In this document: positions 1 through 64,000 of the stretch, piece after piece | Layout of the letters: the number at the start of each line of letters is the position of its first letter | Numbering within the stretch: position 1 is the stretch's first letter | Origin: Candidatus Omnitrophota bacterium | GTDB lineage: Bacteria; Omnitrophota; Gorgyraeia; Gygaellales; Profunditerraquicolaceae | Assembly: GCA_963805065.1 (NCBI GenBank) | Contig: CAWDSS010000010.1 | Location: forward strand, 792,359-856,358 | DNA length: 64,000 nt | Direction: 5' to 3' | The notes under the pieces: model-generated | Seen by the model: only the letters and a program-made list of their open reading frames with translations | Told to the model about the DNA's origin: nothing | Database searches by the model: none | Translations under genes and position numbers: made by a program

Positions 1-32
1 GCTCTCGTGAGAACTTTAGCATACTATCCAAA

Positions 33-473
33 ATGATTATGGGTAGTATTAAAAAGCAGGCGGGAGATAAAGGACAAGACGTACTATCTTTTCTTAAAGA
101 TATAAATCCTAAAGGGGTTTTTTGGAATGATTTTGTTTTGCAGACAGCGAACTTCAATCAATTAAATGACCTAATAACTTCAGAGGAATCTTTGCCAATT
201 GTTTTAAATACCGTTTTCAGAGATATTTCTTCAAAAGATATCTCCAGCTATGGTATACGTATTGCCTTATTCACAGATGTAGTACTCCAAGACAAAGATT
301 TTCCTTATCAGAATGACTTTCAATCGTATCTCTATGCTCGTTACATCCAGGCTCCTTCTGAGCAGCATCGTCGCCTTGCAGCTGCATTACTTTCCGTATA
401 TAAAGATAAATTAAATAGTATCCCTGCAGAGAAAATAAAGGAAATAGAGCAAAAGGAAAATATACAAGAGTAG
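33..473 (+). CDS. hypothetical protein, possibly 5'-truncated by the window edge
   Basis: ORF track. The same frame has no stop back to base 3, so the true start may lie upstream of the window. No recognisable motif. Confidence 0.4.
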   Translation: MIMGSIKKQAGDKGQDVLSFLKDINPKGVFWNDFVLQTANFNQLNDLITSEESLPIVLNTVFRDISSKDISSYGIRIALFTDVVLQDKDFPYQNDFQSYLYARYIQAPSEQHRRLAAALLSVYKDKLNSIPAEKIKEIEQKENIQE

Positions 474-500
474 CCTCCCACTCCGGTTCCCTATGACAGT

Positions 501-3500
501 ATGTTTAAAGATGGTAAATTAGTTATACATATTGTTTTCGCAGATAAAGATGCAGTACGAGACCATATGGCAAAGACCTATGAGTTCTTCAGGCAAGAAG
601 GGTTTAATAAAATAGCATCATCTTCTGACCAAAACCATATCACTCTTGAAAAAGGCATTACACGCTTAGTTCTTTTTAATGGTGATAAGCAAAAATATGA
701 TATCAGGCAGCATCTGAAGGAAGGCGTATTCGGCTATTTCGGCCGGATGCACGCTAATAATGAAGACCTATTTTTGCAAACTGAGGAAGTTATACCTGCG
801 AAAGACAAGTTGTTTTTCCTTTCATCTTGCCGCAGTGTTAATGTTATGGAAAAATTTGCTGAATATTATCCTGGTGCAGAGTTTATAGGCGCTAACGAAA
901 CAGCCTATGGTGACGAGGCCAATAAATTAACAAAGGCCTATATAGATTCTTTCTTAAAACGAATCCCTACTTATGAAGACATCAGAGAAAATATCCGAGC
1001 AAATGGCGACTTTAGAAACTATGTGTTGCCGGGAGGCCCGGAAGACAAGGTGCGGAATATTATGCTGAATTCTAAGGAACAATCCGCCGGCTCGCCTGTT
1101 GGAATTGGCTCTAGCCCGCTACAAATGACACAAGAAAACATAGATAATATCAAGGGATGGAGCGTAAGGGTAGTAGAGCCTAAGTGGGTAAATATGGAAA
1201 AAGGAGAAGTTGACATAGCCATTGATGCTGCGCCGGATGATATGTCTAGTGACGTAAAAAAAGGGAAAATGGTTTTAAAGATAAGGCCTAACGATGTAAA
1301 GAATAATGTAGAATTGGTTATTCATCCTAAGCAGGGAGGAGAAGTCATCCTTCAACCAGAAAACCCATATTTTAAAGGCGTTTTTGAGGCTGTGTCTAGC
1401 CACCTTCCTGTTAGGTTATTAATGGCAGATCTTTCGAAAGAGCATCTTTCTATTGAGAAAGCTCTAAGCGACTATAAATTCGCAGGTACTCTGAATGCGA
1501 TATTACAAAAAAATAAGGATCAGGTTACCGAGTTATTGAATGTTTCGATAAAACAACTGGAGTACGTAGAGCATCGATTTCCTGAAGCAGTGCCTATGTA
1601 TAAGGATATTTTTAGGTTACTGCTTAAAGAAGTTAATGAATCTGGTTTGCCTACAATGAAAACTAACAAAGATTTCTATACGTGGCTGTATGGGATTAAA
1701 AGCATTAACGATTATCTCGGCAGATATACTTTTGAAGATAAACAGCAGATACTTCGTCAAACCGTTAGTCATATAATGCAGGCTGATTATGCAATGGCAA
1801 TGAAGTCCGCCGGCTCGCCGATGGACGTAAATACCGCATCTTCGGCAATAGGCAGCGTTATAGGAAAACTAACGAATTTATTTGCCAGAAAAAACACTAT
1901 ACCCGATTCGCAAGTTGATTGGATCAAAGATTTAAAAAGGCTTAAGCAAATTCCAGAGATCAACACGTCGGAAGAAATGTCTATGGGGCTTGATTTGACA
2001 GAGACATTGTTGAAAAATTCATCAATTTCAGATTTGGTAGAGCAGTTTGGTGTGAAGCCGTTTATAGATATACTTATAAGTAGTGCGGGTAATGTGTCCG
2101 GTGTACGCTTTATAATGCCCAAATTCCGTTTAAATATGCTAACCGACAAAATACCGGGGTTCATTGGATGGGGCACAGAAAATACTAATTTGGATGAAGG
2201 ATTCAAGGAGTATCAGCGGCTTAGAGACGCGGAATTACTAATGCAGAAAACCCGACAACAGATAGAACCATTGGTTAGCGCTTTGGAACCCATAAAAGAT
2301 TTAATAAAAGATGGCGTTATTGATATGCGGCAAATTCAGCAGGTAATGGATTTATCGGGTGGAAGTATTAGCGCGGCCTCTAGGTCTCTATCCGATTTGT
2401 CTGAAGTTATAAAAACCAACGGTCTAGAGGATCTCATAGAATTGGTTAATATAAATCAGAACCCCAATATGTTAAGAATTAAATGGGGGCTTGGGCCTGA
2501 TGAGTTTGGCTGGTTATCAGAATACAGAGATTTACTTTTAAAATACGGGACAAAACCATTTATTTTCATGGCCGGTATTTTAAAGAAAGACCATGTGTTT
2601 AGTAGTAAAGATAAATCTTCGGAAAATATTCTCGAATTTGCAAAAGAGCTGGAAGAGGACAATATTATTGATACCTATGGAATAGAGGTAGCATGCGCTG
2701 TTTTGTTAAAAGAAAAAGAAATCTATATAAAAGGACTATATCCTAATAATCCAATTATTGAAAAAAAAGATTGGGAATTTTTAAACTCCGCTGCTCATTA
2801 TTTAAGGCTATTAAAAGAAAAGAATGCCCGGTCATTAGAAGATTGGTCAAGGATGTCGGAAGGCTTGATTATCAAGGAAGACATAGATGCATTTATAACC
2901 TACTATCAATTATTTAGCGAATATGGCCTGGAAAATGTGGCTATTCTCTCTAAGTCGGTACGAGCAGGCTATATAGAGGGGCTTTTTAAACGCAATCGTC
3001 CTATAATTCAAAAGGTTGGTATTGAATCTCTTGTAGAGTTAAGCAAGAAAGATAGTAATGTTTTAACCCGCCTGGCAGACGCTGATATGGAAACCTGGGC
3101 ATTATTGTTTCTCCAGCAAGGAAAAATTGGGTCAGGAGAAAAGGATTTAAGGCAAACAGTTTTACATCTTAATAACCTATCGGTTTTCTACGATATGGAT
3201 CAATTTGGCTATAAAGATAAGATTATGTCGGCATTGTTACAAGTATTACAACATAATAAACGATATGAAAAACTAAATTTAGTAGAAGACTTTCTGGTGA
3301 CAAATTTGTTCCGTAGCCGAGAAGTGCAAGATAAAATAAGCGATTATCTGGTGAAGGAAAAAACAGATGTTAAAAGGGCGCTAATTACAAGAGCGCTTTT
3401 TTGGAAATACGCCAAATTAAGTGATGAGAAAATTCACCCGTTCGACTCGCTGCACATAAATGATATGTACGACCAGGTAATATTAAATACAGAATCAAAG

Positions 3501-5348
3501 AACTTACCTCAGGCATTGAACTTTATTCCCACCTGCTCTGTTCTTACGGATAAAGGTATTATTACTACAACGCAGTTTCAATTCGCAGCGCAATCGGGAG
3601 ATTTGATAAATGCAATACCAAAACTGCTTTCCACTAAAATTGAAGAAGTTTTTAATCTAAAACTTCAAAAAAAGCATGAACTGGCGCAAAACGCGCTTAC
3701 CGATACAGATTTTCTAGTCGATCTATTTAATTTTCATAGAGCATATATTTCAAATAGCAATGCCTCTGAAGTGCTAAAAAGACTGGTAAAGGTGTATTTT
3801 GAAGAGGGGCCGGAAGGCGTTATGCGTTATAAAGCATCGCAGGAGCTCTCTAATCAACAAGCACCAGAACAGATAATATCCAAGTTTATGGAACTATCGC
3901 AGTTAGCAGCTACGGTACGCGAAGGAGAAGAATCAGAGCTTAATATATTTGAGCAATTATTTAAAACTACCCTAGATAGTTACGAAAGGCATATGCAAGA
4001 AAACAAGTTTGATATTAAAGGACTCGCCATAGATAATCAAGAGGATATTCATAGGCTGGAAGCAAGTATAAAGGGGTTTCTATCTCAAGCCAAGGATGTT
4101 GCTTTGCGAGATGCCTTAAGCTCAAATGAACCGGATAAACTATTAACCCTTAAGCTTTTCGGTAAAGATGAAAAAATACGTAATCAAGCCATAGGAATAT
4201 TTAAAAGAATTAACCTGATGCGACAAGAGGCAGATTTGGGCCAGGCGATAAAAATTGCTGAACAAATACGCGGTACTGAGAAGCTGCCTAATGAAGAGCA
4301 AAAAGATATGATTGGAAAACTAGCCGAATCAAATCAGGAAAGAATTCCTAAATTAATGCCGGTTATGAGAATGATTCATCAGCAGTTAATAGAAAAGGAT
4401 AAACCGGAGGCTCAAATAATAGCCGAACTGATAGGAACGCTTCAGGCGTTAAACGACTTTCCGAATTATCTTAACTCATTATCAGCTAATATGATTACTG
4501 CGGAAGTAAGTTTTGATCTTAAGGATACATTAAAGATCGGTCGCTTTGGCGCAAGCGGACAGGGCAATTGTCAAAGTAGCACTAATACTGGTAATTATAA
4601 CAAGAGCCTAATGAGTTTTATTGGAGATTCCCATGAGTTAATCATTATTTTGCGTGATAGCTCTAAGGATGTTATTGGATTTGCGCTCTTGCATGGAGTT
4701 TATCTTGATGATATGGAGTTTGCTTATGTAAAAGAAAGTGTATACACAAATGATAATACTCAAACTGCTCTGCAGGAAGAAGCTTCGAAAAAGATTGCCC
4801 GACAGATAGCAAACCTTTTACAAGTTAAAATATTAGAGGCTAACCCTCAGGAAGGAAAAGATTTTACAGTAACCATCCCTGAAAGCTACGTTCCAAGGTA
4901 TTTAGATTCTTTGGGCGGAGCAGTGCAGCCTTTGAAAATACAGAGAGATATAAAGGCAACAATTATTGAGCCAGCATCATCTAATCTTATAAAACAATCC
5001 TCCGGCTCGCCGATGGATTTAAAGGGTGGTATTGACCTTTCTAAAATTGAACTTACGCTGAAAGACGAAAAGTATATGTCTAGCCTTAGTCCTGCGGATG
5101 TAAAAGTATTGCGGGCGGCAAAGGCATTAAAAGATCAGTGGGACAGTCTGTCGCTATTGTATGTTCATGAGATAATGCTGATGATGAAGGACGGGCTGGT
5201 CAAAGACCTGCAAAATAAAAATGTGCTGCTAAATGTAATGGATCAGTTAAAATCAAGGTCATTCTTAGACCCGCAGGCAATGCAATTCTTCAATCTAATT
5301 CTATTAGAAAAATCGCCTTCCGAAATCAAACTCGCCCTATCGAATTAA
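501..5348 (+). CDS. giant hypothetical protein (1615 aa) with a thrice-repeated S-[AS]-G-S-P-[VM] motif
   Basis: Uninterrupted 4.8-kb ORF in an AT-rich background. No catalytic motif recognised. The motif occurs at about aa 195, 436 and 1500. Confidence 0.7.
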   Translation: MFKDGKLVIHIVFADKDAVRDHMAKTYEFFRQEGFNKIASSSDQNHITLEKGITRLVLFNGDKQKYDIRQHLKEGVFGYFGRMHANNEDLFLQTEEVIPAKDKLFFLSSCRSVNVMEKFAEYYPGAEFIGANETAYGDEANKLTKAYIDSFLKRIPTYEDIRENIRANGDFRNYVLPGGPEDKVRNIMLNSKEQSAGSPVGIGSSPLQMTQENIDNIKGWSVRVVEPKWVNMEKGEVDIAIDAAPDDMSSDVKKGKMVLKIRPNDVKNNVELVIHPKQGGEVILQPENPYFKGVFEAVSSHLPVRLLMADLSKEHLSIEKALSDYKFAGTLNAILQKNKDQVTELLNVSIKQLEYVEHRFPEAVPMYKDIFRLLLKEVNESGLPTMKTNKDFYTWLYGIKSINDYLGRYTFEDKQQILRQTVSHIMQADYAMAMKSAGSPMDVNTASSAIGSVIGKLTNLFARKNTIPDSQVDWIKDLKRLKQIPEINTSEEMSMGLDLTETLLKNSSISDLVEQFGVKPFIDILISSAGNVSGVRFIMPKFRLNMLTDKIPGFIGWGTENTNLDEGFKEYQRLRDAELLMQKTRQQIEPLVSALEPIKDLIKDGVIDMRQIQQVMDLSGGSISAASRSLSDLSEVIKTNGLEDLIELVNINQNPNMLRIKWGLGPDEFGWLSEYRDLLLKYGTKPFIFMAGILKKDHVFSSKDKSSENILEFAKELEEDNIIDTYGIEVACAVLLKEKEIYIKGLYPNNPIIEKKDWEFLNSAAHYLRLLKEKNARSLEDWSRMSEGLIIKEDIDAFITYYQLFSEYGLENVAILSKSVRAGYIEGLFKRNRPIIQKVGIESLVELSKKDSNVLTRLADADMETWALLFLQQGKIGSGEKDLRQTVLHLNNLSVFYDMDQFGYKDKIMSALLQVLQHNKRYEKLNLVEDFLVTNLFRSREVQDKISDYLVKEKTDVKRALITRALFWKYAKLSDEKIHPFDSLHINDMYDQVILNTESKNLPQALNFIPTCSVLTDKGIITTTQFQFAAQSGDLINAIPKLLSTKIEEVFNLKLQKKHELAQNALTDTDFLVDLFNFHRAYISNSNASEVLKRLVKVYFEEGPEGVMRYKASQELSNQQAPEQIISKFMELSQLAATVREGEESELNIFEQLFKTTLDSYERHMQENKFDIKGLAIDNQEDIHRLEASIKGFLSQAKDVALRDALSSNEPDKLLTLKLFGKDEKIRNQAIGIFKRINLMRQEADLGQAIKIAEQIRGTEKLPNEEQKDMIGKLAESNQERIPKLMPVMRMIHQQLIEKDKPEAQIIAELIGTLQALNDFPNYLNSLSANMITAEVSFDLKDTLKIGRFGASGQGNCQSSTNTGNYNKSLMSFIGDSHELIIILRDSSKDVIGFALLHGVYLDDMEFAYVKESVYTNDNTQTALQEEASKKIARQIANLLQVKILEANPQEGKDFTVTIPESYVPRYLDSLGGAVQPLKIQRDIKATIIEPASSNLIKQSSGSPMDLKGGIDLSKIELTLKDEKYMSSLSPADVKVLRAAKALKDQWDSLSLLYVHEIMLMMKDGLVKDLQNKNVLLNVMDQLKSRSFLDPQAMQFFNLILLEKSPSEIKLALSN

Positions 5349-5418
5349 TACTATTATTTTGCTTCAGTGTTTGTTCGCGTGCTGAAATCTGTCTTATTCT
5401 CCTCACGCTCTACATTAC

Positions 5419-5748
5419 GCGGGTCCTGCCTGCCGAGCCACCCTTTTCGTGCTCATTCACCTCGTCCCGCCATTGGCGGGCCTCGGCTGATTCTGCGCGA
5501 AAAGGGGACTCGGCTCGGCAGTCACCCGCTAATATACAAGGCGCTCGGAGATTGAATCTGACTATTTGTCGAAGAATTTTATGCGTTTCGCTGAAGGCAC
5601 ATTAGAAAATTTTCGGCACAGCTATTAAATAGTAGTGCGCAAGGAATTACGCTGAACGAAAGGCAGCGCTTAAGCGTAAGTCACCATGACCGAAAGTGAG
5701 GCGTAAGCCGAAGCGCACGGCGAAAATTTTCAGTGCCGGAAGCGAAAC
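5419..5748 (+). ncRNA. candidate structured non-coding RNA, family not recognised
   Basis: Two long imperfect helices. Helix 1: 5419-5449 pairs with 5498-5529, with an inner GC hairpin at 5466-5480. Helix 2: 5585-5620 pairs with 5719-5748 and encloses small hairpins, including GGC-GTAA-GCC at 5700-5709. The region is GC-rich compared with its flanks. Confidence 0.4.
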
Positions 5749-5787
5749 CATAAAATAAATAAGTCGAAGTGAGAATAGCATTTGAAC

Positions 5788-5816
5788 TTGTATTTTGCGA
5801 CTTGGCGTGGTATGAT
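5788..5816 (+). promoter_or_regulatory. putative sigma70-type promoter (TTGTAT, 17-nt spacer, extended -10 TGGTATGAT)
   Basis: Hexamers read directly. The SD GGAGGAGG at 5828-5835 precedes the ATG at 5846. Confidence 0.4.
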
Positions 5817-5845
5817 AGCAAGCTATGGAGGAGGCAAAAACAAAC

Positions 5846-6166
5846 ATGATTACTTACGAGGATTTCAAGAAATTAGAGTTGAAAGTGGCTGAAATTAAAG
5901 AAGTTATTGAACATCCTAACGCAGACAGGCTGTATGTTATAACCATTGACTTGGGAGACAAAACTAAGCAGATTGTTGCCGGGATAAGAGCAAATTACCA
6001 GAAAGAAGATTTAATAGGCAAGCAAGTGGTAGTAGCGGATAATTTAGAGCCGGCAATTTTACGCGGCATAGAAAGCCAAGGCATGCTTTTAGCAGCTTCA
6101 GATGAAACTGGCATAGTTATTATCAGTCCGGAACGCAAAATGAAATTAGGAAGCATAGTCAAATGA
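5846..6166 (+). CDS. stand-alone tRNA-binding (OB-fold, CsaA/Trbp111-like) domain protein
   Basis: The sequence ITYEDFKKLELKVAEI..HPNADRLYV..DLG...QIVAGI resembles the C-terminal tRNA-binding domain of MetRS/CsaA. I prefer the internal ATG at 5846 (strong SD) over the ORF-track start at 5825. Confidence 0.75.
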   Translation: MITYEDFKKLELKVAEIKEVIEHPNADRLYVITIDLGDKTKQIVAGIRANYQKEDLIGKQVVVADNLEPAILRGIESQGMLLAASDETGIVIISPERKMKLGSIVK

Positions 6167-6654
6167 TCAAACAATTCATTCCGCAAGAATATTGCTTAAA
6201 ATGTCAGGGCTGCTGCAGATTTAGGGAGGCAAATTCTGTCTGGTCTCCCTGTTTATTGGAGGAAGAAGTCCAGGATCTGCTAGATAGGAAAATACCCCCT
6301 GCAAACATAGACTCTAAGAGAAGAATACAGCCAGTGCCTGATGCAAAACAAGAAGGATTTATTTGTCCGCTTCTAAATTGCCAGGATAATAAGTGCAAGA
6401 TTTATACATTCCGTCCGTTTGAATGTCAGCTATACCCGTTTCTCATTAGCGTGCGAGACAAGAAAGTGCTTTTGACCGTAGATTTAAATTGCCCTTACGT
6501 AGAGGAAAATTTACAAGCCCAAGAATTTAAAGATTATGCTAAAGAGCTGACTGCAATCTTGAATTCCGCGCCACAAAAAAGGATCCTAAAAGATAACCCC
6601 CAGATTATCCAGGCATACCAGGAAGTCCTGGATGTGATTGAGTTACAAATCTAA
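6163..6654 (+). CDS. YkgJ-family cysteine-cluster (CxxCxxCC) protein
   Basis: N-terminal CLKCQGCC motif plus additional Cys pairs. Its start overlaps the upstream stop. Confidence 0.65.
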   Translation: MIKQFIPQEYCLKCQGCCRFREANSVWSPCLLEEEVQDLLDRKIPPANIDSKRRIQPVPDAKQEGFICPLLNCQDNKCKIYTFRPFECQLYPFLISVRDKKVLLTVDLNCPYVEENLQAQEFKDYAKELTAILNSAPQKRILKDNPQIIQAYQEVLDVIELQI

Positions 6655-7550
6655 TGAAATTAAAACAAATATCGCTTAAGGATAAAGCGGTATTCGATAA
6701 ATATTTAAACTTAAGACGGCATGAATTATCGGTTTATGCCTTCGAAAACATTTATATCTGGAAGGCGCTTTGTGATGTTGAATGGTGCTTGATAAGGAAG
6801 AGCCTCTGTATATTCCTGCGAGATGGATTAGGCTCATTTTTATATCTTCCTCCTTTGTCGCCTGAAAAGGACCCCGAAGTTATCGAAGAAGTTTTTAAAA
6901 TCCTGAACAAGCTTAACAAAAATAAGAATGCCTCACGCATAGAGAACATCGAAGAAAAAGACATTTCTTTTTATGAAAAGTCAGGTTATAGCTGTAATCA
7001 AAAATCATCTGATTACCTTTGCTTAAGAGCTGACCTGGCTAACCTCAGGGGGAATAAATTCAAGTCCAAGCGCGCAAGTTTTAATTATTTTGTAAAAAAT
7101 CAAAGCTTTGAATACCTGCCATTTGCTTTGCAAGACAAGCGCGGCTGCTTAGAATTATATGATGGCTGGATGATGCAGCGTAGTTCGTTAACAAAAGATC
7201 GCGTGTATCTGGGGATGCTGGAAGACAGTAAGCACTGTTTTAAGTTGATGCTGGATGCCTATCGCAATTTAAACCTTGCGGGAAGGGTGGTAAAAATAAA
7301 CAATGAGATAAGGGCATTTACCTTCGGTTTTCCGCTAAACAATAACACATTTTGCATATTATACGAGATAACCGATTTATCTGTTAAGGGCCTGGCACAA
7401 TTTATCTTTGCCAAATTTAGTAGCGAATTAAAAGAATACAAATACATCAACATTATGGATGATTCAGGCCTGGAAAACTTAAAAAAAGTAAAGCTTTCCT
7501 ATCATCCCGTAAGATTAGTCCCTGGTTATATTGCTACACAAAAGCATTAA
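6654..7550 (+). CDS. DUF2156 / LPG-synthase-C-like (aminoacyl-tRNA-dependent transferase fold) protein
   Basis: N-terminal ..VYAFENIYIWK.. and C-terminal INIMDDSGLENLKKVKLSYHP resemble the MprF C-terminal domain family. Confidence 0.65.
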   Translation: MKLKQISLKDKAVFDKYLNLRRHELSVYAFENIYIWKALCDVEWCLIRKSLCIFLRDGLGSFLYLPPLSPEKDPEVIEEVFKILNKLNKNKNASRIENIEEKDISFYEKSGYSCNQKSSDYLCLRADLANLRGNKFKSKRASFNYFVKNQSFEYLPFALQDKRGCLELYDGWMMQRSSLTKDRVYLGMLEDSKHCFKLMLDAYRNLNLAGRVVKINNEIRAFTFGFPLNNNTFCILYEITDLSVKGLAQFIFAKFSSELKEYKYINIMDDSGLENLKKVKLSYHPVRLVPGYIATQKH

Positions 7551-7553
7551 CCC

Positions 7554-8375
7554 ATGAATAAAGATTTAGATGAGATAGAATTTACAATTTTCGATACTGA
7601 AACTACCGGCCTTGAGCCGAGCTCAGGAGACAGGGTAGTAGAAATTGCAGCCATCAGGCTAAAAGGCAAACAAAAAATAGCTACTTTCAATAGCTTGGTT
7701 AATCCCCAAAGGCAAATTTCAGAAGCTGCATTTGCCGTGAATAAAATTACTCCTGAGATGCTAAAGGACGCACCTGCAATAGGCACTGTGATGCCCAAAT
7801 TCTTAAAGTTTATCGAAGGAAGTTGTCCTTGTTCTTATAATGCTAATTTTGACGTAGAGTTTTTAAATAATGAATTAAAGCTTATTGGCCAGGATGTCCT
7901 AAAAGGCATTGCATTTGTAGATATTTTAAAAATGGCTAAAAGGCTAATGCCGGGTTTAGAGCGTTACCCGCTCTGGTTTGTAGCTGATAAACTGGGGATA
8001 AAAACTCCCCAACAGCATAGAGCGCTTTCGGATGTTGAATTGACCTTGGGCGTATTCGATAAATTAAGAGAAATGCTCAAAGCAAAAGGCGTGTATGATT
8101 TCGATAAATTCCTGGCACTGTTTAACATCGATCCGCTGTTGTCCCATAATTTACTCAACCAGAGAATTGCCGAGATCCAGGAGGCAATTGACCTGGGGGT
8201 AAAACTGAATATGCAATACCTTTCCCGGTCAAATGCGGAAGTTTCCGAGCGGGAAGTCATTCCCAAGGAGATAAAGAAGGATAGAGACATCAGTTATTTG
8301 GTGGCTTTCTGTTGCATGCGTAACGAAGAGCGCACTTTTAGAATCGATGGCATATTACACCTGGAAATCGTATAA
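7554..8375 (+). CDS. DnaQ/epsilon-like 3'-5' exonuclease with a WYL-like C-terminal domain
   Basis: ExoI motif FDTETTGL and ExoIII motif HRALSDV. The C-terminal sequence RTFRIDGI is WYL-like. Confidence 0.7.
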   Translation: MNKDLDEIEFTIFDTETTGLEPSSGDRVVEIAAIRLKGKQKIATFNSLVNPQRQISEAAFAVNKITPEMLKDAPAIGTVMPKFLKFIEGSCPCSYNANFDVEFLNNELKLIGQDVLKGIAFVDILKMAKRLMPGLERYPLWFVADKLGIKTPQQHRALSDVELTLGVFDKLREMLKAKGVYDFDKFLALFNIDPLLSHNLLNQRIAEIQEAIDLGVKLNMQYLSRSNAEVSEREVIPKEIKKDRDISYLVAFCCMRNEERTFRIDGILHLEIV

Positions 8376-9702
8376 ACTAAACATAGACCCGATTAGAATA
8401 TTCGAAATCTTAAGCCGGAAAAACCACTGCTTTTTTCTGGACAGTAGCCTCCACGGCAGGTATTCATTTTTAGGGATAGAGCCGTTCCATACGTTACAAA
8501 CCAAAAATGCAGAGCCTTTTAATAATCTAAGACAGTTGTTATCCCAATACAAGATTTCAGTTAAAAAAAATAGTATTCCGTTTCTGGGGGGCGCAGTAGG
8601 TTTCTTAAGTTATGATTTAGGCTTTCTTCTGGAAAAAAAGCTTATTCGTAAAACCAGGGATGATTTGGCCATCCCGCATTGTTTTTTCGCATTCTATAAC
8701 ACGGCAATCATCATCGATAATCTCAAAAAATTACTTTATGTATTTGCCGTAGGCTTTCCGGAGAAAAGATACGGCCCCGGGAAAAGCCTTTGCCAAGCAA
8801 ACATTAAAAAAATACAAAACCTGCTTTTGCGCTGTGAGACGCATAAGGCTTATAGCAGTAAAAATAAAGCAGAAACCAATCATTCTAGCCTTGAGTCTAA
8901 CTTTAGTCGAAAAGATTATCTCTTGGCAGTAAAGAAAGCAAAACAATACATAAAAGCAGGGGATATTTATCAGGTTAACCTTGCGCAAAGATTTAGCGCC
9001 AGGACTAAAGTTTGCGCTGACAAAATTTATCAGAGGTTGCGCAGATTAAGCCCCTCTGATTTTAGCGCTTATTTTGATGCCCAGGATTTTCAGATTATCA
9101 GTTCTTCACCGGAAAGATTCTTAAAATTGGAAAATAATACAGTGATTACCACTCCCATGAAAGGCACCCGCTCGCGCGGGGAAACCTCAGCACAAGACGC
9201 ACTGCTTAAGAATGAATTGTTAAACAGCAAAAAAGACAAAGCAGAATTAACCATGATTGTGGATTTGGAGCGCAATGACTTGGGAAGAGTTTGTAAATAC
9301 GGCTCTGTAAAAGTTAATGCATTAAGAAAATTAGAAAAATACAATACGGTGTTTCAGACCACTGCCACGGTTAGCGGGCAACTGCACAAAGACAAAGACA
9401 GGCTGGATTTACTGCGTGCCTGTTTTCCCGGCGGCTCCATAACGGGATGCCCCAAAATCAGGGCTATGGAGATTATCGAGGAGCTTGAGCCAAACAGCCG
9501 CTCAATTTATACCGGCTCTCTTGGTTATTTAAGTTTTTCCGGCGGCATGGATTTTAACATTCTCATCCGCAGCATATTAAAAAAGAAAGATAAGCTTTAT
9601 TTTGGCGTGGGAGGCGGGATTGTGGCTGATTCAGACCCGCAATCCGAATACGAGGAAACGCTTGTGAAGGCAAAGGCAATGATTGAGGCAATAGAAAACT
9701 AA
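8347..9702 (+). CDS. pabB: aminodeoxychorismate/anthranilate synthase component I
   Basis: Chorismate-binding motifs: GDIYQVNLAQRF, PMKGT, FPGGSITGCPK, YTGSLGY. Confidence 0.8.
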   Translation: MAYYTWKSYKLNIDPIRIFEILSRKNHCFFLDSSLHGRYSFLGIEPFHTLQTKNAEPFNNLRQLLSQYKISVKKNSIPFLGGAVGFLSYDLGFLLEKKLIRKTRDDLAIPHCFFAFYNTAIIIDNLKKLLYVFAVGFPEKRYGPGKSLCQANIKKIQNLLLRCETHKAYSSKNKAETNHSSLESNFSRKDYLLAVKKAKQYIKAGDIYQVNLAQRFSARTKVCADKIYQRLRRLSPSDFSAYFDAQDFQIISSSPERFLKLENNTVITTPMKGTRSRGETSAQDALLKNELLNSKKDKAELTMIVDLERNDLGRVCKYGSVKVNALRKLEKYNTVFQTTATVSGQLHKDKDRLDLLRACFPGGSITGCPKIRAMEIIEELEPNSRSIYTGSLGYLSFSGGMDFNILIRSILKKKDKLYFGVGGGIVADSDPQSEYEETLVKAKAMIEAIEN

Positions 9703-10520
9703 TGAAGGAAATAGTATTTTCAAACGGAAAATTCCTGGCTGCAGAGGATGCGAAAATTCCCGTGAGTAGCCTGGGTTTATTAATGGGCTTAGGATTGTTT
9801 GAAACCATGCGCTCATACAATAAAAAAATAGTTTATTTGGATAAGCATTTAACTAGGATTAAGAATTCCTGCAAACTGATTAATTTGAAATTTCCTTACT
9901 CTATAAGCAAGTTAAAGAATAGCATTAAAAAGACAGTAGAACTTAATGCTATTCAAGATGCCTATGTAAGATTAACATTATGCAAATCCGTATCCGGGAC
10001 AGATTGTATAATTTTGTTAAAAAAATACACCCCCTTTCAGTTGGCAAAATATAAAAAAGGCTTTTCAGCAATAGTTTCACGATTTCTACAGGATGAAAAC
10101 TCTTTGCTTTCGCAAATCAAAACCACAAACCGTATGATTTACGAAATTGCGCTGCAGGAAGCAAAACTCGCAGGATGTGACGAGGCACTATTCCTTAATA
10201 ACAAAGGCTTTATCGCAGAGGCCTCGCGAAGCAATGTTTTCCTGGTAAAGAACCAGGAAATTTTTACGCCTTCTCTACAATGCGGTTGTCTTGATGGCAT
10301 CACCAGAAGAGTTATCCTTGATTTGGCAAAAAAACACCATTTGAAGGCCAGTGAAGGAAATTTTACCTTGCAGGAATTATATTATGCTGACGAGGCGTTT
10401 TTAACCAATTCTTTAATCGGGATTATGCCTTTGACTTGCATAGAAAAACATGCTATTGGCAAGGCCGGAAGAGGCGAAACAACAGAGTTTTTGATAAAAA
10501 AATACGATTCCTTACTTTAA
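9702..10520 (+). CDS. pabC: aminodeoxychorismate lyase / class IV aminotransferase
   Basis: Fold-type IV PLP enzyme pattern (..RSNVF.., GITR, ..FLTNS..), immediately downstream of pabB. Confidence 0.7.
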   Translation: MKEIVFSNGKFLAAEDAKIPVSSLGLLMGLGLFETMRSYNKKIVYLDKHLTRIKNSCKLINLKFPYSISKLKNSIKKTVELNAIQDAYVRLTLCKSVSGTDCIILLKKYTPFQLAKYKKGFSAIVSRFLQDENSLLSQIKTTNRMIYEIALQEAKLAGCDEALFLNNKGFIAEASRSNVFLVKNQEIFTPSLQCGCLDGITRRVILDLAKKHHLKASEGNFTLQELYYADEAFLTNSLIGIMPLTCIEKHAIGKAGRGETTEFLIKKYDSLL

Positions 10521-10522
10521 AA

Positions 10523-11668
10523 ATGCATCTAGAAACCATAACAATACCTTTTAAACTAAAAAAGCCTATTCTTGCATTGGGCAGCCAAACCAAAAATACA
10601 ATTTGTTTTGTAAAAGGTGATACTGCTTATATTAGCCCGGTGCACGCTGATTTAAGCAATCCACAAGACTTTTTACAATTCGAGAAAGACGTAAAATATT
10701 TTCTTAAACAAAGGCCAAAAATCATTGCTTATGATTTACACCCGGAATATCAATCCACAAAATATGGTCTTGAGCTTTCAGCTTTCAGCTTTCAGCTTTC
10801 AGCTGTGCAGCATCATCATGCGCATATAGCTGCCTGTATGGCAGAGAATGGCTTGAGTAACCAGAAAGTCATTGGCGTAGCTTTTGACGGCACTGGTTTA
10901 GGCGCGGATGGCTCGCTTTGGGGAGCAGAGTTTCTGATTTGCGACTATAAAAATTTTGTGCGTAAAGCCCATGTTCAAGAAATAGTTCTTCTGGGAGGAG
11001 AAAAAGCAATATTAGAACCCTTTAGGCTCACAGCAGCCTGGCTTTTCCTGGCCTATGAAGGCAGGTTTTTAAACCTGGATATTGATTTCGTGAAGAAACT
11101 GGATAAAAAGAAATGGCTGGTTTTAAAGCAAATGCTTGTATCGGGATTTAACTCTCCGTTGGCAAGCAGCATGGGCAGGCTTTTTGATGCAGCTGCTAGC
11201 CTTGTGTTAAGCAAGTATAAAGCTAGCTTTGAAGCAGAGCTGGCGATTGAATTAGAAAAATTAGCTGTTAGTTTTCAGTCGTCAGTTTTCAGTCGTCAAC
11301 TTTCAGCTATCAGCTATCAGTTTAAAATCATTAAAAGCAAAAATGATTATATCTTAGATCCTGCTTTAATTTTTAAAGGAATAATTCAAGATTTAAAAGC
11401 TGGCACGCCAAAAGAGAAAATTGCTTACAAGTTTCACAAAACTATTGCTGAAATGATAAATAAAACCTGTAGAATTTTAAGAAAGGGTAGCGGCATAAAC
11501 AACGTGGTTTTATCAGGCGGGGTTTTTCAAAATAAGCTTTTACTTAAGTTAAGTTCGGATTTATTATATAAACATAAGTTTAGATTATATATGCACAAAA
11601 ATTTATCCTGCAATGACTCAGGAGTTTCTCTCGGTCAAGCTTTAATCGCAAATTTTTCAAAGGGTTAA
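10523..11668 (+). CDS. hypF: HypF-like protein consisting only of the C-terminal Kae1-like domain
   Basis: LGSQTKNT, DLHPEY, QHHHAHIAA and AFDGTGLG..LWGAEFL match the HypF C-terminal half. The acylphosphatase, Zn-finger and YrdC parts are absent. I use the ATG at 10523, just after the pabC stop. Confidence 0.7.
   Translation: MHLETITIPFKLKKPILALGSQTKNTICFVKGDTAYISPVHADLSNPQDFLQFEKDVKYFLKQRPKIIAYDLHPEYQSTKYGLELSAFSFQLSAVQHHHAHIAACMAENGLSNQKVIGVAFDGTGLGADGSLWGAEFLICDYKNFVRKAHVQEIVLLGGEKAILEPFRLTAAWLFLAYEGRFLNLDIDFVKKLDKKKWLVLKQMLVSGFNSPLASSMGRLFDAAASLVLSKYKASFEAELAIELEKLAVSFQSSVFSRQLSAISYQFKIIKSKNDYILDPALIFKGIIQDLKAGTPKEKIAYKFHKTIAEMINKTCRILRKGSGINNVVLSGGVFQNKLLLKLSSDLLYKHKFRLYMHKNLSCNDSGVSLGQALIANFSKG
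10773..10807. repeat. heptanucleotide tandem repeat (AGCTTTC)x4 plus a degenerate unit, inside hypF
   Basis: Read directly: agctttc agctttc agctttc agctttc agctgtg. Confidence 0.9.
11263..11325. repeat. degenerate heptanucleotide array (AGNNNTC)x9 inside hypF
   Basis: Read directly: agctgtt agttttc agtcgtc agttttc agtcgtc aactttc agctatc agctatc agtttaa. Confidence 0.85.
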
Positions 11669-11672
11669 ATAT

Positions 11673-11882
11673 ATGTGTTTGGCTATCCCCATGAGAATTA
11701 AGCAAATCGAAGGACAGTTTGCCCAGGTTGAATCAGGCAGGCTCGTAAGGACAATTAATATCCAAATGCTGCCTCAGGCAAAAAAAGGAGACTATGTGCT
11801 TGTGCATGCGGGGTTTGCCCTGGAGAAAATTGACCCTAAAAGAGCAAAAGAAACCTTAAGGATGATAAATGAAATACGTTGA
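11673..11882 (+). CDS. hypC: hydrogenase maturation chaperone HypC
   Basis: N-terminal MCLAIP motif, about 70 aa, located between hypF and hypD. Confidence 0.85.
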   Translation: MCLAIPMRIKQIEGQFAQVESGRLVRTINIQMLPQAKKGDYVLVHAGFALEKIDPKRAKETLRMINEIR

Positions 11883-12957
11883 TGAATTCAGGAATATAGC
11901 CCTGGTTAACAAGCTAAAGGAGAAAATAAAAAATATCGCTCCTTTAGGAGCAATAAATTTTATGGAAGTGTGCGGCACGCATACTCAAAGTTTTCGCAGG
12001 TTCGGTTTGAATAATATGCTCCCCAACAATATCAGGCTGATTGCCGGCCCGGGCTGCCCTGTGTGCGTTAGCTCGCAAGGATACATTGATAATGCGATTA
12101 CCCTGGCACACCGTAAAGAGGTAATTTTGGTTACATTCGGAGATATGCTGCGTATTCCCGGCACTAGCTCCACGCTGGAAAAAGAAAAGTCTCTCTACTC
12201 TAACGTGCGCGTAGTTTATAGCGCCTGGGAAAGCCTGAACATTGCCAAACAAAATCCCGATAAGCAAGTAGTGTTTTTAGCAGTGGGTTTTGAAACCACG
12301 GCTCCCACAATTGCCTTAAGCATAATCGCCGCTAAACAGGAGAAATTAAATAATCTATCTTTCTATTCTTCTCTGAAGTTGATTCCTCCTGCCATGGATT
12401 ATCTGGCAAGGGACAAAAGGTTAAGGCTGGACGGGTTTTTGTGTCCCGGACACGTTTCCTCCATAATCGGAACCAGGCCTTACCGATTCCTGCCTCAAAA
12501 ATACGGCGTGGGTTGCTGCATAACCGGATTTGAGCCGCTGGATATTTTAGAAGGCATATACATATTATTACGCCAAATTAAGGAATGTAAGCCAAGAGTG
12601 GAAAACCAGTACAGCCGCGCAGTGGCAAGAGAAGGAAATTTAAAAGCGCAAAAGACAATCTGGCAAGTTTTTCACACCTCTGATGCTTATTGGCGGGGCT
12701 TGGGAAAAATCCCCCAAAGCGGGCTTAAAATAAGAGAAAAATTCGCAAAACTCGATGTAGAAAAAATATTCCCCATAGCAAAAAATGAATTTGTTAAGTT
12801 TCAACAAAAGAAATGCCGCTGTGCCGATATTTTAAAAGGGCTTATCTCTCCTTTGGATTGTCCTTTATTCTTAAAGGTGTGTTCTCCGGAAAATCCCATC
12901 GGTCCGTGCATGGTTTCCCTGGAAGGAGCGTGTAATGCGTATTATAAATACCGGTGA
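11869..12957 (+). CDS. hypD: hydrogenase maturation protein HypD
   Basis: Motifs EVCGTHT, GPGCPVCV and FETTAP, plus the C-terminal Cys cluster. Confidence 0.9.
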   Translation: MKYVDEFRNIALVNKLKEKIKNIAPLGAINFMEVCGTHTQSFRRFGLNNMLPNNIRLIAGPGCPVCVSSQGYIDNAITLAHRKEVILVTFGDMLRIPGTSSTLEKEKSLYSNVRVVYSAWESLNIAKQNPDKQVVFLAVGFETTAPTIALSIIAAKQEKLNNLSFYSSLKLIPPAMDYLARDKRLRLDGFLCPGHVSSIIGTRPYRFLPQKYGVGCCITGFEPLDILEGIYILLRQIKECKPRVENQYSRAVAREGNLKAQKTIWQVFHTSDAYWRGLGKIPQSGLKIREKFAKLDVEKIFPIAKNEFVKFQQKKCRCADILKGLISPLDCPLFLKVCSPENPIGPCMVSLEGACNAYYKYR

Positions 12958-15361
12958 AAAGTTAAAAGTAAAAAGCAAAAAGGTAAAAGTGAAAAGCCAA
13001 AAGTTAAAAGTGTTGATTTTTGCGTTTTGCATTTTGGGTTTAACTGCCGGTTGTATTCAGAAAGACGAACTAGAGCTGGCGCAGGAATGTGTAGGCAAGT
13101 CCGATGTCTACTACCAGCATGCCATTGAAAGGTACAAGAAATTAATTAATAAAGGCAAGGACTTAGACAGGCTGTATTTTGAACTGGGCAGGTTGTATTA
13201 CTCGCACGGTGAATTTGACAAGTCTAAACATGCCTTGGAAAAAAGCGCGGCTTTACAGGGACATAAGCTTCTGGCTATATCTGATTATAAACTGGGTAAT
13301 TTTACCGATGCCCTGGAAATTTTTGGCAAGGATAATATTTCCGATGATGAATACCTGTATTATTACGGTTTAACCTGCGAAAAATTGAACCTGTTTGATA
13401 AAGCCCTGGATATTTATAAAAAGATAAAAGGCAATAAATTTATTCCGCTCGCACAGGCACGCATAAATATCATCCGCAATGATGGAGCGTTGCAAACAAT
13501 AGAACAAAAAGACCCCAACATTTATAAAATTATTCAATCCGCGCCATCCCCAGAAGCCTATCCTCAGGCAGGGGCGCTTATTCTGTCCTGCGATGAAAGA
13601 ATCGAAGTCACTGACAAAAATAGCGAAGTTTCAGACATGCACTACGTGATTAAGATTTTAAATGAACGGGGAAAGGAAGATTTTTCAGAAAGCCACATTG
13701 AATACGATTCTACCTATGAAAAGGTAGAATTGGAGTATGCGCGCACCATAAAACCGGACGGCACGATTACAGATGTGGGCAGCCGCCATATCCGCGATGT
13801 CTCCAAATATTTAAATTTTCCCCTCTACAGCAATGTGCGGGTTTACATAATTTCCTTCCCGGAAATTACTGAAGGTGCAGTCATAGAATATAAGGTAAAG
13901 ATTTACAGGAACGAGCTTATCAACAAAAAGGATTTCGTGATAAATTATCCTGTACAATCAAGCGAGCCGGTAATCTTCGCGGATTTTACGGTTACATTGC
14001 CCAAAGGCAGAACTCTGAACCTAAGGACATTAAATGAAAAATACAACAATTTCAACGCCAATCTTAAGCCAGCAATAAACGAACAAGGCACGCGCTTAGT
14101 TTACAGTTGGCACTTTAATAATATCCCTCAGATAATCCCTGAATCCAACATGCCTCCTAACGTAGAGATAAACCCCGCGATACTTATGTCCACTTTTAAT
14201 TCATGGCAAGATATTTATAATTGGTGGTGGGCATTAGCAAAAGATAAAATAAAAGCAGATAAGACTATAGGAAACAAAGTCGCTACCTTAACGGGGAAAT
14301 TAAGTTCTGATGAGGCCAAAATCAGGGCGATATATAATTTCTGCGCAAAAGAAATCCGCTATGTAGCGGTTGAATACGGGCAGGCAGGCTATGAGCCGCA
14401 TAAAGCAGAAGATATATTCCAGAATAAATACGGAGACTGTAAAGACCAGGCAATTCTTTTAGTTACGATGCTTAAAAATTGCGGGTTTACTGCCTGGCCG
14501 GTGTTGATTTCTACAAACGATTATTATAATATGAACCCGGATTTTCCGGCAGTGCTGTTTGACCACTGTATTGCTGCCGTGCAGTTAAAAGACAAAATAA
14601 TATTCCTTGATCCTACGGCGCAAACCTGCTCTTTTGACGACCTGCCAGGAGGGGATCAGGACAGGCAGGTATTGGTATTTAAAGAGAATACCTTTGCGAT
14701 ACAGTTAACACCCCTGTATCCTGCAGGGCATAACCTGGTAAAACAGGCGGCAAGCATCAAAATTAACAATGATGAAACTATAACCGCTAAAAAAGACATC
14801 TTTACCTATGGAATGTATGATCAGGCACAGAGGTATTGGCTCCTGTTTACTCCTCCTCAGCTAATCGAAGAAAAATTGAAAGAGAGAATCCAGGAAGTCT
14901 CTATCGGAGCCAAACTTAGTAAATATGAAATAAAAAACTTAGATAACCTTAATGAGCCCGTAGTATTAAGTTATACATTTAGCGGGCCGGAGTATCTTAC
15001 TATTGCAGGGCCGTTAAGGATTATGCCGCAGCTAGCAAGCCTGGATTCGACAATGGTAGCCAGAGACAAGCGTAAATACCCCATTGATCTCACTATCTTA
15101 GACAAGAAAGAATCGGTGTTGGAGATTGAATTCCCCAAGAATTTCACAATTAAATATATGCCCCAGAGCGTTTCCGAGGACAGCCCCTGGATGTCATTTA
15201 AAGTTGAGTATACCCCTAAAGGCGATAAGCTGGTATTCAGGCAGGTAGCCGAATTAAAAAAGAAAGTCATAGAGGAGCAGGATTACCCTGCTTTTAAAGC
15301 GTTTTTTGATAAATTAGCCAGGCAGATAAAGCAAAGAGTTGTCTTAGAAAAGATAAAGTAA
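12935..15361 (+). CDS. lipoprotein with TPR repeats, a DUF3857-like region and a transglutaminase-like cysteine protease core
   Basis: Lipobox LTAGC. TPR-like helices follow. YGDCKDQAILLVTMLK resembles the transglutaminase-like core Cys. Confidence 0.65.
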   Translation: MRIINTGEKLKVKSKKVKVKSQKLKVLIFAFCILGLTAGCIQKDELELAQECVGKSDVYYQHAIERYKKLINKGKDLDRLYFELGRLYYSHGEFDKSKHALEKSAALQGHKLLAISDYKLGNFTDALEIFGKDNISDDEYLYYYGLTCEKLNLFDKALDIYKKIKGNKFIPLAQARINIIRNDGALQTIEQKDPNIYKIIQSAPSPEAYPQAGALILSCDERIEVTDKNSEVSDMHYVIKILNERGKEDFSESHIEYDSTYEKVELEYARTIKPDGTITDVGSRHIRDVSKYLNFPLYSNVRVYIISFPEITEGAVIEYKVKIYRNELINKKDFVINYPVQSSEPVIFADFTVTLPKGRTLNLRTLNEKYNNFNANLKPAINEQGTRLVYSWHFNNIPQIIPESNMPPNVEINPAILMSTFNSWQDIYNWWWALAKDKIKADKTIGNKVATLTGKLSSDEAKIRAIYNFCAKEIRYVAVEYGQAGYEPHKAEDIFQNKYGDCKDQAILLVTMLKNCGFTAWPVLISTNDYYNMNPDFPAVLFDHCIAAVQLKDKIIFLDPTAQTCSFDDLPGGDQDRQVLVFKENTFAIQLTPLYPAGHNLVKQAASIKINNDETITAKKDIFTYGMYDQAQRYWLLFTPPQLIEEKLKERIQEVSIGAKLSKYEIKNLDNLNEPVVLSYTFSGPEYLTIAGPLRIMPQLASLDSTMVARDKRKYPIDLTILDKKESVLEIEFPKNFTIKYMPQSVSEDSPWMSFKVEYTPKGDKLVFRQVAELKKKVIEEQDYPAFKAFFDKLARQIKQRVVLEKIK
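12954..13042. repeat. inverted pair of heptamer arrays: (GNNAAAA)x8 followed by (GNNTTTT)x4
   Basis: Read directly. It spans the hypD stop and the first ~35 codons of the next ORF. Confidence 0.85.
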
Positions 15362-15364
15362 AGA

Positions 15365-17308
15365 GTGAACAGAAAAAATTATCATATTCCCGAAAGAAGA
15401 AAATACATAAGGCTTGATACGGTATTGCCGGTGCAGTTTTGCCTGTTGAGCCTCGATGATAAACAATGCCTGTCAGAAGAATTACAGGGGTTCACAAGTA
15501 ATGTAGGTAAAGAGGGCATTTGCCTAACCGTAAATAATCTTGAGGCAAAACTCGCCGAGATTATAAAGGAAAAGAAAGCAAAGTTTTCTTTAGGTATAGA
15601 CCTGCCTCTTACTGTAGGCACTGTCGGCGCATCGGCAACAATAGTCTGGATGCAAAAATTAAGTGCGGGTTCGGATAAATATTTAATCGGTTTAAAATAT
15701 GAACATATTGACCGCGGGCAAAATAATAAAATCATGCTTTATGCCAGAGGCAAAAAATTATTCATTCCCACAGTCTTAATCGTTATTATTTTATTGAGTT
15801 TAAGTTTTGCGCTAGCCAGTTTCGTAAACATTAAATTAATCGAAAGGAACAAAGCACTGGTTAAGCAATTGGTAAATACTATCCAGGAATTAAATATTAC
15901 GAACCAGAAGGCCAAGGGAATAAGTAAGCAGAGCGAAGCACTACAACTGGAAATTAAAGAGCTCCAGTTACGCATCCAATCAGCCCAAAATGAAGCAGAA
16001 AATTTGGCTAAGAATGAATCAAAATCCCTAGAGAAAATCAAGGGATTAAACAGCTTGATTGCCAGGTTGATGAATGACAAGGCTTCCTTGCAGCAAAAGT
16101 TGGCGGGCCTGCAAAAACAGGAGGATGTTGTTACGCAAGAGTTGCTTCGCCTGGACAAAAAGAAGACGGGCCTGGAAAAAGCCAATATTGATAAGATGTA
16201 TGATTGGTTAAAAATACACCAGAATCCCAGAACCGGCTTGGTAATGAGTTTCGAGGGGGATAATGATATCGCAAACTGCGGATTTACTTATGACCAGGCA
16301 CTGGTTATACAGGCCTACACATATTTCGGAGATTTTGAACGGGCGAAAAAAATATTGGATTTCTTTGATAAAAAAGCAAAGTACTCCAAAGAAGGATTAT
16401 TCTACAATGCCTATTATACCAGCGACACAGAGCCTACTGAATACATCGTGCATAGCGGCCCGAATATTTGGCTGGGGATAGCGGTTCTGCAATACACCAA
16501 GAAGACCGGCGATACCCAATATTTAAGATTGGCACAGGGCATTGCCGACAGTTTGATAGTTTTACAAGATCAGGATAAGGAGGGCTATATCAGGGGCGGC
16601 CCTAATGTAGAATGGGTTGCAACAGAGCACAATCTTGATGCATATGCTTTCTTTAATATGCTCTATAAAATTACGAGAGATTTCGTGTATCTGGAAAAAG
16701 CAAATAAGGTATTAAATTGGTTAGTGAAACATACATATGATAATAAAGATATTCCGGTTAAACGCGGTAAGGGTGATTCTACTATTGCCACAGATACTTA
16801 TGCCTGGTCATTGGCAGCCATAGGCCCTAAGAAGCTTGAAGGATTGGGCCTTAATCCAGAGAGAATTCTAGAATTCGCAGAAAATAATTGCGCGGTAGAA
16901 GTAAATTATACCAGGCCGGAAGGCAGGACTACGAGAATAAAAGGGTTTGATTTCACCGCACAGAGAAATTTAGCAAGAGGAGGCGTTGTTTCTGCTGAGT
17001 GGACGGCGCAGATGATTGAGGCATTTAAAATAATGGCGGATTTTTATGCCAGGAAAGGGATTAAACCCAAGGCGCATATTTACGAGATGAAGGCAGAAGA
17101 ATACATGACGCAGCTGGGTAACATGATTATATCAAGCCCCTCTCCTTCCGGGCAGGGTGAGAGTTGCCTGCCTTACGCAACGCAGGATTTTGTAGATACC
17201 GGCCATGGCTGGATGACACCGAAAGGTAAATCTACGGGGTCTTTATCCGCCACTACTTACGGGATATTCGCTTACTATAATTATAATCCCCTGGAACTCA
17301 AGGAATGA
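15365..17308 (+). CDS. PilZ-domain / TM / coiled-coil protein with a large uncharacterised C-terminal domain
   Basis: N-terminal RRKYIR plus ..SNVGKEG.. resemble the PilZ RxxxR and DxSxxG motifs. A hydrophobic segment lies at about aa 135-155, followed by a heptad-rich stretch. Confidence 0.55.
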   Translation: MNRKNYHIPERRKYIRLDTVLPVQFCLLSLDDKQCLSEELQGFTSNVGKEGICLTVNNLEAKLAEIIKEKKAKFSLGIDLPLTVGTVGASATIVWMQKLSAGSDKYLIGLKYEHIDRGQNNKIMLYARGKKLFIPTVLIVIILLSLSFALASFVNIKLIERNKALVKQLVNTIQELNITNQKAKGISKQSEALQLEIKELQLRIQSAQNEAENLAKNESKSLEKIKGLNSLIARLMNDKASLQQKLAGLQKQEDVVTQELLRLDKKKTGLEKANIDKMYDWLKIHQNPRTGLVMSFEGDNDIANCGFTYDQALVIQAYTYFGDFERAKKILDFFDKKAKYSKEGLFYNAYYTSDTEPTEYIVHSGPNIWLGIAVLQYTKKTGDTQYLRLAQGIADSLIVLQDQDKEGYIRGGPNVEWVATEHNLDAYAFFNMLYKITRDFVYLEKANKVLNWLVKHTYDNKDIPVKRGKGDSTIATDTYAWSLAAIGPKKLEGLGLNPERILEFAENNCAVEVNYTRPEGRTTRIKGFDFTAQRNLARGGVVSAEWTAQMIEAFKIMADFYARKGIKPKAHIYEMKAEEYMTQLGNMIISSPSPSGQGESCLPYATQDFVDTGHGWMTPKGKSTGSLSATTYGIFAYYNYNPLELKE

Positions 17309-17973
17309 AGCCAGTTTTGAATTCTGTTTATAAAAAACTCTACGCATATTTTGGGCCTCAGCACTGGTGGCCAGGCGAAAGCCGCTTTGAGGTTATGGTA
17401 GGAGCAATACTTACGCAAAACACTAACTGGTCTAATGTAGAAAAAGCAATTGCCAATATCAAAAAACAAAACTTATTGCAATTCCAAAGGCTTCAAAGGC
17501 TGTCGCACAAAAGATTAGCCAGCTTAATCAGGCCTGCCGGTTATTATAATCTCAAGGCAAGGCGTTTAAAGGAATTCTTAAAATTCCTGCACAATCATTG
17601 CCGGGGTAATCTTCGTAAAATGTCCTGCGGGCCCATGGATGAACTGCGAGAGAAATTACTCTCTGTGAAAGGCATTGGCCCTGAGACAGCAGATTCTATC
17701 TTACTTTATGCTTTGAACAAGCCTGTGTTTGTGGTAGACGCATACACAAAAAGAATACTCTTGCGGCACAACATAATCAGAGAAGACTCCGATTATGCCG
17801 CAGTGCAAAATTTGTTTATGGAAAATCTAAAAAATGAGGTAAAATTATTCAACGAATACCATGCGTTATTAGTCAGGTTGGGTAAAGAATTCTGCCTCAA
17901 AAATAAGCCTAAATGTAAAGGATGCCCGATAAACTCAAAACGCAAAAGTCAAAATGCAAAACTTACAACGTAA
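17305..17973 (+). CDS. endonuclease III-like HhH-GPD DNA glycosylase family protein
   Basis: HhH motif LLSVKGIGPETADSILLY. Catalytic D in the VVDAYT context. C-terminal Cys residues. Confidence 0.7.
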   Translation: MKPVLNSVYKKLYAYFGPQHWWPGESRFEVMVGAILTQNTNWSNVEKAIANIKKQNLLQFQRLQRLSHKRLASLIRPAGYYNLKARRLKEFLKFLHNHCRGNLRKMSCGPMDELREKLLSVKGIGPETADSILLYALNKPVFVVDAYTKRILLRHNIIREDSDYAAVQNLFMENLKNEVKLFNEYHALLVRLGKEFCLKNKPKCKGCPINSKRKSQNAKLTT

Positions 17974-18683
17974 AACGCAAAACAAAAGTTTTGTCATTTG
18001 GTATTTGTGCTTTGAGCTTATTTTGGATTTTGTGCTTTGATATTTGTCATTTCGCTTATGCTGCGCCCTGTTACGGAACTAAGCTGCCTGAAAAAAACCA
18101 AATTTTTACGGGATTGCAAAGTTATTCTGTTTTTAACCGGTATCTGGAGGATGATGATGGAAAATTAAGGAGCCAGCAGGAATTTTTGCTTCTCTCCTAC
18201 GGGTTCCTAGATTGGTTATCTGTTGATTTAAAAGGAGGGGCAGGCTACATAAAACAGCATCCCTTCGGAAGCGATGAGCTTGATTATCCGACGTATCTAG
18301 GAGGTGGATACGGATTCAGAATTAAATTTTTTGATAAACAAAACACCAAGATGGTTTTTGGTTTTCAGCACATAAGCGTGCATCCCTATACTATTAGCGT
18401 AGAAGGCGTAAAGAACAAGGCAGTTTTAGATGATTGGCAGTTTTCCTTACTGGCATCGTATGATTTCAAGAAAATTACACCTTATCTGGGAACCAGGTGG
18501 TCCTGGCTGGATTATATCCACTGGACAAATGGTAATAGTAAATTAGAAAAGTCGGATTTAGGTAAGAGTGTCGGCCTGGTAGTAGGTTGCGACCTTCCCG
18601 TGAACGAGAGGTTCTGGTTTAATTTAGAAGGACAATTCTTTGATAGCGAAGCCCTCGCCTTCAGCGCGAATTATAGTTTTTAA
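17922..18683 (+). CDS. putative outer-membrane beta-barrel protein
   Basis: K-rich N-region, hydrophobic core and AYA cleavage-like site. Alternating aromatic/Gly strands and a terminal aromatic residue (..NYSF). Confidence 0.45.
   Translation: MPDKLKTQKSKCKTYNVKRKTKVLSFGICALSLFWILCFDICHFAYAAPCYGTKLPEKNQIFTGLQSYSVFNRYLEDDDGKLRSQQEFLLLSYGFLDWLSVDLKGGAGYIKQHPFGSDELDYPTYLGGGYGFRIKFFDKQNTKMVFGFQHISVHPYTISVEGVKNKAVLDDWQFSLLASYDFKKITPYLGTRWSWLDYIHWTNGNSKLEKSDLGKSVGLVVGCDLPVNERFWFNLEGQFFDSEALAFSANYSF
17934..18060. repeat. inverted pair of heptamer arrays: (NNCAAAA)x7 followed by (NTTTGNN)x~9
   Basis: Read directly. It spans the 3' end of the endoIII-like gene and the N-terminus of the next ORF. 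Confidence 0.85.
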
Positions 18684-18714
18684 TCTTACCCCTAATTAAA
18701 AGAATCAGATAACT

Positions 18715-19842
18715 ATGGTAAATCCAAAAAGACTTATTCGCCTTACCCAAAAATTAATTAGCATAAATTCCCAGAATCCTCCGGGAGACGAATTAAACAT
18801 TGCGCGCTTCGTGCAGAATTATCTTAAAAGTTTTGGCATCCAGTCAAAAATTTGTCAGTTTAAAAAAAGGCGCGCCAACGTAGTAGCTGTTATCAAGGGC
18901 AGGAATAAAAAACCTTCTTTGCTCATCACCCCGCATCTGGATACGGTACCTGCGGGACGAAGCTGGAAACACGATCCTCTGGCCGGTAAAATTTCCCAAA
19001 ATAAAATTTACGGCCTGGGGGCAACTGATTGTAAAGGAAACCTTGCCTGTGCCTTAGAGGCGTTAAATTGCATTGCCGAAGACAAAACAAAATTAAATTA
19101 TAATTTGATTTTTGCAGCTACGGCAGATGAGGAAAGCGGCTCGAGCCTGGGTTTGATACCGTTACTGAATAAGGGAATATTAAGGCCGGATGCGGCAGTA
19201 GTACTGGATGCCGACGATTTTGAAATTATTGTAACCCAGAAAGGCCTGATGCACCTGAAGGTAAAGATACAAGGCAGGAGAGCGCACGGCGCATATCCCT
19301 GGATGGGCATTAACGCAATAGACGCCGCCATAAACATATTAAAAGAAGTAAAAACGCTTAAATTTTTCTATAAAAAGAATAAATATCTTAGGCCTCCGAC
19401 AGTAAATATAGGAACCATAGTAGGAGGGGATAAGGTAAATGTTGTGGCTGATTACTGCGAATTTGAGCTGGATTTCAGGTTTTTGCCCGGGATGAGCGCA
19501 AAAGAATTACTGAGTAGTTTAAAAAACATAATCAGGAAACATGCTAAAAAATTCGGAGTAGAAATAGAAGGGATCCAGGAGCCTTATTACATAGAGGAAA
19601 CACATTCTTTGGTAGCCTCTATTAAAAAAGCCATGCAGAAGTCCAAAATCAAGCCGCTTATTAAGGGATCTGAGGGCGCTACTGTAATCACATTTTTTCA
19701 GGATAAAAATATCCCGGCGGTTGCAACAGGTTTTGGCTGCGGAGGCTGCGCCCACGCGGCGGATGAATTCGTCAAAATTAGCAACTTAGTCAGAGGAGCA
19801 GTTGTGTTAGAAGAGTTTTTAAAGGATTATAAATTCAACTAA
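18715..19842 (+). CDS. M20-family metallopeptidase (ArgE/DapE-like deacylase)
   Basis: Motifs HLDTVP, GATDCKG and ADEESG, plus the dimerisation-domain pattern. Confidence 0.8.
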   Translation: MVNPKRLIRLTQKLISINSQNPPGDELNIARFVQNYLKSFGIQSKICQFKKRRANVVAVIKGRNKKPSLLITPHLDTVPAGRSWKHDPLAGKISQNKIYGLGATDCKGNLACALEALNCIAEDKTKLNYNLIFAATADEESGSSLGLIPLLNKGILRPDAAVVLDADDFEIIVTQKGLMHLKVKIQGRRAHGAYPWMGINAIDAAINILKEVKTLKFFYKKNKYLRPPTVNIGTIVGGDKVNVVADYCEFELDFRFLPGMSAKELLSSLKNIIRKHAKKFGVEIEGIQEPYYIEETHSLVASIKKAMQKSKIKPLIKGSEGATVITFFQDKNIPAVATGFGCGGCAHAADEFVKISNLVRGAVVLEEFLKDYKFN

Positions 19843-19858
19843 ACCAGAAGGAGTAAAA

Positions 19859-20830
19859 ATGGAAGGAATTAAGATTACCAAGAGGCCAAGGCTAAAAAGC
19901 CCTTATTTAATCGTTGCCTGGCCGGGGATGGGTGAGGTAGCTTTTAAGGCAGCGACGTATCTGGTAGAAAAACTAAAAGCAGAAGAATTCGCATCGCTTG
20001 TTCCCGAAGAATTCTTTTACCTGACCGGAAGCGTTATCCAGGAAGGAATATTGAATGTGCCGGAATTGCCGCAGAGCAAATTTTATTATTGGAAGAATAA
20101 ATCCGGAAAAAATGATTTAATAATATTCCTCAGCAATGCCCAGCCTGACTTGGCAAAAGCAGAAAGCTATTCCAAAAGAATTATCCATATAGCCAAATTG
20201 TTTAATACCGAGATGATAATTAGTTTTGCTTCTATGCCGCTGGCGATAGAACATACGCAAGAGGCGCGCGTATGGTTTGCAAGTACTTCTGCAGAACTAA
20301 ACAGCAACTTAAAAAAACTCAACTTTAGCCTCTTGCCTGAAGGGCAAATCAGCGGAATGAACGGATTATTCTTAGGGATTGCTAAACGCGAAGGCTTTAA
20401 AGGCGTATGCCTGTTGGGAGAGATCCCCCTCTATACCATACAGATAGAAAATCCCAAGGCTTCTTTGGCAGTGCTTGGCGCATTGGCTAAGATTTTAAAT
20501 GTCAAGTTAGATACAGACGGCCTGGCAGAGCAGGCAAACTCTATGGAAGGAGAAATCAACAGGTTGCTGGATTATCTTAAGCTGGGCTCTCAAGGCCAAT
20601 CCGGGCCGATAGGAGAAGACGAGATAGAAAAGATTAAGAAAACTCTTAGCCAGCTTACCAAACTGCCTGTTTCGGTGAAAGAAAGAATAGAAAAACTTTT
20701 TTCAGAAGCTGAAAAAAACATCTCCAAGGCTAATGAATTGAAGTCCCAGCTGGATCAATGGAACGTATACAAGGAATATGAAGATAGGTTCCTGGATTTA
20801 TTTAGAAAGAATAAAGACAAAGGTAACTAG
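19859..20830 (+). CDS. PAC2-family (proteasome assembly chaperone-like) protein
   Basis: N-terminal LIVAWPGMGEVA pattern typical of PAC2-family proteins. Coiled-coil tail. Confidence 0.5.
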   Translation: MEGIKITKRPRLKSPYLIVAWPGMGEVAFKAATYLVEKLKAEEFASLVPEEFFYLTGSVIQEGILNVPELPQSKFYYWKNKSGKNDLIIFLSNAQPDLAKAESYSKRIIHIAKLFNTEMIISFASMPLAIEHTQEARVWFASTSAELNSNLKKLNFSLLPEGQISGMNGLFLGIAKREGFKGVCLLGEIPLYTIQIENPKASLAVLGALAKILNVKLDTDGLAEQANSMEGEINRLLDYLKLGSQGQSGPIGEDEIEKIKKTLSQLTKLPVSVKERIEKLFSEAEKNISKANELKSQLDQWNVYKEYEDRFLDLFRKNKDKGN

Positions 20831-20835
20831 TTAAC

Positions 20836-21843
20836 ATGCCGGACAAAAAAATACTCATGGGCCATGGAAGCGGCGGGAAATTAATGCATAACCTGATTAA
20901 GGATCTCCTGGTCCCCAGGCTTAATAATCCCATACTAAGTGAGCTTTCCGACGCAGCTTTCTTGAATTATCATGACAGGATAGCTTTCTCTACCGATAGC
21001 TTTGTAGTAAGCCCCTTGTGGTTTAAGGGTGGAGATATCGGGAAATTGGCTATTTGCGGCACAGTGAATGACCTGGTTATGCTGGGAGCTGTTCCTGAAT
21101 ATTTGTCCCTGGCCTTTATCATAGAAGAAGGCCTGGATTTTGCTATTTTAGAAAAAATAGTTGATTCTATCGCACTTAATGCTAAAAGAGCGCACGTCTC
21201 GGTTGTTACCGGAGACCTGAAGGTCGTGGAAAAGGGTTCCTGCGATAAGATTTTTGTCAATAGCTCAGGCGTAGGGAGGATCGTGACACAAAAGAAATTA
21301 TCAGTGCAAAACATAAGACAGGGCGATAAAATTATCATTACAGGAGACATTGGAAATCACGGCCTGGCAGTCCTTGCCAAAAGAAAAGAACTGGATTTAA
21401 ACTTTAATATTAAGAGTGATTGCGCCAGCCTGAATGATTTAATTATCCCTGTACTTAAAAGAATTGATTCCATAAAATTTATGCGTGACCCTACAAGAGG
21501 TGGCTTGGCTACAACTTTAAACGAAGTCGCGCAAAGCTCGGGGTTAGGTATTGTTATCGAGGAGAAAAATATTCCCATATCGCAAAAGGTCAGGGCTGCC
21601 AGTGAATTGTTGGGCATAGACCCCTTATATATTGCCAATGAAGGAAGGGCTGTATTAGTGGTAAGGCAGGATAAAGCGCAAAGCATCTTAAATTTATTAA
21701 AAAAACATCCTTTAGGCAGGAATGCCGCAGTCATAGGGACTGTAGTAAAACAGCCAAAGGCAATAGTTTTGCTAAATACAATTTTGGGTACACAGCGTAT
21801 AATAGATATGTTAACCAGTGAGCCATTGCCAAGAATTTGCTAG
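20836..21843 (+). CDS. hypE: hydrogenase maturation protein HypE
   Basis: AIR-synthase-like fold motifs (GHGSGG, DPTRGG) and the diagnostic C-terminal PRIC. Confidence 0.9.
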   Translation: MPDKKILMGHGSGGKLMHNLIKDLLVPRLNNPILSELSDAAFLNYHDRIAFSTDSFVVSPLWFKGGDIGKLAICGTVNDLVMLGAVPEYLSLAFIIEEGLDFAILEKIVDSIALNAKRAHVSVVTGDLKVVEKGSCDKIFVNSSGVGRIVTQKKLSVQNIRQGDKIIITGDIGNHGLAVLAKRKELDLNFNIKSDCASLNDLIIPVLKRIDSIKFMRDPTRGGLATTLNEVAQSSGLGIVIEEKNIPISQKVRAASELLGIDPLYIANEGRAVLVVRQDKAQSILNLLKKHPLGRNAAVIGTVVKQPKAIVLLNTILGTQRIIDMLTSEPLPRIC

Positions 21844-22583
21844 TTATGAAAACCGCTAGTTACCAAAAGAGATTTTACCGGGACTGGGTTAAGGCAAAAG
21901 GATTATGCCTTACGCGCATCCTGGAAAAAGAAACGGACCTGCAGATCTTAACAAATAAACCTTTAGACCGGGATTTTATTAAAGAAAGAATACATTTGTA
22001 CCGCTGGAATATTGAAAACTACATAGATAGAGATAGAAGGTTTTTAGCTGCGCTTAAACCAATACCAGTAGAATTGAATGCTCCCTTAATCGTAAAGGAA
22101 ATGGCTGAACAATCCAGGAAGGCAAACGTGGGGCCTATGGCTACCGTTGCAGGGGCAGTTGCAGAGTTTCTGGGCAGGGACCTGTTAAAAAAAGGCTATA
22201 AAGAAGTAATAATTGAGAATGGGGGAGACATATTCCTAAAGATAAGAAAGATTCGTTCGGTTGGAATTTACGTCGGAAAATCCAAATTATGGAACAAGCT
22301 GAGTTTGAAAATAAAACCCAAAGATACGCCCATGGGTATTTGTACCTCATCCGGCACCATAGGCCATTCATTGAGTTTTGGCTGTGCTGACGGGGTAATA
22401 ATTTTATCCAAGAATACTGCTTTGGCTGATGCTGTGGCCACGGCCACAGGTAACCTCGTAAAATCCAAGGAAGATTTGCAAAAGGCGCTGGATTTTGCCA
22501 GATCCATAAAAGGGGTTCTGGGGGTAGCAGTTATCCTCAAGAACACTCTTATCAGCTGGGGTAAAATAGAATTCGTTAAATAA
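21837..22583 (+). CDS. UPF0280 (ApbE-like) family protein
   Basis: ETDLQI, GPMATVAGAVAE and IENGGDIF match the UPF0280 pattern. Confidence 0.6.
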   Translation: MLVMKTASYQKRFYRDWVKAKGLCLTRILEKETDLQILTNKPLDRDFIKERIHLYRWNIENYIDRDRRFLAALKPIPVELNAPLIVKEMAEQSRKANVGPMATVAGAVAEFLGRDLLKKGYKEVIIENGGDIFLKIRKIRSVGIYVGKSKLWNKLSLKIKPKDTPMGICTSSGTIGHSLSFGCADGVIILSKNTALADAVATATGNLVKSKEDLQKALDFARSIKGVLGVAVILKNTLISWGKIEFVK

Positions 22584-22604
22584 AGCAAAATACCGCGCTA
22601 AGTT

Positions 22605-22796
22605 ATGTTGAAACCTAAAGATGTATTGAGAAGGATCGTTTCAAGAGCTTGTGTGCTCAGGGAATTATTAAGTTTCTTGTGGGAAAATAAATTATGGTGG
22701 ATGATTCCTATACTTGTCGTATTTGTTCTATTGGGTGCATTGATATTCTTTACACAGAGCTCTGCGGTTGCTCCGTTTATCTATACCCTATTTTAA
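22605..22796 (+). CDS. small membrane protein (DUF5989-like)
   Basis: 63 aa with one TM segment. It is in the typical position upstream of the SxtJ-like/carbamoyltransferase pair. Confidence 0.45.
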   Translation: MLKPKDVLRRIVSRACVLRELLSFLWENKLWWMIPILVVFVLLGALIFFTQSSAVAPFIYTLF

Positions 22797-22797
22797 G

Positions 22798-23013
22798 ATG
22801 ATTGAAATATTTAAATTGCTGAATAAATGCGCAAAAAAGGTGTTGAGCATATTAGTAAGACTGGCGTTAATTATCGTCTATTCGATAATCCTCTTGCCAT
22901 TTGGCATCCTGGGCCGCTTTTGTGCTGATTTCCTAGACACAAAGAAAAACAAGCCCCGCTGGATACCCTCCCCTAAAATTAAAGACATAAATAATTTCTT
23001 AAGGCGGCAATAA
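22798..23013 (+). CDS. SxtJ-like small membrane protein
   Basis: Start taken at the internal ATG right after the previous stop. One hydrophobic hairpin. Adjacent to the carbamoyltransferase. Confidence 0.4.
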   Translation: MIEIFKLLNKCAKKVLSILVRLALIIVYSIILLPFGILGRFCADFLDTKKNKPRWIPSPKIKDINNFLRRQ

Positions 23014-23014
23014 A

Positions 23015-24706
23015 ATGTATATACTGGGAATCAGCTGTTATTACCATGATGCTGCAGCCTGCTTGCTAGAAAACGGTAGAGTTGTTGCTGCAGCAGAAGA
23101 AGAGAGGTTTACGCGCATTAAGCATGATTCCTCTTTTCCCCGAAACGCCATAAATTTTTGCCTGGAATACGCAAATATCCAAACCAGGGATATTGATTAC
23201 GTAGTATTCAACGAAAAACCATTTTTGAAATTCGAACGTATCACTAAAACTATTTTAGCTACTTATCCTTTATCGGGAGGGCTCTTTCAGGAAGCAGCGA
23301 TAAACTGGATGGGCGATAAGTTATGGATTAAGAGTTTAATAGAAGAAGAAATCGGCATAGATAGAGAGAAAATACTTTTCTCTCAACACCATCTTTCCCA
23401 TGCTGCGGGAAGTCTTTTTTGTTCGAATTTCCGGGAAGCTGCGGTCGTTACCTGCGATGGGGTGGGCGAATGGGAAACAACTGCGGTTGGCTTTGGAAAA
23501 GCCGGCTGGCAGGCCGGCGAAAAAAACGAAATACAATTGTTAGAAGAAATAAGATTTCCGCACTCGCTGGGCCTTTTATATTCTGCCTTTACTTCATTTT
23601 TAGGTTTTAAAGTGAACGATGGCGAGTATAAAGTAATGGGTATGGCTGCATTCGGTAAGCCGCGATATACCGATAAGGTTTATCAATTGATAAATGTAGC
23701 AGAAGATGGAAGTTTCAGGCTGAATATGCAATATTTCAGCTTCCATTATCATACCAAAAAAAGTATTAACAGGCGTTTTGAAAAACTGTTCGGCAGGTCC
23801 CGTAATGCAGACATAGCCGCCAGTATTCAAAAAGTCACCGAAGATGTGTTAATAAAAATCTGTAACCACGCGTATTTAAAAACGGGATTTAAGAAATTAT
23901 GTTTTTCCGGAGGAGTGGCGTTAAATTGCGTTGCTAATTCCAGGATCCTGCGAGAAACTCCTTTTGAAGAAATGTTTATCCAGCCTGCTGCCGGAGATTC
24001 CGGTGCTGCGATGGGAGCGGCACTGTTTGTCTGGCATTGTCTATTAGGTGAGCCCAGGAGTTTTGTGCTTAATCATGCATTTTGGGGTAAGGAATATTCT
24101 GACGCAGAAGTAGAATCTTTTCTTAAAAGTAAGCGCACAGGCTACGAACATATAAAAGACAGGGATAAACTTTTAGATTTAGTTGCCCAAGCTATTGCTG
24201 ACGGAAAAGTAATTGGCTGGCTGCAGGGAAGATTTGAATGGGGCCCCCGAGCCCTGGGAAACCGCTCTATTTTGGCTGACCCGCGGGATAATTTAATGAA
24301 AGATATCATAAATATTAAAATTAAATTCCGGGAGCCCTTTCGCCCGTTTGCGCCTGCGGTGCTATCAGAAAAGGCAGAAGATTTTTTTGAGTTTGATAAA
24401 ACCAGGAATCAATCACCTTTAAGGTTTATGCTTTATACGCTGCCCGTAAAGAAAAAAGAATTGATTCCCGCTGTTACTCACGTTGACGGATCAAGCCGGC
24501 CGCAGGTGGTAGATAAAGAAACAAGCCCGCTTTTTTACAGTCTGATTGAAAAATTTTATCACTTAACAGGGATGCCGGTGTTGTTAAATACCTCCTTTAA
24601 CTTAAAAGATGAGCCTATTGTCAATAGCCCCCAGGATGCCTTTAATACGTTTACAAAAAGCGGCATTGATATGCTGGTATTAAATAACTTTATCATTAAA
24701 AAATGA
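23015..24706 (+). CDS. NodU/CmcH/TobZ-type carbamoyltransferase (Kae1-like plus YrdC-like domains)
   Basis: N-terminal ILGISCYYHDAAA..AAEEERFTR. C-terminal HVDGSSRPQ and LNTSFN. Confidence 0.85.
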   Translation: MYILGISCYYHDAAACLLENGRVVAAAEEERFTRIKHDSSFPRNAINFCLEYANIQTRDIDYVVFNEKPFLKFERITKTILATYPLSGGLFQEAAINWMGDKLWIKSLIEEEIGIDREKILFSQHHLSHAAGSLFCSNFREAAVVTCDGVGEWETTAVGFGKAGWQAGEKNEIQLLEEIRFPHSLGLLYSAFTSFLGFKVNDGEYKVMGMAAFGKPRYTDKVYQLINVAEDGSFRLNMQYFSFHYHTKKSINRRFEKLFGRSRNADIAASIQKVTEDVLIKICNHAYLKTGFKKLCFSGGVALNCVANSRILRETPFEEMFIQPAAGDSGAAMGAALFVWHCLLGEPRSFVLNHAFWGKEYSDAEVESFLKSKRTGYEHIKDRDKLLDLVAQAIADGKVIGWLQGRFEWGPRALGNRSILADPRDNLMKDIINIKIKFREPFRPFAPAVLSEKAEDFFEFDKTRNQSPLRFMLYTLPVKKKELIPAVTHVDGSSRPQVVDKETSPLFYSLIEKFYHLTGMPVLLNTSFNLKDEPIVNSPQDAFNTFTKSGIDMLVLNNFIIKK

Positions 24707-24828
24707 TAAAGTTTAATTTTTTATTAGAGAATTTATGGCGCGAGGGACAAAAAAAGGAAAATTTTTTTGAAATCTAGATTTCCCGACGGGGAAAATATTT
24801 TTTAAATCAGGAAAAATCGAAAAATCTC

Positions 24829-24857
24829 TTGACAATGGCGTCATATTGTGATAAAAA
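24829..24857 (+). promoter_or_regulatory. putative promoter (TTGACA, 17-nt spacer, TAAAAA) sharing a 15-nt block with 56275-56289
   Basis: Read directly. It lies 120 nt upstream of the ATP-grasp gene. Confidence 0.4.
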
Positions 24858-24977
24858 AATAGTATAAATTGGATATTTTAAGTTTAATTTTTACTTTTTT
24901 CGGAGGCTAAACAGTTAAGTTGGAAAAATAGGAAAGCAAATCGAGGGCTCAAGAACACAAGAGCTCTTATTTTTTAT

Positions 24978-25973
24978 ATGACAACAAAAACTGTAGGGCT
25001 TACCTACGATTTAAAGACAGATTACGAATTTAAAGACGGCGACCCCCCGGATGCTAACGCAGAATTCGACGCCCCCTCGACCATTGCCGTAATCACAAAG
25101 GCCATTGAAAAATGCGGCTTTAAAGTCAAGAAAATCGGCAATGCAGTCAATTTAATGGAAAAAATAGATAATCTGGAAGTGGATATTGTTTTTAATATTT
25201 CCGAAGGCATTTCCGGAAGGAACAGGGAATCCCAGGTGCCGATATTACTGGAAATGGCAGGCATTCCTTTTGTCGGGGCAGATGCCTTGACCTTGGGGTT
25301 AACCCTGGATAAAGTTATGGCAAAGAAGATTTTTATTGCGGAAAAAATTCCTACGCCTAAGTTTTTTGAAATAAAGAATGCCGAAGAATTATTAAACACC
25401 GACCATTGTAAATTTCCTTTGATTGTCAAACCCAGGTTTGAGGGGTCATCAAAGGGGTTAAGTGAGAGCTCCCGCGTGGCAAATAAGGAAGAGCTAAAAA
25501 AACAAGTAGAATATATTGTGGATACATATAAGCAGCCAGCATTGATAGAAGAGTTTATCTCCGGGCAGGAATTCACCGTCGCGATTGTCGGCAATGACCA
25601 GCCGGAAGCAATGCCCGTGGTTCAAATAAAAATAGACGGCCGGCTGAAGCTTAACGATAAGTTTTATACTTTTGCCCGCATAACCTCTAACCGCCTGGAG
25701 TATATATGCCCTGCGCGCATAACCCAGGAATTAAAAAAGAAAATCATCGATCTTGCTTTAAGGACATACAAGGCAGTTGAGTGCAGGGATTTTGGGCGGG
25801 TTGATTTCAGGGTGGATAGCGAAGGTAACCCTTACGTGCTGGAGATTAATCCGCTGCCTTCTTTGTCTACGGAAGACGTGTTCAAGCTGGTAGCAAACAA
25901 TATCGGGATCTCTTATGAAGAAATGATTGGAAAGATTTTAAACAGCGCAATCAAAAGGTACAATTTAAATTAG
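24978..25973 (+). CDS. ATP-grasp ligase of the D-Ala-D-Ala ligase family
   Basis: PLIVKPRFEGSSKG, EEFISGQEFTV and RVDFR...PYVLEINPLP. Confidence 0.8.
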   Translation: MTTKTVGLTYDLKTDYEFKDGDPPDANAEFDAPSTIAVITKAIEKCGFKVKKIGNAVNLMEKIDNLEVDIVFNISEGISGRNRESQVPILLEMAGIPFVGADALTLGLTLDKVMAKKIFIAEKIPTPKFFEIKNAEELLNTDHCKFPLIVKPRFEGSSKGLSESSRVANKEELKKQVEYIVDTYKQPALIEEFISGQEFTVAIVGNDQPEAMPVVQIKIDGRLKLNDKFYTFARITSNRLEYICPARITQELKKKIIDLALRTYKAVECRDFGRVDFRVDSEGNPYVLEINPLPSLSTEDVFKLVANNIGISYEEMIGKILNSAIKRYNLN

Positions 25974-25975
25974 AT

Positions 25976-26976
25976 ATGAAAATCGCCTTAACCTATAATT
26001 TGAAAAAGAAAGACAACACCAAGCCTGAGGATTATTTTTCAGAGTATGATTCACAGGAAACAGTCAATGCGATTGTTTCGGCCCTTAAGGTAAAAGGCCA
26101 CAGCGTAGAGGCTATAGATGTAGAATACCCCAACCTTATTTCCTACTTTAAGAAAAATAAGGTAGACATGGTTTTTAATATCGCCGAGGGCAAAGCTAGC
26201 AAATTCCGCGAATCAGAAGTGCCGGCAGTGCTGGATTATCTCAATATTCCCTATACCGGTTCAGACACCTTTTCTTTGGCCCTGGCCTTGAATAAAGCAC
26301 TTACCAAGAAAATACTAAAGGCAGAAAATATACCTACCCCGAGTTTTCAGACTTTTAGCAAGGGTAGCGAAGAACTGGATCCTGCTTTACAATTCCCTCT
26401 GATAGTAAAACCAAACTGCGAAGGTTCGGCAAAAGGCATTAATAAATCCAATGTAGTCAACACGCCCGAGGAGCTGTTTAGTAAAGTTTACGAAACAATC
26501 AAGTTATATAAACAGGAAGCCCTGGTTGAAGAATTTATAGACGGAAAAGAATTGACTGTCGGTATCTTAGAAAATGGCAAGACTACGGTTTTGCCGATTT
26601 TGGAAATAGATTTTTCTGGCTGTCAAACTTCAGGAGAATATTTTTATTCCTGGCGAATGAAGGAATTTCAGGGCAATAAAGAATTGGGCCTTGTGCCGAC
26701 ATTTCATTGCCCTGCGCGTTTAGGTAGAGAGGTCGAAGAGCGCGTAAAAGAAGTAGCTTTAAGGACGCACCGCGCAGTCGGCTGCCTGGATATTTCACGC
26801 ACGGATATCCGCTTAAACAGAATAATATTCCCTATGTATTGGAGATCAACCCATTACCCGGCCTTGATCCCAGTGAATCAAATTTTCCCATAATGGCTTA
26901 TGCTGCCGGGATGAAATACGAGGATCTTATTGAGGCAATATTAATCAGCGCCTCAGAAAGGAAAAGGCTAAATTGA
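25976..26976 (+). pseudogene. second Ddl-family ATP-grasp ligase, reading frame broken once near 26820
   Basis: The ORF-track protein loses homology after ..RTDIRLN. The next frame reads NNIPYVLEINPLPGLDP...ERKRLN*, matching the C-terminus of the paralog. Confidence 0.75.
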
Positions 26977-28159
26977 ATAATCCCTTGACAGTTGAACATC
27001 AGAGCCCGCAGCAGGAAACAATACAAGTAGCCCGTCCTACAAGAAGGCCTCAGGATTATCAGCAGATAAGCCTTTATAAAGATGTTAATCCCTTGGATTG
27101 GGAGGATTGGCATTGGCAGCTCAAACACAGAATCTGTTCCAAAGAGGAGCTTACCCAGGTAATTAAATTAACCCCGGAAGAAGAAGAAGGGCTTAAAAAA
27201 GCAGCAGGCAGATTGTCTTTGGCAATTACTCCTTATTGGGCGACTTTGATTGATCCAGAAGACCCTAATTGTCCCCTGAGGCGCCAGGCAGTGCCGGTTA
27301 TTCAGGAATCACTAATTTCTCCCCATGAAATGGCTGACCCTTGCGCTGAAGACAGGGATTCTCCCGCGCCGCATTTAGTCCACCGTTACCCGGACAGGGT
27401 TTTACTGCTGGCTACGGAGCATTGCGCTATGTATTGCCGTCATTGCACCCGGAGAAGATTAGTAGGAGACCATGAAGAGAATCTAATTCTCCACTCAAGA
27501 TTTGATGCGGCAATAGAATATATTAAATCAAACCGCAAAATAAGAGACGTGCTTATTTCCGGAGGCGATCCTTTTACTCTGGAAGACGAAGAAATTGAAA
27601 ACTTAATCCAAAAGATTCGCTCCATTTCGCATGTGGAATTTTTAAGAATAGGCACGCGCGTTCCGGTGACCTTACCGCAGCGTATCACCGAAAACCTAGT
27701 TAATATGCTCAAGAAATATTCCCCCATCTGGATGAGCATACATTTTAACCATCCCAAGGAAATAACCAAGCGTTGTAAGATTGCCTGCGATATGCTTGCT
27801 GATGCCGGTATTCCTTTGGGCAGCCAGACAGTTCTTTTAAAAGGCATAAATGACCGGCCTTATATCATGAAACGCCTGGTGCATGAACTTTTGCAGATCA
27901 GGGTAAGGCCGTATTATATTTATCAGTGTGATCCGGTCAAGAGGCACGCAGCATTTCCGGACTCCGGTAGCCGCCGGCATAAATATAATTGAGAAACTAA
28001 GCGGCCATACTTCAGGTTATGCAGTGCCGACCTATGTTATTGACGGCCCGGGAGGCGGAGGAAAAATTCCCGTAGGGCCTAATTATATCCTTTCCCAGGC
28101 AAAAGGTAAATACGTGCTTGCGTAATTACAAAGGCAAGATCTATACCTATCTAGAATAA
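26973..28159 (+). pseudogene. kamA: lysine 2,3-aminomutase (KamA) family radical SAM enzyme, frame broken near 27942 and 28118
   Basis: CAMYCRHCTRR (CxxxCxxC) and QTVLLKGIND. After YQCDPVK the sequence continues in the +1 frame as [21 protein letters not shown]. The tail [12 protein letters not shown] is in a third frame. Confidence 0.8.
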
Positions 28160-29143
28160 ATGCCAAATTTAAGGTTTGGGTCTTTGATTCTAATTTGTAG
28201 TTGTGTGTGTTTCCTTTCCCCATCCAAAAGTTATTGCACTCCCGCTCCTGATAACCGGGAATTAATTATTGCCCAGAGCCTAAACAACATGGAAGCTAAA
28301 ATGAACCCTGCTTCCAGCAGCCAAAATATTTCTTCGCAAGGCAATAAACAGAAAGATTCAGAAAATAGCGTAATATCAAAACGCGATAGTGTCATCGAAA
28401 AGGATATGCTTAAAGCAGGGTTATACATTTCTGCTGGTTTTGATATGAACCTTATCCATTATTCAGAATGGTCCGGGGGAGTTAAACTGGATGAAGATTA
28501 CGGCAGCCACACCGGCTCTTATTGGGTTGTCGGCTACAGAAGCCCTAACTATTATAATTGTGATGATTGGATTTTGGGTAAACCTTATATCGAAGGTTAT
28601 TATACGCAATACGCTAATTTCATACATTATAAAGGGGCATTGATTGGGGGTGGGCCTTATAATGCTAATCAAAGGTCTGAAGTTAAAGAATTTGGCGTGA
28701 AATTGGGTGGCTATGGTGATTTTTCAACCAAAGGAGAAATATACAGTTATATTGACATAGGCAAGAGAGTTTGGAATAGAGGCGAAGACGATGCGCCGGA
28801 TTATCATGAAAAATATTACTGGGTCTATACCGGATTGGGGATAGGCATTAATTATAACTTTTTTCCCAGGTTAACTGCCGGCTTCGAAGCAGAATATTTG
28901 TTCACTTATAGGCCTAAAATGCATGCAGATAATATAGATACCACTTTTACATTAGGACACGTCTGGGGCACTAACTTAAGAATGCCGATAAAATATTACG
29001 TTTTAAAAAATCTTTCTTTAGACCTGACTCCTTATTTTACATATTGGCAGATTCATGCTTCTAATGTTTTGGATGGATGGTATGAGCCGCAGAGCAAAAC
29101 CCATTTGGAAGGTTTACTCCTAGGGCTTACCTATTCATTTTAA
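28160..29143 (+). CDS. putative outer-membrane beta-barrel protein
   Basis: Signal-like N-terminus. Tyr/Gly-rich alternating strands. C-terminal ..LTYSF. Confidence 0.4.
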   Translation: MPNLRFGSLILICSCVCFLSPSKSYCTPAPDNRELIIAQSLNNMEAKMNPASSSQNISSQGNKQKDSENSVISKRDSVIEKDMLKAGLYISAGFDMNLIHYSEWSGGVKLDEDYGSHTGSYWVVGYRSPNYYNCDDWILGKPYIEGYYTQYANFIHYKGALIGGGPYNANQRSEVKEFGVKLGGYGDFSTKGEIYSYIDIGKRVWNRGEDDAPDYHEKYYWVYTGLGIGINYNFFPRLTAGFEAEYLFTYRPKMHADNIDTTFTLGHVWGTNLRMPIKYYVLKNLSLDLTPYFTYWQIHASNVLDGWYEPQSKTHLEGLLLGLTYSF

Positions 29144-29177
29144 TAGAGGCTGGCCAATAACTCCCTTCTTTTTATCC

Positions 29178-29206
29178 TTGACCCCCCAAATTTAGTGTTA
29201 TATAAT
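29178..29206 (+). promoter_or_regulatory. putative sigma70 promoter (TTGACC, 17-nt spacer, TATAAT)
   Basis: Read directly, about 40 nt upstream of the EF-G paralog. Confidence 0.5.
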
Positions 29207-29243
29207 AAAAATCCTTTCGTAATTAATAACGATAAAGGAGCGC

Positions 29244-31208
29244 TTGAATATGGATGCCAAAAACAAAAGAAATTTTATCCTTTTAGGGCATGCGCAGTGT
29301 GGTAAGACCTCCCTTACCGAGAGTATTTTGTACTTTTGCAAGGCAACCAACCGTAAAGGCACGGTTGCTGACGGCACGACTGTCAGCGATTACAGCCACG
29401 ATGAAATAGAGAGAAAAAGCTCCATAAACTCAGGTTTTGCTTTTTGCGATTATAAAGGCACGAGATTGCAGATTATTGATGCCCCGGGTTATGCGGATTT
29501 CTTCGGAGAGGTGCTTTCCGGCATCCGCGCAGTAGACGGCGCCATTGTTGTAGTGGACGTTACATCCGGGGTAGAAGTAGGCACGGAAAACGTATGGCAG
29601 ATATTGGAAGAGTTCAATTTGCCTTGTTTGATATTCATTAACAAAATAGATAAGGAAGGCGTTGATGTAAATAAGGCGTTACAGGATATAAAAAATGCGC
29701 TTTCTAAAAAAGCAGTTATCATAGATTCTCGGGATGACCCTGACTTAATTGAAGCAATTGCCGAAAGCGACGATAAGTTGTTGGAAAAATACCTGGAAGG
29801 GACCAAATTAACGCCTGATGAAATAAAGGCAGGGTTAACCCAGGCTGTAATAAAACGAAAAATTTTCCCGGTATTTGCAGGCTCTGCTTCTACTGATAAA
29901 GGCATAGCTGAATTATTAGACGCCGTACAACAATATTTGCCCTCTCCTTTAGAGCGGGAAAAAATAATTGCCAGCAACCCTTTAAAGCCGGAAGAGAAGA
30001 AAGAAATCCTGCCTAGTCAAGAGGGCGGTTTTGTCGCCTTTGTGTTTAAAAGCATATCCGATCCTTACGTAGGCCAACTTTCTTTGTTAAGGGTGTTTGC
30101 GGGTAAACTTTTGTCAAATACCTCATTTTATAATGTAAACAAGCAGGTCAAAGAAAGAATCGGCCAGATTTACATATTACAGGGAAAGGAACAAAGGGCT
30201 ATTGAGGAAGCTGTTTGTGGAGATATAGTAGCTATAGCCAAATTAAAAGAAACACTGACCTCTGATACGCTTACCGATGGCAAAGAACAAGTGATATTTG
30301 ATCCCATAATTTTCCCAGAACCGGCGATTTCCGCTTCGGTAAAACCTAAATCCCGGCAGGATGAGGATAAAATATCAGGGGCGCTGCAGAAACTCGCTGC
30401 AGAAGACCCCACTTTTAAGGTTAGCCACGATCCACAGACCAAAGAATTAATTATTTCCGGGTTAGGAGATTTGCATTTGTCTGTAATGGTAGAGAGAATG
30501 AAAAAAAGATTCAATGTGGAAGTTGAATTAGGCACCCCCAAGGTTTCTTATAAAGAAACAATTACTAAAAGCGTTAAAGTGCAGGGAAAATTCAAACGCC
30601 AGTCAGGAGGCCGCGGCCAGTATGGAGATGTCTGGATTGAAGTGCAGCCTTTGGAAAGAGGCGGGGGATTTGAATTTGTGGATAAAATCTTTGGCGGAGC
30701 TATACCAAGGAATTTCATACCTTCAGCGGAAAAAGGAGTAAGGCAGGCATGTTTAGAAGGTGCAGTGGCAGGCTATCCCATACAGGATATCAGGGTAATT
30801 TTATATGACGGCTCTTATCATGAAGTCGATTCTTCTGATATGGCCTTTCAGATTGCAGGAGGCATGGCATTGAGAAAAGCCGTGCTTGAGGCAGGGCCGG
30901 CATTATTAGAGCCGATAATGGATGTGGAAATTGTAATTCCCGAAGAATGTCTGGGTGCTATATCCGGGGATGTCAATTCCCGTCGCGGCCGCATTATGGG
31001 TATGGATGTTAAGGGCAGATTGCAGATTATGAAAGCCCAGGTTCCTCTCGCAGAGATGTTTACCTATGCAAATGACCTGCGTTCTCTTACCGGAGGCAGG
31101 GGCTCTTATACAATGCGTTTTTCTCATTACGAAGAGGTTCCCCATAAAGTTGCCACCGGCATAATAAGCAAATACCAGGCCTCCAAGAAACAGGAAGAAG
31201 AACAATAA
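29244..31208 (+). CDS. elongation factor G paralog (654 aa, stand-alone)
   Basis: G1 GHAQCGKT, G3 DAPGYADF, G4 NKID. Domain IV/V motifs (GGRGQYG, ...EPIM). It is not in an rpsL-rpsG-fusA context. Confidence 0.8.
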   Translation: MNMDAKNKRNFILLGHAQCGKTSLTESILYFCKATNRKGTVADGTTVSDYSHDEIERKSSINSGFAFCDYKGTRLQIIDAPGYADFFGEVLSGIRAVDGAIVVVDVTSGVEVGTENVWQILEEFNLPCLIFINKIDKEGVDVNKALQDIKNALSKKAVIIDSRDDPDLIEAIAESDDKLLEKYLEGTKLTPDEIKAGLTQAVIKRKIFPVFAGSASTDKGIAELLDAVQQYLPSPLEREKIIASNPLKPEEKKEILPSQEGGFVAFVFKSISDPYVGQLSLLRVFAGKLLSNTSFYNVNKQVKERIGQIYILQGKEQRAIEEAVCGDIVAIAKLKETLTSDTLTDGKEQVIFDPIIFPEPAISASVKPKSRQDEDKISGALQKLAAEDPTFKVSHDPQTKELIISGLGDLHLSVMVERMKKRFNVEVELGTPKVSYKETITKSVKVQGKFKRQSGGRGQYGDVWIEVQPLERGGGFEFVDKIFGGAIPRNFIPSAEKGVRQACLEGAVAGYPIQDIRVILYDGSYHEVDSSDMAFQIAGGMALRKAVLEAGPALLEPIMDVEIVIPEECLGAISGDVNSRRGRIMGMDVKGRLQIMKAQVPLAEMFTYANDLRSLTGGRGSYTMRFSHYEEVPHKVATGIISKYQASKKQEEEQ

Positions 31209-31214
31209 ATAAGC

Positions 31215-31916
31215 GTGAAAATATCCCTATTCTCTATCCCGGAAATAAATTTAGGCAAGCATAACGTTAAGGATTCCCGCCTCGACCAGGTCGACAGCAT
31301 AACCAAATCCAAGAAAAAGACCTATATACAGGTTGAATTAGTAGGAGAGGATGCTTTGTTGGATGCAGACGCTGTCCTTGTGCTAAAAGATTCACGCACG
31401 GATTTAATTTTAAAAGATTTGGAATTTGTGGAAACCCGCCTTAGCCGTAGCGAAGAGGAGCAGGAAAAAGCACTGCTGAATAAACTAAAGGCAACGTTAG
31501 AAAAAGAAGAATTTATTTTTAACACAGGTCTGACAGAAGAAGAGAGAAAATTGATGTCCAGTTACGGGCTATGCACAAATAAACCTATAAGCTTAGCGCA
31601 AAATAGCGATTTGGAAAATAAGGATGAATTATTGGCAAGGTGCGTTCGAGAAAGCGGCTTTATCAGTTTTTTTACTACCGGCGAGAAAGAAACACGCGCC
31701 TGGTTGATTAAAAAAGGCATTACTGCCTGGGAGGCTGCAGGAGAAATACATTCCGACATACAGAGAGGATTTATCCGCGCTGAGATTATTAGCTTCAATG
31801 ATTTTATGCAGGCAGGAGGTGAAACGCAGGCAAAACAAGCAGGTAAGCTGAGGTTGGAACAGAAAGATTATGTTATGCAAGACGCTGATCTTGCGAATTT
31901 TCGTTTTAATAAATAA
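31215..31916 (+). CDS. YchF/OLA1-like protein with a degenerate G domain (DUF933 C-terminus retained)
   Basis: The C-terminus TRAWLIKKGITAWEAAGEIHSDIQRGFIRAEII...DADLANFRFN matches YchF. The N-terminus lacks GxxxxGKS and DxxG. Confidence 0.65.
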   Translation: MKISLFSIPEINLGKHNVKDSRLDQVDSITKSKKKTYIQVELVGEDALLDADAVLVLKDSRTDLILKDLEFVETRLSRSEEEQEKALLNKLKATLEKEEFIFNTGLTEEERKLMSSYGLCTNKPISLAQNSDLENKDELLARCVRESGFISFFTTGEKETRAWLIKKGITAWEAAGEIHSDIQRGFIRAEIISFNDFMQAGGETQAKQAGKLRLEQKDYVMQDADLANFRFNK

Positions 31917-31936
31917 TTAAGGGAGGATTGGGGAAA

Positions 31937-33493
31937 ATGGTGAAGATTAAGCGGGCTTTGATTAGCGTGTCGGATAAAACAGGGATTTTGGAGCTTGCCA
32001 AAGAATTGGATAAATTCGGCGTAGAAATTCTTTCTACGGGAGGCACGGCAAAGTTGCTGCGCGATAACAATATCCCAGTAAAAGAAGTTTCTGAATATAC
32101 GGGTTTTCCGGAAATGCTGGATGGAAGAGTCAAGACCCTGCACCCTAAGATTCACGGAGGACTTTTGGCTTTAAGAAAAAACAGCGAGCATATGAAGACG
32201 CTTGAAGAACATAACATCGGCCTTATAGATATGGTAGTGGTTAATCTTTATCCTTTTAGTGAAACAACCCAAAAGCCAGGCGTAACCATCGAAGAAGTTA
32301 TAGAAAACATAGATATCGGAGGCCCATCAATGCTACGCTCCGCGGCTAAAAATCATCAGTCAGTAGCTGTTATCTGTAATCCTGGCCGTTACAGCCAGGT
32401 AGCAGAAGAGTTAAGAAAAAATAAAGGGTCATTGCCTGAGGATTTAATGCGCGGTTTAGCCATAGAGGTATTTAACCAGACTAGCCACTATGACGGATTA
32501 ATCTATAATTATTTAAATAATTATTTTAAAGCAAAGGCACAGTCGAGCGCGTTTACGGATAACCTGGTTTTAAGTTTTGAAAAGATACAGGATTTACGTT
32601 ACGGAGAAAACCCGCATCAGAAAGCAGCCTTTTACAAAGAAAAGGGAAGGCTCAAAGGTTTAATAAATTTGAAACAATTGCAGGGTAAAGAACTCTCCTT
32701 TAATAATATATTGGACTTGAATGCCGCATTTGAATTGGTGAAAGAATTTAGTAATCCTGCAGTAGTAATTGTGAAACATAACAATCCTTGCGGCGTAGCT
32801 GAAGATAAGGCACTGGATAAGGCTTTTTATTCGGCTTGGAAATGTGACCCGCTTTCTGCATTCGGCGGCATCGTGGCTTTGAACAGAAAACTTGACGCAA
32901 AGACTGCAAAAATCATTGCTAAAAGCGGATTTCTAGAGTGTATAATTGCCCCGGCTTTTGAAAAAGAAGCGGTAGGGTTATTTAAAGATAAAAAGAACCT
33001 GCGATTATTAGAATTAGCGGATATCGAACCTGTAGTTGAAACTGAATTCAAGCATGTCAGTGGCGGGCTGTTACTGCAAGACAAGGACCTGGAAACCTTG
33101 AATATGAACAACTTGAAAGTTGTCACTAAAAAGAAGCCCACAAAAAAAGAATTGGAAAGCTTAATTTTCGGATGGAAGGTAGCAAAGCACGTAAAATCAA
33201 ATGCAATTGTCCTCACCAAAGATACCAAGACCGTAGGCATTGGAGCGGGTCAAATGTCCAGGGTTGATTCCGTAATGATTGCCAGGAAAAAAGCAGGAAC
33301 ATTAAGCAAGAATTCCTGTCTTGCTTCAGATGCATTTTTCCCGAAGGCAGATGCGATTATAGAGGCTGCCAAGGCCGGTGTTAAAGCTATTATCCAGCCC
33401 GGAGGCTCAATCTCCGATGAGGAAATAATCAAGACCTGTGACAAATATAAGCTATCCATGGTTACCACAGCTATAAGGCATTTCAGGCATTAA
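31937..33493 (+). CDS. purH: bifunctional AICAR transformylase / IMP cyclohydrolase
   Basis: ALISVSDKTG, GRVKTLHP and IIQPGGS motifs. The ATG at 31937 is preceded by a GGGAGGA SD. Confidence 0.92.
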   Translation: MVKIKRALISVSDKTGILELAKELDKFGVEILSTGGTAKLLRDNNIPVKEVSEYTGFPEMLDGRVKTLHPKIHGGLLALRKNSEHMKTLEEHNIGLIDMVVVNLYPFSETTQKPGVTIEEVIENIDIGGPSMLRSAAKNHQSVAVICNPGRYSQVAEELRKNKGSLPEDLMRGLAIEVFNQTSHYDGLIYNYLNNYFKAKAQSSAFTDNLVLSFEKIQDLRYGENPHQKAAFYKEKGRLKGLINLKQLQGKELSFNNILDLNAAFELVKEFSNPAVVIVKHNNPCGVAEDKALDKAFYSAWKCDPLSAFGGIVALNRKLDAKTAKIIAKSGFLECIIAPAFEKEAVGLFKDKKNLRLLELADIEPVVETEFKHVSGGLLLQDKDLETLNMNNLKVVTKKKPTKKELESLIFGWKVAKHVKSNAIVLTKDTKTVGIGAGQMSRVDSVMIARKKAGTLSKNSCLASDAFFPKADAIIEAAKAGVKAIIQPGGSISDEEIIKTCDKYKLSMVTTAIRHFRH

Positions 33494-33496
33494 TGC

Positions 33497-34852
33497 ATGA
33501 CTTATCCAGAAGCAGTCAAGTATCTGGAATCTTTTATTAACTACGAAAAAATCCCCGCCTATCCTTACAAGGAGTCTTGTAAGCTGGAACGCATTAAAGA
33601 CTTTTTAGGCTTAATCGGTAACCCGCAAAACTCTCTTAAGACGATTCATATTGCCGGGACAAAAGGAAAGGGCTCAACCTGCGTTTTTATAGCCCATATA
33701 TTACGGCAGGCAGGTTACGCTACAGGCCTTTATACATCTCCGCATTTATCTGACTTCAGGGAGCGGATACGAATATTGATTCCCAGAACCCAGAACCCAG
33801 AACCCAGAACCGATTTCGAGGGTATGATCTCTAAGGATGAATTAACCTTGTTGGTAAAAAAGCTTAAACCCTCAGTAGAAACATTCAATAAAAATTCAGA
33901 ATACGGTCCCCTTTCTTTTTTTGAAGTATATACTGCATTAGCTTTCCTGTATTTTAAGAACAAAAATGTCGATTTTGCGGTATTGGAAACGGGTTTAGGA
34001 GGCAGGCTCGATGCCACTAATGCCTCTGATTCTTTTGTCTGTGCTTTAACTTCTCTAAGTTATGAACATACACAGAAATTGGGTAACGCCCTAAGAGAAA
34101 TAGCTGCTGAGAAAGCAGGAATCATAAAAAGGCAAAAGGCAAAAGGCAAAAGGCAAAACTCAATTGTGATAAGCGCGCCGCAGGAAAAAGAGGCGATGGA
34201 TGTAATCAGAAAGCGGTGCAAAGAGACAAATGCCAAATTATACGAAGTCAATAAGGATATATTTTATGAGAAAACAATAAAAGGATTTAATCTGCTGGGT
34301 ATATATGGGGAATACCCGAATTTAGAAATCAGGCTTTTAGGCGATCATCAGTTGATAAACGCAAGCGTAGCAGTCGCTGCAATAGAGGCATTGCGCGATT
34401 TTGGTGTTATCATAGGCATTGATTCTATAAGAAGCGGCCTTTATAATACTGTCTGGCCTGGACGCTTGGAAGTCGTGGGCAGAAGTCCTTTAATAATATT
34501 AGACGGAGCGCAAAATATTGCTTCTGCTAAGGCAATAAAACAGGCAATTAAGGGAAATTTCAAATATAAAAGGCTGATACTGGTTTTAGGAATTTCCCAA
34601 GACAAGGATTTATCAGGCGTGTGTGGCGAGTTAAAGGATATAGCAGATGCGGTAATTTTGACTAAGGCCAACAACCCCAGGGCAACTGGCCCGCAAATGT
34701 TACGCAGCTATTTTAATGAAGAATGCGTCTTTATAACTAATAATGTTAAACAGGCAAAGCAAAAGGCACTGTCAATGGCTAACAAGGACGATTTAATTTT
34801 AGTTACAGGTTCTTTATTCGTTGTCGGAGAATTCAGGGATGTTAAAATTTAA
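33497..34852 (+). CDS. folC: folylpolyglutamate synthase / dihydrofolate synthase
   Basis: HIAGTKGKGST, YTSPHL, ETGLGGRLDATN and DGAQN. Confidence 0.88.
   Translation: MTYPEAVKYLESFINYEKIPAYPYKESCKLERIKDFLGLIGNPQNSLKTIHIAGTKGKGSTCVFIAHILRQAGYATGLYTSPHLSDFRERIRILIPRTQNPEPRTDFEGMISKDELTLLVKKLKPSVETFNKNSEYGPLSFFEVYTALAFLYFKNKNVDFAVLETGLGGRLDATNASDSFVCALTSLSYEHTQKLGNALREIAAEKAGIIKRQKAKGKRQNSIVISAPQEKEAMDVIRKRCKETNAKLYEVNKDIFYEKTIKGFNLLGIYGEYPNLEIRLLGDHQLINASVAVAAIEALRDFGVIIGIDSIRSGLYNTVWPGRLEVVGRSPLIILDGAQNIASAKAIKQAIKGNFKYKRLILVLGISQDKDLSGVCGELKDIADAVILTKANNPRATGPQMLRSYFNEECVFITNNVKQAKQKALSMANKDDLILVTGSLFVVGEFRDVKI
33782..33811. repeat. heptanucleotide tandem repeat (CCCAGAA)x4.3 inside folC
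   Basis: Read directly. It encodes ..PRTQNPEPRT.., inserted after the conserved FRERI motif. Confidence 0.9.
34131..34158. repeat. heptanucleotide tandem repeat (GGCAAAA)x4 inside folC
   Basis: Read directly. It encodes ..KAKGKRQN.., inserted after the conserved EKAGIIK motif. Confidence 0.9.
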
Positions 34853-36221
34853 TACAAACGATACAATTGTCGCTATTGCCACTTCCATGGGGGAATCTGG
34901 AATAGGAATTGTACGTATCAGCGGCAAATGCGCTTTAAAAATCGCCGACAGAATATTTGTTTCCAAGAATAACCAAAAGGCCTCGACTTTTAAGACCTAC
35001 ACCACCCATTATGGATGGATAATGGATAAAGGAGAAATTATCGACGAGGTAATATTAACAATAATGCGTAAGCCGCGCTCTTTTACCAGGGAAGATGTTG
35101 TGGAAATCAATTGCCACGGGGGGCTAGTGGCTTTACGCAGGGTCCTTGAGCTGGTTTTGGAAAATAACTGCCGGTTGGCAGAGCCTGGAGAATTTACAAA
35201 AAGGGCTTTTTTAAACGGCAGAATTGACCTTACGCAGGCAGAGGCAGTCTTAGATATTATCCGCGCCAAAACGGATTGCGCATTAAACATAGGGTTAGAG
35301 CAATTAAGGGGAGGCTTATCCGGCAAGATAAATAAAATCAGAAAAAGACTTTTGGATATTGTTTCCCAGATGGAAGCAAACATTGATTTTCCGGAGGAAG
35401 AAATAGGCTCCGCTAATTTAAAACAAATGCGAGAGAATTTGCTTGATATAAATAATGAGCTGCTAAATATACTAGCGACTTCTAAGCGTGGAAGGATAAT
35501 GCGAGAAGGAATACACGTGGTTATATGCGGAAAACCTAACGTGGGCAAGTCTTCGCTTTTAAATGCGTTATTGAAACAGGAGCGCTCCATTGTCACTCCC
35601 GTAGCCGGCACAACCCGTGACACCATAGAGGAGATAATCGACATAAAAGGCATACCCGTGAGGATCGTCGATACAGCCGGAATCCTGGAACCAAAGGATT
35701 TAATAGAGAAAAAAGCAGTCCAGCGTTCAAAAAGGCATATTGGCTTGGCTGATCTTGTAATTCTTGTGTTTGACGGCAGCAGGCCATTGACCGATAATGA
35801 TGAGTTGCTTATGCGCAAATTAAATAAAGGCAACGTGATTGCTGCGATAAATAAATCAGACCTAAGACAACTCATCAAGCGCGAAAAGATTTTGAAAAAA
35901 TTTAAATACGTGGTGGATATTTCGGCAAAAAAACTTAAAAACATAAATCTCCTGGAAGACAAAATTGTTAACCTGGTTTATGGCGGGAAAGTAGCAATTA
36001 ATGAGCCGGTAACCCTGAATAATTTAAGGCACATATCCTCCATGCAGGAAGCACAAATTCTTATTGCGCAAGCAGTTAATTCATCGGATAATAATTTGTC
36101 CCTTGAATTCGTTTCCCAAAGCCTCAAGGATGCGCTTTTGTATTTGGATGACATATTGGGTTTAAGGTTCAGTGAAGACTTGCTGGATAAGATATTCAGC
36201 GATTTTTGTATCGGCAAATAA
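34839..36221 (+). CDS. mnmE: tRNA uridine-5-carboxymethylaminomethyl modification GTPase MnmE
   Basis: N-terminal DTIVAIAT, GKPNVGKSSLLN, DTAG, C-terminal CIGK. Start taken at the internal ATG 34839. Confidence 0.9.
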   Translation: MLKFNTNDTIVAIATSMGESGIGIVRISGKCALKIADRIFVSKNNQKASTFKTYTTHYGWIMDKGEIIDEVILTIMRKPRSFTREDVVEINCHGGLVALRRVLELVLENNCRLAEPGEFTKRAFLNGRIDLTQAEAVLDIIRAKTDCALNIGLEQLRGGLSGKINKIRKRLLDIVSQMEANIDFPEEEIGSANLKQMRENLLDINNELLNILATSKRGRIMREGIHVVICGKPNVGKSSLLNALLKQERSIVTPVAGTTRDTIEEIIDIKGIPVRIVDTAGILEPKDLIEKKAVQRSKRHIGLADLVILVFDGSRPLTDNDELLMRKLNKGNVIAAINKSDLRQLIKREKILKKFKYVVDISAKKLKNINLLEDKIVNLVYGGKVAINEPVTLNNLRHISSMQEAQILIAQAVNSSDNNLSLEFVSQSLKDALLYLDDILGLRFSEDLLDKIFSDFCIGK

Positions 36222-36225
36222 GTGA

Positions 36226-36386
36226 GGCCATAAGTTATGGAGAATAGTGCTAAACATGTATTCGACATAACTTATATGGCCGAACTTACCCAGCACTGAT
36301 TTTAGTTTATTATTACCAAAATTAGTGCTGGGTTAAATTCACACAATAACTTACTCACACTTAAGAGTGTTCGTAAGTTATGTGCT
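36226..36386 (+). promoter_or_regulatory. three consecutive hairpins between mnmE and folE, function unknown
   Basis: Hairpin 1: 36226-36239 pairs with 36266-36281. Hairpin 2: 36289-36304 pairs with 36318-36333. Hairpin 3: 36342-36386 is a near-perfect palindrome. ATAACTTA/TAAGTTAT occurs four times. Confidence 0.4.
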
Positions 36387-36403
36387 CATTTAAGGAGTAA
36401 ACT

Positions 36404-36961
36404 ATGGACAAGAAAAAAATAGAAAATGCAGTTAAGGATATTTTAGAGGCAATCGGAGAAAATCCCAAAAGAAAGGATCTCCTGGATACCCCTAAGCGCG
36501 TTGCCCAGATGTATGAAGAGATATTCTGCGGTATCCGTCAGAGCCCGAAAGAAGAGTTAGAGGTAGTCTTAGAGCAGAAACATAATGAAATCGTTCTCCT
36601 GAAAGGTATTCCCTTGTATAGCGTATGCGAACACCATCTATTACCATTCATAGGCAGAGCCCACGTGGCCTATATCCCCAAGAACGGCAGGGTGACGGGG
36701 TTGAGTAAAATCGCCAGGGTCGTAGATATTTTGTCCCGCCGGCCCCAGGTCCAGGAAAGGTTGACCACGCAGGTTGCGGATATAATTATGTCAAAGTTAA
36801 AACCGCTTGGCGTAATGGTGGTTGTTGAGGCAGAGCATCTTTGTATGTCTATGCGGGGAGTAAGAAAACCCGGGACCATGACCGTAACCTCTGCAGTAAG
36901 AGGCATTTTTAAGGAAAATCAGAAAACCCGTTCAGAAGCCCTGGCTTTAATGAAATCATGA
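36404..36961 (+). CDS. folE: GTP cyclohydrolase I
   Basis: [20 protein letters not shown] and [10 protein letters not shown]. Confidence 0.92.
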
Positions 36962-37824
36962 AAAGGCTGTTCTTAAGTTTAGCCATACTGGTTTCTATCA
37001 ATTTGTTTATCGCCCGCCCCAATATCGAAGCGCAAACTATCAAGCGAGATAAAGAGTTTTTTTTCAAATCAGACACGCTGATTAAAATCTGCCTGTATTA
37101 TTCCTCTTTAAAAGATCATAAGACTGCCGCAAGGGCCTTAGATACAGCTTACAGGATTGCAAAACATATCAAAGAGCCAAATTCCCGGGCAATAATTTTA
37201 AATGAAATAGTGGATAAATATATGCTTATGGGTGAAAATGAATTAGCATATAGAGTGGTTGGGTATATCGCATTGTCAGACGTCCAATCCGAAGCATTCT
37301 TTAGGATTGCCTATAAAGCCACTGAGCTTAGGGACTTTGGTTTTGCCACCAAAGTAACAAAACAGATAAAGGACCCGTTTTCTAAGGCCAAGGCGTTTTA
37401 CAGGATAGTTTATAAACTGGATGATTTAGGATTGTATGAACAGGCGATTAAATATGCAAACGAATTTGAACAGTCGCAGATTCTTATTGATGAATTTTTG
37501 TCTGCAGAATATCTGGCAAGAGAGCTGCTTAAGGAAAAACCTGAGTTTAGTCCCAAAAATCTTATTATAGGCGGGCATTCTCTAGATTCGGTTAGCCAAG
37601 ATGAGTTATATAATGAGTCAAATAAACTTACCCAAGTAGCTGACCAGTATTTAGATTTATTTTTATTTGGGCTTTGCAAAAAAACCCTAATCAAAGCTAG
37701 TCTGATAGCCGGAAAATTGGATTCGCAATTATTAAAGCAAGACGTTTCCCAAAAAATTGCGCTAGCCGACAAACGCAGGATTAAACTGGAAAAATATTAC
37801 AAAATCCCCGAGGATAAACAATAA
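36958..37824 (+). CDS. hypothetical secreted helical-repeat protein
   Basis: Signal-like N-terminus. Repeated helical ~35-aa units. No catalytic motif. Confidence 0.4.
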
Positions 37825-39375
37825 ATGATTGATTTTAAAGCTAATGAAAAAAAATATGCCTTGGTTTTGATTTTAATATTGGTGTTTACCGGTGTATTGT
37901 ATTTTCACCGCCTTGGCCAGGAAAGCCTGTCTACAGATGAATACTTCAGTTTGTATGTGGCTAGACAGTCTCTAGCTAATATTATTTGTAATTATAGAAC
38001 GGTTTCCAATCCCAACACTATCCCGCCGTTATACGCGATTATTCTCCATTATTGGTTGAATTTGTTTGGCCAAAGCGAATTTGCCCAGCGTTCTTTATCT
38101 GCGTCGTTGGGAGTATTAAGCGTTTATTTTTTATTCCGCCTAAGCTGTTTATTGTTTGACATCCGTACGGGTATGTTTTCAGCTCTACTGGGATGCCTTT
38201 CATATAGCTGGTTTTCGCTTTTTCGTCAGAATAGATGCTACGGCTTATTTATATTGCTTGTCCTGTTTTCGTTTTATTTTTTCTTTAAACTTGTTAAAAG
38301 AAAGGATGCAGGGGGATCGTTCGTTCCCCTGGCAATTACCAACACGTTGCTAGTATATACACATTACTTTTCTTTCCTGGTGATATTGCTCGAGGTGATA
38401 TTTGGAATATATGAATGGAGAAAAAATAAAAACTATCTAAAGAATATTGTATTAATGTGCATATTTGTAGGTTTGGCATATTTGCCGTGGTATTCAAATC
38501 TATTCTATGATTTAAGCAGGGAGCCCACCATTATAGATAAGGCCCCTCTGGTAAGTACCCCGAGGCTGATTTTTGATGTTTTGAGGCTAATGTTTTCCGA
38601 TTTCCATTTTATCTGGAGCCCACTTCTAGCCATCCTGTACCTTCCTTTTATAATACGAGGCATAGTTAGGGCAAAAAGGGATAATGCGGCAGGATCCAAC
38701 CATATTTTCTTATACATGGTTTTAATCTTCGCCATACCGTTTGTATTTCTGTATGGCTTTATTTATACGGACAGGATGCGTTATTATGCGCCGTTTATGT
38801 TCCCCATATTGATTTTCCTGGCTTACGGGTTTCTGGATTTGAATACTAGAGGCATAGCAAGAAAAACTTTTTTGTTTGCCGTATGCTTTTTTATTGTAAT
38901 CAATAATTTTATGGATTTCGGCGATTTTTATAATATACCTGCTGATGAAGAATGGAAACAGGCAGCCGCCCTGATAAAAAAAATACCGGATTACCGCAAC
39001 AAAAGCAATGTTTTTATATTCCAGACTACATACAATCCCCCGGTATTTTCTTATTATTACTGGAATCCGAATGTAGCCTCGTCGTTTATAAAGGATGTAG
39101 GGCAAAAAAACAATTACGCAAAGAACCTTTCTAAGATAGGCGCAAAAGAGCAGGTATTCGTGATTACGGACATGAAAGGCAAAATTTTCTTTGATCAACT
39201 GGCAGAATTACCCGAAGATGCCTGGATTTGGATCTTTAGATACCATGATTTATTCTTCCATAAGGATTTTAAGACAGAAAACCAAGGCAGGTATTTTTTC
39301 CACCAAATCAAGCTTAATAGAGAACTAACCCCAATAGATTTATTTTTATTAAAGAAGGTCCACAGTAATTCCTGA
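37825..39375 (+). CDS. ArnT/PMT-like (GT39/GT83-type) integral membrane glycosyltransferase
   Basis: More than 10 hydrophobic segments. Early-loop DEY motif (..STDEYFS..). Soluble C-terminal domain. Confidence 0.6.
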   Translation: MIDFKANEKKYALVLILILVFTGVLYFHRLGQESLSTDEYFSLYVARQSLANIICNYRTVSNPNTIPPLYAIILHYWLNLFGQSEFAQRSLSASLGVLSVYFLFRLSCLLFDIRTGMFSALLGCLSYSWFSLFRQNRCYGLFILLVLFSFYFFFKLVKRKDAGGSFVPLAITNTLLVYTHYFSFLVILLEVIFGIYEWRKNKNYLKNIVLMCIFVGLAYLPWYSNLFYDLSREPTIIDKAPLVSTPRLIFDVLRLMFSDFHFIWSPLLAILYLPFIIRGIVRAKRDNAAGSNHIFLYMVLIFAIPFVFLYGFIYTDRMRYYAPFMFPILIFLAYGFLDLNTRGIARKTFLFAVCFFIVINNFMDFGDFYNIPADEEWKQAAALIKKIPDYRNKSNVFIFQTTYNPPVFSYYYWNPNVASSFIKDVGQKNNYAKNLSKIGAKEQVFVITDMKGKIFFDQLAELPEDAWIWIFRYHDLFFHKDFKTENQGRYFFHQIKLNRELTPIDLFLLKKVHSNS

Positions 39376-39393
39376 CCGGCATAAAAAATTTTT

Positions 39394-40290
39394 CTAGACA
39401 AAGAAATCCCTGTCTAAACACCGATATTGTATCGCCTCTGAAAGGTGCTCTACCAAAATATCTTGGCTTCCTGCTAAATCCGCGATACTCCTTGAAACCT
39501 TCAATATCTTATCATAAGCCCGGGCGCTGAAATTTAATTCAGTCATCGCCAGCTTAAGTAACTCGCCTTCCTGTTTACCCAGGCAGCAGAACTTACGCAC
39601 CTGTTTATGGCTCATTTGCGCATTATAAAAAATACCCTCATTCTGTTCGCCGCCGGAGGAAAATCTTTCTCTCTGTATAGCACGGGCTTTATTTATCCGT
39701 ATCTTTATTTGCGCGGAGCTTTCCGCGGGTTGCGTGTTGGCCAGCTCCTGATAACGGGCAGCAGGGACTTCTATATGGATATCTATTCTATCCAAAAGTG
39801 GGCCGGATATCTTCGAGCGGTATTTATATACCTGTGTGGTACTGCACCTGCACGCAGATTTGAGTTGCCCCAGCGCGCCGCAGGGGCAGGGGTTCATGGC
39901 AGCAACCAGCATAAAAGAAGCAGGAAAGGAGATTGATTTTCTTATGCGGCAGACGCGTATAATGCCTTCTTCCAGGGGTTGCCTTAAGGACTCAAGGCAA
40001 CTGCGGTTAAATTCCGGGAGTTCATCCAGGAATAATACGCCATTGTGACTGAGGCTTATCTCTCCTGGTTGCGGTATGGAGCCGCCTCCCACTAAAGCAA
40101 CACTTGATAAACTGTGATGCGGGTTTCTAAAGGGGCGGGTCCCAATTATACCATCCTTAATAGGTGAGGTTACGCTGACAGAATGTATCTTGGTTATCTC
40201 AAGCGCTTCCTCAAGGCTTAAGTCAGGCATAATTGTAGGAATTCTTTTGGCGAGCATGGATTTGCCGCTTCCCGGAGGCCCAATCATCAG
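39394..40290 (-). pseudogene. comM: C-terminal fragment of comM/yifB (Mg-chelatase-like AAA+ protein)
   Basis: It reads ..HNVLMIGPPGSGKSMLAKR.. through to the C-terminus. The residues upstream of HNVLMIG derive from island DNA. Confidence 0.85.
40279..40290. repeat. left att core (CCCAATCATCAG)
   Basis: Identical to 52037-52048. It lies within the comM codons for LMIG. Confidence 0.8.
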
Positions 40291-40424
40291 GACATTGTGA
40301 ACGCAATGCAACATTTGAATTTGAATTAGTAGCAAGCCTACCTTAAAGCCTCAACACACACCCGCTATTGCTATAGTCAATATATAGAATTTAGGAGATT
40401 TATATAGTTTTCTATTAAAATATA

Positions 40425-40453
40425 TTGACAATATATATAATTTGTGCTATTTT
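40425..40453 (+). promoter_or_regulatory. putative promoter (TTGACA, 17-nt spacer, TGcTATTTT) for the island ATPase operon
   Basis: Read directly. The SD AGGAGG at 40465 precedes the ATG at 40475. Confidence 0.4.
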
Positions 40454-40474
40454 TATAGAAAATAGGAGGTTCTT

Positions 40475-41764
40475 ATGAAAGAATATAACCCCTTTAACCC
40501 TAATTCGATTGTTACGCCAACCTTGTTTGCTGGTAGAACAGAATACACATTAAGAATTATTAAAAAATTAGTCCAAGTAAAAAAGGGTATGCCCTCAAGT
40601 TTCTTCTTATACGGGGAAAGAGGAATAGGTAAGACTGCTTTAGCAAAATTAATTAAGTCTGTTGCAGAAATAAAAGACCCTATCTTGGGGAATCTTAATT
40701 TTTTAACTGCCTACTATTCGGTTGAGAAGAATCAATTCATATCAAGTGTAATGCAAGCTTCATTAAATGAACTAACGGATATGATGCCTAAAAATATAAT
40801 TGAACAATTGGGAACAAGGCTCGGGAACATATTTAAAAATGGAAAATTTTCAATTGGAGCGTTCTCCGTAGGAGTTGAGCTTGGTGGAGGAGAGCAAGAA
40901 AGAGAAACCACAGTACTTAAAGACCTCATAGTTTCTATTTTGTCCAATGTTGTACAAGAGATGAAAAAGGCAGAAACGGATGTAAAAGACGGTATTTTGA
41001 TTATAATCGATGAGATGGATAATATTGCCGATATAGGAATGTGTGCTCAACTTTTAAGGGGTGCCATTACTACTCTTGATGTTAAAGGCTTAGGAAACGT
41101 TTCTTTCTTACTAATTGGTTATGACGTAACGGTTGAAAATTTTTGTAGTGGCGACCAATCGGTAAGAAGGCAATTTGATTTTATTCCTTTAGGAGTAATG
41201 CCTTGGGATGAAGCCAGAGAGGTTCTTACAAAGGGTTTTACAGAAGCAAAGGTTACTTGGGACGAGGGAGCTTTATTAGAAAATATATTGGTCACAGGTG
41301 GTTATCCTCATTCTATCCAGATGATAGGTCACCATCTAATTGAAGTGGATACCGATATGTTTATAGATGATAAAGATTGGGATGAAGCCATAAACAAAAC
41401 TGCTTATGATTTACAAGCCAAGGATTTCGCAACCTTATATGACTTTAAGGGGAAGCCAAGCATCAATGAATTAATTTTAGATATTTTAGCCGTCAGAGGT
41501 AAACCCTTAACAAAAAATGAGATTTACAAATTGAGCGAAGGGAAAAACATTTATCAGTATATTCCAGCACTTATAAAACGAGGTAGCATTAAAGAGATAC
41601 AAACAAAAGGGCAAATTATATTACATTCCTCTCTATTTCGAACCTCAATTTTGTTTCATATTCTACCCAAAATCAAACATTCAGGTTATCTTAGTCACTT
41701 GGTCAAAGAGACGCAACAGGCAGATGAATCTTCTTCATCCTCTTCATCAGCATCTTCCAGATAA
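40475..41764 (+). CDS. ORC/Cdc6-Arch_ATPase-like P-loop ATPase with a C-terminal winged-helix-like domain
   Basis: N-terminal FAGRTEY...LYGERGIGKTALAK (Walker A), LIIIDEMD (Walker B), C-terminal ..LTKNEIYKLS...LIKRGSI.., and a poly-Ser tail. Confidence 0.65.
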   Translation: MKEYNPFNPNSIVTPTLFAGRTEYTLRIIKKLVQVKKGMPSSFFLYGERGIGKTALAKLIKSVAEIKDPILGNLNFLTAYYSVEKNQFISSVMQASLNELTDMMPKNIIEQLGTRLGNIFKNGKFSIGAFSVGVELGGGEQERETTVLKDLIVSILSNVVQEMKKAETDVKDGILIIIDEMDNIADIGMCAQLLRGAITTLDVKGLGNVSFLLIGYDVTVENFCSGDQSVRRQFDFIPLGVMPWDEAREVLTKGFTEAKVTWDEGALLENILVTGGYPHSIQMIGHHLIEVDTDMFIDDKDWDEAINKTAYDLQAKDFATLYDFKGKPSINELILDILAVRGKPLTKNEIYKLSEGKNIYQYIPALIKRGSIKEIQTKGQIILHSSLFRTSILFHILPKIKHSGYLSHLVKETQQADESSSSSSSASSR

Positions 41765-41840
41765 ATTTCGTTGTCTTATTCCCAAAATTCCCTGTTAGAT
41801 TTTCCCATTTCTTACGTCTATTAGAGTAGGAGGTGGGAAT

Positions 41841-41963
41841 ATGCGTATATCCAAAGACCAATACTATAAAACTATGGCTAGGGCATTGCTTAAAGGCTAT
41901 TTTTTGGGCTTAAAGAAAAGCAGGAAGCAAAAGAAAAAGATTAAAGTTTGTTGTTATCAGTAG
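41841..41963 (+). CDS. possible 40-aa basic peptide (not in the ORF track)
   Basis: AGGAGGTG lies 5 nt upstream of the ATG. Translation: MRISKDQYYKTMARALLKGYFLGLKKSRKQKKKIKVCCYQ. Confidence 0.3.
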   Translation: MRISKDQYYKTMARALLKGYFLGLKKSRKQKKKIKVCCYQ

Positions 41964-42004
41964 TATAATAAATATAAGTCATAATCAGTTATAAGATAAA
42001 ACTC

Positions 42005-44458
42005 ATGAAAGATATAAATCACGCCTTAGTTCCAAAAACTCATCCCTCAATGTATCTTATGCACAAATATTGGGCAAGGAAACCTCATAATGTGGTTTCA
42101 GAATATATTAAAGCATACTCCCAAGAAGGCGAAATTATCTTAGACCCATTTTTAGGTTCTGGAGTTACAGTTATAGAAGCTTTGAGATTGGGTCGTAAAG
42201 CCGTAGGAGTTGATTTAGACCCAATATCTGCTTTTATTACAAGAAATACAATTGCACCAGTTGACTTAAATAAATTTAGAGAAGCGTTTGATAAAATTGA
42301 AAATAATATGAAACAATCTATAAATAATTTGTATAAGACGAAATGTGGCAATAAGAAATGCAGTAAAGAAGTTATAGCAGAGGCGGTTATCTGGAATGAT
42401 GGCACGCCAAAAGAAATTAGATATAGTTGTTCGTGTAAGACTGGAAGTCTTTGGAAGCAAGTTGATGATGAAGACCTTAAAAACTTAAAAGATATAGATT
42501 CTAGAAAAATTAATTATTGGTATCCAGATACCGAATTGATTTGGAATACACGTATTAATGTCCATAAAGGAACAAAGGTTTCTGATTTATTTACTAAAAG
42601 AAACTTATTAGCTCTTTCAATGATATTAGAAGAGATAGGCAAAATAAAAGATAGGACAATTGAAAATTTGCTTAAATTTACTTTTTCATCAGCTCTGCCT
42701 CAATCAAGTAAATTAGTCTTTGTGATACGGCAAAGGGGTAGGTCTGGAGGAGCAGTCAAGGAAGAGACAAAAGAGGTTGGAAGTTGGGCTACAAGAGGAT
42801 ATTGGATACCAAAAGAATATTTTGAAATAAATGCTTGGAATTGCTTAGAAGAACGCTTTGATAAAATATTTAGAGGGAAAAAGCAATCCAATATAGAGAT
42901 TAACAAGGTTAACGAGGTTAGCAATTTTTCTGAATTAAAAAAGAAAGAGAATAATGTATTATTAATTACTAAATCATGTTTGAATTTAAGTGAAATTACT
43001 AAGAATAGCATAGATTATATTTTTACAGACCCCCCTTATGGAGATAGTGTGCCTTATCTTGAATTAGATTTAATGTGGAATGCTTGGCAAAAATTTAAAG
43101 TTAACTTTGATGATGAGATAATTATAAGTAACAGTCCATTAAGAAATAAAACTTTTGATATATATGAGAAAATGTTAAGTACGGCTTTTGTAGAGATGTT
43201 TAGAGTCTTAAAGGCAGATAGATATATGACCGTAACTTTTCACAATACTGATATAAAAATCTGGAATTCTATAATTAGAGCTGTTGCTTATGCTGGATTT
43301 GATTTAGAGAAAATTATATATCAACCTCCTGCAAGACAATCTGCGAAAGGTTTGCTAGCTCTTTATGCAAGTGCAGTAGGCGATTATTATATCAGATTTA
43401 AAAAACCAAAAGGTAATAAACCTGTATCAGCAGCTGATATTGACCAAGCAAGATATGAAAGAATTGTTGTCGAATCTACTAAGAAAATATTAGCAGAAAG
43501 AGGAGAACCCACCCCTTATACTCACATTCTAAATGGGGTTATCGTTGCCTTAAGAAAAGAGGGCGCATTACTTACTGGCGATAAAAATCCTGATAATGTT
43601 TTGAAAGAACACAAGGATAAAGAATTCAAAAGTATAGATGTAGAAGATAAGAAAGGTAAAGTGTTAGGACAGAAATGGTGGTTTTCTGATGCTTCTACAG
43701 TTCCTTTCTTAGAAATTGTTCCTTTAAGCGATAGATTAGAAACTGCTATTATTGAAGTATTGAATCGCAAGACAAAGATATCCTTTGATGATGTATTACA
43801 AGAGATATTTATTAAATTTCCTAATGCCCTGACTCCTGATTCACAAGATGTAAAAGACCTTTTGGAAGAATATGCTGCGCAAACTGAAGATGGGAATTGG
43901 ATGCTTAAGCCGATGCTAAAAATAAGAGAATCAGAACATAGCGAGATGATTTATTATATATCACAGATAGGGAAAAGAATGGGTTATAAAATATGGATTG
44001 GTAAAAAAGAACAAGGGGCTACTTACCAAAAGAAGAAACTATTCAATTTTTGTGATTATAATATTCAGAAATTAAAGAATATTAATGAAGATATTCTAGA
44101 TAAAATTCAAAATATTGATATATTGTGGATAAATGAAGATAGAATAGATTCTGAATTCGAAGTTGAGAATACTACAGCAATAACCGAATCAATTATAAGA
44201 GGAGGAAATATTCCTTATAGAGTCAAGAGGTTCATAATTTTACCAGAAGAAAGAGCAGAATTTTATCATAGAAAAATTAAAGAACCTTTACTCGTTGATA
44301 GAATAAAAGATGATTGTTGGCAGAATATATTCTATACTAAATTAAAGGAATTTTTTATAGAAAGTAAAAGACACAAGATTAAATTTTCTGATTTTGAAGA
44401 AATAATATCGCAGAAAGCTGCAATTGAAGAAACAGGACAAAAGAGATTCGAATTTTAA
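42005..44458 (+). CDS. COG1743/DUF1156-type Zn-ribbon adenine DNA methyltransferase fused to a C-terminal PD-(D/E)xK-like domain
   Basis: HKYWARKPHN..DPFLGSGVT (SAM motif I) at the N-terminus. CGNKKC...CSC Zn-ribbon. FTDPPYGD (motif IV) at about aa 340. C-terminal ..IDILWI...EFEVENTT.. is nuclease-like. Confidence 0.7.
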   Translation: MKDINHALVPKTHPSMYLMHKYWARKPHNVVSEYIKAYSQEGEIILDPFLGSGVTVIEALRLGRKAVGVDLDPISAFITRNTIAPVDLNKFREAFDKIENNMKQSINNLYKTKCGNKKCSKEVIAEAVIWNDGTPKEIRYSCSCKTGSLWKQVDDEDLKNLKDIDSRKINYWYPDTELIWNTRINVHKGTKVSDLFTKRNLLALSMILEEIGKIKDRTIENLLKFTFSSALPQSSKLVFVIRQRGRSGGAVKEETKEVGSWATRGYWIPKEYFEINAWNCLEERFDKIFRGKKQSNIEINKVNEVSNFSELKKKENNVLLITKSCLNLSEITKNSIDYIFTDPPYGDSVPYLELDLMWNAWQKFKVNFDDEIIISNSPLRNKTFDIYEKMLSTAFVEMFRVLKADRYMTVTFHNTDIKIWNSIIRAVAYAGFDLEKIIYQPPARQSAKGLLALYASAVGDYYIRFKKPKGNKPVSAADIDQARYERIVVESTKKILAERGEPTPYTHILNGVIVALRKEGALLTGDKNPDNVLKEHKDKEFKSIDVEDKKGKVLGQKWWFSDASTVPFLEIVPLSDRLETAIIEVLNRKTKISFDDVLQEIFIKFPNALTPDSQDVKDLLEEYAAQTEDGNWMLKPMLKIRESEHSEMIYYISQIGKRMGYKIWIGKKEQGATYQKKKLFNFCDYNIQKLKNINEDILDKIQNIDILWINEDRIDSEFEVENTTAITESIIRGGNIPYRVKRFIILPEERAEFYHRKIKEPLLVDRIKDDCWQNIFYTKLKEFFIESKRHKIKFSDFEEIISQKAAIEETGQKRFEF

Positions 44459-44504
44459 TAGTATCTTGACAGAGAAAAACCTTAAGGAGTTGAATAGTTT
44501 AAGA

Positions 44505-45302
44505 ATGAACAAACAAAAACAATCAATAGTTGCTTGGGTGAGGAATTGTTTAAAAATACCTTGGCGAGGTGCTTTAGTCTTAACACTAACGTTATTTATA
44601 TTGTTATATATTATAATTTCAGATTGTTTTAAGGGAATTGATTGGTTTGATTTTAAATTTTTACCGAGTTGGATAAACGGGCTTGGCAGTTTCATAACGG
44701 GAAGGGTGATTATATGCGTTTCTATTTATTTACTTTTTTTGGCACTTTTAAAGACACATGTAGATAATAAAATTAATCAAATCGCAATCTCACTTTTGGC
44801 TGCATTTATTGGTGTTTTCATAGCTCTGAATATAAATGGCTACTATAGTTCCAAAAAAGATTCAGAAATTTATAAGTTCATTTTAATAAATACTCAATTA
44901 GAAATTGATTCTAATTTGCTTTCGATAAAAGAAATTGAAAAAAACATATATGAGCTTAATAAAAAACCAATAAACTTACTCACCAATTCACTAATAAACA
45001 GTTCGCTTCAAAATCCCGTTTTCTTGAAATATGCAGACTCAGTAAACTTGATATTATTAAGCCAAATTAACAATCGTATTATAATTTGTACCAACGAATT
45101 AGAATCTATGCTTACGGATAAAATAATCTATGATGAAAATGTAGATAGATATCGTGTTGATATTAGTCTACTTAAAATTATGATGGCAAAATTTAAGCAA
45201 TTTAATGCTAAAGTTACTAATAAGGTTTTTGAGTTACCAAAAGATGAGTTAAATAAATTAGAAGAAGCAGGAATAAACATTGATTTTAACTATAAATACT
45301 AA
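44505..45302 (+). CDS. multi-pass membrane protein with a cytoplasmic helical tail
   Basis: 3-4 hydrophobic segments in the first ~130 aa. No known motif. The ORF track starts at 44424, but the internal ATG at 44505 avoids overlap with the methyltransferase. Confidence 0.5.
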   Translation: MNKQKQSIVAWVRNCLKIPWRGALVLTLTLFILLYIIISDCFKGIDWFDFKFLPSWINGLGSFITGRVIICVSIYLLFLALLKTHVDNKINQIAISLLAAFIGVFIALNINGYYSSKKDSEIYKFILINTQLEIDSNLLSIKEIEKNIYELNKKPINLLTNSLINSSLQNPVFLKYADSVNLILLSQINNRIIICTNELESMLTDKIIYDENVDRYRVDISLLKIMMAKFKQFNAKVTNKVFELPKDELNKLEEAGINIDFNYKY

Positions 45303-45801
45303 ATGTGTCTTATTAAACACCTACAGTCAGATACATGAATAAAAAACAATTAATTGTTATTTTAGTACTTTAGCATATCCCCACAGCATATTTTAAATAG
45401 CATAGTCAATTTAGCATTGTAGATACAGCATTAAGGTAAAAAAATAAAACAGCTTAAATTAAAAAATTTTGTCATTTTTGCTTTAACTATATGAAAGTAA
45501 ATGGGTTATTTTTTTTGAAAATTGCCTTGAAAACCGACGAGGAATGTGTTAAGCTTATAATGTAAATTTTGTGGCGTTGCGTTAATTAGGGCGCAGATAA
45601 GTCCAATAGGGCGAAAGCCAAGAAGTATAAGAAGCGAACTATACTTTTGGTTGTTCGCCTATTTTGTTTTATAGGGACTTATGAAAGACAAACGCCCCAA
45701 GATAATCTTAGAATACGAACCCTCAGAAGACTCACAGAGGCGACTTGAGCAGGTTTTTGAGATACTTTTTAAGGAAGATGTGGAAAGGAAGTCAGCCGAA
45801 A

Positions 45802-46125
45802 ATGAACGAAATAGTGATAACAGAAGTAAGCATATATCCGGTCAGGCCTAAAGACGGACTCGTTGCTTTTGCTTCCTGCCTTTTTGATAACAAACTCTCT
45901 TTAAATTCCATAGCCATATACACTAAGCCCGATGGTAGTGGTTACCGCCTAGTGTATCCTGCTAAAACACTTCCCAACTGCAAAGAAATAAATTTGTTCT
46001 ACCCTATTAACAAAGAAACAGCGGATATAATTCACAAGGCAATTATAAGCGAATATGAAAAATTGGCTGAAAAGGTAATGAAAGGAGTAAACGATGAACA
46101 TCGAAGAATTGGAAGACATTTTTAA
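45802..46125 (+). CDS. SpoVG-like nucleic-acid-binding protein
   Basis: IVITEVSIYPVRPKDGLVAFASCLFDNKLSLNSIAIY..DGSGYRLVYP matches the SpoVG N-terminal fold pattern. Start taken at the internal ATG. Confidence 0.6.
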   Translation: MNEIVITEVSIYPVRPKDGLVAFASCLFDNKLSLNSIAIYTKPDGSGYRLVYPAKTLPNCKEINLFYPINKETADIIHKAIISEYEKLAEKVMKGVNDEHRRIGRHF

Positions 46126-47221
46126 AAATCACTTACTTTTACCCGATACTATGGTTATAAGAGTCGTATTAGCTACTATAGTTGCGAACAAAATTAAAGG
46201 TGACCCCCTTTGGTTGTTCGTAATAGCACCGCCCTCGTCAGCTAAAACAGAAATTATATCATCGCTTAACGGCTTACCTGATATTTTTCCCTTATCGAGC
46301 CTAACATCACATACACTCGCTAGTGGAATGGTAAGCGTAGATGATAAAGAAAGAAGTCTAATTTACAAGCTAACCAATAAAATTGTTACTCTAAAAGATT
46401 TCACGTCTATTCTTACAATGCACCGTGAGTCAAGAGCGGAAATCCTTTCTCAGCTAAGAGAAATATATGACGGTAGTTATAAAAAGCATTTTGGGACTGG
46501 AGAAAAAACTGATTGGACAGGTAAAATCGGCATTATCGCAGGAGTAACCCCCATAATTGACACCTATTACTCCATATTTCAACTACTCGGTGAAAGATTT
46601 ATACAGTTCAGAATGGAACTTCCAGAGCCCGTTGAAGTAGCCCTCAAAGCAATAGCGAATAGTGGTAAGGAAAAAAAGATAAGATATGAGCTCAAGGGCG
46701 CTATAGCAAAATTCATAAATGAAATAACAATGCCACACAGGGTAATAACTGTTCCTTTGCAGATAGAGAGGCGTATCGCTTATCTTTCAGCTTTTTGTGT
46801 CAAGGCAAGAAGCGGGTCTGTTAGGGAAGGACGAAGCAGGGAGTTAATATATACTCCACCGCCAGAAGCTCCACCCCGTTTAGCAAAACAGTTTATTATG
46901 TTAGCAAGAGGTCTGGCTATAGTTAATGGGAAGAAAATTATTCAAGAAAAAGATTACAATGTTGTTTACAAGGTAGGTCTTGATACTGTGCCCAAACTGC
47001 GCCGAGACATTCTCTCTATTTTAAATGATGAAGGCACTCTCTCCACTAACGACCTAACGAGCAAATTACGTTATCCCTATTCAACAGTAGATAGAGCACT
47101 TGAAGAGCTAAGGAGCCTTGATTTAGTTGATTGTAACGAAACAAAACAATGGAATATAAGTAGTGCGACAAAAAATTATCTGGCTGAAATTAAACCTGTT
47201 TCCGAAACGTCGATAGGATAA
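46094..47221 (+). CDS. P-loop protein (DUF3987/replicative-helicase-like) with a C-terminal wHTH
   Basis: Walker-A-like APPSSAKTE. Walker-B-like IVTLKDFTS. C-terminal ..STVDRALEELRSLDLV... Its start overlaps the SpoVG-like gene. Confidence 0.45.
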   Translation: MNIEELEDIFKNHLLLPDTMVIRVVLATIVANKIKGDPLWLFVIAPPSSAKTEIISSLNGLPDIFPLSSLTSHTLASGMVSVDDKERSLIYKLTNKIVTLKDFTSILTMHRESRAEILSQLREIYDGSYKKHFGTGEKTDWTGKIGIIAGVTPIIDTYYSIFQLLGERFIQFRMELPEPVEVALKAIANSGKEKKIRYELKGAIAKFINEITMPHRVITVPLQIERRIAYLSAFCVKARSGSVREGRSRELIYTPPPEAPPRLAKQFIMLARGLAIVNGKKIIQEKDYNVVYKVGLDTVPKLRRDILSILNDEGTLSTNDLTSKLRYPYSTVDRALEELRSLDLVDCNETKQWNISSATKNYLAEIKPVSETSIG

Positions 47222-47278
47222 ATGTAATAATAAATCAATCTATCCGACTTTTCGGAAAACAACAGAAAGGAGATAGGA

Positions 47279-47470
47279 ATGAATAAGTTAAGAGAAATAA
47301 GGAAACTAAAAGGCCTTACCCAGTACGAACTCGGCAAGGCAATCCGTAAGTATGTCTCATTCATAAGCAACGTTGAAACAGGGAAGTATGACCCGTGGCC
47401 AAATGAAAAAGAAGCTTTAGCTAAGGCTCTGGGCGTTCAGGTAAGCGACATTTTCCCCAAAACGTCCTAA
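47279..47470 (+). CDS. XRE-family HTH regulator
   Basis: LREIRKLKGLTQYELGKAI is a classic HTH_3 pattern. Confidence 0.75.
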   Translation: MNKLREIRKLKGLTQYELGKAIRKYVSFISNVETGKYDPWPNEKEALAKALGVQVSDIFPKTS

Positions 47471-47655
47471 ATCATTTGTGTTTTTTATCATTTTTAATAG
47501 CGAGAGCCAAACCCACACTGGAGACCAAAGGCAGGCCTCCAGCCCCTTCAAGGCGTGTTTGGTTTCTAAGGAGGGAGCACAACGCAGGCGTGCAGACCAC
47601 AGCATAGGCTTGAGTCACTGCTTGGCGCATCTAGCCTGCAAAGACATTATAAACT

Positions 47656-48213
47656 ATGAAAAAACTAACTACCGAGGAGTGCGAGCAGATTGGAATACTT
47701 ACCATTGTGCGGGCGCAGAAATATCATATGTTTAAGATTAGAGAAACGTGGCTTAGACTTGAATTCAACAATGTTTTAGCGCAGAGGCTTGAGGCTATCG
47801 GCCTATACAGCCTAATGCCTAACAGTCCTCTTAGCCTAAGTTTTACCACTTCTAGACTGCATTTTGGTGGTGTGAGATACTGGTTTATCTGTCCTAATTG
47901 CGATAAAAGAGTTGGTAAGTTATTCAAGCCAAAATCCGAACGTGCGTTTTGGTGTCGGCATTGTTATAACCTGACCTATAAATCAACACAGACGCATAAT
48001 CACAGGGTAAACTTGCTCGTAAAGAGGCTAAAGGCTATGGAGGATGAAGCATTTACGCAGGTTAAAAGATTGCTGAGAACACGTAGAGGGTTTGGGGTTT
48101 ATATGAAGGTAGAGGAGAAATTGAACAGGCCTTTTCCCCCACCTCATTGGGTTCGTGGAGACCGCGAGAAGGAAGCATACAATAAATATATTAAGCCGTT
48201 ATTAGAAGGTTAG
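47656..48213 (+). CDS. zinc-ribbon protein of unknown function
   Basis: GGVRYWFICPNCDKRVGKL...FWCRHCYNLTYKS gives two CxxC pairs. Confidence 0.5.
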   Translation: MKKLTTEECEQIGILTIVRAQKYHMFKIRETWLRLEFNNVLAQRLEAIGLYSLMPNSPLSLSFTTSRLHFGGVRYWFICPNCDKRVGKLFKPKSERAFWCRHCYNLTYKSTQTHNHRVNLLVKRLKAMEDEAFTQVKRLLRTRRGFGVYMKVEEKLNRPFPPPHWVRGDREKEAYNKYIKPLLEG

Positions 48214-48425
48214 AAGTTGAGGAATTTAGAAATGGATAACTTAAAGGCTCTGGCAAGTTTCTCTAACGTAGCGAGTTTGACATCACAAGGATGTTTACTC
48301 TCAAGCCTCTGGATATGCTTATAATCAATCTCTGCAAGTCCAGAAAGCTCTTCTTGAGTCAAGTTGTGTTTTAACCTTAATTGGCGAATCCTATGGGAAA
48401 GTTTTACCTTAATGTCCTCGCTCAT
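48210..48425 (-). CDS. XRE-family HTH regulator
   Basis: IRQLRLKHNLTQEELSGLAEI is an HTH_3 pattern. It is the only minus-strand gene inside the island. Confidence 0.75.
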   Translation of the reverse strand: MSEDIKVKLSHRIRQLRLKHNLTQEELSGLAEIDYKHIQRLESKHPCDVKLATLEKLARAFKLSISKFLNF

Positions 48426-48588
48426 AGCGTGAATTTAGCATAAAATAGAAGACATTGACACCTTACCAGTAAGGTGATATATTGTTGTATATATTAAGAT
48501 ATAGAAAAATATGCCTATAGAGTCAAAGTGATTTAAATTTAAGGCAACTCTCAAAGAGGTTGCCTTTTCTGTTGAGAGGAGGCAATGA

Positions 48589-49029
48589 ATGAAGAAGTTA
48601 TTATGTTTGATTACAGTTGTTTCTTTTTTATTTTTAGCGATTGGCTGTTGCACAATAGTTAGCGGTAGGAATCAAAATCTTCCTGTGATATCTACTCCGA
48701 GTGGCGCAAGAGTTATAGTTAATGGTGTTCAGCAACAGTCTCCTTGCACATTAGTATTGGATAGGCAACAACTTTTATATCAAGTTAGGATAGAAAAGGA
48801 TGGTTATGAACCTGTAGAAATAACTTTACGCAGAGGAGTAAATGGTTGGGTATGGGGCAATATTCTGTTTGGTGGTATTATTGGTTTAATAGTCGACATT
48901 TGCACAGGCTCTGTTCATAAATTTACGCCTACAGAAGTGGAAGTAAATTTAGTTCAGAAAAAATTAGGTCTAAATGATTTAAAGAGCAAAGATATACTAT
49001 TTGTTAAATTAGAAGAAGTAAAACATTAG
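48589..49029 (+). CDS. PEGA-domain lipoprotein
   Basis: Lipobox LAIGC. PEGA-like ..GARVIVNGV...PCTLVL......VRIEKDGYEP. C-terminal GNILFGGIIGLIVD segment. Confidence 0.6.
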   Translation: MKKLLCLITVVSFLFLAIGCCTIVSGRNQNLPVISTPSGARVIVNGVQQQSPCTLVLDRQQLLYQVRIEKDGYEPVEITLRRGVNGWVWGNILFGGIIGLIVDICTGSVHKFTPTEVEVNLVQKKLGLNDLKSKDILFVKLEEVKH

Positions 49030-49061
49030 CATTATTCCATCCAAGTCTTATTCAAGCTTGG

Positions 49062-49349
49062 ATGGATGTCTTTATTATTAAGTATATTTCTAAAATGACT
49101 AGAAAACAATTAATAGTTGCTTGGCTTATGGGGATAGCAATTTGCGCTACGTTCTTATTTTATCCTAAACGATATTTCATTAGTGAAAAAGGTTATCAAT
49201 GCTTCTTTGATAAATTGGATAAAGATGATATGTATTATCATAGCGCAATGCCAGTTATGCAATGGGGCTATGTTATTCCCATTTCTCTTTCAATTTTAAT
49301 CATAGGTGGTTTATTAAGCTATACTCTTCGGGAAAGACAAAATAAATAG
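49062..49349 (+). CDS. small two-TM membrane protein
   Basis: Two hydrophobic segments. No motif. Confidence 0.35.
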   Translation: MDVFIIKYISKMTRKQLIVAWLMGIAICATFLFYPKRYFISEKGYQCFFDKLDKDDMYYHSAMPVMQWGYVIPISLSILIIGGLLSYTLRERQNK

Positions 49350-49366
49350 TTAGCATAGGAAACGCT

Positions 49367-50176
49367 ATGAAAAAATATTTGATAATAGTAATATGTTTAT
49401 TGTTGTGCGGATGCGCATCGCCTAGTCTCTATATACGTTCTGATATGGATAGCGACTATAAGCTGGCAAAATCAACAGATAAAATATCGGTATTGATTAT
49501 TGACGATACAGATATAAGAACTCGAGAATTTGGTAAACTATTAATATTCGAAATGAAAAATGCAGGTTTTAATATCGTTGATAACGTGCTGGATTCTAAC
49601 ATTACACTATGCTATACGTTAGACCAAGAAACATCACAAATTGATTTAAGTCTACCAATGACCACTCCTTCTTATACAAAAGGTTCTTTTTCTACCTATG
49701 GAGCCTATGGGAGCGGAAGTGGAACATATTCTCAAACGACCACACAAACACAATATATCCCTTATTCTGTGCCTTTTACAGTCAAGTCAGTGTTAATTTC
49801 GCTTTATCCAACATGGAAATTCGATTTCAAGAAATCTATATGGGAAGGCTATTTAGGGGTAGAAGAAGGAACATTCAAAAAATATGCGAAAGACTGTGTT
49901 AGAATGCTCTTGTCTCATTATGGCGAAAATTTTGATGGTTACGTCCCTTTAACAATAAAAAAGATAAATAATAAGGTGAAAGTCGATATAGAATCTTTTA
50001 ACAATCAGCGTCTTGAAGAAAAAGAAAGAATCAGAAAGAAAATAGCTGACTTTGCTCGTCAACATAAAGATTTTGAAGAACTAAGACCTATTATGTATAA
50101 ACTTTCTTTAGACCCGAAGAATGCAAATCTTACTTTACAGGAATTGTATGATATGGCAAAAAACAAGAAACCCTAA
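49367..50176 (+). CDS. lipoprotein of unknown function
   Basis: Signal peptide with lipobox LLCGCA. Confidence 0.5.
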   Translation: MKKYLIIVICLLLCGCASPSLYIRSDMDSDYKLAKSTDKISVLIIDDTDIRTREFGKLLIFEMKNAGFNIVDNVLDSNITLCYTLDQETSQIDLSLPMTTPSYTKGSFSTYGAYGSGSGTYSQTTTQTQYIPYSVPFTVKSVLISLYPTWKFDFKKSIWEGYLGVEEGTFKKYAKDCVRMLLSHYGENFDGYVPLTIKKINNKVKVDIESFNNQRLEEKERIRKKIADFARQHKDFEELRPIMYKLSLDPKNANLTLQELYDMAKNKKP

Positions 50177-50305
50177 AAAATGTGTGGCGTATAATTTAGG
50201 CATTAGATATAAAATTATTCCTTCTTGGGGGGTGTATAGGGGGTAGGTAAGGCCAGATATTTTTTTATTGATATTTGCTATAGTATATGCTATACTTTAT
50301 TATTG

Positions 50306-50470
50306 ATGGACATCCGCAAGATAAGAAAGAAACTTAACCTTACTCAAGAACAGCTAGCACAAAGATTAGGCGTCTCGTTTACTACGGTTAATAGGTGGGA
50401 GAAAGGCAAGAATGAGCCTAGTCCTCTGGCTCTTAGGGCATTAGAAGAATTGGAGAATAAGATAAAATGA
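50306..50470 (+). CDS. 54-aa HTH protein (not in the ORF track), possible directionality or regulatory factor
   Basis: Translation [39 protein letters not shown].. Its stop overlaps the recombinase start (ATGA). Confidence 0.6.
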
Positions 50471-52092
50471 AGGTAGCCATTTACGCAAGAGTGTCAACAG
50501 AGAAACAAGAAAAACAGGAAACAGTCCAGTCTCAGCTAGAGGCCTTAAGGGATTACGCTAAGAAGAGTAACTATACCGTTTGTGGAGAGTATATTGACGA
50601 GGGTTACTCTGGCGAGCTGTTAGACAGGCCAGCATTGGACAGGTTAAGAGACGACGCTAAGAAGAAACTCTTTGATATTGTTTTGGTTCATTCTCCAGAC
50701 AGGTTTTCAAGAAAGTTTATTTATCTAGGGCTAGTTCAGGAAGAGTTAAAGAAAAGCGGGGTTAATATCGTTTTCTTGAACAGGCCAGACAGCAAGGATA
50801 CTCCCGAAGATAATCTCTTAAATGGAGTGCAAGGCCTTATTGCTGAGTATGAGAAGGCAAAGATATTAGAGCGCACCCGCAGGGGCAAGCAACATAAAGC
50901 TAGGGCGGGCGTAATAGTTACTAGCATTGCTCCTTATGGGTATCGATATATCCAGAAAGATAAAAGCCAGAATAAAGACGGCTACTATGAGATTAATCCA
51001 GAGGAAGCAACGGTTGTAAGTATGATATTTGACCTCTTCGTCAATAAGCAGATGAGCATTAGAGCGATAGCCAGAGAATTGACCCGACGAGGTATAGCGA
51101 CCCGCAAGGGCAAGCATTGGCGCACAAGCACTCTACACAGGATAATTCGCAATGAGACTTACGCAGGGGTTACTTACTATAATAAGCATATCGCTATGGA
51201 ATCGCTTAAGCCAAGAAAAGATAACGGATACAGAAGGCGCAAGAATTGCAGCTTGCACCTGCGTCCAAGAGAACAATGGATTCCTATTCAATTGCCAGAG
51301 CAGTTAAGGTTGGTCGATAGAGAGACCTTTGATTCAACGCAGAAGCAACTTAAGCGGAATAGCGAATTATCACCTCGCAACGTTAAATATCAATATTTAT
51401 TGAAAGGCCTTTTGCAGTGTGGGGAGTGCAATTCTCCCTATTTAGGTACGCCTTGCCATAGTAAACTGTATTATAGGTGCGGTAACAGACATCGAACATT
51501 CCCCTTGCCTAAAGAGTGCAAGGCGCCGACGCTTAGCGCTCCTATTCTTGAGAATTTAGTTTGGTCTACACTTAGTCAAGCAATACAGCACCCTCAAATA
51601 ATCATTGAGCAGGCTAAGAGGTTGCACTTTAACGAGGGCAAACGGCGCAGAGATACCGAGAAGGAATTAGAGCGGGTAGAAACTGCCTTAGTCAATACGC
51701 AGAAAGAAGAAGATAGGTTGTTAGACGCCTATCGCAGTGAAATTATAACCCAAGAGCAATTAAGGGCGCAGATGGCCAAGATTCAAGAGAAGAAAGACAC
51801 GCTGAGCAAAGAAAAACAGAGATTAAACGAGGTAGTATCTCAAGTTGTGCCAGTAGACCGAGTAAAAAATAGCATAAAAGAGCACTGTAAACTAGTAAAA
51901 CCCCGCCTGAAAAATCTCACTTTTGAGGAAGAGCAACAAATTTTACGCCTACTAGTTAATAAGGTAGTGCTTGAAAGGGATAAAGTTAGAATAAAAGGCG
52001 TAATTCCTCTCTATGGCGAGAATGGTGATATTGCGTCCCAATCATCAGCGCATTATGCCCGCCGGCAACAGCTACCTCCAAAGCCCTTTTAG
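50467..52092 (+). CDS. large serine recombinase (integrase)
   Basis: N-terminal resolvase domain [12 protein letters not shown] (catalytic Ser) and ..SPDRFSR... Recombinase domain, Cys-rich zinc ribbon (CGECNSPY...CGNRH) and coiled coil. The ORF runs across the right att core. Confidence 0.9.
52037..52048. repeat. right att core (CCCAATCATCAG)
   Basis: Identical to 40279-40290. Confidence 0.8.
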
Positions 52093-52711
52093 CTAAGTAT
52101 TGACCCTTGACCTCTGAAAAATCCAGTTGGTAACAGGCTTTTTGTTGAAATAAAGATCCCAAATCTAGCGTTAGAGGTTCAATCATAGGATTATGTAAAA
52201 ATTCCACAGCTTGCCTGAGTGTTTGCAATGGGAATACCCGGATGTCCGATACTATGGCTGCTTCTCTGGCATTGTTAAACGGCAGAATGAGATTTTTAAT
52301 CTGCCGGTCCCCGCCGCAATCCGAAGACATAGCAATGCTTATGGCAAGCGCGCCTTGTATTGGCCTTAAAGAACCATCCAAAGACAATTCCCCCAGTACG
52401 CAGTATTTTGTCAACAATTCGCTGTTCAATTGCCTTGTTGCCGCAAGTATCCCCAAGGCAATTGCCAGGTCAAAACACGCGCCCTCTTTCTTGATATCCG
52501 AGGGAGCCAGGCTTATAGTAATCCTCTCGGCAGGCCAATCAAACCCGCAGTTTTTTATGGCTGACTTAACCCTTTCCTTGCTTTCTTTAACTGCAGTATC
52601 AGTCAAGCCGACAAGCGTTACCGCAGGTAAACCCCGGGAAACATCTACCTCGACCTCAACAGGATAAGCTTCTATTCCAAATATACCAAAACTGAATACC
52701 TTGGCCAGCAT
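52037..52711 (-). pseudogene. comM: N-terminal fragment of comM/yifB
   Basis: It reads MLAKVFS..(Lon-protease-like N domain)..[19 protein letters not shown] and then continues into island sequence. Joining it to 40290 restores [16 protein letters not shown] in frame. Confidence 0.85.
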
Positions 52712-52847
52712 GTAAAATCGCCTCCTCTGGTATAATAGACGCTAAATACTACAAAATCTTACAAGAAAAAAGCTTGCTGGCTCCTCAATTTTGTGCTAAT
52801 CTAAACCTTAATAATCGTCCTTTTTATAGCGAAAGCGAGCCTGAAAA

Positions 52848-53435
52848 ATGAAGATAGCAATGAATAAAGGACTGCTTAAAAATATCTTGATTGTGCTTTT
52901 ATCTACTATAATTATCTTCAGTATTTTTAGGTACAAGGTCCTGTTGGATGAAAAATATGCATTAATGAATAACTTAGGCGAGGCAAGGACACAGGTATCT
53001 AACCTGGAAAAAGATAAACAAAACCTGTTGCAGGATATAGAGAAAAGGAAAGAAGCAGAAGAGAGGCTTATCAATGAGACATCAGGGCTAAAAAGCAATC
53101 TTAAGGCCAGTAGAACCAGGATGACAAAGTTGTTTACAGCAAATGACCAAACGCACAAGGCCCTTAACGAGCTAAATTGCCGTTTTTCTTTGCTAAAGAC
53201 TGAGAATGCCGCACTAAAGGAACAACAAGAAAACATGGCCAAGGAAAATGAGGCATTCAGGGTAAAGCTTAGCTCCATTGCGGAGCTTAAAAAGGCAATT
53301 AAGGAATTAAAGAAACACAAAACCCCTGGCATTAAAACCGAAGAAGGAAACCAGGGATTCGTCATGAAGGATGGCCAGCCTACGTATCCAGCTAAAGTAA
53401 AAATAGAAGTAGCCCCTGCCTCTCAAAAAGAATAA
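52848..53435 (+). CDS. membrane-anchored coiled-coil protein
   Basis: One N-terminal TM segment followed by heptad-rich sequence. Confidence 0.45.
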   Translation: MKIAMNKGLLKNILIVLLSTIIIFSIFRYKVLLDEKYALMNNLGEARTQVSNLEKDKQNLLQDIEKRKEAEERLINETSGLKSNLKASRTRMTKLFTANDQTHKALNELNCRFSLLKTENAALKEQQENMAKENEAFRVKLSSIAELKKAIKELKKHKTPGIKTEEGNQGFVMKDGQPTYPAKVKIEVAPASQKE

Positions 53436-53881
53436 TGAAAGACATATTTATAGAAATAGTGCATAATAAGATTTTCATGACTACCCTTGCTGCCTGGTTA
53501 ATCGCCCAGACAGTCAAGGTAAGTATCGGGGTTATAAGGCAGAAGAAATTTGATTTCCGTTGGTTTGTGGGTACAGGCGGCATGCCTTCAAGCCATGCTG
53601 CGGGCGCTTCCTGTTTAGCTACGGCTGTAGGGATTGACTACGGTTTTAATTCTGTATATTTTGCTTTGGCGGCTGCGTTTGCATTAGTAGTAATGTTTGA
53701 TGCACAGGGGGTGCGGCGCGCCAGCGGAAGGCAGGCGCGCATATTAAATAAAATTACGGAAGATATCTATTGGCAGGGTAGAATCGACGAAGATAAGCTG
53801 CGCGAACTTATCGGCCATACGCCGGTTGAAGTCATAGTGGGGTTTCTCTTAGGTGTAATAATAGCTGTTGTTGTCATGTAA
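53435..53881 (+). CDS. divergent PAP2-family (DUF212) membrane protein
   Basis: GGMPSSHAA and FDAQGVRR motifs. Confidence 0.7.
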   Translation: MKDIFIEIVHNKIFMTTLAAWLIAQTVKVSIGVIRQKKFDFRWFVGTGGMPSSHAAGASCLATAVGIDYGFNSVYFALAAAFALVVMFDAQGVRRASGRQARILNKITEDIYWQGRIDEDKLRELIGHTPVEVIVGFLLGVIIAVVVM

Positions 53882-53893
53882 AGGAGGCTTCTC

Positions 53894-54709
53894 GTGAACA
53901 AAAAAATTCTTATAATAATTTCTGCAGCTTGTTTATTAATAATATTTTTTATTGTGTTAAACCTAAAAACCAATAGGCCTGTTTTAAATTCAAAATCCTC
54001 AAACCCTGATTCTGCTTCGGGCATCTTGAACCAGGCAAAAGAGCTTGAAAAAAAGAATGACCTGCTTGGTGCAAAGGAAGCGTACGCCAAATTAGTTAAT
54101 GAATTTCCAAGTTCAGGCGAGGTAATGCATTGGCAGAAAAAAATCGAAGACGCCAACATCAAATTATTATTTTCACCCGTCATAACGCCAAAAAGCGCTG
54201 CTTACGAAATTAAGCCTGGCGATACCTTGGCTAAAATTGCCAGGGAATTCAAAACCACGGTGGATTTGGTTAAAAAAAGCAATAATCTAACAGACGACAG
54301 GATTATCCCGGGAAGAAAGATTAAACTATGGACAGAGTCTTTTAGCATATTGGTGGATAAATCCAATAATATCCTATTGCTTAAGAGCGATGAAGAAGTC
54401 ATCAAGACTTATGTTGTTGCTACGGGTAAGAATAATTCCACTCCCGTAGGCACATTTAAAATTACCACTAAACTCACCAACCCCACCTGGTTTAAAGCAG
54501 GAGCTGTGGTGTCTGCCGGCAGCCCCGAGAACGTATTAGGCACGCGCTGGATGGGATTTGATTTAGCTGGTTACGGTATACACGGCACAACCGACCCTCA
54601 AACTCTCGGTAAGCAGGTTACCCAGGGTTGTGTTCGCATGGCTAATCCTGAAGTAGAGGAATTGTATATAATAGTGCCCGTAGGTACAGAAGTGACAATA
54701 GTTGATTAG
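53894..54709 (+). CDS. LysM plus YkuD L,D-transpeptidase
   Basis: LysM: YEIKPGDTLAKIAREF. YkuD active site: IHGT....G..VTQGCVRM. Confidence 0.8.
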   Translation: MNKKILIIISAACLLIIFFIVLNLKTNRPVLNSKSSNPDSASGILNQAKELEKKNDLLGAKEAYAKLVNEFPSSGEVMHWQKKIEDANIKLLFSPVITPKSAAYEIKPGDTLAKIAREFKTTVDLVKKSNNLTDDRIIPGRKIKLWTESFSILVDKSNNILLLKSDEEVIKTYVVATGKNNSTPVGTFKITTKLTNPTWFKAGAVVSAGSPENVLGTRWMGFDLAGYGIHGTTDPQTLGKQVTQGCVRMANPEVEELYIIVPVGTEVTIVD

Positions 54710-54715
54710 GAGCCC

Positions 54716-55663
54716 ATGGCTGGACTAGATTTTGAAAAACCCATTGCAGAGCTGGAAAATAAAATCCAGGAATTAAAAACTTTTGTTTCGGATAAGAAGA
54801 TTGATTTATCCAGCGAAATCAGGCGCCTGGAAGATAAGCTGGAGCACCTGAAAAAAGAAACTTATACCAATTTGACCGCCTGGCAGAGGGTACAGTTAGC
54901 CAGGCACCCGCAAAGGCCATATACACTGGATTATATCGGCTTGCTGATGACGGATTTTATAGAGTTGCATGGTGACAGGGCGTTTGCCGACGATAAAGCA
55001 ATGGTCTGCGGCCTTGCCAAGATTGATAAACAGAAAATCGTGGTTATGGGGCATCAAAAAGGAAGAGACACAAAGGAGAATCTCAGGCGTAATTTCGGCT
55101 GTGCCCATCCTGAAGGCTACCGTAAGGCCTTAAGGATTATGGAATTGGCGCAGGAGTTTTCTCTGCCGATTATTATATTTATAGACACGCCCGGTGCCTA
55201 TCCTGGGGTAGGCGCTGAAGAACGCGGCCAGTCGCAGGCAATAGCAGTAAATTTAAGAGAAATGATACGCGTAGATGTGCCGATTATTGCCACCGTAATA
55301 GGAGAGGGTGGCTCCGGCGGAGCTTTAGGCATAGGCGTGGCAGACAGGGTCTGCGTATTAGAGAATGCCTATTATTCGGTTATATCACCTGAGGGGTGTG
55401 CTGCGATATTATGGAAAGACGGGGCAAAAGCACCCCTGGCAGCAGAGGTATTAAAATTAACCGCACCGGATTTACTGAAGATGGGCCTGATTGAAGAAAT
55501 CATCCCCGAACCATTGGGCGGCGCTCACCGTGACCCGCAAAACATGGCTGCCACACTTAAGGAAGTCATAACAAGGAACCTTAAGGAACTACAAGAACTA
55601 AGTAAGGAAGATTTGTTAAAGTTAAGGTATAAAAAATACAGAAGCATTGGTATGGTAGCATGA
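54716..55663 (+). CDS. accA: acetyl-CoA carboxylase carboxyltransferase alpha subunit
   Basis: [22 protein letters not shown] and [10 protein letters not shown]. Confidence 0.9.
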
Positions 55664-55743
55664 ACCCCCGCACCTTCTATGAATTCAGTAATTTAAGAAC
55701 GAACAGGTGCAGGGTTCATAGAAAGTAAAGAAGGTGCGGGGTG
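55661..55743 (+). repeat. ~80-nt inverted-repeat element, copy 1 (arms CCCCGCACCTTCT / AGAAGGTGCGGGG)
   Basis: Left arm 55666-55678, degenerate middle copy 55705-55718, right arm 55729-55741. The right arm contains the SD-like GAAGGTG and the GTG start of padR. Confidence 0.8.
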
Positions 55744-56250
55744 AATGAGCAAGAATTAATACTATTAGGCCTGCTTAAAGAAAGCCCCAAGCACGGTTAT
55801 GATATAAAGCTTAAAATCAAGGAAATCCTTTCCTTATTTGGCATAGATTTAAAATCAATATATTACCCCTTAAGGCTGCTGGAAAGAAAAGGCCTGGTAA
55901 CTAAACGCGCAGGCAAAGTCGGCAACAGGCCGAAACGTTTTGTATATTCTTTAACCTCTAAGGGGGAAAGCCGGTTTAATGAACTCTTGAACAAAAGTTT
56001 TCTCAATTTCACCCGTCCCCGTTTTACGCTGGACTTAAGCCTGTATTTCCTGCGTTATATAAAATCCTCCATTGCCAAGCGCAGATTGCGCGGCCGCATG
56101 CGTGTATTGAAAAACCTTTCCCGGGGATTAAGACAATTGATACATGCCAAAAAAAATAAGTCCTCTCCTATGGCCCATATCTTGGAACACAACCTGCGGT
56201 TGTTAGAAGCAGAATACAACTTCCTCTGGGAATTAACCAAAACATTATAA
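55741..56250 (+). CDS. PadR-family transcriptional regulator
   Basis: ILLGLLKESPKHGYDIK....IYYPLRLLERKGLV is a typical PadR wHTH. GTG start. Confidence 0.8.
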   Translation: MNEQELILLGLLKESPKHGYDIKLKIKEILSLFGIDLKSIYYPLRLLERKGLVTKRAGKVGNRPKRFVYSLTSKGESRFNELLNKSFLNFTRPRFTLDLSLYFLRYIKSSIAKRRLRGRMRVLKNLSRGLRQLIHAKKNKSSPMAHILEHNLRLLEAEYNFLWELTKTL

Positions 56251-56282
56251 GCCAAGAGGACAAATCAGCCCCCCAAAATCTC

Positions 56283-56312
56283 TTGACAAAACTATTGTGA
56301 TAATGGTAAAAT
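56283..56312 (+). promoter_or_regulatory. putative promoter (TTGACA, 18-nt spacer, TAAAAT) sharing a 15-nt block with 24821-24835
   Basis: Read directly. Confidence 0.4.
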
Positions 56313-56352
56313 CCAAATAGTAAAATTTTACTATATTTTTAAAGGTTTAACC

Positions 56353-56640
56353 ATGGATTGGGAAAGCCAGACGCAGGAAAAATTCAGGTTGTTTATTTCT
56401 AAGATCCCGGTTTTTCACCGCCACATTACAGAAGTGGCGGTAACCAGGAAAGCCCAGGAAAACGCCTTGCAAAGGAAGGCCTTAAAAATAGAAGAAGAGG
56501 ATGTCATCAGTGCATTTTTCTCCGATGTCCCCTCGCCTTTTTATAGCATGATGGTCAGGCTATTGGACCAAACAGGATTTGATTACAAGAAATACGGATT
56601 CCCTAAAAAGACTAAAGAACGAAAGAACGTAGAAACTTAA
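56353..56640 (+). CDS. small protein with a PCP_red-like domain (tentative)
   Basis: W..Q.QEKF...ISKIPVFHRH..E....KAQENA loosely resembles the protochlorophyllide-reductase C-terminal domain. Confidence 0.35.
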   Translation: MDWESQTQEKFRLFISKIPVFHRHITEVAVTRKAQENALQRKALKIEEEDVISAFFSDVPSPFYSMMVRLLDQTGFDYKKYGFPKKTKERKNVET

Positions 56641-56647
56641 GAACTAA

Positions 56648-57660
56648 ATGAAAATAGCAGTTATTGGCGCAGGCGCGATAGGCAGTGTTGTCGCCGGATA
56701 TTTAAAGCTACAAGGCGAAGATGTTTGTTTGATAGGCCATGCCGATTCTATTAAAGCCATTAAACAACAAGGATTGCACATATCCGGGGTGCGCGGAGAT
56801 TTTGATATAAAACTCAACGCCTATGATAAGCTTGAGACTCAGCCTGATTTAGTAGTTTTGGCAGTAAAGACACAAGACCTTGATGCCGCCTGTAATGATA
56901 ATATAAGCTTCATTAAGAACTCAACAAATTTAACTACGCAAAACGGTATTCAGGCTGATAATATAGTCGCTAAATATGTCCCCAAACAGCGTATAATTTC
57001 TAGCATCGTAATGTTTGGCTCTACTTATTTAGAGCCCGGTAAAGTCGTGCATAATTTTGAAGGCAGCTGGATTCTGGGCAAAATGTTTAATGAAAAGCCC
57101 GGCAAAGAACTAATCGAAATTTCCCGGGTTCTCGATAAAGCATTTCCTACGATTATAAGCGAAGATTTAGAAGGCATGAAATACCTTAAGATTTTTGTTA
57201 ATGCCAATAACTGCATCCCGGCGATATTGGGATTAAGTATGCAGGATGCCTTTAAAGACCCCGATATGAGCAAGATAAGCATTGATATCTGGAAAGAAGG
57301 CTGGGATATAGTTTCTCAAAGCAGGGATAAAATTAGTTTCCCTGCCGGGTTTTCCCGTGGAGAATATTACAAAGTTAACCTCTATGCCTTCCATAGAAGC
57401 CGCCAAAATCTTTTCAGGAATTATGTCCGAGCTTAAGCAAAGAGCCTCTCTATGGCTCAATTTTACAAAGTATAAAGAGGAACCGGGTTTCCGAAATTGA
57501 TTATATTAACGGAGAATTCGTAAGGCTGGCAAAAAATTCAGGATTAGCTGCGCTCCTGAATAAGAAATTGGTTGAGATGGTGCATAAAGTTGAAACAGCT
57601 AATAGATTCTTCAGCAAAGAAGAGCTGCTGAACAATACGAAAGGATTAATTAATGAGTGA
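56648..57660 (+). pseudogene. 2-dehydropantoate-2-reductase (PanE/ApbA) family oxidoreductase, frame broken near 57320 and 57437
   Basis: N-terminal MKIAVIGAGAIGS. After ..DIVSQ the +1 frame reads AGIKLVSLPGFPVENITKL..SEL. A further +1 frame then reads SKEPLYGSILQSIKRNRVSEIDYINGEFV...INE*. Confidence 0.7.
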
Positions 57661-58249
57661 AGTTAATACGCCGTTTCCTAAATTAAAACTTACAGTAGTT
57701 GACGTGCAAGGCGAGTGCTATCACGGATATAAGGTCGGCGATGAGCTGATCCTGGAAGATTTTACTCACCCGCCGAAATTTTTTTGTTTGGGCCTCGCCC
57801 ATGCATTATTCCCGGTCATATATGCCTTAAGTTTCGGGGCTAAGTTTCCTTTCCGGGATAATCAGCGTTCTTTATTAGTCACCTGCCCTGACGGAGGGAA
57901 ATTAGAGTTTAAGGCAGAGATTTTAGATAAACAGGGAAAAGTAGAAACCCTCCCTAAGGATCCCAATTTCAAAGGGCCTAATCCTAAGAAAATGGTTATT
58001 GAAGTTGTAAAGGCCAAAGGAAAATGCACATTTGGTTACAAAGTAGGAGATAAATGGGAAACCCAGGGTTTAAAATGTATACCCGGATTTTGCGGAGCGG
58101 CATTTCACTCCGCGTTCCCCGCGCTGTTTGCACTAAATTTCGGCGCAAAATTTTTTTTTATGGATGATCCGGATTCCATTGATACAGTCACCTGCCCTGA
58201 TGGGGGTAATATTATTTTTAAAGTAACCCGCGCAAAGGAGCAAAAATAA
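57653..58249 (+). CDS. tandem-duplicated TIGR04076-family protein
   Basis: Two ~95-aa halves each contain C.(H/F)GYKVGD...FC......FP..(Y/F)AL.FGAKF.F.......VTCPDGG. Confidence 0.65.
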   Translation: MSEVNTPFPKLKLTVVDVQGECYHGYKVGDELILEDFTHPPKFFCLGLAHALFPVIYALSFGAKFPFRDNQRSLLVTCPDGGKLEFKAEILDKQGKVETLPKDPNFKGPNPKKMVIEVVKAKGKCTFGYKVGDKWETQGLKCIPGFCGAAFHSAFPALFALNFGAKFFFMDDPDSIDTVTCPDGGNIIFKVTRAKEQK

Positions 58250-58254
58250 TACAA

Positions 58255-59521
58255 ATGAAAAAAAGAAGAGTAGTGATAACCGGAATTGGCGTAGTTTCTC
58301 CCAATGGCATAGGTAAACATAAGGTTTGGAAGGCCATGTCCGGCGGAAAATCCGGGGTAAAACTTGTGGATGGGTTTGATGTTTCTGTATTCAATACCAA
58401 GATTGCAGCTGAGGTGAGAGATTTTGATCCTTTTAAATTAGGGCTTACTCACGAAGAAGTGATGCGTATGGATAGATACGTGCAGTTTGGGGTGGTCTGC
58501 GGGAGATATGGCGTTAAAAGACAGCGGGTTGGATTTTTCCAAAGAGGACCCCCAGCGCATCGGGGTATGCTTGGCTAATGCAATCTGCGGCACAAAATAT
58601 ATGGAAGAAGAATTTGCCTTGGTTACCGAGGATGGTAAGAATCCCATTGACCCTTCAAAGGTGCGGCCGGATCTGTATGATGCGGCAATGTTTAATACGC
58701 CCTCTATAGAAATCAGCGCAAGATACGGTTTAAAAGGAATCTGCAATACTCTTTCTACGGGTTGCACTGCCGGAACTGATTCCTTGGGATTTGGTTTAGA
58801 GACTATCCAGGATGGAGAACAGGATATCATGATCTGCGGAGCAGCAGAAGCACCGATTACCCCGATTACCTTTGGCGCATTTGACGTGGTAAATGTCTTA
58901 TCCGTGCGTAATGATGAGCCCGGAAGAAGCCAGCCGTCCCTTTGATAATAAGCGCGATGGTTTTGTCTTATCCGAGGGCGCAGGGATCTTGATTTTAGAA
59001 GAATTAAATCATGCATTAAAACGTAATGCCCATATTTATGCGGAGATCTTCGGTTTTGGCACAAGCTGCAATGCCTTTCATATGACAGACCTTCCTTCAG
59101 ACGGACGGGCAATGGCCAGTTGTATTAGCCTGGCTTTAAAAGATGCTGGATATCAAACCGCAGGAAATAGATTATATCAATGCCCATGGTTCATCCACGC
59201 GGATGAACGATATATTTGAAACCAATGCCTATAAGGCGATATTTGGCGATTACGCCTATAAACTGCCGATAAGTTCCCTTAAGTCGATGATCGGCCATCC
59301 TTTGGCAGCGGCAAATGCCATAGAGATGACCGTCTGCTCGATGATTTTTGAGAAGAATATCCTTCCTCCGACGATAAATCAGGAAGAAAAAGATCCTCTT
59401 TGCGATTTGAATTATATTCCCAATACAGGCAATACAAAAAAAAGTCAACACCATATTAAAAACCAGCAGCGGATTTTCCGGGATACATTCATCATTAGTA
59501 TTAAAGAGGTATACAGGATAA
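58255..59521 (+). pseudogene. beta-ketoacyl synthase (KS-alpha type), frame broken about 4 times
   Basis: VVITGIGVVSPNG. Active-site TGCTAG (Cys). EIDYINAHGSST (His). KSMIGHPLAAA (His). Successive +1 shifts near 58495, 58915, 59150 and at the A8 run at 59441-59448. The reconstructed end ..SSLVLKRYTG* overlaps the next ATG. Confidence 0.8.
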
Positions 59522-60750
59522 TGGAAAGAATTGCGGTTACAGGAATAGGTATAGTCAGCCCTTCAGGAATCGGCAAGCGCCAGTTTTGGGCCAATATAAA
59601 ATCGGCCGTTCTTTTGTCAAAGAAATTACCCGTTTTGACGCTTCCCAATACCCCTCGCATATCGCCGGGCAAATCGATGATTTGGAAAAATACAGCCATG
59701 TATCCGAAAGGCTGCTTAAAAAAATTGATGCCTTTTCGCACATGGCACTTGATTGCATCAGAAATGGCCTTGCAGGACGCCGGTATTGATATTAAGAATG
59801 AAGACCCGAATCTTGTAGGGATATTTTTAGGTAATGCCATCGGCGGGTGGCTTTATGCGGAAACAGAACTACGCGATTTATATATCGAAGGCCGCGAAGG
59901 AGTTTCTCCTTATATGGCTTCTGCCTGGTTTCCTGCGGCGCCTCAAGGCCAGGTTTCCATTTATTACGGGATAAAGGGTTTTAGTAAAACCGTAGTGGCT
60001 GACCGGGCCAGTTCTTCCATGGCCATAGGCTATGCGCGCAAGGTATTAAGCAAGGATAAACTGAATATGATTTTAGCAGGCGGCATGGAAGCGCCGGTGA
60101 CGCCTTACGCGCTGTTATGTTGCAATACCTACGGCGCGCTTTCTAAAAATAATTCCCATCCTGATATTGCCTACCGGCCTTTTGACAAAAAGCGCGATGG
60201 CTGCGTAATCGCAGAAGGCGCAGGCATCGTGGTTATGGAGGGTATTGCGCGCGCAAAGGCAAGAAAGGCAAATATTTTCGCTTATATTTCCGGCTACGGC
60301 ACAACCTGTGACGGAGTTGACAGGATAAATCCTGCTTCTGACGGTGTGGAATTGGCCCGCGCAATTAAAATGGCGCTTTCCGAAGCAAAGGTTTCACCCG
60401 ACGAAATAGATTACATTAGCTTCGATGGATTAGCAGTTGATATTTGGGATGATTCAGAAATAAAAGCAATAAAAAGTGTTTTTGGAAACAGGATAAAAGA
60501 TATTCCGGTGAGCTGTCCTAAATCCATGTTTGGGAATTTACTCGGGGCATCGGGTGCGGTAGATTTAATTATTACGATTCTGGCAATGGAGCATAACCTG
60601 GTGCCGCCCACCATAAATTTAGACGAACCTTGCATAAACGGCTTAAATTTCATTAAAAAACAAGCAAAAGAATATAAAATAGACAAGGCATTGATAATTT
60701 CCCGCGGAAGAGGCGGGATAAATTCCGCGCTTGTTATAGAAAAACAGTAA
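59521..60750 (+). pseudogene. KS-beta / chain-length-factor-like ketosynthase lacking the catalytic triad, frame broken twice
   Basis: MERIAVTGIGIVSPSG. The active-site position reads ADRASSS (no Cys). The His positions read SFDGLAV and SMFGNLLGA. A -1 shift near 59600 and a +1 shift near 59750 mean that ORF 59586..59789 carries the true middle segment. Confidence 0.75.
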
Positions 60751-60755
60751 TATTC

Positions 60756-60877
60756 GTGTAATGTGTAAAGTGTAATGTGTAATGCAGGTGTAATGTGTAT
60801 ATGTGTAACGGATAAAGCACTTGCATCACACAATCAAACATTACACAACGTTACACATTACACGTTAAAGTTACACA
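60756..60877. repeat. heptamer arrays (GTGTAAT)x~7 and inverted (ATTACAC)x~4 forming a long imperfect hairpin
   Basis: Read directly. It fills the intergenic gap between KS-beta and the radical SAM gene. Confidence 0.85.
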
Positions 60878-60889
60878 GAAAGGATTATT

Positions 60890-62224
60890 ATGAAAATTCT
60901 ATTTGTCATGCCAAAGGTAGGTGCTTGGGCAACTCACGGCATACATAAATCGCCGAATCAGTTATATGCGCATTGGGCCAGTTACATACGCGAACAAGGA
61001 TACCCTGATGTCGCGGTTATTGACGGCAGGGCTTATGAAATACCCATGGATCAATTAATAGAACAGGTTAAAGCCAAGAATCCCGATATCGTGGTTATGG
61101 GAGAGCAGATACATGGTTACGCCGGTTACGGGGTTTTACGCCACTTTAAAGAAGCAGCACAAAGGATTAAACAGGCGCTTCCCAAAACAAAAATCATTTT
61201 AGGCGGGCTGTGGTATTCAGCTATGCCTGTGCCGACCTTGGAAGAGAATCCCGCCGTAGATTTTGTAGTAATGGGGGAAGAGGAATCTTTTGGCGATTTA
61301 ATCAAAGCCATAGATAAAAAGAAAGACTTAAAAGACGTGGGCGGCGTTACTTCGCGCGTTGACGGTAAAATTGTCATGGGGCCGCATAAGCCCTTGATGA
61401 CTGATTTGGATAAGTTGCCTTTACCGGCCTATGATTTATTCCCTATGGATAAATATGTAGGGCACACCCATTGGAAGCCATTTGTGGACATGGTTACTTC
61501 GCGGGGCTGCCCCTCTGCCTGTACATTCTGTTATGAATGGGATCAGTTTGACCCGCGTTCCCCTTCTGATTTCCTAAAATGGCGCGCAAAATCTCCGGAA
61601 CGGGTTATTGAAGAGCTGGAATTACTGCATAAAAAATATGGAGTAAAAGTAGTGGTTATCCAGGACGACAATTTTAATGTTGACCCGGCCAGAGTCAAAA
61701 GATTTTGCGAATTAAAGAAACAAAAGAATATTCCGATCAAATGGGTTTCCTTAGGCAGGGCTGTTGATTGGGTGAATTGCGAATCAATTTTACCGCTGAT
61801 GAAAGAAACCGGGCTGTTCATGGGGGTATTTGGCATTGAGGTTACAACGCAGGAAGAGTTAAAAAGAATCGCCAAGGGCACTACCATTGATCAGATTAAG
61901 AAAACTATCGAGATTTTACGCAGGAATGATATCGCTATCGTCGCCGATATCATGATGGGTTTTGACTATGACACCGAAGCGATAATTAAACAGAGGTTTG
62001 AATTTGCCGACCAGGTTGATCCGGATGTCTTATGGATTGGCTATGTAACTCCCGCGCCGAATTCTCCGATGTGGAGGATAGCATTAAAGAAAAATTGGAT
62101 TGATCCTAAAAAGGTCGATTTTAGCACCTGGGATTTTCTCCATCCGGTTATTCCTACGGATCACCTCTCTATAGAGGAGCTGGGCCGTTTAGGCGCCTGG
62201 TGTATGCGTGAGTTTTATCTCTAA
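60890..62224 (+). CDS. B12-binding-domain radical SAM protein
   Basis: N-terminal Rossmann-like B12 domain (..VVMGEQ..ILGG..) and SRGCPSACTFC (CxxxCxxC). Confidence 0.8.
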   Translation: MKILFVMPKVGAWATHGIHKSPNQLYAHWASYIREQGYPDVAVIDGRAYEIPMDQLIEQVKAKNPDIVVMGEQIHGYAGYGVLRHFKEAAQRIKQALPKTKIILGGLWYSAMPVPTLEENPAVDFVVMGEEESFGDLIKAIDKKKDLKDVGGVTSRVDGKIVMGPHKPLMTDLDKLPLPAYDLFPMDKYVGHTHWKPFVDMVTSRGCPSACTFCYEWDQFDPRSPSDFLKWRAKSPERVIEELELLHKKYGVKVVVIQDDNFNVDPARVKRFCELKKQKNIPIKWVSLGRAVDWVNCESILPLMKETGLFMGVFGIEVTTQEELKRIAKGTTIDQIKKTIEILRRNDIAIVADIMMGFDYDTEAIIKQRFEFADQVDPDVLWIGYVTPAPNSPMWRIALKKNWIDPKKVDFSTWDFLHPVIPTDHLSIEELGRLGAWCMREFYL

Positions 62225-62362
62225 GCCCGGCAGGATAAACAGGATCATGGAGAGTAATTTTGACATTCTGGCAAAGCTTTGCTTCCAGGATGTTATGGCA
62301 GGCGTGGGAAAGTGGGAAGCAGGAGCAACCAAAGGCGAAGTGCACGTATAGCGGAGGTTGAA

Positions 62363-62599
62363 ATGGACAATAAACAAAAAATCAAAGACATCTTAGTAAA
62401 ATTATTAAAGGTAAAGCCCGAAGAATTAAAAGATGATGTGACATTGCAGGATGGTATTGGGGTTGATTCAACCGAGATGGTTGAAACAGTCATTGCCCTG
62501 GAAAAGGCGTTTGGTATGAAACTTAGCCCCAAAGAGATAACCAAGTTTTCCACCATTAGCGATATTGATAAGGTTATCCAGTCTAAAATAACCTCATGA
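62363..62599 (+). CDS. acyl carrier protein
   Basis: GVDSTEMVE phosphopantetheine-attachment (DS) motif, about 78 aa. The GGAGG SD precedes the internal ATG at 62363. Confidence 0.8.
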   Translation: MDNKQKIKDILVKLLKVKPEELKDDVTLQDGIGVDSTEMVETVIALEKAFGMKLSPKEITKFSTISDIDKVIQSKITS

Positions 62600-62678
62600 G
62601 CCCCGCACCTTCTAAATATTCAAGCGTTTTAAAATTTAGAAGGCAGGGGTATATGAATAGGAAAGAAGGTGCGGGGTG
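62598..62678 (+). repeat. ~80-nt inverted-repeat element, copy 2
   Basis: Left arm 62601-62614, degenerate middle copy 62637-62649, right arm 62664-62676. The right arm carries the SD and the GTG start of the cyclase gene. Confidence 0.8.
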
Positions 62679-63472
62679 AGAATAATTGACCTAAGTTTGC
62701 CTATTGATGAGAAGGCCTTTGAGGTCCACGCGTAGATATAGAGCGGGTTGGCCATAAAGAGGGAGTAGAAAAATTCAATCGGGTGATTATGGGTAAGACC
62801 TTGCTGGGTAAATTAAAATACGCTTTAGGCCAGCGCATAGTTAAAAAGCAAGACTTGCCTGACGAAGAATTCTTATCTCTGGAAGTTGTGCATTCTCCTG
62901 TGCACGTGGGTACTCACCTCGATTATTCATTTCACTATGGCTCTGTTTCCCAAGGGCATCCCTCTAAGACTGCAGAAGAGATCCCTCTGGAATGGTGTTA
63001 TGCTGACGCAGTTAAGCTGGATTTTTCCCAGAAAAAACCCAATGAGACAATTAATGCCAGGGATATAGATACCGCCTTAAAGAAAATAAATTATTCTCTT
63101 AAGCCAAACGATATTGTTTTATTGTATACCGGCGCGGATAAATTATACGGGACGCCGGCATATTTTGCTGATTATCCCGGCATAGATACCTCTTCCATAG
63201 ATTATTTCCTAGATAGGGGAATTAATATTTTTGGCGTGGATACCATGGGCATAGACAGGCCTTACAGATTTATGCTCAAGGAATTCCTGGAGAAAAAAGA
63301 TCCAAAATTATTATACCCCGCGCATTTTTACGGGAGAAAAAGAGAATTTATCCATATAGAAAGATTGGCTAATTTAGATAAGCTGCCTGATTTTGGTTTT
63401 AAGGTAATTTGTTTCCCGGTAAAAATTAAAAACACAGGCGCTGCCTGGTCAAGAGTGGTGGCAATAATATGA
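62676..63472 (+). pseudogene. putative cyclase (kynurenine-formamidase-like, PF04199-type), frame broken near 62733
   Basis: GTG-RIIDLSLPIDEKAFEVHA* is the typical family N-terminus. The sequence continues in another frame as DIERVGHKEG...HSPVHVGTHLD (HxGTHxD metal motif). Confidence 0.7.
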
Positions 63473-63549
63473 ATTTAATCCCTCGCAGGCGATAAGATAA
63501 CAACTTATGCTCGGGATCAATTTCCCGGCAACCAAGAGAGGAGAAATTG

Positions 63550-63996
63550 ATGGGTCATACATGTAACTCTATAATAATCAATGCTCCGTACGAATTAATT
63601 TTTAATATTTCTAACGATATCCCCCGCTGGACGGAATTATTCGGGGATGAATACAAGAAGGCAGAGATAGTAAAAAAAGAAGGGAATAAGATTACTTTTC
63701 GCCTGACGGATGATGAAGGAAAATCCTGGCAGTCCTGGCGCCTTTTGTTTAAAGAAAAATATTTTGCCTACGCTGAAAGAGAAGACCCGAAATTCCCCTT
63801 TAAATTCATGAAGATTATCTGGCTTTACACGCCAAGGCCAGAAGGGACAGAGTTAACCTGGATACAGCATTTTGAAATGGATGAGAAGGCCAAGTTTAAT
63901 GACGAGCAGGTAGAAGGATTTATTAATAGTCATTCTAAAGATAACTTAAAAATATTTAAACAAGTCATAGAAAAGGCAGCAAAGGAGGCAAAATGA
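63550..63996 (+). CDS. SRPBCC-fold polyketide cyclase/aromatase-like protein
   Basis: About 148 aa. ..INAPYELIFNISNDIPRWTELF.. is the START/Polyketide_cyc2 N-terminal pattern. Another ORF starts at 63993 and runs off the window. Confidence 0.6.
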   Translation: MGHTCNSIIINAPYELIFNISNDIPRWTELFGDEYKKAEIVKKEGNKITFRLTDDEGKSWQSWRLLFKEKYFAYAEREDPKFPFKFMKIIWLYTPRPEGTELTWIQHFEMDEKAKFNDEQVEGFINSHSKDNLKIFKQVIEKAAKEAK

Positions 63997-64000
63997 CAGA

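Follow-up and report, generated by a model that had tools for sequence, protein, structure and literature searches.

A rod-shaped candidate RNA family in an intergenic spacer of uncultured Omnitrophota

6S RNA (RF00013) is a stand-alone, largely double-stranded RNA of ~180-200 nt with paired ends, conserved internal loops and a large central bubble that is unpaired on both strands and imitates an open promoter; it binds the RNA polymerase holoenzyme and templates product RNA. The 4.5S/SRP RNA (RF00169, RF01854) is a hairpin rod with conserved symmetric and asymmetric purine-rich loops, and these conserved purine-rich internal loops are its protein-binding site. Y RNAs, too, are rods whose ends pair and whose internal loops are conserved. 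Bacterial DNA repeats of the ERIC/IRU, REPIN and MITE-like kinds are imperfect palindromes, intergenic and 100-200 nt long, which stand in either orientation, carry internal insertions at fixed sites, occur as fragments and inverted copies and can be co-transcribed with their neighbours; they are multicopy per genome and many of them make target duplications. The orphan RNAs raiA, ROOL and OLE, Rfam motifs without an assigned function, were discovered as GC-rich folded spacers in AT-rich genomes with covariation. The Omnitrophota have not been cultured; most of these bacteria are ultra-small, their genomes are reduced and their lifestyles are probably host-dependent (PMC10066038).

Here we analyse a spacer from this phylum that came to light by the same route as raiA, ROOL and OLE. 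It lies in a window of 64 kb (the whole stretch of DNA that was analysed) and contains a rod-shaped element of ~190 nt, H2 (5573-5763, plus strand), and a GC-rich extended hairpin, H1 (5414-5533, no strand assigned). H2 resembles 6S RNA in its size, its largely double-stranded form, its paired ends and its conserved internal loops, but it is without the central bubble and has a narrow distribution: at its junction a variable 5' bulge or hairpin of 4-35 nt faces 0 unpaired nt on the 3' strand. With 4.5S/SRP RNA it shares the hairpin rod and the purine-rich loops, whereas the SRP tetraloop and the AGCA/GGAA loop motif are absent; the tip is variable and the conservation lies mid-rod, the apical GNRA tetraloop with adjacent loops that marks SRP helix 8 was not found, and no SRP model matches. 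It gives no model match to raiA, ROOL or OLE either, and it forms a plain rod without branches that is far smaller than ROOL, GOLLD and OLE. Unlike repeats of the ERIC/REPIN type, H2 is of low or single copy in the sequences compared and gives no sign of target duplication, and conservation is highest at the unpaired bases of its loops. The literature that we searched contains no lineage-specific RNA described for Omnitrophota, no paper linking the phylum with such an RNA and none containing the H2 core sequence.

The balance of our judgement tips slightly towards a composite spacer, made up of a member of a stable-RNA family (H2), a separable H1 hairpin and a fragment of an inverted H2-like copy. 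That H2 represents a new structured-RNA family, absent from Rfam 15 and known so far only from a narrow group within the Omnitrophota, is well supported by comparative sequence analysis.

Setting of the spacer and anatomy of the rod

The spacer is an ordinary intergenic region between a large ORF and an operon. Its GC content, 0.565 in 5401-5600 compared with ~0.38 in the surroundings, agrees with an earlier note on this DNA, which had described a GC-rich spacer in an AT-rich context. The upstream ORF of 1615 aa (501-5348, plus strand) is an orphan, with no Pfam family and only itself as a match among 5.8 billion proteins. A tie between H2 and this ORF was considered and rejected, as the ORF is an orphan and is missing from most H2 loci. 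Downstream stands the gene of a 106-aa protein with a tRNA-binding domain (5846-6166, plus strand; Pfam PF01588, E 1e-27). Its homologues, annotated from Candidatus Omnitrophota or Omnitrophica MAGs, are also 106 aa long, which places the start of the gene at 5846. The window's own protein is encoded on a 1.19-Mb contig. This gene heads an operon conserved in relatives, with a CxxCxxCC protein, LPG_synthase_C, an RNase T/WYL protein, a chorismate-binding enzyme and further genes.

The operon has a conserved promoter-like element of its own outside the RNA, TTGTAT-17 nt-TGgTATGAT (5789-5817, plus strand). Across relatives it takes the form TTGTnT, 17 nt, TGnTATnAT, and it is kept in the window and in L012, L013, L014, L015, L051 and L052, with or without H1 and H2. 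Since this element lies downstream of both H1 and H2, the hairpins are not in the leader of that promoter. The region upstream of the operon varies among relatives and may be a spacer of 30-44 nt, an AbiE/HNH island, other repeats or an acyltransferase gene; the synteny of the operon holds, whereas that of the upstream spacer does not, and the short contig L012 is the sole syntenic relative that shares H1 and H2. ARAGORN found no tRNA and no tmRNA in the 64-kb window.

H2 is a complete member of its family (186.5 bits, E 3e-46 with our covariance model R1) and the sole strong match to R1 in the window. The segment 5570-5760 folds with a minimum free energy (MFE) of -73.1 kcal/mol, compared with -43.4 +/- 3.9 for dinucleotide shuffles (z -7.6). 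The consensus is an unbranched rod, the 5' end of which pairs with the 3' end. Its outer part consists, all on the plus strand, of P1 (5585-5591/5742-5748), P2 (5597-5600/5733-5736) and P3 (5605-5617/5719-5731), with compensatory changes in 6 of 7, 2 of 4 and 3 of 12 pairs, respectively. A conserved asymmetric loop, AUUA (5601-5604), lies between the 5' strands of P2 and P3, and an AG bulge is conserved on the 3' strand of the outer helices (5719-5748). P4 (5618-5634), a variable side hairpin with a bulge, measures 4 to ~35 nt among homologues and is missing from L043 and L049 in the alignments.

The conserved core (5635-5718, plus strand) is ~90% identical to that of L012. It starts with P5, in which GTGCGC (5635-5640) pairs with GCGCAC (5713-5718), and continues through a GG:CC helix (5643-44/5708-09) to the long-range helix P6, formed by UUACGCU (5647-5653) and GGCGUAA (5700-5706). 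Further in are P7 (5656-57/5696-97), where the pair 5656/5697 covaries, a symmetric 4x4 GAAA/GAAA internal loop (5658-5661/5692-5695) flanked by two short helices, and a second GG:CC helix (5662-63/5690-91); both GG:CC helices come from the pair list of the core. No part of the alignment varies more than the distal hairpin (5664-5689), which forms the tip of the rod. Among the 16 aligned sequences, the unpaired purines of the AUUA/AG, RA/GAA and GARA/GAAA loops are nearly invariant and are the best-conserved positions of H2. These purine-rich internal loops sit in the inner third of the rod, and the outer helices covary freely.

Both long helices drawn in the earlier note were recovered. Its helix 1, GCGGGT..CTGCCGAGCC.CCCTTTTCG (5419-5449) paired with 5498-5529 around CCCGCC-ATT-GGCGGG, is confirmed by the fold of H1 (z -8.8), and its helix 2, in which GTTTCGCT (5585-5592), GGCAC and GAAAATTTTCG (5605-5615) pair with 5741-5748, 5733-5737 and 5721-5731, by that of H2 (z -7.6). 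The GTGCGC/GCGCAC pairing that it had enclosed in helix 2 also holds, although GCGCAC had been placed one base off. The small hairpins proposed inside the rod did not survive. Where a GGC-GTAA-GCC hairpin had been suggested, GGCGUAA instead pairs with UUACGCU to form P6; a change of GCC to ACC in two homologues would break the hairpin and leaves the long-range helix intact, and GGCGTAAGCC of the conserved core is replaced by GGCGTAAACC in L048 and L049. Similarly, the GAAA tracts that had been read as two C-GAAA-G loops of the GNRA type face each other as the symmetric internal loop.

Homologues, covariation and strand of H2

The relatives of H2 comprise ~20 sequences from uncultured Omnitrophota, found by DNA-pattern scanning and with the covariance model, which gave 16 full-length homologues as well as diverged or truncated copies. 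The core pattern CCGAAAGNGAGGCGNRAGCCGAA, scanned across JGI metagenome contigs, matched 25 loci, 16 of which are clear full or partial H2 homologues with the same architecture, while the other nine lie in GC-rich coding DNA and match by chance. The loci L023-L045 stem from JGI freshwater-sediment projects. With R1, each locus as a rule yields a single full copy, scoring 146-200 bits; neither a repeat search nor R1 found a second full copy of H2 in the 64-kb window. All homologues come from Omnitrophota-type metagenome contigs and MAGs, with one MAG labelled Planctomycetales. A second pattern, made from both blocks of the H2 core, was scanned over 185,579 species-representative genomes and matched two of them, once each: an Omnitrophota MAG and the MAG labelled Planctomycetales. 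H2 is therefore not a housekeeping RNA shared by the whole phylum. Across 2.9 million viral contigs, four scans returned chance matches only and no H2, and BLASTN against phage and plasmid collections gave no match.

In L012, sequence coding for the C-terminal end of a large-ORF homologue precedes the corresponding, homologous spacer; the tRNA-binding protein of L012 is 92% identical to that of the window. The two H2 sequences are 74-78% identical (BLASTN 78% over 191 nt, E 5e-38), and between them GTGCGC/GCGCAC has become GTCTGC/GCAGAC, and GGCAC/GTGCC has become GCGTGC/GCACGC, in each case by compensation.

R1 was built from an alignment of 15 H2 sequences, for which RNAalifold predicted 40 pairs, 13 of them with compensatory changes. 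We then compared a model-based alignment of the 16 full-length sequences with 500 shuffles. Standard pairs fill 96.1% of the cells compared with 86.5% in the shuffles, 63 cells compared with 22.7 are changed on both sides, and the covariation score is 0.263, a value that none of the 500 reaches, compared with 0.101. These figures lean towards the structure, because the 16 sequences share ancestry and their alignment was itself fitted to R1. When the registers are slid by 1-3 columns, the score is 0.012-0.059. Compensatory changes are present in five of the six helices; for example, 11 sequences have A-U and five have G-C at the core pair 5656/5697.

The strand was assessed in two ways. In the well-aligned helices 2-6, G.U outnumbers A.C by 7 to 2, and the sense strand is the more stable one in 15 of the 16 homologues, by ~10 kcal/mol on average (in the window, -73.1 compared with -61.6 kcal/mol for the antisense strand). 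These comparisons are evidence that H2 may act as an RNA, on the plus strand. In the syntenic pair L037/L047, H2 is 97.4% identical and the adjacent DNA 80.7%, which places H2 under purifying selection. The longest open frames of the 16 homologues vary in strand, frame and length and their stops are unconserved, so H2 is not coding. The two open reading frames called across the spacer (5367-5555 and 5647-5847) are artefacts, as the earlier note had thought, with no Pfam match and no frame conserved among homologues.

The GC-rich hairpin and the inverted remnant

H1 has its core at 5419-5529, with weaker pairing out to ~5394-5558. The segment 5400-5540 is far more stable than expected on either strand, with an MFE of -71.8 kcal/mol on the plus strand (-41.1 +/- 3.5 for dinucleotide shuffles, z -8.8, reached in 0 of 200) and of -80.8 kcal/mol on the minus strand (z -9.1). 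The more stable fold lies opposite H2, both for the 120-nt H1 segment (-75.4 compared with -71.3 kcal/mol on the H2 strand) and for the H1 of L012 (-84.2 compared with -62.1 kcal/mol). The basal stem GCGGGTCCTGCC...TCACCCGC is common to the window and L012, and the interior in L012 is longer and unalignable; as the stem is identical in this sole syntenic relative, it is uninformative and lends no covariation support. One possible compensatory change was seen in the closing pair of the hairpin of L026. No intrinsic terminator was called at H1 on either strand and there is no U tract, the sequence after the hairpin being TAATATAC on the plus strand and GTAATGTAG on the minus strand. The 64-kb window holds no second copy of H1.

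GC-rich hairpins of heterogeneous but related sequence stand just 5' of H2 in most loci; L030 and L049 have none. Over the 390 kb of sequence compared, the GCGGGTCCTG terminus occurs only beside H2 copies, so the association of H1-type hairpins with H2 is not random. The segment 5352-5390 (minus strand), which adjoins the stop codon of the large ORF on its downstream side, is a remnant of a second, inverted H2-like copy and represents its 3' arm. It matches the 3' arm of the second H2 copy of L023 at 86% identity over 37 nt, bears the 3'-arm signature CAGCACGCGAAC and gives a weak R1 match to the 3' arm only (9.1 bits), and the complete counterpart of this inverted copy is still present in L023. 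H1 may be what remains of the core of such an inverted partner copy, the 3' arm of which survives at 5352-5390. H1 may act as an insulating or a processing hairpin, or be the core of an inverted paralogue in decay. We treat H1 as an accessory or companion hairpin without independent comparative support.

The proposal that the whole 330 nt forms one novel structured RNA with two helices thus stands in part. Helix 2 qualifies, with homologues, covariation, a strand bias and no Rfam match, but helix 1 keeps only its basal stem in L012, folds better on the opposite strand and is absent at some H2 loci. The search for compensatory changes that had been recommended likewise favoured H2 (13 of 40 pairs), while H1 could be compared with its single syntenic homologue, where the basal stem is identical. 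The earlier note had also failed to match the region to RNase P, tmRNA, SRP RNA, 6S RNA or a riboswitch, and this was upheld with Rfam 15. At gathering scores, the window and 16 loci gave nothing at H2 or H1, and only tRNAs and a TPP riboswitch elsewhere; with E up to 10 and permissive filters, only the unrelated models bxd_4, ceN70 and carA appeared, at 14-15 bits, far below their gathering scores.

Stable RNA, selfish element or part of other transcripts

Our best guess, made by analogy, is that H2 may be a stable, stand-alone, protein-binding RNA in the manner of 6S, 4.5S/SRP and Y RNAs. It would be made as a stable RNA and, since H2 shows neither a promoter nor a terminator that belongs to it (there is no consistent sigma-70 match upstream and no terminator was called), would probably be cut out of longer transcripts. 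It would then act in trans as a scaffold, its invariant internal loops serving as protein-binding or tertiary-contact sites. Indeed, that its best-conserved bases are unpaired loop purines fits such sites rather than ends recognised by a transposase. Another alternative, namely that H2 is a strongly diverged 6S, 4.5S/SRP, bacterial Y or reduced RNase P RNA, strikes us as very improbable. The rod with its paired termini, length of ~190 nt and conserved internal loops would suit it, as would the frequency of tRNA-related genes among the neighbours, and we also count in its favour a GAGGAA followed by a 7-bp helix, which we take to recall, if faintly, the P4 region of RNase P. Yet no Rfam model of these families matches, be it at E up to 10 with permissive filters or, across 16 loci, at gathering score, there is neither a 6S-type bubble nor an SRP helix-8 motif at the variable tip, and two of 185,579 species genomes is too rare an occurrence for an essential RNA.

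The main rival to the stable-RNA reading, a doubtful one in our view, takes H2 and the H1-type hairpins for selfish DNA: a palindromic element of low copy number and of the MITE, REPIN or ERIC kind. The hairpin of such an element would be kept since single-stranded DNA or a transcript is needed for its spread, with no host function or with side effects on neighbouring mRNAs only. Several features of H2 are indeed repeat-like. It has long terminal inverted arms and stands in either orientation relative to its neighbours; L023 holds a second, diverged copy, inverted and 135 nt away, the copy in L042 is truncated by a neighbouring gene, and isolated inverted 3'-arm fragments occur in L048 and at 5352-5390 in the window. 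Near-identical copies have different 3' flanks: L025 and L034 show 2 differences in ~110 aligned bases yet have different 3' neighbours, as do L024 and L040 with an H2 93% identical, and within one metagenome the same subtype is found in three contexts (contigs L023, L042 and L045). In several lineages small GC-rich palindromes, CCTGCCTGCC..GGCAGGCAGG, are inserted at differing sites of H2 loops and upstream hairpins, and genomes with only 70% identity in H2 share an adjoining 73-nt module at 96% identity. It is these features that keep the selfish reading alive. Other observations speak against it. There is one copy in the 64-kb window and one match in each of the two species genomes, L023 being the locus with two, and the decayed, high-copy inverted repeat that the earlier note had named as a refutation was not seen in the sequences compared. 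The longest direct repeats in the flanks of a copy are 5-7 nt, and 24% of 240 cross-locus control pairs reach at least 7 nt; since the flanking repeats are no longer than those of the controls, there is no sign of target-site duplication. The 7-nt repeats flanking H2 in the window (GTCGAAG), L045 and L026 were tried as such duplications and did no better than these controls. No transposase, integrase or mobile gene adjoins any copy, and H2 is absent from the 2.9 million viral contigs. Whereas terminal inverted repeats would be conserved at their ends, the outermost helix of H2 is its most variable one, with compensation in six of its seven pairs; most conserved loop bases and covarying arms are the reverse of what a transposase-recognised terminal repeat would show. 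Finally, L037 and L047 keep H2 far better than the DNA that flanks it. A separate idea, that H2 marks an integration site where islands insert at the 3' end of an RNA gene, was not supported, as no integrase or mobile genes flank it.

It is also unlikely that H2 is a cis-acting element of untranslated regions or tRNA precursors, be it a stabilising or processing hairpin (e.g. an RNase III site) or a leader. It does lie co-oriented and immediately upstream of a gene at several loci, namely that of the tRNA-binding protein in the window and L012, a PP-loop ATPase in L023 and L035, an M20 peptidase in L026 and L044 and an oxidoreductase in L040. In L035 and L040 the next start codon is ~10-25 nt from the rod, which leaves no room for a promoter between H2 and the gene, and in L037/L047 a divergent tRNA gene is 24 nt away; this closeness suggests that H2 may belong to other transcripts. 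H2 being without its own promoter or terminator points the same way, as does a weak promoter-like match, TTTTCA-18-TAAAAT, in the 3' arm (5727-5756). However, at about half of the loci (L024, L025, L030, L037/L047, L042, L043 and L049) H2 is antisense or convergent to both neighbours. The housekeeping genes that it adjoins are unrelated to each other, and those downstream of it equally so; besides the genes named above, they include TruA and ribosomal protein L21 (L030), NAD(P)HX dehydratase and tRNA genes (L037, L047), RuvB (L024), Thi4 (L025), an RluA-type pseudouridine synthase (L042), QueH (L048) and a PurM-like gene (L049). H2 therefore does not show the fixed position and orientation before related genes that mark a riboswitch or leader, and its unrelated neighbours and two orientations rule out a fixed cis-regulatory leader. 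The window moreover has the separate conserved promoter between H2 and the operon, and relatives keep that promoter without H2.

Within the stable-RNA reading, one further step would make H2 the RNA subunit of an undescribed ribonucleoprotein of an ultra-small Omnitrophota lineage, functionally tied to tRNA biology. We put only a small probability on this. The neighbours of H2 are unusually often tRNA genes or genes of tRNA enzymes (the tRNA-binding-domain protein, a PP-loop ATPase of the TtcA/TilS type, TruA, the RluA-type pseudouridine synthase and QueH), and the GC-rich hairpin and inverted partner copy would then be parts of the same locus design.

To conclude, a GC-rich folded spacer in an AT-rich genome led here to a candidate RNA family, showing that the raw sequence of uncultured lineages is open to this search approach. 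Were the selfish rival true, H2 would instead be an unusual low-copy palindromic element in which the loops rather than the ends are conserved. As a covariation-supported RNA with invariant loops, H2 offers a handle on these bacteria: a target for metatranscriptomes, a bait for protein partners and an entry for the catalogue of RNAs.

Genes beside H2

tRNA-related genes are frequent directly beside H2, the rod-shaped structured RNA of about 190 nt (window 5573-5763, plus strand), both in the window and in the related loci L012, L023, L035, L030, L042, L048 and L037/L047. The neighbours comprise a tRNA-binding-domain protein, a TtcA/TilS-type PP-loop ATPase, TruA, an RluA-type pseudouridine synthase and QueH, and tRNA genes are also found next to H2, at a distance of 24 nt. 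Such tRNA-related contexts account for six of approximately 13, against a rough expectation of one to two for a category that was set after the fact. Further upstream lies the 1615-aa ORF (window 501-5348), which contains no Pfam domain and, among 5.8 billion proteins, matches itself only. Very large, poorly conserved ORFs have been reported to be common in Omnitrophota (PMC10066038). The syntenic relative L012 encodes, at positions 1-145, a C-terminal end that is clearly related to that of the window ORF.

Small structured elements in and around H2

We found a structured module of 73 nt adjoining H2 in L012 (585-657), L026 (2218-2290) and L044 (1271-1343), in the opposite orientation to H2 and enclosed in a hairpin-bounded element. 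No Rfam match was obtained for this module. It shows 96% identity between genomes, whereas H2 of the same genomes is only about 70% identical. The module starts with GCGGGTCCTG, as does H1, the GC-rich hairpin 5' of H2 (window 5414-5533).

Short GC-rich palindromes of the form GCCTGCCTGCC-RGCA-GGCAGG are inserted at differing sites, namely within H2 (L024, L030, L036, L040 and L042) and in the L036 hairpin upstream of H2. In L025 the insertion lies in the AUUA loop, the conserved asymmetric internal loop of H2, and takes the form of a double hairpin of 45 nt with TCAG at either end. These palindromes behave like small insertable hairpins, and the CCTGCCTGCC motif that they carry is also present in H1 of the window, at 5425-5434.

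Elsewhere in the window

Across the 64-kb window (1-64000), no tRNA, tmRNA or member of any Rfam family was detected. An imperfect AT-rich palindrome at 17929-18021, with 36-nt arms that are 75% complementary, carries repeated AAAACGCAAAA / TTTTGTG motifs. An intergenic stretch at 60755-60870, directly upstream of a gene starting at about 60891, is densely filled with GTGTAATGTGTAA / TTACACATTACAC in both direct and inverted orientation and is possibly a binding-site array.

The site upstream of the operon

Upstream of the tRNA-binding-domain gene (5846-6166, plus strand), which heads a conserved operon, lies a promoter-like element, TTGAnCTTGTnTTTTG...GCGTGCTATnAT (window 5789-5817), that is strongly conserved and occupies the equivalent place in L012-L015, L051 and L052. 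It is retained in relatives whose upstream content differs considerably. In one relative, AbiEi/AbiEii and HNH genes occupy the corresponding position upstream of the operon (L001 900-3830), and an element of about 150 nt is found in the spacers of L001 and L002, the latter having two tandem copies (approximately 810-1150). This position has the appearance of a variable-DNA hotspot.

Follow-up and report, generated by a model that had tools for sequence, protein, structure and literature searches.

The STRR sequences of heterocystous cyanobacteria, which Mazel and co-workers are said to have described in 1990, reportedly comprise a few fixed heptamers that lie mostly between genes. In NeuO of E. 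coli K1 a 7-nt unit lies inside the ORF and causes phase variation: the protein is made only at a copy number that keeps the frame, that is at multiples of three, and the repeat is translated as a heptad. Rickettsia palindromic elements (RPEs) are dispersed, about 100-150 bp long and of one consensus, and the inserts in Plasmodium proteins are slippage-driven, low-complexity stretches in phase with the codons. In the 2007 study of long SSRs in prokaryotes by Mrazek, Guo and Shah, as summarised in PMC4679880 and PMC4692102, heptamers are the commonest class, with many different units per genome. According to the same summaries, the proposed cause is slippage of a polymerase with a contact length of about 7 nt, and intragenic repeats mostly have units divisible by three. 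Omnitrophota were not covered by that work. Known since 2007 as the commonest long microsatellites of bacteria, heptamers have no accepted explanation and have received almost no detailed study (PMC4692102). TAACTGA direct repeats occur in two to six copies in marine Beggiatoaceae, cyanobacteria and Bacteroidetes, with a proposed role in translational regulation (PMC4679880). GGGNATC repeats of Xanthomonas and Nostoc show a clear preference for about four units (PMC4692102).

Here we analyse a stretch of 64,000 nt from a Candidatus Omnitrophota bacterium, called the window in the following. A single unbroken ORF of 381 aa on the + strand (10523-11668, ATG at 10523) holds two heptamer arrays. 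The gene matches the Pfam families HypF_C (4.8e-27) and HypF_C_2 (1e-72), accessions PF17788 and PF22521, and its product aligns to residues 393-746 of HypF 3VTH with E = 8e-74. The HHHxH metal motif is present as QHHHAH at residues 96-101. The ORF opens directly with the Kae1-like domain: it has no acylphosphatase, zinc-finger or YrdC-like domain at its N-terminus, nor have its top 120 homologues, and the start of the orthologues agrees with the ATG at 10523. The gene encodes a stand-alone HypF C-terminal (Kae1-like) carbamoyltransferase domain, HypF-C. Its nearest homologue is 72% identical, its protein cluster has one member, and its AF2 model has a pLDDT of 91.9. The next genes on the + strand are hypC (11673-11882), a context gene whose product starts with MCLAIP and whose syntenic gene in the nearest relative, L102, matches PF01455, and hypD (11869-12957), in which the window shows a degenerate version of an array hot spot situated directly ahead of KCRC (about aa 301-316). 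The first-pass annotation had spoken of hypF, which is correct for the Kae1-like domain but not for a full hypF gene. Its claim that real arrays lie in frame within this domain is borne out in coordinates and sequence.

At site 1, TRF detects 4.6 copies of AGCTTTC at 10773-10804 with 100% matches. Together with its degenerate end units (GGTCTTG ... AGCTGTG) the periodic tract spans 10766-10807 on the + strand, 42 nt or 14 codons, and encodes GLELSAFSFQLSAV (residues 82-95). In the AF2 model this segment comprises the end of a helix, then a turn and a beta-strand that comes just before H97-H98-H99-x-H101; it is not an added loop. The length of site 1 is exactly that of the window in 90 of 120 orthologues, non-repetitive ones included, and full-length HypF proteins from other phyla deviate from it little or not at all. 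L102 carries AGCTTT[A/T] x4.1 at the same place and with the same length. Orthologues with seven additional residues at site 1 owe them in all cases to a nested 21-nt palindrome and not to growth of the array.

Site 2 (11258-11325, +) is a composite heptamer tract. A nine-unit degenerate array had been read at 11263-11325, and the sequence agrees: nine phased units (AGCTGTT, AGTTTTC, AGTCGTC, AGTTTTC, AGTCGTC, AACTTTC, AGCTATC, AGCTATC, AGTTTAA) encode LAVSFQSSVFSRQLSAISYQF. TRF reports the 14-mer AGTTTTCAGTCGTC x2.6 at 11270-11306 (91%) and TCAGCTA x2.6 at 11303-11320 (100%). The site falls in a low-confidence surface region of the AF2 model and has 20 residues in the window against the basal 13 of the nearest relative; it exceeds the modal or basal form by 21 nt, that is three units or 7 aa. 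The view that repeats were inserted twice into the gene applies in part to site 2, where 7 of the 20 residues are extra, but not to site 1, where no length was added. In other genomes the units of the two sites are unrelated (CGACTAT and AAGTTAT in L025, GCAGCTT and CTCAATA in L049), and a general coupling of the two sites' units within one genome is rejected on these grounds. From the common unit family of the two sites the first-pass annotation had deduced an active repeat process. The active process holds, given the whole-unit gains and losses, concerted changes and frameshift alleles described below; a general coupling of the sites does not.

The positions of the arrays are conserved. Orthologues 55-72% identical to HypF-C of the window have period-7 arrays at exactly its two sites, with differing units. 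Among 120 HypF-C orthologues, 57 sequences have a peptide matching a translated perfect heptamer array at window residues 82-98 and 37 at 246-268; such peptides are found nowhere else. In the DNA of site 1, 73 of 94 distinct genes fit period 7 better than any other, and at least three perfect copies are present in 20 genes, with 13 different units among them. Across most species the site 1 units have a phase-locked CTA anchor in common and the site 2 units GCTA. Many orthologues have no array at the corresponding site. Furthermore, FolC has arrays at two sites (32/120 and 31/120), and hypD of many relatives has period-7 or period-8 arrays before KCRC. Between species, the HypD and FolC sites carry unrelated units; each array may descend from one ancestral array or result from repeated re-seeding of a permissive site. 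A comparison of (CACCTAT)5 arrays shows 10-11 of 11 codons in common between genes 65-71% identical, whereas in the rest of these genes a shared amino acid has the same codon in only about 50% of cases. The constraint is therefore at the nucleotide level and not at the peptide level. It had been thought that such arrays are not known from this kind of genome or inside conserved enzymes; on the contrary, Omnitrophota have them as a rule, in several conserved genes and there at orthologous positions. We found no publication that connects heptamer repeats with Omnitrophota, nor does a 2026 preprint on complete genomes of the phylum, in which TRF was applied to giant genes only. Heptamer repeats at the same spots of conserved genes, species after species in Omnitrophota, are as far as we could find previously undescribed.

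Period 7 was compared with other periods, a check suggested in the first-pass annotation, in the window and in 752 kb of non-identical related loci, and it is far commoner. The window has four exact period-7 runs of at least 2.5 copies against 0.03 expected (maximum 1 in 100 shuffles) and none of periods 8-15; period 7 makes up 10 of its 33 TRF rows. In the related loci TRF finds 97 arrays of period 7 and 28 of period 14; no other period exceeds 10, and after shuffling no period-7 array is left. Exact runs of at least three copies number 49 at period 7, two at period 8 and none at periods 5, 6 and 9-12. Because the frame-neutral periods 6 and 9 are not favoured, the 7-nt bias is probably mutational and not a matter of tolerance. 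Copy number peaks at 4-5 with a sharp cut-off, perfect copies staying below 6. Outside hypF-C, 55 of 56 arrays are within long ORFs at a coding density of about 91%, so that genes do not exclude arrays.

Further period-7 arrays of the window begin at 12957, 13018, 17931, 33782, 34127, 35015 and 60756, all listed on the + strand, and every array of the window has its own unit. TRF finds (AAAAGTT)x7.9 and (TTTTGCG)x3.4 at 12957-13041, in the gene of a DUF3857/transglutaminase lipoprotein (12935-15361), where they code for two regions of its signal peptide, the K-rich n-region and the hydrophobic h-region; in relatives the N-terminus of this lipoprotein has arrays of other units at the equivalent place. 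TRF also detects (AAACGCA)x7.6 at 17931-17983, in the C-terminal tail of a HhH-GPD glycosylase gene and overlapping the start of the next ORF, and L009 has (ACAGTTC)x4.7 at the equivalent place. In folC (33497-34852) two perfect arrays are identified by TRF and compared with the nearest relative: (CCCAGAA)x4.3 at site A (33782-33811), where the length is unchanged, and (AAAAGGC)x4.6 at site B (34127-34158), where the window is exactly 21 nt (7 aa) longer. A minor array, (ATGGATA)x2.7, is detected by TRF in mnmE at 35015-35033. At 60756-60877, between genes, a (GTGTAAT)n array is accompanied by the inverted complement (ATTACAC)n, and the pair forms a long hairpin (-46.5 kcal/mol, z = -5.75).

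The units change in concert. L028 and L029, with 95% aa identity, have CGAGCTA and TCAGCTA, a difference in every unit; L084 and L094 differ by C>T in three adjacent units, and L044 and L096 by one base altered in all four units. Between L064 and L067 a perfect array faces a decayed relic of equal length. Loop lengths fall into classes seven residues apart (17/24/31/38, 14/21/28, 17/24/31 and 11/18/25/32 residues). Whole-unit polymorphism that shifts the frame is seen in three alleles, each exactly in an array. In L087, hypF-C lacks one unit and hypD lacks two; both frameshifts are within the array, the rest of each gene being intact. A comparison of L105 with L106 and L107 shows 0 mismatches over 5660 nt and a single 7-nt gap, one AAAAGGC unit, which splits folC. 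This is another species with AAAAGGC at site B as in the folC of the window, and the unit is lost in 1 of 11 contigs. The hypF-C frameshifts of L089 and L096 and that in folC of P0307 lie away from the arrays and are treated as probable errors; P0327 and P0273, whose divergence does fall at array sites, were left out of the count because their contigs measure about 1.5 kb. Turnover is not extremely fast, because 12 near-identical hypF-C pairs (at least 97% aa identity) show no differences in unit number and L102 and L103 are identical across 13.8 kb.

A comparison of the Omnitrophota arrays with the described systems shows likenesses to several of them. Like the STRR families they are short tandem 7-nt arrays with several families per genome, and STRR, brought in by the first-pass annotation, is a fair analogy. 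In contrast to STRR, the Omnitrophota units are site-specific and coding. No tandem STRR (CCCCAGT, TTGGTCA, CAACAGT), TAACTGA or GGGAATC units are found in the window, the STRR units not even in two copies. With the long SSRs of 2007 the arrays share tandem 7-nt units of many sequences, but the heptamers of Omnitrophota are not depleted from genes, lie in conserved enzymes, recur across the phylum at orthologous positions and undergo concerted turnover. NeuO differs in being one gene with many N-terminal copies and a surface-modification phenotype, whereas in Omnitrophota 4-5 internal copies are found in housekeeping genes at many loci. RPEs and Plasmodium inserts are alike in that repetitive DNA is tolerated in frame at particular places in conserved proteins, but neither consists of tandem 7-nt units that are translated in all three frames. 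The TAACTGA repeats differ by having a single unit genome-wide and by lying nearly all in intergenic DNA just upstream of start codons (PMC4679880). Their reverse complement TCAGTTA (LSVISYQ) is one base from the TCAGCTA (LSAISYQ) of window 11303-11320 and of L002/L029. The GGGNATC repeats are comparable in having a copy-number preference, here with the peak at 4-5, but they are G-quadruplex-forming, under-represented in coding regions and of one unit family (PMC4692102). Since the Omnitrophota arrays have no G-tracts, G4 formation cannot explain the preference for about four units here, nor can it be the general cause of it.

Most probably, the arrays are native heptanucleotide microsatellites which perpetuate themselves, evolve by slippage and are selected for reading frame and length, and not imported DNA. 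The two tracts are best explained as members of a phylum-wide class of hot spots in Omnitrophota, in which roughly 30-40 nt are kept as 4-5 copies of a 7-nt, occasionally 8-nt, unit. As in a heptanucleotide microsatellite, the copies stand head to tail without spacer, the arrays are more frequent than by chance, and relatives differ by whole units. Units would be gained and lost by whole-unit misalignment in replication or repair, that is by slippage or unequal exchange, with slippage as the likely molecular step. This turnover would erase mutations of single units or spread them, so that all copies change together. A partly decayed array would retain its 7-nt periodicity and could re-expand, and the site would perpetuate itself while its unit drifts or is replaced. 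Selection would then act as a filter, passing only stop-free units and keeping the frame only through net changes of three units (21 nt, 7 aa). Where a fixed length is needed, as at site 1, where a helix end is followed by a turn and a strand that lead to the catalytic His motif, the array would overwrite the segment at constant length; in a tolerant surface region such as site 2 it could move in steps of seven residues, and the window would have gained three units. Changes of one or two units would give frameshift null or split alleles, and such alleles are observed. The 7-nt step itself would stem from the machinery of replication or repair and not from selection. A single-unit step is a frameshift, and the documented cases of in-frame array expansion are limited to site 2, FolC site B and probably HypD. 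Homogenisation of an array of about five units at constant length in a needed gene may possibly proceed by +3/-3 cycles, by compensated steps or by an expansion-deletion ratchet; it is such a ratchet that may lie behind the length-neutral arrays.

Alternatively, the arrays could be adaptive contingency switches, in which selection keeps frameshift-prone repeats so that hypF-hypC-hypD or folC is turned off and on reversibly in part of the population. As in contingency loci, the unit lies in an ORF, is not divisible by 3 and shifts the frame when its number changes. The absence of the frame-neutral periods 6 and 9, the persistence of array positions across the phylum and the OFF-type alleles of the L087 hyp genes and L105 folC, which differ by whole units only, all agree with this, and the heptanucleotide coding repeat of NeuO in E. 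coli K1 is a precedent. However, the affected genes encode cytoplasmic housekeeping and maturation enzymes (FolC, MnmE, HypD) and not surface or host-interaction functions, the arrays are short with 4-5 units and a cut-off below 6, and two arrays in one gene would be redundant. The off state is found in only 1 of about 98 hypF-C copies and in 1 of 11 contigs of one folC, as expected of any hypermutable site under purifying selection. We regard selection for switching as an improbable origin of the arrays.

Independent and repeated seeding is unlikely to a similar degree. Here the arrays would be selfish or by-product insertions tolerated in permissive loops, maybe tied to the nested 21-nt palindrome, and their conserved positions would reflect a selection filter only. 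The unrelated units of HypD and FolC in different species fit such seeding, and so do close relatives with unrelated units (L004 and L049, L064 and L067, 89% identity) and the true 21-nt additions at site 2 of the window and at FolC site B. The array hot spots also take 21-nt palindromes: 46 matches are found in relatives against 2-8 in shuffles, almost all within arrays, and even proteins with 90% identity or more may differ in whether they have the palindrome. Against seeding, the arrays of site 1 and FolC site A leave their segment no longer than it is in non-repetitive orthologues, and site 1 is predicted to be a structured helix-turn-strand element. The phase-locked CTA of site 1 and the GCTA of site 2 recur in most species, and the unit of the nearest relative is one base from that of the window. 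The arrays have no element ends and no consensus common to the sites, and the 13 units among 20 perfect site 1 arrays do not agree with a dispersed element of the RPE, REP or MITE type, which has one consensus and defined ends. The palindrome adds 21 nt (7 aa), not 28 nt, which does not fit a 7-bp target duplication; footprints of an element with such a duplication are unsupported, and the array changes fit 3-unit steps. No canonical copy of the palindrome is present in the window. In the relatives the nested palindrome, with many copies, one consensus and defined ends, would itself qualify as a dispersed element.

It is also conceivable, but again rather doubtful, that Omnitrophota possess a specific process that writes or maintains repeats with an intrinsic step of 7 nt (sometimes 8), making heritable hot spots in many conserved genes, which cells may use as reversible frameshift or split-gene switches of whole pathways. 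This process could be a property of the replicase or of repair, or it could be tied to the 21-nt palindromes nested precisely in the arrays.

A function of the DNA or RNA that keeps the 7-nt period regardless of sequence, for example one OB-fold or cold-shock-type protein per heptamer or a structural signal, is very unlikely. Period, copy number (4-5) and position are indeed conserved while the sequence varies. According to work cited in PMC4679880, CspB is able to bind direct repeats of heptamers, each heptamer taking up one protein, and the GGGNATC repeats have the same preference for about four units (PMC4692102). However, the coding arrays fold no better than shuffles (z = -0.24, +1.10 and -0.78), and no Rfam family matches anywhere in the window. 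Exceptions are the intergenic inverted pair and site 2 (z = -3.9), the latter owing to its AGCT palindromes. RNA structure is thus ruled out as common denominator. Furthermore, many orthologues are array-free at the site, and the tracts are a burden, as the frameshift alleles show. An origin of the periodicity in protein-level selection of seven-residue repeats or in an assembly or sequencing artefact has practically no chance of being right: the peptides do look heptad-like (LSPITYHLSPI, LSAFSFQLSAV), but the DNA period is 7 nt and not 21 nt and the conserved synonymous positions of the codon test rule out heptad selection, while more than 100 independent assemblies, made in different projects and with different assemblers, carry arrays at equivalent sites, and arrays of about 35 nt are shorter than reads and k-mers.

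For the annotation of Omnitrophota MAGs, the tracts yield hypervariable peptides of 7-aa period and split or frameshifted housekeeping genes, which could pass for pseudogenes, assembly errors or strain markers, and alignments and trees are distorted at the array positions. Should a repeat-writing process exist, the hyp genes switched off in L087 and the folC split at a domain boundary in L105 would be examples of pathway switches. Microsatellites of native origin, the reading that we prefer, make the phylum a natural experiment: in hundreds of independent lineages the same enzyme codons are occupied by 7-nt arrays, with concerted unit turnover, length quanta of seven residues and one-unit frameshift alleles. 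With these it is now testable why the step is 7 nt, why the limit is about five copies and how a frame-incompatible repeat homogenises in a needed gene.

The two heptamer arrays lie in a 381-aa ORF at 10523–11668 (hypF-C), whose best start, ATG 10523, is based on the start position of its orthologues. The window derives from a Candidatus Omnitrophota genome, and an identical copy of the protein is recorded on a 1.19-Mb contig. The gene's nearest relatives in the genome collection are all Omnitrophota MAGs with 57–67% identity. The first-pass annotation had placed both arrays in hypF. The arrays are confirmed, but the Pfam and structural matches are confined to the C-terminal, Kae1-like part of HypF (PF17788, PF22521; residues 393–746 of the HypF structure 3VTH), and the gene is a stand-alone C-terminal domain. 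At site 1, a perfect (AGCTTTC)x4.6 array (10773–10804) lies in a phased tract of 42 nt (10766–10807) coding for GLELSAFSFQLSAV. At site 2, nine phased units (11263–11325), a composite of a 14-mer x2.6 and TCAGCTA x2.6, code for LAVSFQSSVFSRQLSAISYQF. hypC (11673–11882) and hypD (11869–12957) follow downstream. In the window (10523–12957) and in more than 100 related Omnitrophota loci, HypF consists of the Kae1-like C-terminal domain only (~375 aa) beside hypC and hypD. No acylphosphatase, zinc-finger or YrdC-like part of HypF is found in the ORF or its immediate neighbourhood, and this absence suggests that HypF of these Omnitrophota may be a split or partner-dependent carbamoyltransferase. 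Upstream, pabB and pabC (8347–10520) lie between an RNase T/WYL gene and hypF-C, a position they do not occupy in the window's nearest syntenic relative, L102. Neither the 1615-aa ORF at 501–5348 nor its syntenic 2224-aa ORF in L102 has a Pfam match.

Both arrays had also been read as insertions. This does not hold for site 1, where the segment from K80 to Q96 has exactly the window's length in 90 of 120 orthologues and is one residue shorter in 15. The length is equal or almost so in the non-periodic orthologues L005, L009 and L012, and the same or nearly the same in full-length HypF of a Nitrospinaceae MAG and a Dehalococcoidales MAG. In the AlphaFold model (pLDDT 91.9), the tract forms the end of helix 77–88, a two-residue turn and strand 91–95, which leads into an H97-H98-H99-x-H101 motif. 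For site 2 the reading stands in part. The distance from the LEK anchor to the conserved Tyr is 20 residues in the window and 13 in both the modal form and L102 (72% identity), thus the window carries three extra units (21 nt). This is the lowest-confidence region of the model and exceeds its counterpart in 3VTH by 10 residues.

Period 7 was found far ahead of all other periods. In the window, exact runs with at least 2.5 copies number four at period 7, against 0.03 expected, with none at periods 8–15, and the tandem-repeat finder TRF reports ten period-7 rows. Besides hypF-C, folC carries perfect (CCCAGAA)x4.3 (33782, site A) and (AAAAGGC)x4.6 (34127–34158, site B) arrays, and a DNA glycosylase gene has another in its tail (17931). 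Across non-identical loci around hypF-C homologues (752 kb), TRF detects 97 arrays of period 7 and 28 of period 14; no other period exceeds 10, and shuffles of this set contain no period-7 array. Exact runs of at least three copies number 49 at period 7 and two at period 8 in these loci, with none at periods 5, 6 and 9–12. Since these loci were picked via hypF-C, only the window statistic is independent. The repeat spectrum does not favour periods 6 and 9, which are frame-neutral, and so is not shaped by coding tolerance; it speaks for a process whose step is intrinsically 7 nt. Outside hypF-C, 55 of 56 arrays are in long ORFs at a coding density of ~91%; genes do not exclude heptamer arrays. 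Perfect copy number reaches a plateau at 3–5, and the exact-run count contains no array of six or more.

Two further array pairs were observed in the window. Nearly the whole signal peptide of a DUF3857/transglutaminase lipoprotein (12935–13041; arrays at 12957–13041) is coded by two heptamer arrays, an A-rich one for the lysine-rich n-region and a T-rich one for the hydrophobic h-region before the lipobox LTAGC. Such h-regions from T-rich arrays are also present in related loci (L010 17459, L014 17554, L008 12103). The other pair (60756–60877) is intergenic, with a beta-ketoacyl synthase gene on one side and a B12-binding radical SAM gene on the other. Here a (GTGTAAT)n array precedes its inverted complement (ATTACAC)n, and the two give a long hairpin on folding (−46.5 kcal/mol, z = −5.75).

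The detailed analysis covers four genes. Loop lengths fall into classes 7 residues apart: 17/24/31/38 residues at hypF site 1, 14/21/28 at site 2, 17/24/31 at FolC site B (25/33/41 with octamers) and 11/18/25/32 at a HypD hot spot directly before KCRC. Only when the net gain or loss is three units (21 nt) does an array survive in frame, which answers the earlier puzzle of how 7-nt units can leave the frame unbroken. Compared with its nearest relative, the window is exactly 7 residues longer at FolC site B and has a perfect array without length change at site A. Frame-breaking states are also found. In L087 (188-kb contig), hypF-C has one unit fewer than in L004 and hypD two units fewer (25 nt vs 39 nt); the frame changes inside the array in both genes, which are otherwise intact. 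This is the sole hypF-C frame change on a long contig, and no other frame change occurs in 77 hypD, 59 pabC, 53 DUF3857 and 48 pabB copies. L105 (76.6-kb contig) aligns with L106/L107 over 5660 nt with 0 mismatches and a single 7-nt gap, one AAAAGGC unit fewer at FolC site B, with unit and site identical to those at 34127–34158 of the window. This loss splits folC, presumably as essential in Omnitrophota as in other bacteria, into 219-aa and 221-aa products; folC is intact on ten other contigs. In L105 (2501–3858), folC is cut where the middle domain of the Mur ligase meets the C-terminal one, and 13 codons further on the downstream half has an ATG of its own. The two halves might function as separate polypeptides. 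Adaptive phase variation, in which such off-alleles would be useful switches, is consistent with their existence but is at odds with the gene classes, the short arrays and the rarity of off-states.

A 20–21-nt GC-rich palindrome, CCTGCC(TGCC)..GGCAGG(CAGG), read as LPAGRQA or PACRQAG, matches 46 times in 777 kb against 2–8 times in shuffles (e.g. L086 ~740, L100 ~2430, L044 ~3479, L023 ~1651, L004 ~8461, L025 ~4772, L099 ~1765, L033 ~6492); it is absent from the window. It lies nearly always within heptamer arrays (hypF-C sites 1 and 2, the HypD site, FolC site A, the lipoprotein N-terminus) and lengthens the protein by 7 aa in frame. All +7/+14/+21-aa variants of hypF site 1 are this palindrome, and its presence differs between at least 90%-identical proteins (P0194 vs P0325).

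We scanned 12-residue windows of 120 orthologues (61–72% identical to the query) for at least 9/12 matches to perfect heptamer-array translations. Matches occur at two places only, window residues 82–98 (57 sequences) and 246–268 (37 sequences), where period 8 gives two and one sequences and period 5 none. In the DNA of site 1, period 7 ranks first in 73 of 94 distinct genes; 20 genes have at least three perfect copies and 15 at least four. Those 20 genes use 13 different units, including CACCTAT, CGACTAT, CGAGCTA, CAGCTAT, ACGCTAT, CACGCTA, ACGCAAT, GCAGCTT, CTCTCAA, CAGGCTA and AGCTTTC. In a few lineages the unit is 8 nt long (GTCACCAC) and site 1 has one extra residue, which fits three 8-nt units (24 nt) replacing three 7-nt units (21 nt). 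In FolC, peptides coded by heptamers occur at exactly two sites, in 32 and 31 of 120 orthologues (period 8 in 5 and 17). The HypD hot spot has at least 14 period-7 and three period-8 arrays in 34 distinct loci, every unit being different, and in many loci arrays are present at the N-terminus of the downstream lipoprotein. Repeated seeding in permissive loops would be consistent with units being unrelated at the HypD and FolC sites, but is at odds with the length-neutral, anchored arrays of site 1. Wholesale replacement of site 1 was observed within clusters of at least 90%-identical proteins (LSL-PTTYYLLPT in P0251 vs LNLKPNTYHLIPI in other P0045-cluster members; LSTIDYRLSTI vs LYAICYTMPAGRQALYAI for P0275 vs P0049). 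The swapped peptide types are found again in non-sister lineages; this could reflect convergence on few permitted units or short-patch recombination.

Genes with (CACCTAT)5 and 65–71% protein identity have 10–11 of 11 array codons in common, against codon agreement of about half for identical residues elsewhere. By this codon comparison, the constraint acts on nucleotides. In a homogenised array each base of the unit takes every codon position in turn, so that any change spreading through the array is always non-synonymous somewhere; this would explain the codon conservation, provided that homogenisation is fast. Fast concerted unit change is seen directly. Each copy of the site-1 unit is CGAGCTA in L028 and TCAGCTA in L029 (95% identical), all four units differ by one base between L044 and L096, and three adjacent units carry C>T between L084 and L094 (95%). 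A perfect CTCTCAA array in L064 corresponds, in its relative L067 (89%), to a decayed relic of a different unit with equal length. Site 1 is AGCTTT[A/T] x4.1 in L102 and AGCTTTC x4.6 in the window. Neither folding nor Rfam lends support to a function of the arrays at the DNA or RNA level. Protein-level heptads and an artefact are excluded by the DNA-level periodicity across orthologues and the codon test.

The best-supported reading of the arrays is a self-perpetuating heptanucleotide microsatellite. The step would probably be slippage, and its 7-nt size may reflect the contact length of the polymerase, a proposal that PMC4679880 attributes to Mrazek et al. Misalignment by whole units would add and remove units, and this turnover would homogenise the array and allow a partly decayed tract to expand again. 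Length-neutral arrays would arise via an expansion/deletion ratchet or +3/−3 cycles. Selection would purge frame-breaking and stop-containing states and keep the length where the structure requires it.

Cyanobacterial STRRs are a known heptamer family, mainly intergenic and with a fixed unit, and NeuO has a coding heptamer repeat. STRR membership was rejected, as the defining STRR units are not in tandem in the window and the intergenic location does not apply. TAACTGA repeats of Beggiatoaceae and cyanobacteria (PMC4679880) and GGGNATC repeats of Xanthomonas and Nostoc, with four units preferred (PMC4692102), are likewise mainly intergenic with a fixed unit, whereas the Omnitrophota arrays are coding with changing units. 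In the literature, we found no description of heptamer arrays as a regular part of conserved enzyme genes in combination with phylum-wide persistence at orthologous codons, concerted unit turnover and 7-residue length quanta. Among the long SSRs of many bacteria, heptamers are the most frequent class (Mrazek 2007, as cited in PMC4692102 and PMC4679880), and it is with these bacterial heptanucleotide SSRs, not with STRRs, that the Omnitrophota arrays belong.

Follow-up and report, generated by a model that had tools for sequence, protein, structure and literature searches.

Arrangement of the hypD/lipoprotein junction

In the window, by which is meant the whole 64,000-nucleotide stretch of Candidatus Omnitrophota DNA that was analysed, the 3' end of hypD overlaps the start of a lipoprotein gene, and an A-rich and a T-rich heptamer array follow one another across the junction. 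The features are as follows.

11869..12957, + strand: hypD, hydrogenase maturation protein (PF01924 HypD, E 2.6e-145)
12922..12928, + strand: Shine-Dalgarno-like GAAGGAG, 6 nt 5' of ATG 12935 (read from the sequence)
12935..12937, + strand: most likely start codon of the lipoprotein, ATG, in the +1 frame of the HypD Asn-Ala codons (AAT GCG)
12935..15361, + strand: lipoprotein gene, 808 aa, with TPR, DUF3857, transglutaminase core and DUF3858 (Pfam)
12950..13051, + strand: predicted imperfect RNA hairpin (MFE -27.7 kcal/mol)
12954..13009, + strand: A-rich heptamer array, 8 x GNNAAAA (= AAAAGNN), encoding EKLKVKSKKVKVKSQKLK, the extended n-region
12955-12957, + strand: hypD stop codon TGA, within unit 1 of the A-rich array
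12989..12991, + strand: in-frame GTG, a possible internal start, with AAGG at 12980-12983, 5 nt upstream
13010-13014: linker GTGTT, separating the A-rich and T-rich arrays
13015..13042, + strand: T-rich heptamers, encoding the h-region LIFAFCILGL (read from the sequence)
13040..13054, + strand: lipobox codons Leu-Thr-Ala-Gly-Cys, from the translation, with Cys40 at 13052-13054

The HypD C-terminus (...SLEGACNAYYKYR) could be aligned to 47 orthologues, and the GAAGGAG motif is embedded in the Glu-Gly codons, which are invariant in the HypD alignment. The translation of the ORF 12935-15361 (MRIINTGEKLKVKSKKVKVKSQKLKVLIFAFCILGLTAGC...) matched the peptide given in the original prediction, and 907 homologues of the 808-aa lipoprotein were found, every source-named one being from Omnitrophota.

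On direct reading, the array at 12954-13009 (GTGAAAA GTTAAAA GTAAAAA GCAAAAA GGTAAAA GTGAAAA GCCAAAA GTTAAAA) contains the eight exact units that had been predicted, with the hypD TGA inside the first of them, and carries a 21-nt super-period. On the T-rich side four GNNTTTT units had been proposed, three of which are exact (GATTTTT GCGTTTT GCATTTT, 13015-13035), whereas the fourth (GGGTTTA, 13036-13042) has one mismatch. An assembly artefact was ruled out as the source of the array because its region shows no difference in an independent Logan assembly (L081). L081, the only near-identical sequence, has the same array, and the nearest protein relative is only 73% identical.

A four-unit GNNAAAA pattern, expected 0.00 times from dinucleotide shuffles of the window, was found six times, five of them at this array; a three-unit GNNTTTT pattern was found five times in the window against 0.01 expected. 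TRF described the array with a period of 7 (7.9 copies, 79% matches) and with a period of 21 (2.7 copies, 88%); that the 21-nt period scores above the 7-nt one is expected if recent changes had to preserve the frame. Lag-7 identity was 0.64, compared with 0.44 +/- 0.05 in synonymous-codon resamplings of the same peptide, of which 0/1000 reached the native score; the repeat origin claimed in the original prediction is therefore real at the nucleotide level. For the A-array alone the value was 0.77 versus 0.47 (1/1000), and for the T-array alone 0.53 versus 0.42 (74/1000), which is not significant. The 7-nt period resides in the DNA and exceeds what the encoded peptide would require, and the locus holds a heptanucleotide tandem array of at least three head-to-tail units in excess of both chance and peptide.

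Two other candidates were dropped: DNA bending by phased A-tracts, as a 7-bp repeat period does not, on general grounds, match the phase of the DNA helix, and ribosome sliding on poly(A), since no A run exceeds 5.

Reading frame and signal peptide

A single open frame, from the ATG or GTG overlapping the end of hypD to the lipobox Cys and the mature protein, was found in 44 of the 48 species with hypD directly upstream. The 42 orthologous junctions compared show 26 different lengths between 72 and 204 nt, each divisible by 3, and contain no stop in the lipoprotein frame, compared with 123 and 91 in the other two frames. Of the 44 loci whose frame is unbroken, 41 have ATG or GTG at the hypD-overlap position. 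HypD Asn is encoded by AAT in 36/40 loci against a background of 71%, and the four loci with AAC are those that use another start. As the frame is kept in these species across all spacer lengths and free of stops, the A-array is almost certainly part of the translated gene, where it forms the Lys-rich n-region that had been proposed.

Alternatively, the A-array could be only an intergenic repeat that is open by chance, the true start being GTG 12989, GTG 13010 or TTG 13013. Orthologues that are not adjacent to hypD do have short classic signal peptides (e.g. MAKRSILIFAFC..., MVKKSILIFVFC...), n-regions are short in the other lipoproteins of the window, and the AAGG lies 5 nt 5' of GTG 12989. 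However, the conservation of frame and stop-freedom over the 26 spacer lengths, that of the hypD-overlapping ATG/GTG and of the AAT codon, and the strong GAAGGAG 6 nt upstream of ATG 12935 make an untranslated spacer very unlikely. Because the frame from this ATG to the Cys is conserved, a true start 3' of the arrays does not fit the data. It is possible that GTG 12989 could also initiate, in which case the product would be MKSQKLKVLIFAFCILGLTAGC.

Read from ATG 12935, residues 1-26 contain 9 Lys, 1 Arg and 1 Glu, a net charge of +9 in keeping with a lipoprotein n-region. A typical signal-peptide n-region has roughly 5-8 residues, and the 26 found here are unusually many. As predicted, 13015-13042 encodes LIFAFCILGL, and the lipobox L-T-A-G-C comes next, as in the h-region and lipobox of a Sec/SPase II signal peptide. 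The LIFAFCIL peptide was seen again in many orthologues and in a non-homologous gene (L006 13071, 29/36 nt identical). With few exceptions the orthologues carry [GAS]C at the lipobox position; among 30 of them Cys40 never varies and Gly39 is kept in at least 90%. We infer that the lipoprotein is exported and cleaved.

Heptamer periodicity was present in 19/42 orthologous junctions, and the median junction length was 44 codons with an array versus 30 codons in array-free junctions. At least three more gene families have it in their signal peptides as well. As the pattern recurs in orthologous junctions and in other families, it is not unique to this locus and the one at 17934.

Since the unit length cannot be divided by 3 and the array falls within the coding region of a leader peptide, slipped-strand gain or loss of one heptamer could shift the frame and turn the lipoprotein off or on, as with the CTCTT repeats of Neisseria opa. 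Perfect or near-perfect arrays in orthologues, such as (TCGCAAG) x 4.3 at 100% in L031 and (AAGACAC) x 5.3 at 96% in L007, are in line with such a switch. In contrast, the window array does not form a perfect tract: no two adjacent units are identical (79% matches), so that single-unit slippage should be rare. Moreover, two independent assemblies are identical, and 42/42 orthologous junctions are in the ON frame. The organisms concerned are free-living or episymbiotic environmental bacteria, for which we know of no host immune pressure. Phase variation is thus an extremely improbable explanation.

Predicted RNA hairpin

The original prediction also held that the two arrays could pair as a hairpin. 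The fold of 12945-13055 had an MFE of -27.7 kcal/mol, with z = -3.75 versus dinucleotide shuffles, which supports this ability to pair. In the predicted layout a CCGG/CCGG basal clamp closes the stem, A-units 1-5 pair with the T-units, and A-units 6-8 lie in the loop. The T-rich array, which had been called complementary, is so in the A4:T4 pairing; beyond this it is not the reverse complement of the A-array, as both carry the G after the homopolymer tract. Just 14/1000 synonymous recodings were as stable as the native hairpin, and this advantage over 98.6% of them points to some nucleotide-level pairing beyond the demands of the peptide.

Two further inverted arrangements of heptamers are present in the window.

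17922..18065, + strand: second instance, an NNCAAAA array followed by TTTG-type units, the array (17931-17983) spanning the nth stop (17971-73)
60755..60872, no strand assigned: intergenic inverted arrays (GTGTAAT)n ... (ATTACAC)n, forming a long hairpin (MFE -46 kcal/mol)

The second instance supplies a 253-aa protein with its signal peptide, MPDKLKTQKSKCKTYNVKRKTKVLSFGICALSLFWILCFDICHFAYA; the arms of this instance, 36 nt long, are 75% complementary, and its fold (z = -1.29) is no better than chance. The hairpin at 60755-60872 has a z of -5.1 on either strand, and it shows that non-coding inverted heptamer arrays also exist in this genome.

If the structure itself were selected, it might tune the translational coupling of hypD and the lipoprotein; it might also mask GTG 12989, cause pausing early in elongation or make the 3' end of hypD more stable. 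Besides the stability of the fold and its rarity among synonymous recodings, this would be consistent with the CCGG/CCGG clamp, which links the last hypD codons with the lipobox codons, with similar phased hairpins in L026 (z -3.65) and in the L004 M1-peptidase/Omp85 gene 3' of nth (z -3.04), and with the strong non-coding hairpin at 60755-60872. However, the hairpin is not conserved. Over the 42 orthologous junctions, the median z versus synonymous recodings was +0.55, with only two junctions below -2; versus dinucleotide shuffles z was below -2 in four, and in 0/23 array-free junctions. Significant hairpins were found at this locus and in L026, L006 and L069. A general conserved cis-regulatory feature was rejected on these two tests, and the suggestion that the hairpin as such had been co-opted is not supported. 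The second locus in the window lacks a significant fold, and the start codon and its Shine-Dalgarno-like motif lie 5' of the stem, where they are not sequestered. A scan of 12500-18500 with Rfam 15 covariance models gave no match at E <= 1, and no terminator-like site was found in 12600-13400, the promoter/terminator scan giving nothing relevant. A functional hairpin appears quite unlikely in view of these results.

An intrinsic (Rho-independent) terminator after hypD was rejected, as the stem, rich in A/U, precedes GUUGUAUUCAG.

We regard the hairpin as most likely a by-product, and presumably neutral. The order of the arrays, A-rich and then T-rich, and part of their pairing potential follow from the n-then-h polarity of any signal peptide and from the genetic code (AAA = Lys; TTT/TTG/ATT = Phe/Leu/Ile).

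Heptamer arrays in Omnitrophota and their probable origin

Tandem repeats were surveyed with TRF in 1.36 Mb, comprising the window and 80 Omnitrophota loci; because these loci share ancestry, the counts are not fully independent. A phylum-wide excess of intragenic heptamer arrays was observed. Period 7 was the commonest (129/497 clusters), and at a TRF score of at least 50, 48/71 arrays had a period of 7, 14, 21 or 42. Long ORFs (at least 120 codons) contained 64 of the 70 heptamer arrays. A stop triplet in any phase was found in only 10/64 intragenic consensus units, compared with the 35-39% expected, whereas all six arrays outside long ORFs contained one.

The arrays are also sorted by composition. 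Their G+C is 27% in signal-peptide zones versus 50% elsewhere in ORFs, and in signal peptides the A-rich units encode hydrophilic peptides and the T-rich units encode peptides that are 78-92% hydrophobic, several units being mixed. Signal peptides are hot spots for such arrays, the A-rich ones lying in n-regions and the T-rich ones in h-regions; other sites are linkers of HypD, HypF and a FolC-like protein. Reverse-complement partner arrays were rejected as a general rule, as 12/70 arrays had such a partner within 160 nt (at least 16/21 matches) compared with 9 in the plain-complement control, a result that is not separable from a composition switch for A/T-rich units. Of the protein-database searches with array-derived peptides, one gave only short spurious ORFs from (AAATTCA)n arrays and another no candidates.

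The element is probably a degenerate, slippage-born heptanucleotide array in the 5' part of the coding sequence of a lipoprotein gene whose start is the hypD-overlapping ATG. Replication slippage would generate heptamer arrays, which selection would then filter, and the disposable signal peptide would lengthen. Since 7 is not divisible by 3, the unit comes to be read in each of the three phases, and three units (21 nt) correspond to one 7-residue peptide repeat, K[LV]KVKS[KQ]. Since the signal peptide would be removed after export, only its bulk properties should be under selection, and arrays may be tolerated provided that (i) the net length remains a multiple of 3, (ii) there is no in-frame stop and (iii) the composition suits the position, A-rich units giving a Lys/Asn/Gln/Ser n-region and T-rich units a Phe/Leu/Ile/Cys h-region. 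The outcome would be a signal peptide extended from about 30 to about 40 residues, with its n-region at a net charge of +9.

The A-arm/T-arm module could instead be a dispersed quasi-palindrome, mobile or spread by gene conversion or transposition, the window element being a diverged copy; placed at the 5' ends of genes, where it would often span the stop of the gene before, it could create, replace or extend secretion signals. As an A-array followed by a T-array reads the same way on both strands, it would encode a Lys-rich and then a hydrophobic peptide in either orientation. Eight strict A-then-T pairs and no T-then-A pair were counted in 1.39 Mb, and all eight lie at the 5' ends of long ORFs. 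A module of 70-100 nt with 86-94% identity is shared by three unrelated genes, namely the DUF3857 lipoprotein gene (L002, L007), the 253-aa gene that follows nth (L003) and a further one in L084; its 36-nt core differs by 0-2 bases, whereas orthologous gene bodies in the same genomes are just 68-76% identical. The L004 T-arm, at the start of the M1-peptidase/Omp85 protein, matches the L002 A-arm in reverse complement at 86% identity, and reverse-complementing the window T-units (GCRTTTT) gives the A-units at 17931-17983. Because such near-identical modules occur in non-homologous genes of different genomes, in-situ slippage alone is an insufficient explanation for them, and these sequence comparisons hint at portable signal-peptide cassettes.

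However, copies of the L002-type module are found in 3-4 gene families, whereas the 100-nt module of the window has no close non-orthologous copy within 1.4 Mb: the best non-orthologous match of its T-arm is 29/36 nt (L006 13071, in a non-homologous gene), and its A-arm has none. Several of the eight A-then-T pairs stem from near-identical genomes, and shared heptamer families could favour ectopic conversion without mobility. A cassette origin of the window element can be entertained only tentatively, as an unlikely one. If true, it would amount to a DNA-repeat-driven route to de novo export signals and a new mechanism in the evolution of protein localisation.

Signal peptides are usually regarded as ordinary, loosely constrained coding sequence. 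Across this candidate phylum, both halves of the signal appear to be written repeatedly by 7-base SSRs read in three frames, which would give a specific route by which mutation can lengthen or remodel secretion signals and through which genes may perhaps gain them. SSRs with a 7-nt unit, mostly familiar as intergenic curiosities, can be pervasive within genes, where the rules of the filter would be a unit free of stops in all phases, a net length that is a multiple of 21 nt and a composition fitting the position. In practice, this bears on gene-start calling, signal-peptide prediction and repeat masking in Omnitrophota MAGs.

No paper connecting Omnitrophota with heptamer or tandem repeats was found in a literature search, and the element was compared with systems known elsewhere. 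REP/MITE-like palindromic intergenic elements are short, dispersed, hairpin-capable and located at gene junctions. Both the 60755-60872 element and the L002-type module shared between genes are similar to these, whereas the window element lies in a coding region and has heptamer arrays of weak complementarity as its arms, and no multi-copy family of its own sequence was found within 1.4 Mb.

The CTCTT pentamer of Neisseria opa (PMC3960869) is also a unit that is not a multiple of 3, lies in a signal-peptide coding region, is read in several phases and contributes residues. The opa repeats, however, are perfect, code for the hydrophobic core, vary in number at ~1e-3 per generation and switch expression, whereas the Omnitrophota array is degenerate (79%), encodes mainly the charged n-region and gives no evidence of switching. 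Marine Beggiatoaceae, likewise an uncultured lineage, have abundant direct repeats of the heptamer TAACTGA near gene boundaries (PMC4679880), but this is a single intergenic unit with stop triplets, untranslated, for which post-transcriptional regulation was proposed.

Bacterial heptameric SSRs (cyanobacterial STRR, Nostoc GGGGA(T/C)T, Xanthomonas GGGAATC) are over-represented, with polymerase slippage proposed as the cause (PMC4692102, where a 2007 survey of prokaryotic SSRs is cited). They are described there as dispersed period-7 arrays of about 3-8 units that differ between relatives at one and the same site, both in length and in sequence, some of them forming inverted pairs capable of a stem-loop. 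Their over-representation is intergenic and they fall into one or few families, whereas 64/70 of the Omnitrophota arrays are in ORFs, are translated and have many unit sequences. The tandem repeats of Borg elements (PMC9879509) create amino-acid repeats and disordered regions, and their intragenic units are all divisible by three. The Omnitrophota unit, in contrast, is 7 nt long, with a peptide period of 7 residues per three units, and unlike a Borg unit it must be free of stops in all three phases.

Heptamer arrays at the hypD-lipoprotein junction

When the end of hypD was read from the sequence, the eight GNNAAAA units expected at 12954-13009 (the A-array) were all exact, and the first of them held the hypD stop codon. 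Four GNNTTTT units had been expected after the linker GTGTT (the T-array); three of these were exact (13015-13035) and the fourth, GGGTTTA, carried one mismatch. In dinucleotide shuffles, 0.00 four-unit GNNAAAA and 0.01 three-unit GNNTTTT runs were expected per window. TRF reported period 7 for the A-array region (7.9 copies, 79% matches) and, with a better score, period 21 (2.7 copies, 88% matches), and the peptide repeat K[LV]KVKS[KQ] is three heptamers, one per reading phase. The junction region was the same in an independent Logan assembly.

Genes at the junction (window coordinates)
hypD, 3' end (PF01924, E 2.6e-145): stop TGA at 12955-12957, within the first A-unit
12935-15361: lipoprotein ORF, N-terminus MRIINTGEKLKVKSKKVKVKSQKLKVLIFAFCILGLTAGC

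Periodicity was compared with 1000 recodings in which synonymous codons were resampled from the window's own usage. Lag-7 identity at the junction was 0.64, compared to 0.44 +/- 0.05 in the recodings, none of which reached it (0/1000). For the A-array alone the values were 0.77 and 0.47 (1/1000), and for the T-array alone 0.53 and 0.42 (74/1000), the latter not significant by itself. That the array acts as a phase-variation switch is highly improbable here, because adjacent A-units are never identical.

Probable translation of the A-array and conservation of its frame

The 808-aa product of the lipoprotein gene contains TPR, DUF3857, transglutaminase core and DUF3858 domains, and its hundreds of homologues belong to Candidatus Omnitrophota wherever the source gives a name. 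A scan of GTDB species genomes yielded 80 loci (1.3 Mb, almost all titled Omnitrophota), which share common ancestry and were all sampled around one gene cluster. As Cys40 is invariant and Gly39 almost invariant among the orthologues, the protein is predicted to be a lipoprotein by sequence rules.

The hypD gene lies directly upstream in 48 of the 80 loci, and in 44 of these 48 a single open frame runs from its 3' end into the mature lipoprotein. In the 42 junctions that could be anchored, the stretch between overlap start and Cys codon came in 26 distinct lengths from 72 to 204 nt, every one a multiple of three. The lipoprotein frame had no stops across these junctions, whereas the other two had 123 and 91, present in 40/42 and 42/42 junctions, respectively. 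The HypD Asn-Ala codons (motif EGxCNAYY), read in +1, provide the lipoprotein start: among the 44 loci whose frame is uninterrupted, 41 have ATG or GTG at the overlap. Asn is encoded by AAT in 36/40 loci, compared to a 71% background; in the four loci with AAC, the lipoprotein frame is shifted or interrupted, or has an ATG further downstream. Six nucleotides upstream of the window's start stands GAAGGAG, formed by the invariant HypD Glu-Gly codons. Because of this conservation of frame, absence of stops and start codon, together with the upstream GAAGGAG, we conclude from the sequences that the A-array is most likely translated and would extend the n-region of the next gene's signal, as originally predicted; GTG 12989 may provide additional initiation. 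The alternative of an untranslated spacer, with the lipoprotein starting downstream of it, is accordingly given little credit.

That orthologous signal peptides might lack the repeat proved true in part: lag-7 periodicity was significant at the hypD junction in 19 of 42 species, the other 23 junctions being array-free. The median signal peptide was 44 codons in periodic junctions versus 30 in the others. Orthologues away from hypD have short classic signals, e.g. MAKRSILIFAFC.

The two arrays had also been predicted to pair as a hairpin. The fold of 12945-13055 was stable in the window (MFE -27.7 kcal/mol; z -3.75 against dinucleotide shuffles), with equal or greater stability in 14/1000 synonymous recodings of the junction, but this did not extend over the 42 orthologous junctions. 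Against synonymous recodings their median z was +0.55, with two below -2; against dinucleotide shuffles four fell below -2 (the window and loci L006, L026 and L069), no array-free junction (of 23) being among them. Therefore, the junction hairpin is not conserved. Phased heptamer hairpins were found in L026 (z -3.65) and in L004, at an M1-peptidase/Omp85 gene downstream of nth (z -3.04); L003 and L084, folded too, had no such hairpin, and a second array locus in the window (17922-18065) gave z -1.29. The homopolymer tract is followed by G in both window arrays (AAAAG, TTTTG), which means that neither is a true reverse complement of the other. No Rfam match and no terminator were found at the junction. 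A functional hairpin, favoured by the fold in the window and disfavoured by its lack of conservation, seems unlikely.

A separate non-coding structure was observed elsewhere in the window, folding at -46 kcal/mol (z -5.1) whichever strand is taken; it may act as a terminator or be REP-like.
60755-60872: inverted heptamer hairpin, (GTGTAAT)n ... (ATTACAC)n, between ORFs 59143-60750 and 60890-62224

Heptamer arrays and signal-peptide modules in Omnitrophota loci

Repeats were surveyed by TRF on the window and the 80 loci, 1.36 Mb in all. The commonest period by far was 7 (129/497 clusters), and with a TRF score of at least 50 the period was 7, 14, 21 or 42 in 48/71 arrays. Within the window, arrays were found in the hypF-like gene, the folC-like gene, both gene junctions and one intergenic hairpin. 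Long ORFs (at least 120 codons) contained 64 of 70 heptamer arrays. From species to species, arrays recur at matching protein positions but with other unit sequences.

Recurrent array sites
HypD: variable linker, roughly 20 aa
HypF: sites within the protein
Lipoprotein: signal peptide
253-aa protein downstream of nth: signal peptide

Selection on the arrays is visible twice. A stop triplet in any phase occurred in 10/64 intragenic consensus units versus 35-39% expected, and in 6/6 arrays outside long ORFs. Composition also followed the zone, with 27% G+C in signal-peptide arrays versus 50% elsewhere in ORFs. The A-rich signal-peptide units (AAACGCA, AAATCAA, AAGACAC, AAAAGTT and others) encode hydrophilic peptides and the T-rich ones (TTTTTAC, TTTTAAG, CATTTTA, ATTTTTT and others) peptides that are 78-92% hydrophobic; several units of mixed composition are also present in these zones.

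The HypD segment from FDAEK to CRC (~20 residues) is hypervariable, and in many species holds an array that differs from one to the next (GTCGCAC, CAGGGGT, GACAGGG, ACCAACG, GGCAGCA; for example at L002 9842-9875, L003 9844-9871, L026 9845-9876 and L035 9744-9776). As the unit differs by species at about constant length, an old array turned over or homogenised under length constraint is suggested. The hypF-like ORF (10436-11668, 410 aa) has perfect or near-perfect arrays at 10773-10804 and 11270-11320, in the Kae1-like domain region, with (AGCTTTC) x 4.6 and TCAGTCG/TCAGCTA units encoding ELSAFSFQLSA and SAISYQ; HypF orthologues have CTACCTA, GCTATAC, CAGCTAT or CTAAGAG at the same positions. 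This ORF matches the C-terminal Kae1-like HypF domains only, with no acylphosphatase, zinc-finger or YrdC part seen upstream, where it is overlapped by a class IV aminotransferase gene (9702-10520); in one homologous protein, P0110, such an aminotransferase is fused directly to a DUF3857 protein. A housekeeping folC/Mur-ligase-like ORF (33497-34852) has two 100%-perfect arrays, (CCCAGAA) x 4.3 at 33782-33811 (PRTQNPEPRT) and (AAAAGGC) x 4.6 at 34127-34158 (KRQKAKGKRQ), which have the appearance of recent in-frame loop expansions. From N-terminal sequences only, about 40400-52100 looks like an inserted island, with a methyltransferase-like ORF (42005-44458, 817 aa) and a serine-recombinase-like ORF (50467-52092). 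Several small lipoprotein genes (48589, 49367) also lie there, their signals being of the short classic type.

The pattern was not unique to this locus and the one at 17934. An A-array plus T-array module of ~70-100 nt, with the 36-nt core AAATTTTAAATTTTGGGTTGTGGTTTTTACTTTTAC, was 86-94% identical in DNA between non-homologous genes of different genomes.

A+T modules
L002 10024-10120: lipoprotein gene
L007 8680-8757: lipoprotein gene
L003 15095-15191: unrelated gene downstream of nth
L084 716-791: third unrelated gene, metagenome contig
L004 15008-15101: start of the M1-peptidase/Omp85 protein
Window 17922-18065 (a separate A-array/T-rich module): second in the window, spanning the nth stop (17971-73) and encoding the signal peptide of the 253-aa protein

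The 253-aa protein had no Pfam hit; its mature end YA|APCYGT is conserved, and its orthologues' signals range from short classic to long array-built. In L004, the same position after nth is occupied instead by the M1-peptidase/Omp85 gene, with a module of the same kind, whose T-arm corresponds to the L002 A-arm in reverse complement. Reverse-complementing the window's T-units (GCRTTTT) gives the A-units at 17931-17983, and the window T-arm shares 29/36 nt with the h-region of a different L006 gene. The anticipated array pairs at gene starts were found in 1.39 Mb: eight strict A-then-T pairs, all at 5' ends of long ORFs, several from near-identical genomes, and no T-then-A pair.

Origin of the arrays and comparison with known repeats

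Orthologous gene bodies of module-bearing genomes are merely 68-76% identical. As the modules exceed this (86-94%), a portable or converted cassette is conceivable, and the sequences point to signal-peptide modules that may have spread by conversion or mobility. We regard a portable cassette as doubtful; it would be compatible, as an account of origin, with the reading that we consider probable. In the latter, slippage would create heptamer arrays, a disposable signal peptide would tolerate them while selection sorted them, and the hairpin would arise as a by-product.

No paper linking Omnitrophota to such repeats was found in a literature search. Among coding repeats situated in a leader peptide, the closest known is the Neisseria opa CTCTT tract (PMC3960869), which, unlike the array at this junction, is perfect and works as a switch. 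For the heptamers of Nostoc, Xanthomonas and Calothrix, over-representation was reported in intergenic regions (PMC4692102), and the same holds for TAACTGA repeats in Beggiatoaceae (PMC4679880), whereas the Omnitrophota arrays are mostly in ORFs. Borg tandem repeats likewise give rise to amino-acid repeats within ORFs, and signal peptides are enriched among the proteins that bear them, but the intragenic Borg units are all divisible by three (PMC9879509), in contrast to the unit of seven in Omnitrophota. The Omnitrophota arrays are thus a variation on these known repeats, in which heptamers would be translated in three phases to make up signal peptides.

Follow-up and report, generated by a model that had tools for sequence, protein, structure and literature searches.

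In the opa genes of Neisseria, pentameric CTCTT repeats lie in the signal-peptide-coding region, where they are perfect and demonstrably hypermutable, and in Rickettsia, palindromic elements that are dispersed copies of a conserved 100–150-bp sequence are found as in-frame insertions in protein-coding genes. Heptanucleotide repeats are in excess in prokaryotes, and this excess has been attributed to polymerase slippage (Mrazek and co-workers 2007, as related in PMC4692102 and PMC4679880). TAACTGA direct repeats precede start codons in marine Beggiatoaceae, cyanobacteria and some Bacteroidetes (PMC4679880), and GGGAATC / GGGGAYT heptamer arrays, some as inverted pairs, in Xanthomonas and Nostoc (PMC4692102). 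In Plasmodium exported proteins, lysine-rich tandem repeat expansion generates targeting sequences (PMC5207086). Neither Omnitrophota nor the unit pair NNCAAAA/TTTTGNN appears among the described heptanucleotide SSR examples that we found, and the literature searched on Omnitrophota tandem repeats and on heptanucleotide or Lys-rich repeats in signal peptides does not describe the phenomenon reported here.

Paired heptamer arrays at the EndoIII-like/OMP junction

In an uncultured Omnitrophota bacterium, two heptanucleotide microsatellites lie where an endonuclease-III-like (EndoIII-like) gene meets a gene for a probable outer-membrane protein (OMP). The locus is in the window, the whole 64-kb stretch of DNA that was analysed, and comprises the following elements.

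17305–17973, + strand: EndoIII-like (HhH-GPD) gene, 222 aa; Pfam PF00730, E = 8.9e-19
17922–18683, + strand: secreted protein, probably outer-membrane beta-barrel (OMP), 253 aa; predicted 47-residue signal peptide; 876 homologs
17922–17924, + strand: sole in-frame OMP ATG, built from conserved upstream Gly/Cys/Pro codons (GGA TGC CCG)
17928–18022, + strand: potential RNA/DNA hairpin (inverted repeat I1; left arm 17928–17964, right arm 17986–18022, loop 21 nt)
17934–17982, + strand: seven-unit A-rich heptamer array, read in one frame as the EndoIII tail and in another as the Lys-rich OMP n-region (TRF, lag-7 identity)
17954–17956, + strand: second ATG within the array (AAAATGCAAAA), one base out of the OMP frame and 34 nt from the GTT at 17988
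17971–17973, + strand: TAA stop of the EndoIII-like gene, supplied by the variant unit CGTAAAA
17978–17993, + strand: small palindrome CAAAAC-AAAA-GTTTTG at the A/T boundary, found clade-wide as ...CAAAAC-N3-6-GTTTTG
17989–18060, + strand: T-rich quasi-heptamer array with phase slips at 18017–18034, encoding the h-region VLSFGICALSLFWILCFDICHF; lag-7 identity 0.56
18054–18062, + strand: A-Y-A codons, a predicted signal peptidase I site; mature start APCYGTK, with the same junction in 118 orthologs

Read directly from the sequence, the A-rich part is built of seven NNCAAAA-type units, of which five are exact and two are variants (CTCAAAA CGCAAAA GTCAAAA TGCAAAA CTTACAA CGTAAAA CGCAAAA), and the T-rich part of about nine NTTTGNN units, whose phase slips twice (from 17989: TTTTGTC ATTTGGT ATTTGTG CTTTGAG CTTATTTTGG (10 nt) ATTTTGTG (8 nt) CTTTGAT ATTTGTC ATTTCGC). 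TRF called a repeat at 17931–17983 with a period of 7, 7.6 copies, 73% matches and a score of 50, and made no call in the T-rich part at 17989–18060. Self-identity at lag 7 is 0.71 in the A part, versus 0.18–0.45 at other lags, and 0.56 in the T part, versus 0.23–0.41; in either part, none of 5,000 mononucleotide shuffles matched the observed value. By TRF and the shuffles, at least three head-to-tail 7-nt copies are thus present beyond chance, and among relatives both the unit and the copy number of the A array vary at the same site, the T array being much stabler. No two adjacent units are identical in the window's A array; perfect runs occur in relatives, as TTCAAAA x4 in L088 and AAAAGTC x3 in L003. 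The junction is identical in L001, a short contig that was assembled separately (Logan run ERR10755942), possibly from the same sample. An exact look-up of the OMP returned no contig, and that of the EndoIII-like protein only a 1.3-kb twin contig.

The repeat (NNCAAAA)n is stop-free in 48 of 48 unit-by-frame combinations and yields Lys/Gln/Asn/Ser-rich peptides in all three frames, and (TTTTGNN)n yields Phe/Leu/Cys/Val-rich peptides that are ~81% hydrophobic. The EndoIII-like ORF ends in ...CPINSKRKSQNAKLTT and the stop codon, and the A-rich array supplies its last 12–14 residues (…INSKRKSQNAKLTT); since an exact NNCAAAA unit cannot hold a stop, the stop arises from the variant unit CGTAAAA. 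Most of the 120 EndoIII orthologs end in CPLK at 210 aa without a tail. The original prediction had proposed the absence of this tail in orthologs as a check, and had held that seven A-rich units run across the last codons and the stop of the EndoIII-like gene into the N-terminal codons of the following ORF, and that about nine T-rich units encode a hydrophobic core up to an AXA (AYA) site; sequence, TRF, lag-7 identity and translations agree with it on each point. We considered and rejected the tail as a replacement for a fourth Cys iron-sulfur ligand, since the whole ortholog family ends in CPLK without a fourth C-terminal Cys.

The OMP gene overlaps the EndoIII-like gene by 52 nt. Its N-terminus reads MPDKLKTQKSKCKTYNVKRKTKVLSFGICALSLFWILCFDICHFAYA up to the predicted cleavage point and APCYGT beyond it, and the mature start, APCYGT preceded by A, is conserved across the 876 OMP homologs. 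On inspection, the layout is of the Sec type, with an n-region (MPDKLKTQKSKCKTYNVKRKTK), an h-region beginning VLSFGICALSLFWILCF and the cleavage motif AYA before A; the hydrophobicity maximum is 2.6 at residue 27. The N-terminus therefore fits a Sec-type signal peptide, with export and cleavage by signal peptidase I as predictions from sequence. An exported mature domain is indicated by the conserved APCYGT, by the canonical signal peptides of orthologs and by OMP-family matches (PF13505 or PF01308) in a few of them; the C-terminus is ...NYSF. The signal peptide is 8–25 residues long in 46 of 118 OMP orthologs (20–25 and canonical in 45 of these) and 29–95 residues long in 68, in which amino-acid identity peaks at lag 7 and 44 of which have a start of the M[PSA]x[KE] type. 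An ATGCC start like that of the window is also found in L003, L005, L009, L090 and many orthologs beginning MP[VIL]K. No Shine-Dalgarno motif precedes ATG 17922, the sequence AAAGGA directly abutting the start codon. Canonical orthologs (L006, L007) have strong Shine-Dalgarno sites, which argues that the array-bearing junctions are derived states.

With ATG 17922 as the sole in-frame ATG, the A array would be translated as the n-region. We put this as probable because an in-frame TTG at 17991 offers an alternative start, one that would give a 24-residue signal peptide without a charged n-region.

Orthologous junctions and the origin of the arrays

Although both arrays are present at the junction, the single architecture that the original prediction saw in them divides into two histories. 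The T-rich array, that is, the h-region of the signal peptide, is vertically inherited within the window's clade. Its nucleotides are nearly the same in L086, L087, L088, L089 and L090, and L002 shares it almost to the base as well. The A-rich array is evolutionarily labile and recently expanded. It is missing from the closest syntenic relative; the fully syntenic L002 (amino-acid identity 75% for EndoIII and 72% for OMP) has an A array at its HypD junction and none at the EndoIII/OMP junction. L088 has its four perfect units, L086 and L090 have A-array remnants only, and in L089 the TCCAAAA units follow the EndoIII stop (1465) and precede the OMP ATG (1501), and are thus intergenic and untranslated. 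Across lineages the h-region units differ (TTATTTT, ATTTTGA, TTGCTTG, TTTTTACTTTTACC). Compared with L086, the window has ~41 extra bases, about six units' worth, grown from a single CAAAAC unit, and a ~20-nt deletion in which EndoIII lost its ...LK-stop and the OMP its ancestral proximal start, ATG ATA AAT. Among the orthologs, short termini go with the absence of arrays and long termini with their presence; the converse, identical termini without the period-7 structure, had been named in advance as the refuting observation.

Two further observations, on the arrays of relatives, speak against the slippage reading set out below. L003 and L005 are 100% identical over ~120 nt of arrays and ~72% identical in flanking coding DNA, a perfect identity that simple neutral slippage does not predict. 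The window array also closely resembles the L002 array, which is at a different junction.

Our preferred reading, which we hold with moderate confidence, is that the heptamer microsatellites grew by replication slippage at this operon-internal junction and became part of both reading frames. Growth in situ of ~41 nt, together with the ~20-nt deletion, would have eliminated the ancestral stop and start codons, given the EndoIII-like protein its 12–14-residue tail and shifted the OMP start to ATG 17922, made by the EndoIII Cys-Pro codons. The EndoIII ribosome would run into the array until the variant unit gives TAA, the resulting tail being presumably functionless, and the A array would be read as a 22-residue n-region with a net charge of +9 ahead of an ordinary h-region and AYA site. 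The arrays can be tolerated as n- and h-regions because NNCAAAA gives Lys-rich peptide without stops whatever the frame and TTTTGNN gives hydrophobic peptide, and they would persist because n- and h-regions and protein termini constrain composition only, which the repeats supply in any frame.

If this is correct, the junction clearly illustrates, in nature, how mutation-driven low-complexity DNA can be converted directly into functional protein: a microsatellite would have given a secretion signal both its charged and its hydrophobic part, created a gene overlap, moved a start codon and added a tail to a repair enzyme. Slippage would also account for the range of orthologous signal peptides in Omnitrophota, from ~20 to >60 residues. 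For annotation, start codons and protein termini called beside such arrays would be unreliable. The origin and role of the inverted heptamer arrays that stand between genes in many uncultured bacteria would also become open to study.

Heptamer arrays occur at other sites, and the window contains two further inverted pairs.

12954–13042, + strand: sister case at the HypD/lipoprotein junction, with an A-rich array (12957–13011) followed by TTTTGCG-type units (13018–13041); TRF period 7
60756–60875, no strand assigned: third inverted heptamer-array pair, GTGTAAT... / ...ATTACAC, intergenic; fold of -46 kcal/mol, z = -5.1

The sister case had been put forward as a first instance of the same pattern and is a true second case: its TRF arrays have a period of 7, the HypD stop is at 12955–12957, the lipoprotein ATG is at 12935, and the lipoprotein signal peptide ends in the lipobox LTAGC (13040–13054). 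In a scan of the whole window, 36/49 self-matches or more are attained at periods 7 and 14 alone, the other periods from 2 to 15 peaking at 26–30, and 1.2 Mb of related loci contain 26 period-7 arrays versus at most 8 at any other period. Heptamer arrays also lie inside two cytoplasmic enzymes, HypF and FolC, and in a spacer between genes. Those in FolC are in-frame insertions relative to the solved T. maritima enzyme, so such arrays are translated in this genome. The pattern is present in 2 of the 13 strongly hydrophobic N-termini flagged in the window, a set in which likely signal peptides stand beside membrane anchors and a few cytoplasmic proteins (p7 0.50 and 0.56, versus at most 0.38 in the other 11). 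The general mechanism claimed is not a signal-peptide-specific one; behind it stands the overall excess of heptanucleotide repeats that is already known.

A bolder proposal, which we regard as speculative and on present evidence unlikely, is that (NNCAAAA)n-spacer-(TTTTGNN)n inverted pairs are widespread, undescribed hairpin-forming junction elements of uncultured bacteria that act as frame- and orientation-independent proto-signal-peptides, repeatedly replacing or creating secretion signals. The reverse complement of an array pair would keep the same layout, and the element would stay at the junction while the mature protein is exchanged, for example in the slot EndoIII-[OMP or 912-aa protein]-M20.

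Alternative roles of the arrays

The A array might instead be an untranslated, unstructured A-rich leader or initiation region, with the OMP starting at TTG 17991, for instance by re-initiation, and only the T array coding for the OMP. EndoIII translation terminates 18 nt before this TTG and ATG 17922 is without a Shine-Dalgarno motif; moreover, the homologous L089 array is intergenic, proximal ATGs near the h-region are retained in L086, L002 and L088, and the TAACTGA repeats of Beggiatoaceae, directly upstream of starts, have been given a proposed translational role (PMC4679880). A TTG start, however, would yield MSFGICAL..., without a positive n-region, when all canonical orthologs have n-regions of the MRK/MKK type, and in several independent lineages (the window, L090, L003/L005 and L009) there is no proximal start and the frame that begins at the Cys-Pro ATG runs across the array without a stop. 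We consider an untranslated leader rather improbable.

We give somewhat little credence to the arrays being kept as a long junction RNA hairpin, acting in translational coupling, with the EndoIII ribosome melting the left arm, or in REP-type mRNA processing or stability. The 36-nt arms of inverted repeat I1 are 75% complementary, with the match confined to the CAAAA/TTTTG cores, and the junction fold has an MFE of -23.7 kcal/mol with a stem almost entirely of A:U pairs; its z of -3.1 is obtained only with tighter bounds, a wider fold of 181 nt giving z = -1.0. Wherever the A array exists, the fold is significantly stabler than composition-matched shuffles (z = -3.2 at the window lipoprotein junction, -3.6 in L003, -4.2 in L088 and -2.8 at the L002 lipoprotein junction, versus -0.8 in L086, which is without the array). 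The strong fold of the intergenic GTGTAAT/ATTACAC pair and the perfect conservation of the whole element between L003 and L005 also speak for a hairpin, as does the finding that, at 80 metagenome loci, arms are more complementary within elements than across them (0.71 versus 0.54, p = 7e-11). For the window elements, however, stability is no better than that of versions with permuted units or reshuffled variable bases (0.05–0.93 of randomisations were at least as stable), and Watson-Crick complementarity at variable positions is at the null level (0.39, for the arms at 17928–18022, and 0.53, versus 0.54). A specifically maintained RNA pairing was rejected on these grounds, and a by-eye excess of G:U-compatible differences was dropped with it. 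Copying of the A arm from the T arm by quasi-palindrome correction was likewise rejected, since 3/8 variable bases match in a hand alignment. Moreover, the A arm ranges from ~3 to ~10 units against a constant T arm, and the close relatives L002 and L086 do without an A array. Rfam at gathering thresholds matched no family across the whole window, and a promoter/terminator scan found nothing at the junction; with an A:U stem and no terminator-like site, the junction does not resemble an intrinsic terminator or REP-like stabiliser. The hairpin potential is explained as an automatic by-product, because the A and T cores are complementary and in the same 7-nt phase.

A phase-variation switch, in which gain or loss of one unit shifts the OMP or lipoprotein frame or brings ATG 17954 into frame, is quite improbable. 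Such a switch would suit a non-triplet repeat between start codon and gene body in two envelope-protein genes, a copy number that varies among relatives (with four perfect units in L088) and two ATGs 32 nt apart in different frames; by frame count, loss of one heptamer would put ATG 17954 in the OMP frame. But adjacent units of the window array are never identical (73% matches), so slippage should be rare; the junction is the same in the second assembly (L001, the sole near-identical contig compared), and L003, L004 and L005 have equal copy numbers despite ~28% flank divergence.

It is very unlikely that the junction harbours a copied palindromic element, small and either mobile or gene-converting (MITE-like or similar to Rickettsia palindromic elements), that bears a ready-made charged and hydrophobic module and inserts at gene 5' ends. 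Window positions 17934–17965 (CTCAAAACGCAAAAGTCAAAATGCAAAACTTA) are near-identical to the L002 array at the other junction, ACAACGTAAAAC is common to the window array and the reverse complement of the L002 T arm, and the L002 arms are 25/31 inverted repeats. In L011 this slot is occupied by an unrelated 912-aa protein, whose signal peptide is nucleotide-homologous to that of the L090 OMP; the L003 and L005 arrays are perfectly identical, and similar elements are found in many metagenome contexts, with flanking proteins common to only 7/3160 locus pairs. Against such an origin, no target-site duplication, discrete boundary or duplicated flanks are found in comparison with L002 and L086, the L086 comparison indicates in-situ growth from a resident CAAAAC unit beside a clade-orthologous T part and a separate deletion, chance similarity is likely with low-complexity units, and the 64 kb covered, out of a source contig of 1.19 Mb, contain only two A/T-type copies (and one GTGTAAT-type copy).

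Finally, a chance by-product of codon composition, AAA/AAG (Lys) followed by TTT/TTG/ATT (hydrophobic) in an AT-rich genome (GC 39.8%) whose n- and h-regions are expected to be A-rich and then T-rich, is effectively refuted by a lag-7 identity far above all other lags and every shuffle, and by the lower p7 of the other 11 N-termini.

Comparison with known repeat systems

On the preferred reading of slippage growth and absorption into both frames, the junction shares features with each of the systems introduced above. As in Neisseria opa, a non-triplet repeat lies inside the signal-peptide-coding part of an outer-membrane-protein gene; unlike the opa repeats, the window units all differ from their neighbours, and the copy number is apparently stable in the few close comparisons. 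As with the Rickettsia palindromic elements, palindromic repeated DNA is tolerated and, at this junction probably, translated within ORFs; in contrast to them, the window arrays grow in place with changing units, and element boundaries are not visible.

The arrays are most like the prokaryotic heptanucleotide SSRs (PMC4692102 and PMC4679880): tandem 7-nt units with period 7 as the outlier, a length and sequence that vary between relatives, and slippage as the proposed origin. The described SSRs are mainly intergenic, whereas the window arrays are read in two overlapping frames and form a tail and a signal peptide. Like the TAACTGA repeats, the arrays adjoin the start of the downstream gene and vary in presence among close relatives with the same neighbourhood (PMC4679880). 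The TAACTGA repeats differ in containing stops in forward orientation and in being almost always untranslated, no paired inverted array or signal-peptide link is described for them in that source, and the window units, NNCAAAA and NTTTGNN, are not of the TAACTGA type. The arrays of Xanthomonas and Nostoc are likewise heptamers, some in inverted pairs capable of forming stem-loops, with a length that varies at the same intergenic site, but they are G-rich, quadruplex-forming, intergenic and untranslated (PMC4692102). In Plasmodium, repeat expansion in an AT-rich genome also gives rise to a Lys-rich low-complexity localisation signal; that case is eukaryotic, involves another unit and targeting system, and has its repeats in the mature protein. 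The excess of heptamers in prokaryotes is thus already known, and their recruitment into signal peptides is new.

Heptamer arrays at the EndoIII/OMP junction

The A-rich and T-rich heptamers that the original prediction had read from sequence alone are present in the window as described, separated by CAAAAG, and the reading frames assigned to the two genes that they join are correct.

Features of the two junctions
17305-17973 (+): EndoIII-like gene, HhH-GPD family; C-terminal end CPINSKRKSQNAKLTT, then stop
17922-18683 (+): gene for a secreted, probably outer-membrane beta-barrel protein (OMP); N-terminus MPDKLKTQKSKCKTYNVKRKTKVLSFGICALSLFWILCFDICHFAYA, then mature start APCYGT
17934-17982: A array, CTCAAAA CGCAAAA GTCAAAA TGCAAAA CTTACAA CGTAAAA CGCAAAA
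17989-18060: T array, TTTTGTC ATTTGGT ATTTGTG CTTTGAG CTTATTTTGG ATTTTGTG CTTTGAT ATTTGTC ATTTCGC
12954-13042: sister site, HypD joined to a DUF3857/transglutaminase lipoprotein whose signal peptide ends at lipobox LTAGC

Tandem Repeats Finder called a period of 7 (7.6 copies, 73% matches) at 17931-17983. Lag-7 self-identity is 0.71 in the A array and 0.56 in the T array, compared with 0.18-0.45 at the remaining lags, and none of 5000 shuffles of either part scored as high. Across the whole 64-kb window, self-matches of at least 36/49 were found at periods 7 and 14 only, the rest peaking at 26-30. The sister site, which had been said to show the same pattern, does so: both of its parts (12957-13011 and 13018-13041) were called as period-7 arrays, and its lipoprotein signal peptide runs to the lipobox. 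The observation is confirmed, and its interpretation is largely right.

Orthologous junctions and the origin of the arrays

The nearest named homologs of the EndoIII-like protein are from Candidatus Omnitrophica. Homologs of the OMP number 876; their mature N-terminus is conserved, and a few have outer-membrane beta-barrel Pfam matches. Many Omnitrophota contigs share the gene order lipoprotein, 647-aa protein, EndoIII, OMP, M20 peptidase and PAC2, in several cases with HypD also upstream. The EndoIII tail, whose absence from orthologs had been proposed as a check, is indeed missing from most of 120 orthologs, whose last residues are ...CPLK (210 aa), and Lys-rich tails such as KSQKSKVKTQNHN occur in a minority. 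OMP signal peptides comprise 8-25 residues in 46 of 118 orthologs (20-25 in 45 of these) and 29-95 residues in 68, and the long ones show a lag-7 peak in amino-acid identity. In 44 of these 68 an M[PSA]x[KE]-type start, most commonly MP[VIL]K, lies near the N-terminus, and its ATG arises from EndoIII's conserved Cys-Pro codons.

Within the window's own clade the T array is almost identical in L086, L088, L089 and L090, and the A-rich part varies from the seven mixed units of the window to four TTCAAAA units plus others (L088), TCCAAAA units in the interval between EndoIII stop and OMP ATG (L089), or remnants only (L086, L090). The units that encode the hydrophobic region differ in other lineages (TTATTTT, ATTTTGA, TTGCTTG, TTTTTACTTTTACC). 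The closest syntenic relative, L002, is fully syntenic (75% amino-acid identity for EndoIII, 72% for OMP), and its EndoIII/OMP junction has an ordinary OMP start, MINFKIR..., without an A array.

As reconstructed from an alignment with L086, the window has ~41 extra bases, equal to about six units that grew out of one resident CAAAAC unit, and a deletion of ~20 nt by which EndoIII lost its LK-stop and the OMP its ancestral start, ATG ATA AAT. In the OMP frame, ATG 17922 and TTG 17991 are the only starts that remain; ATG 17954 is off that frame by one base. An (NNCAAAA)n repeat has no stop codon in any of three frames (48/48 combinations) and encodes 39% Lys+Arg and 1% Asp+Glu, and (TTTTGNN)n encodes 81% hydrophobic residues, with stops arising only from the unit TTTTGAN. 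Because the A-type repeat is stop-free, a ribosome in any frame would read on to the stop of a variant unit, in the window CGTAAAA, giving TAA at 17971, and the product would be basic whichever frame is read. Such an array would account jointly for the EndoIII tail, the gene overlap and an OMP n-region of 22 residues with net charge +9, followed by a normal h-region and AYA site. We infer from the sequence that the A array is translated.

Recombination or cassette-like behaviour may also have shaped these junctions. L003 (3505-3625) and L005 (2751-2871) are 100% identical over ~120 nt covering start codon, A array, spacer and T array, as against about 72% in the coding DNA on either side; signal peptides usually evolve fast, the opposite of what is seen here. 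The HypD/lipoprotein junction of L002 (1621-1730) carries an A/T pair with inverted-repeat arms (25/31). Its array is nearly identical to that at the window's OMP junction, part of the element resembling the latter in opposite orientation, and a 12-mer is common to the window array and the reverse complement of the L002 T arm. In L011 (6189-6265), L023 (10624-10760) and L024 (4857-4955), the conserved position flanked by EndoIII and M20 is occupied not by OMP but by an unrelated secreted protein of 912 aa, whose mature start is AEPPRYDIE...; its signal peptide in L011, KVLSFVICVLIFICHSVYA, has nucleotide-level homology to that of OMP in L090 and the window clade.

Period 7 beyond signal peptides

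Other period-7 arrays in the window
10773-10804: AGCTTTC x4.6, perfect, HypF-like gene
11270-11320: AGTTTTC/AGTCGTC/AGCTATC units, HypF-like gene
33782-33811: CCCAGAA x4.3, perfect, FolC-like gene
34127-34158: AAAAGGC x4.6, perfect, FolC-like gene
35015-35033: short array, ATGGATA x2.7, where ORFs 34821-36221 (+) and 35009-35962 (-) overlap
60756-60875: inverted pair GTGTAAT.../...ATTACAC, intergenic, between ORFs 59143-60750 and 60890-62224

Compared with the solved Thermotoga maritima enzyme (PDB 1o5z), both FolC arrays insert residues in frame (PRTQNPEPRTD and KRQKAKGKRQN); heptamer arrays of this type are therefore translated in this organism. The intergenic pair forms a long hairpin (-46 kcal/mol, z = -5.1). 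The first HypF array encodes LELSAFSFQLSA directly ahead of the conserved VQHHHAH motif; the HypF ORF (10436-11668, 410 aa) has C-terminal Kae1-like domains only. In 1.2 Mb of related loci there are 26 arrays of period 7, compared with 8 or fewer at each of the other periods between 4 and 15. Only 2 of the 13 strongly hydrophobic N-termini flagged in the window are periodic, both of them the junction cases (p7 of 0.50 and 0.56; at most 0.38 in the others). The period of 7 characterizes these genomes as such rather than their signal peptides.

According to two studies, heptanucleotide repeats show the strongest over-representation of any long simple repeat in many prokaryotes, with polymerase slippage suggested as the cause (PMC4692102, PMC4679880). 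The general mechanism that had been proposed is this known propensity, acting at a permissive gene junction; it is not specific to signal peptides, given the arrays in HypF, FolC and an intergenic spacer. What appears to be new is the systematic absorption of heptamer arrays into Omnitrophota signal peptides, protein tails and gene overlaps, of which we found no description in the searchable literature.

Elsewhere in the window, ORF 50467-52092, with an N-terminus that is serine-recombinase-like by eye, comes after a series of small lipoprotein-like ORFs (48589-50176), and the region may therefore be mobile or an island.

Hairpin potential and inverted arrays in metagenomes

Arm 17928-17964 matches arm 17986-18022 with 75% complementarity.

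Fold stability of junction elements
Window 17925-18025: -23.7 kcal/mol, z -3.1
Window lipoprotein element: -26.0 kcal/mol, z -3.2
L003 element: -27.8 kcal/mol, z -3.6
L088 element: -30.1 kcal/mol, z -4.2
L086, without A array: -24.6 kcal/mol, z -0.8

With CAAAA and TTTTG cores opposite each other at a common 7-nt phase, pairing is automatic. Stability was equal after units were permuted or the two variable bases of each unit reshuffled, and strict complementarity at variable positions is 0.39 and 0.53 in the window's two elements against a null level of 0.54; both controls make a maintained structure less likely. A structural function of the hairpin, like array translation a reading of the sequence, is possible but unsupported.

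Metagenomes were scanned for four A4 units that precede three TTTG units by 2-32 nt, which gave at least 80 loci. Among the matches listed (L091-L170), contig GC content spans 0.22-0.72, most loci lie between rather than within open reading frames, and contexts are almost all different, a flanking protein being common to 7 of 3160 locus pairs. Arm complementarity at variable positions among these listed matches is 0.71 versus 0.54 between elements (p = 7e-11), with pairs such as TGCAAAA x4 ... TTTTGCA x4 and GGCAAAA x4 ... TTTTGCC x4; the two arms of these elements are true inverted repeats. A subgroup (L092, L104, L132, L148, L150) has the ends CAAGTC...GACTTG in common. Heptamer arrays in inverted pairs are thus common at junctions; the window's two A/T cases share their layout but not the complementarity between arms.
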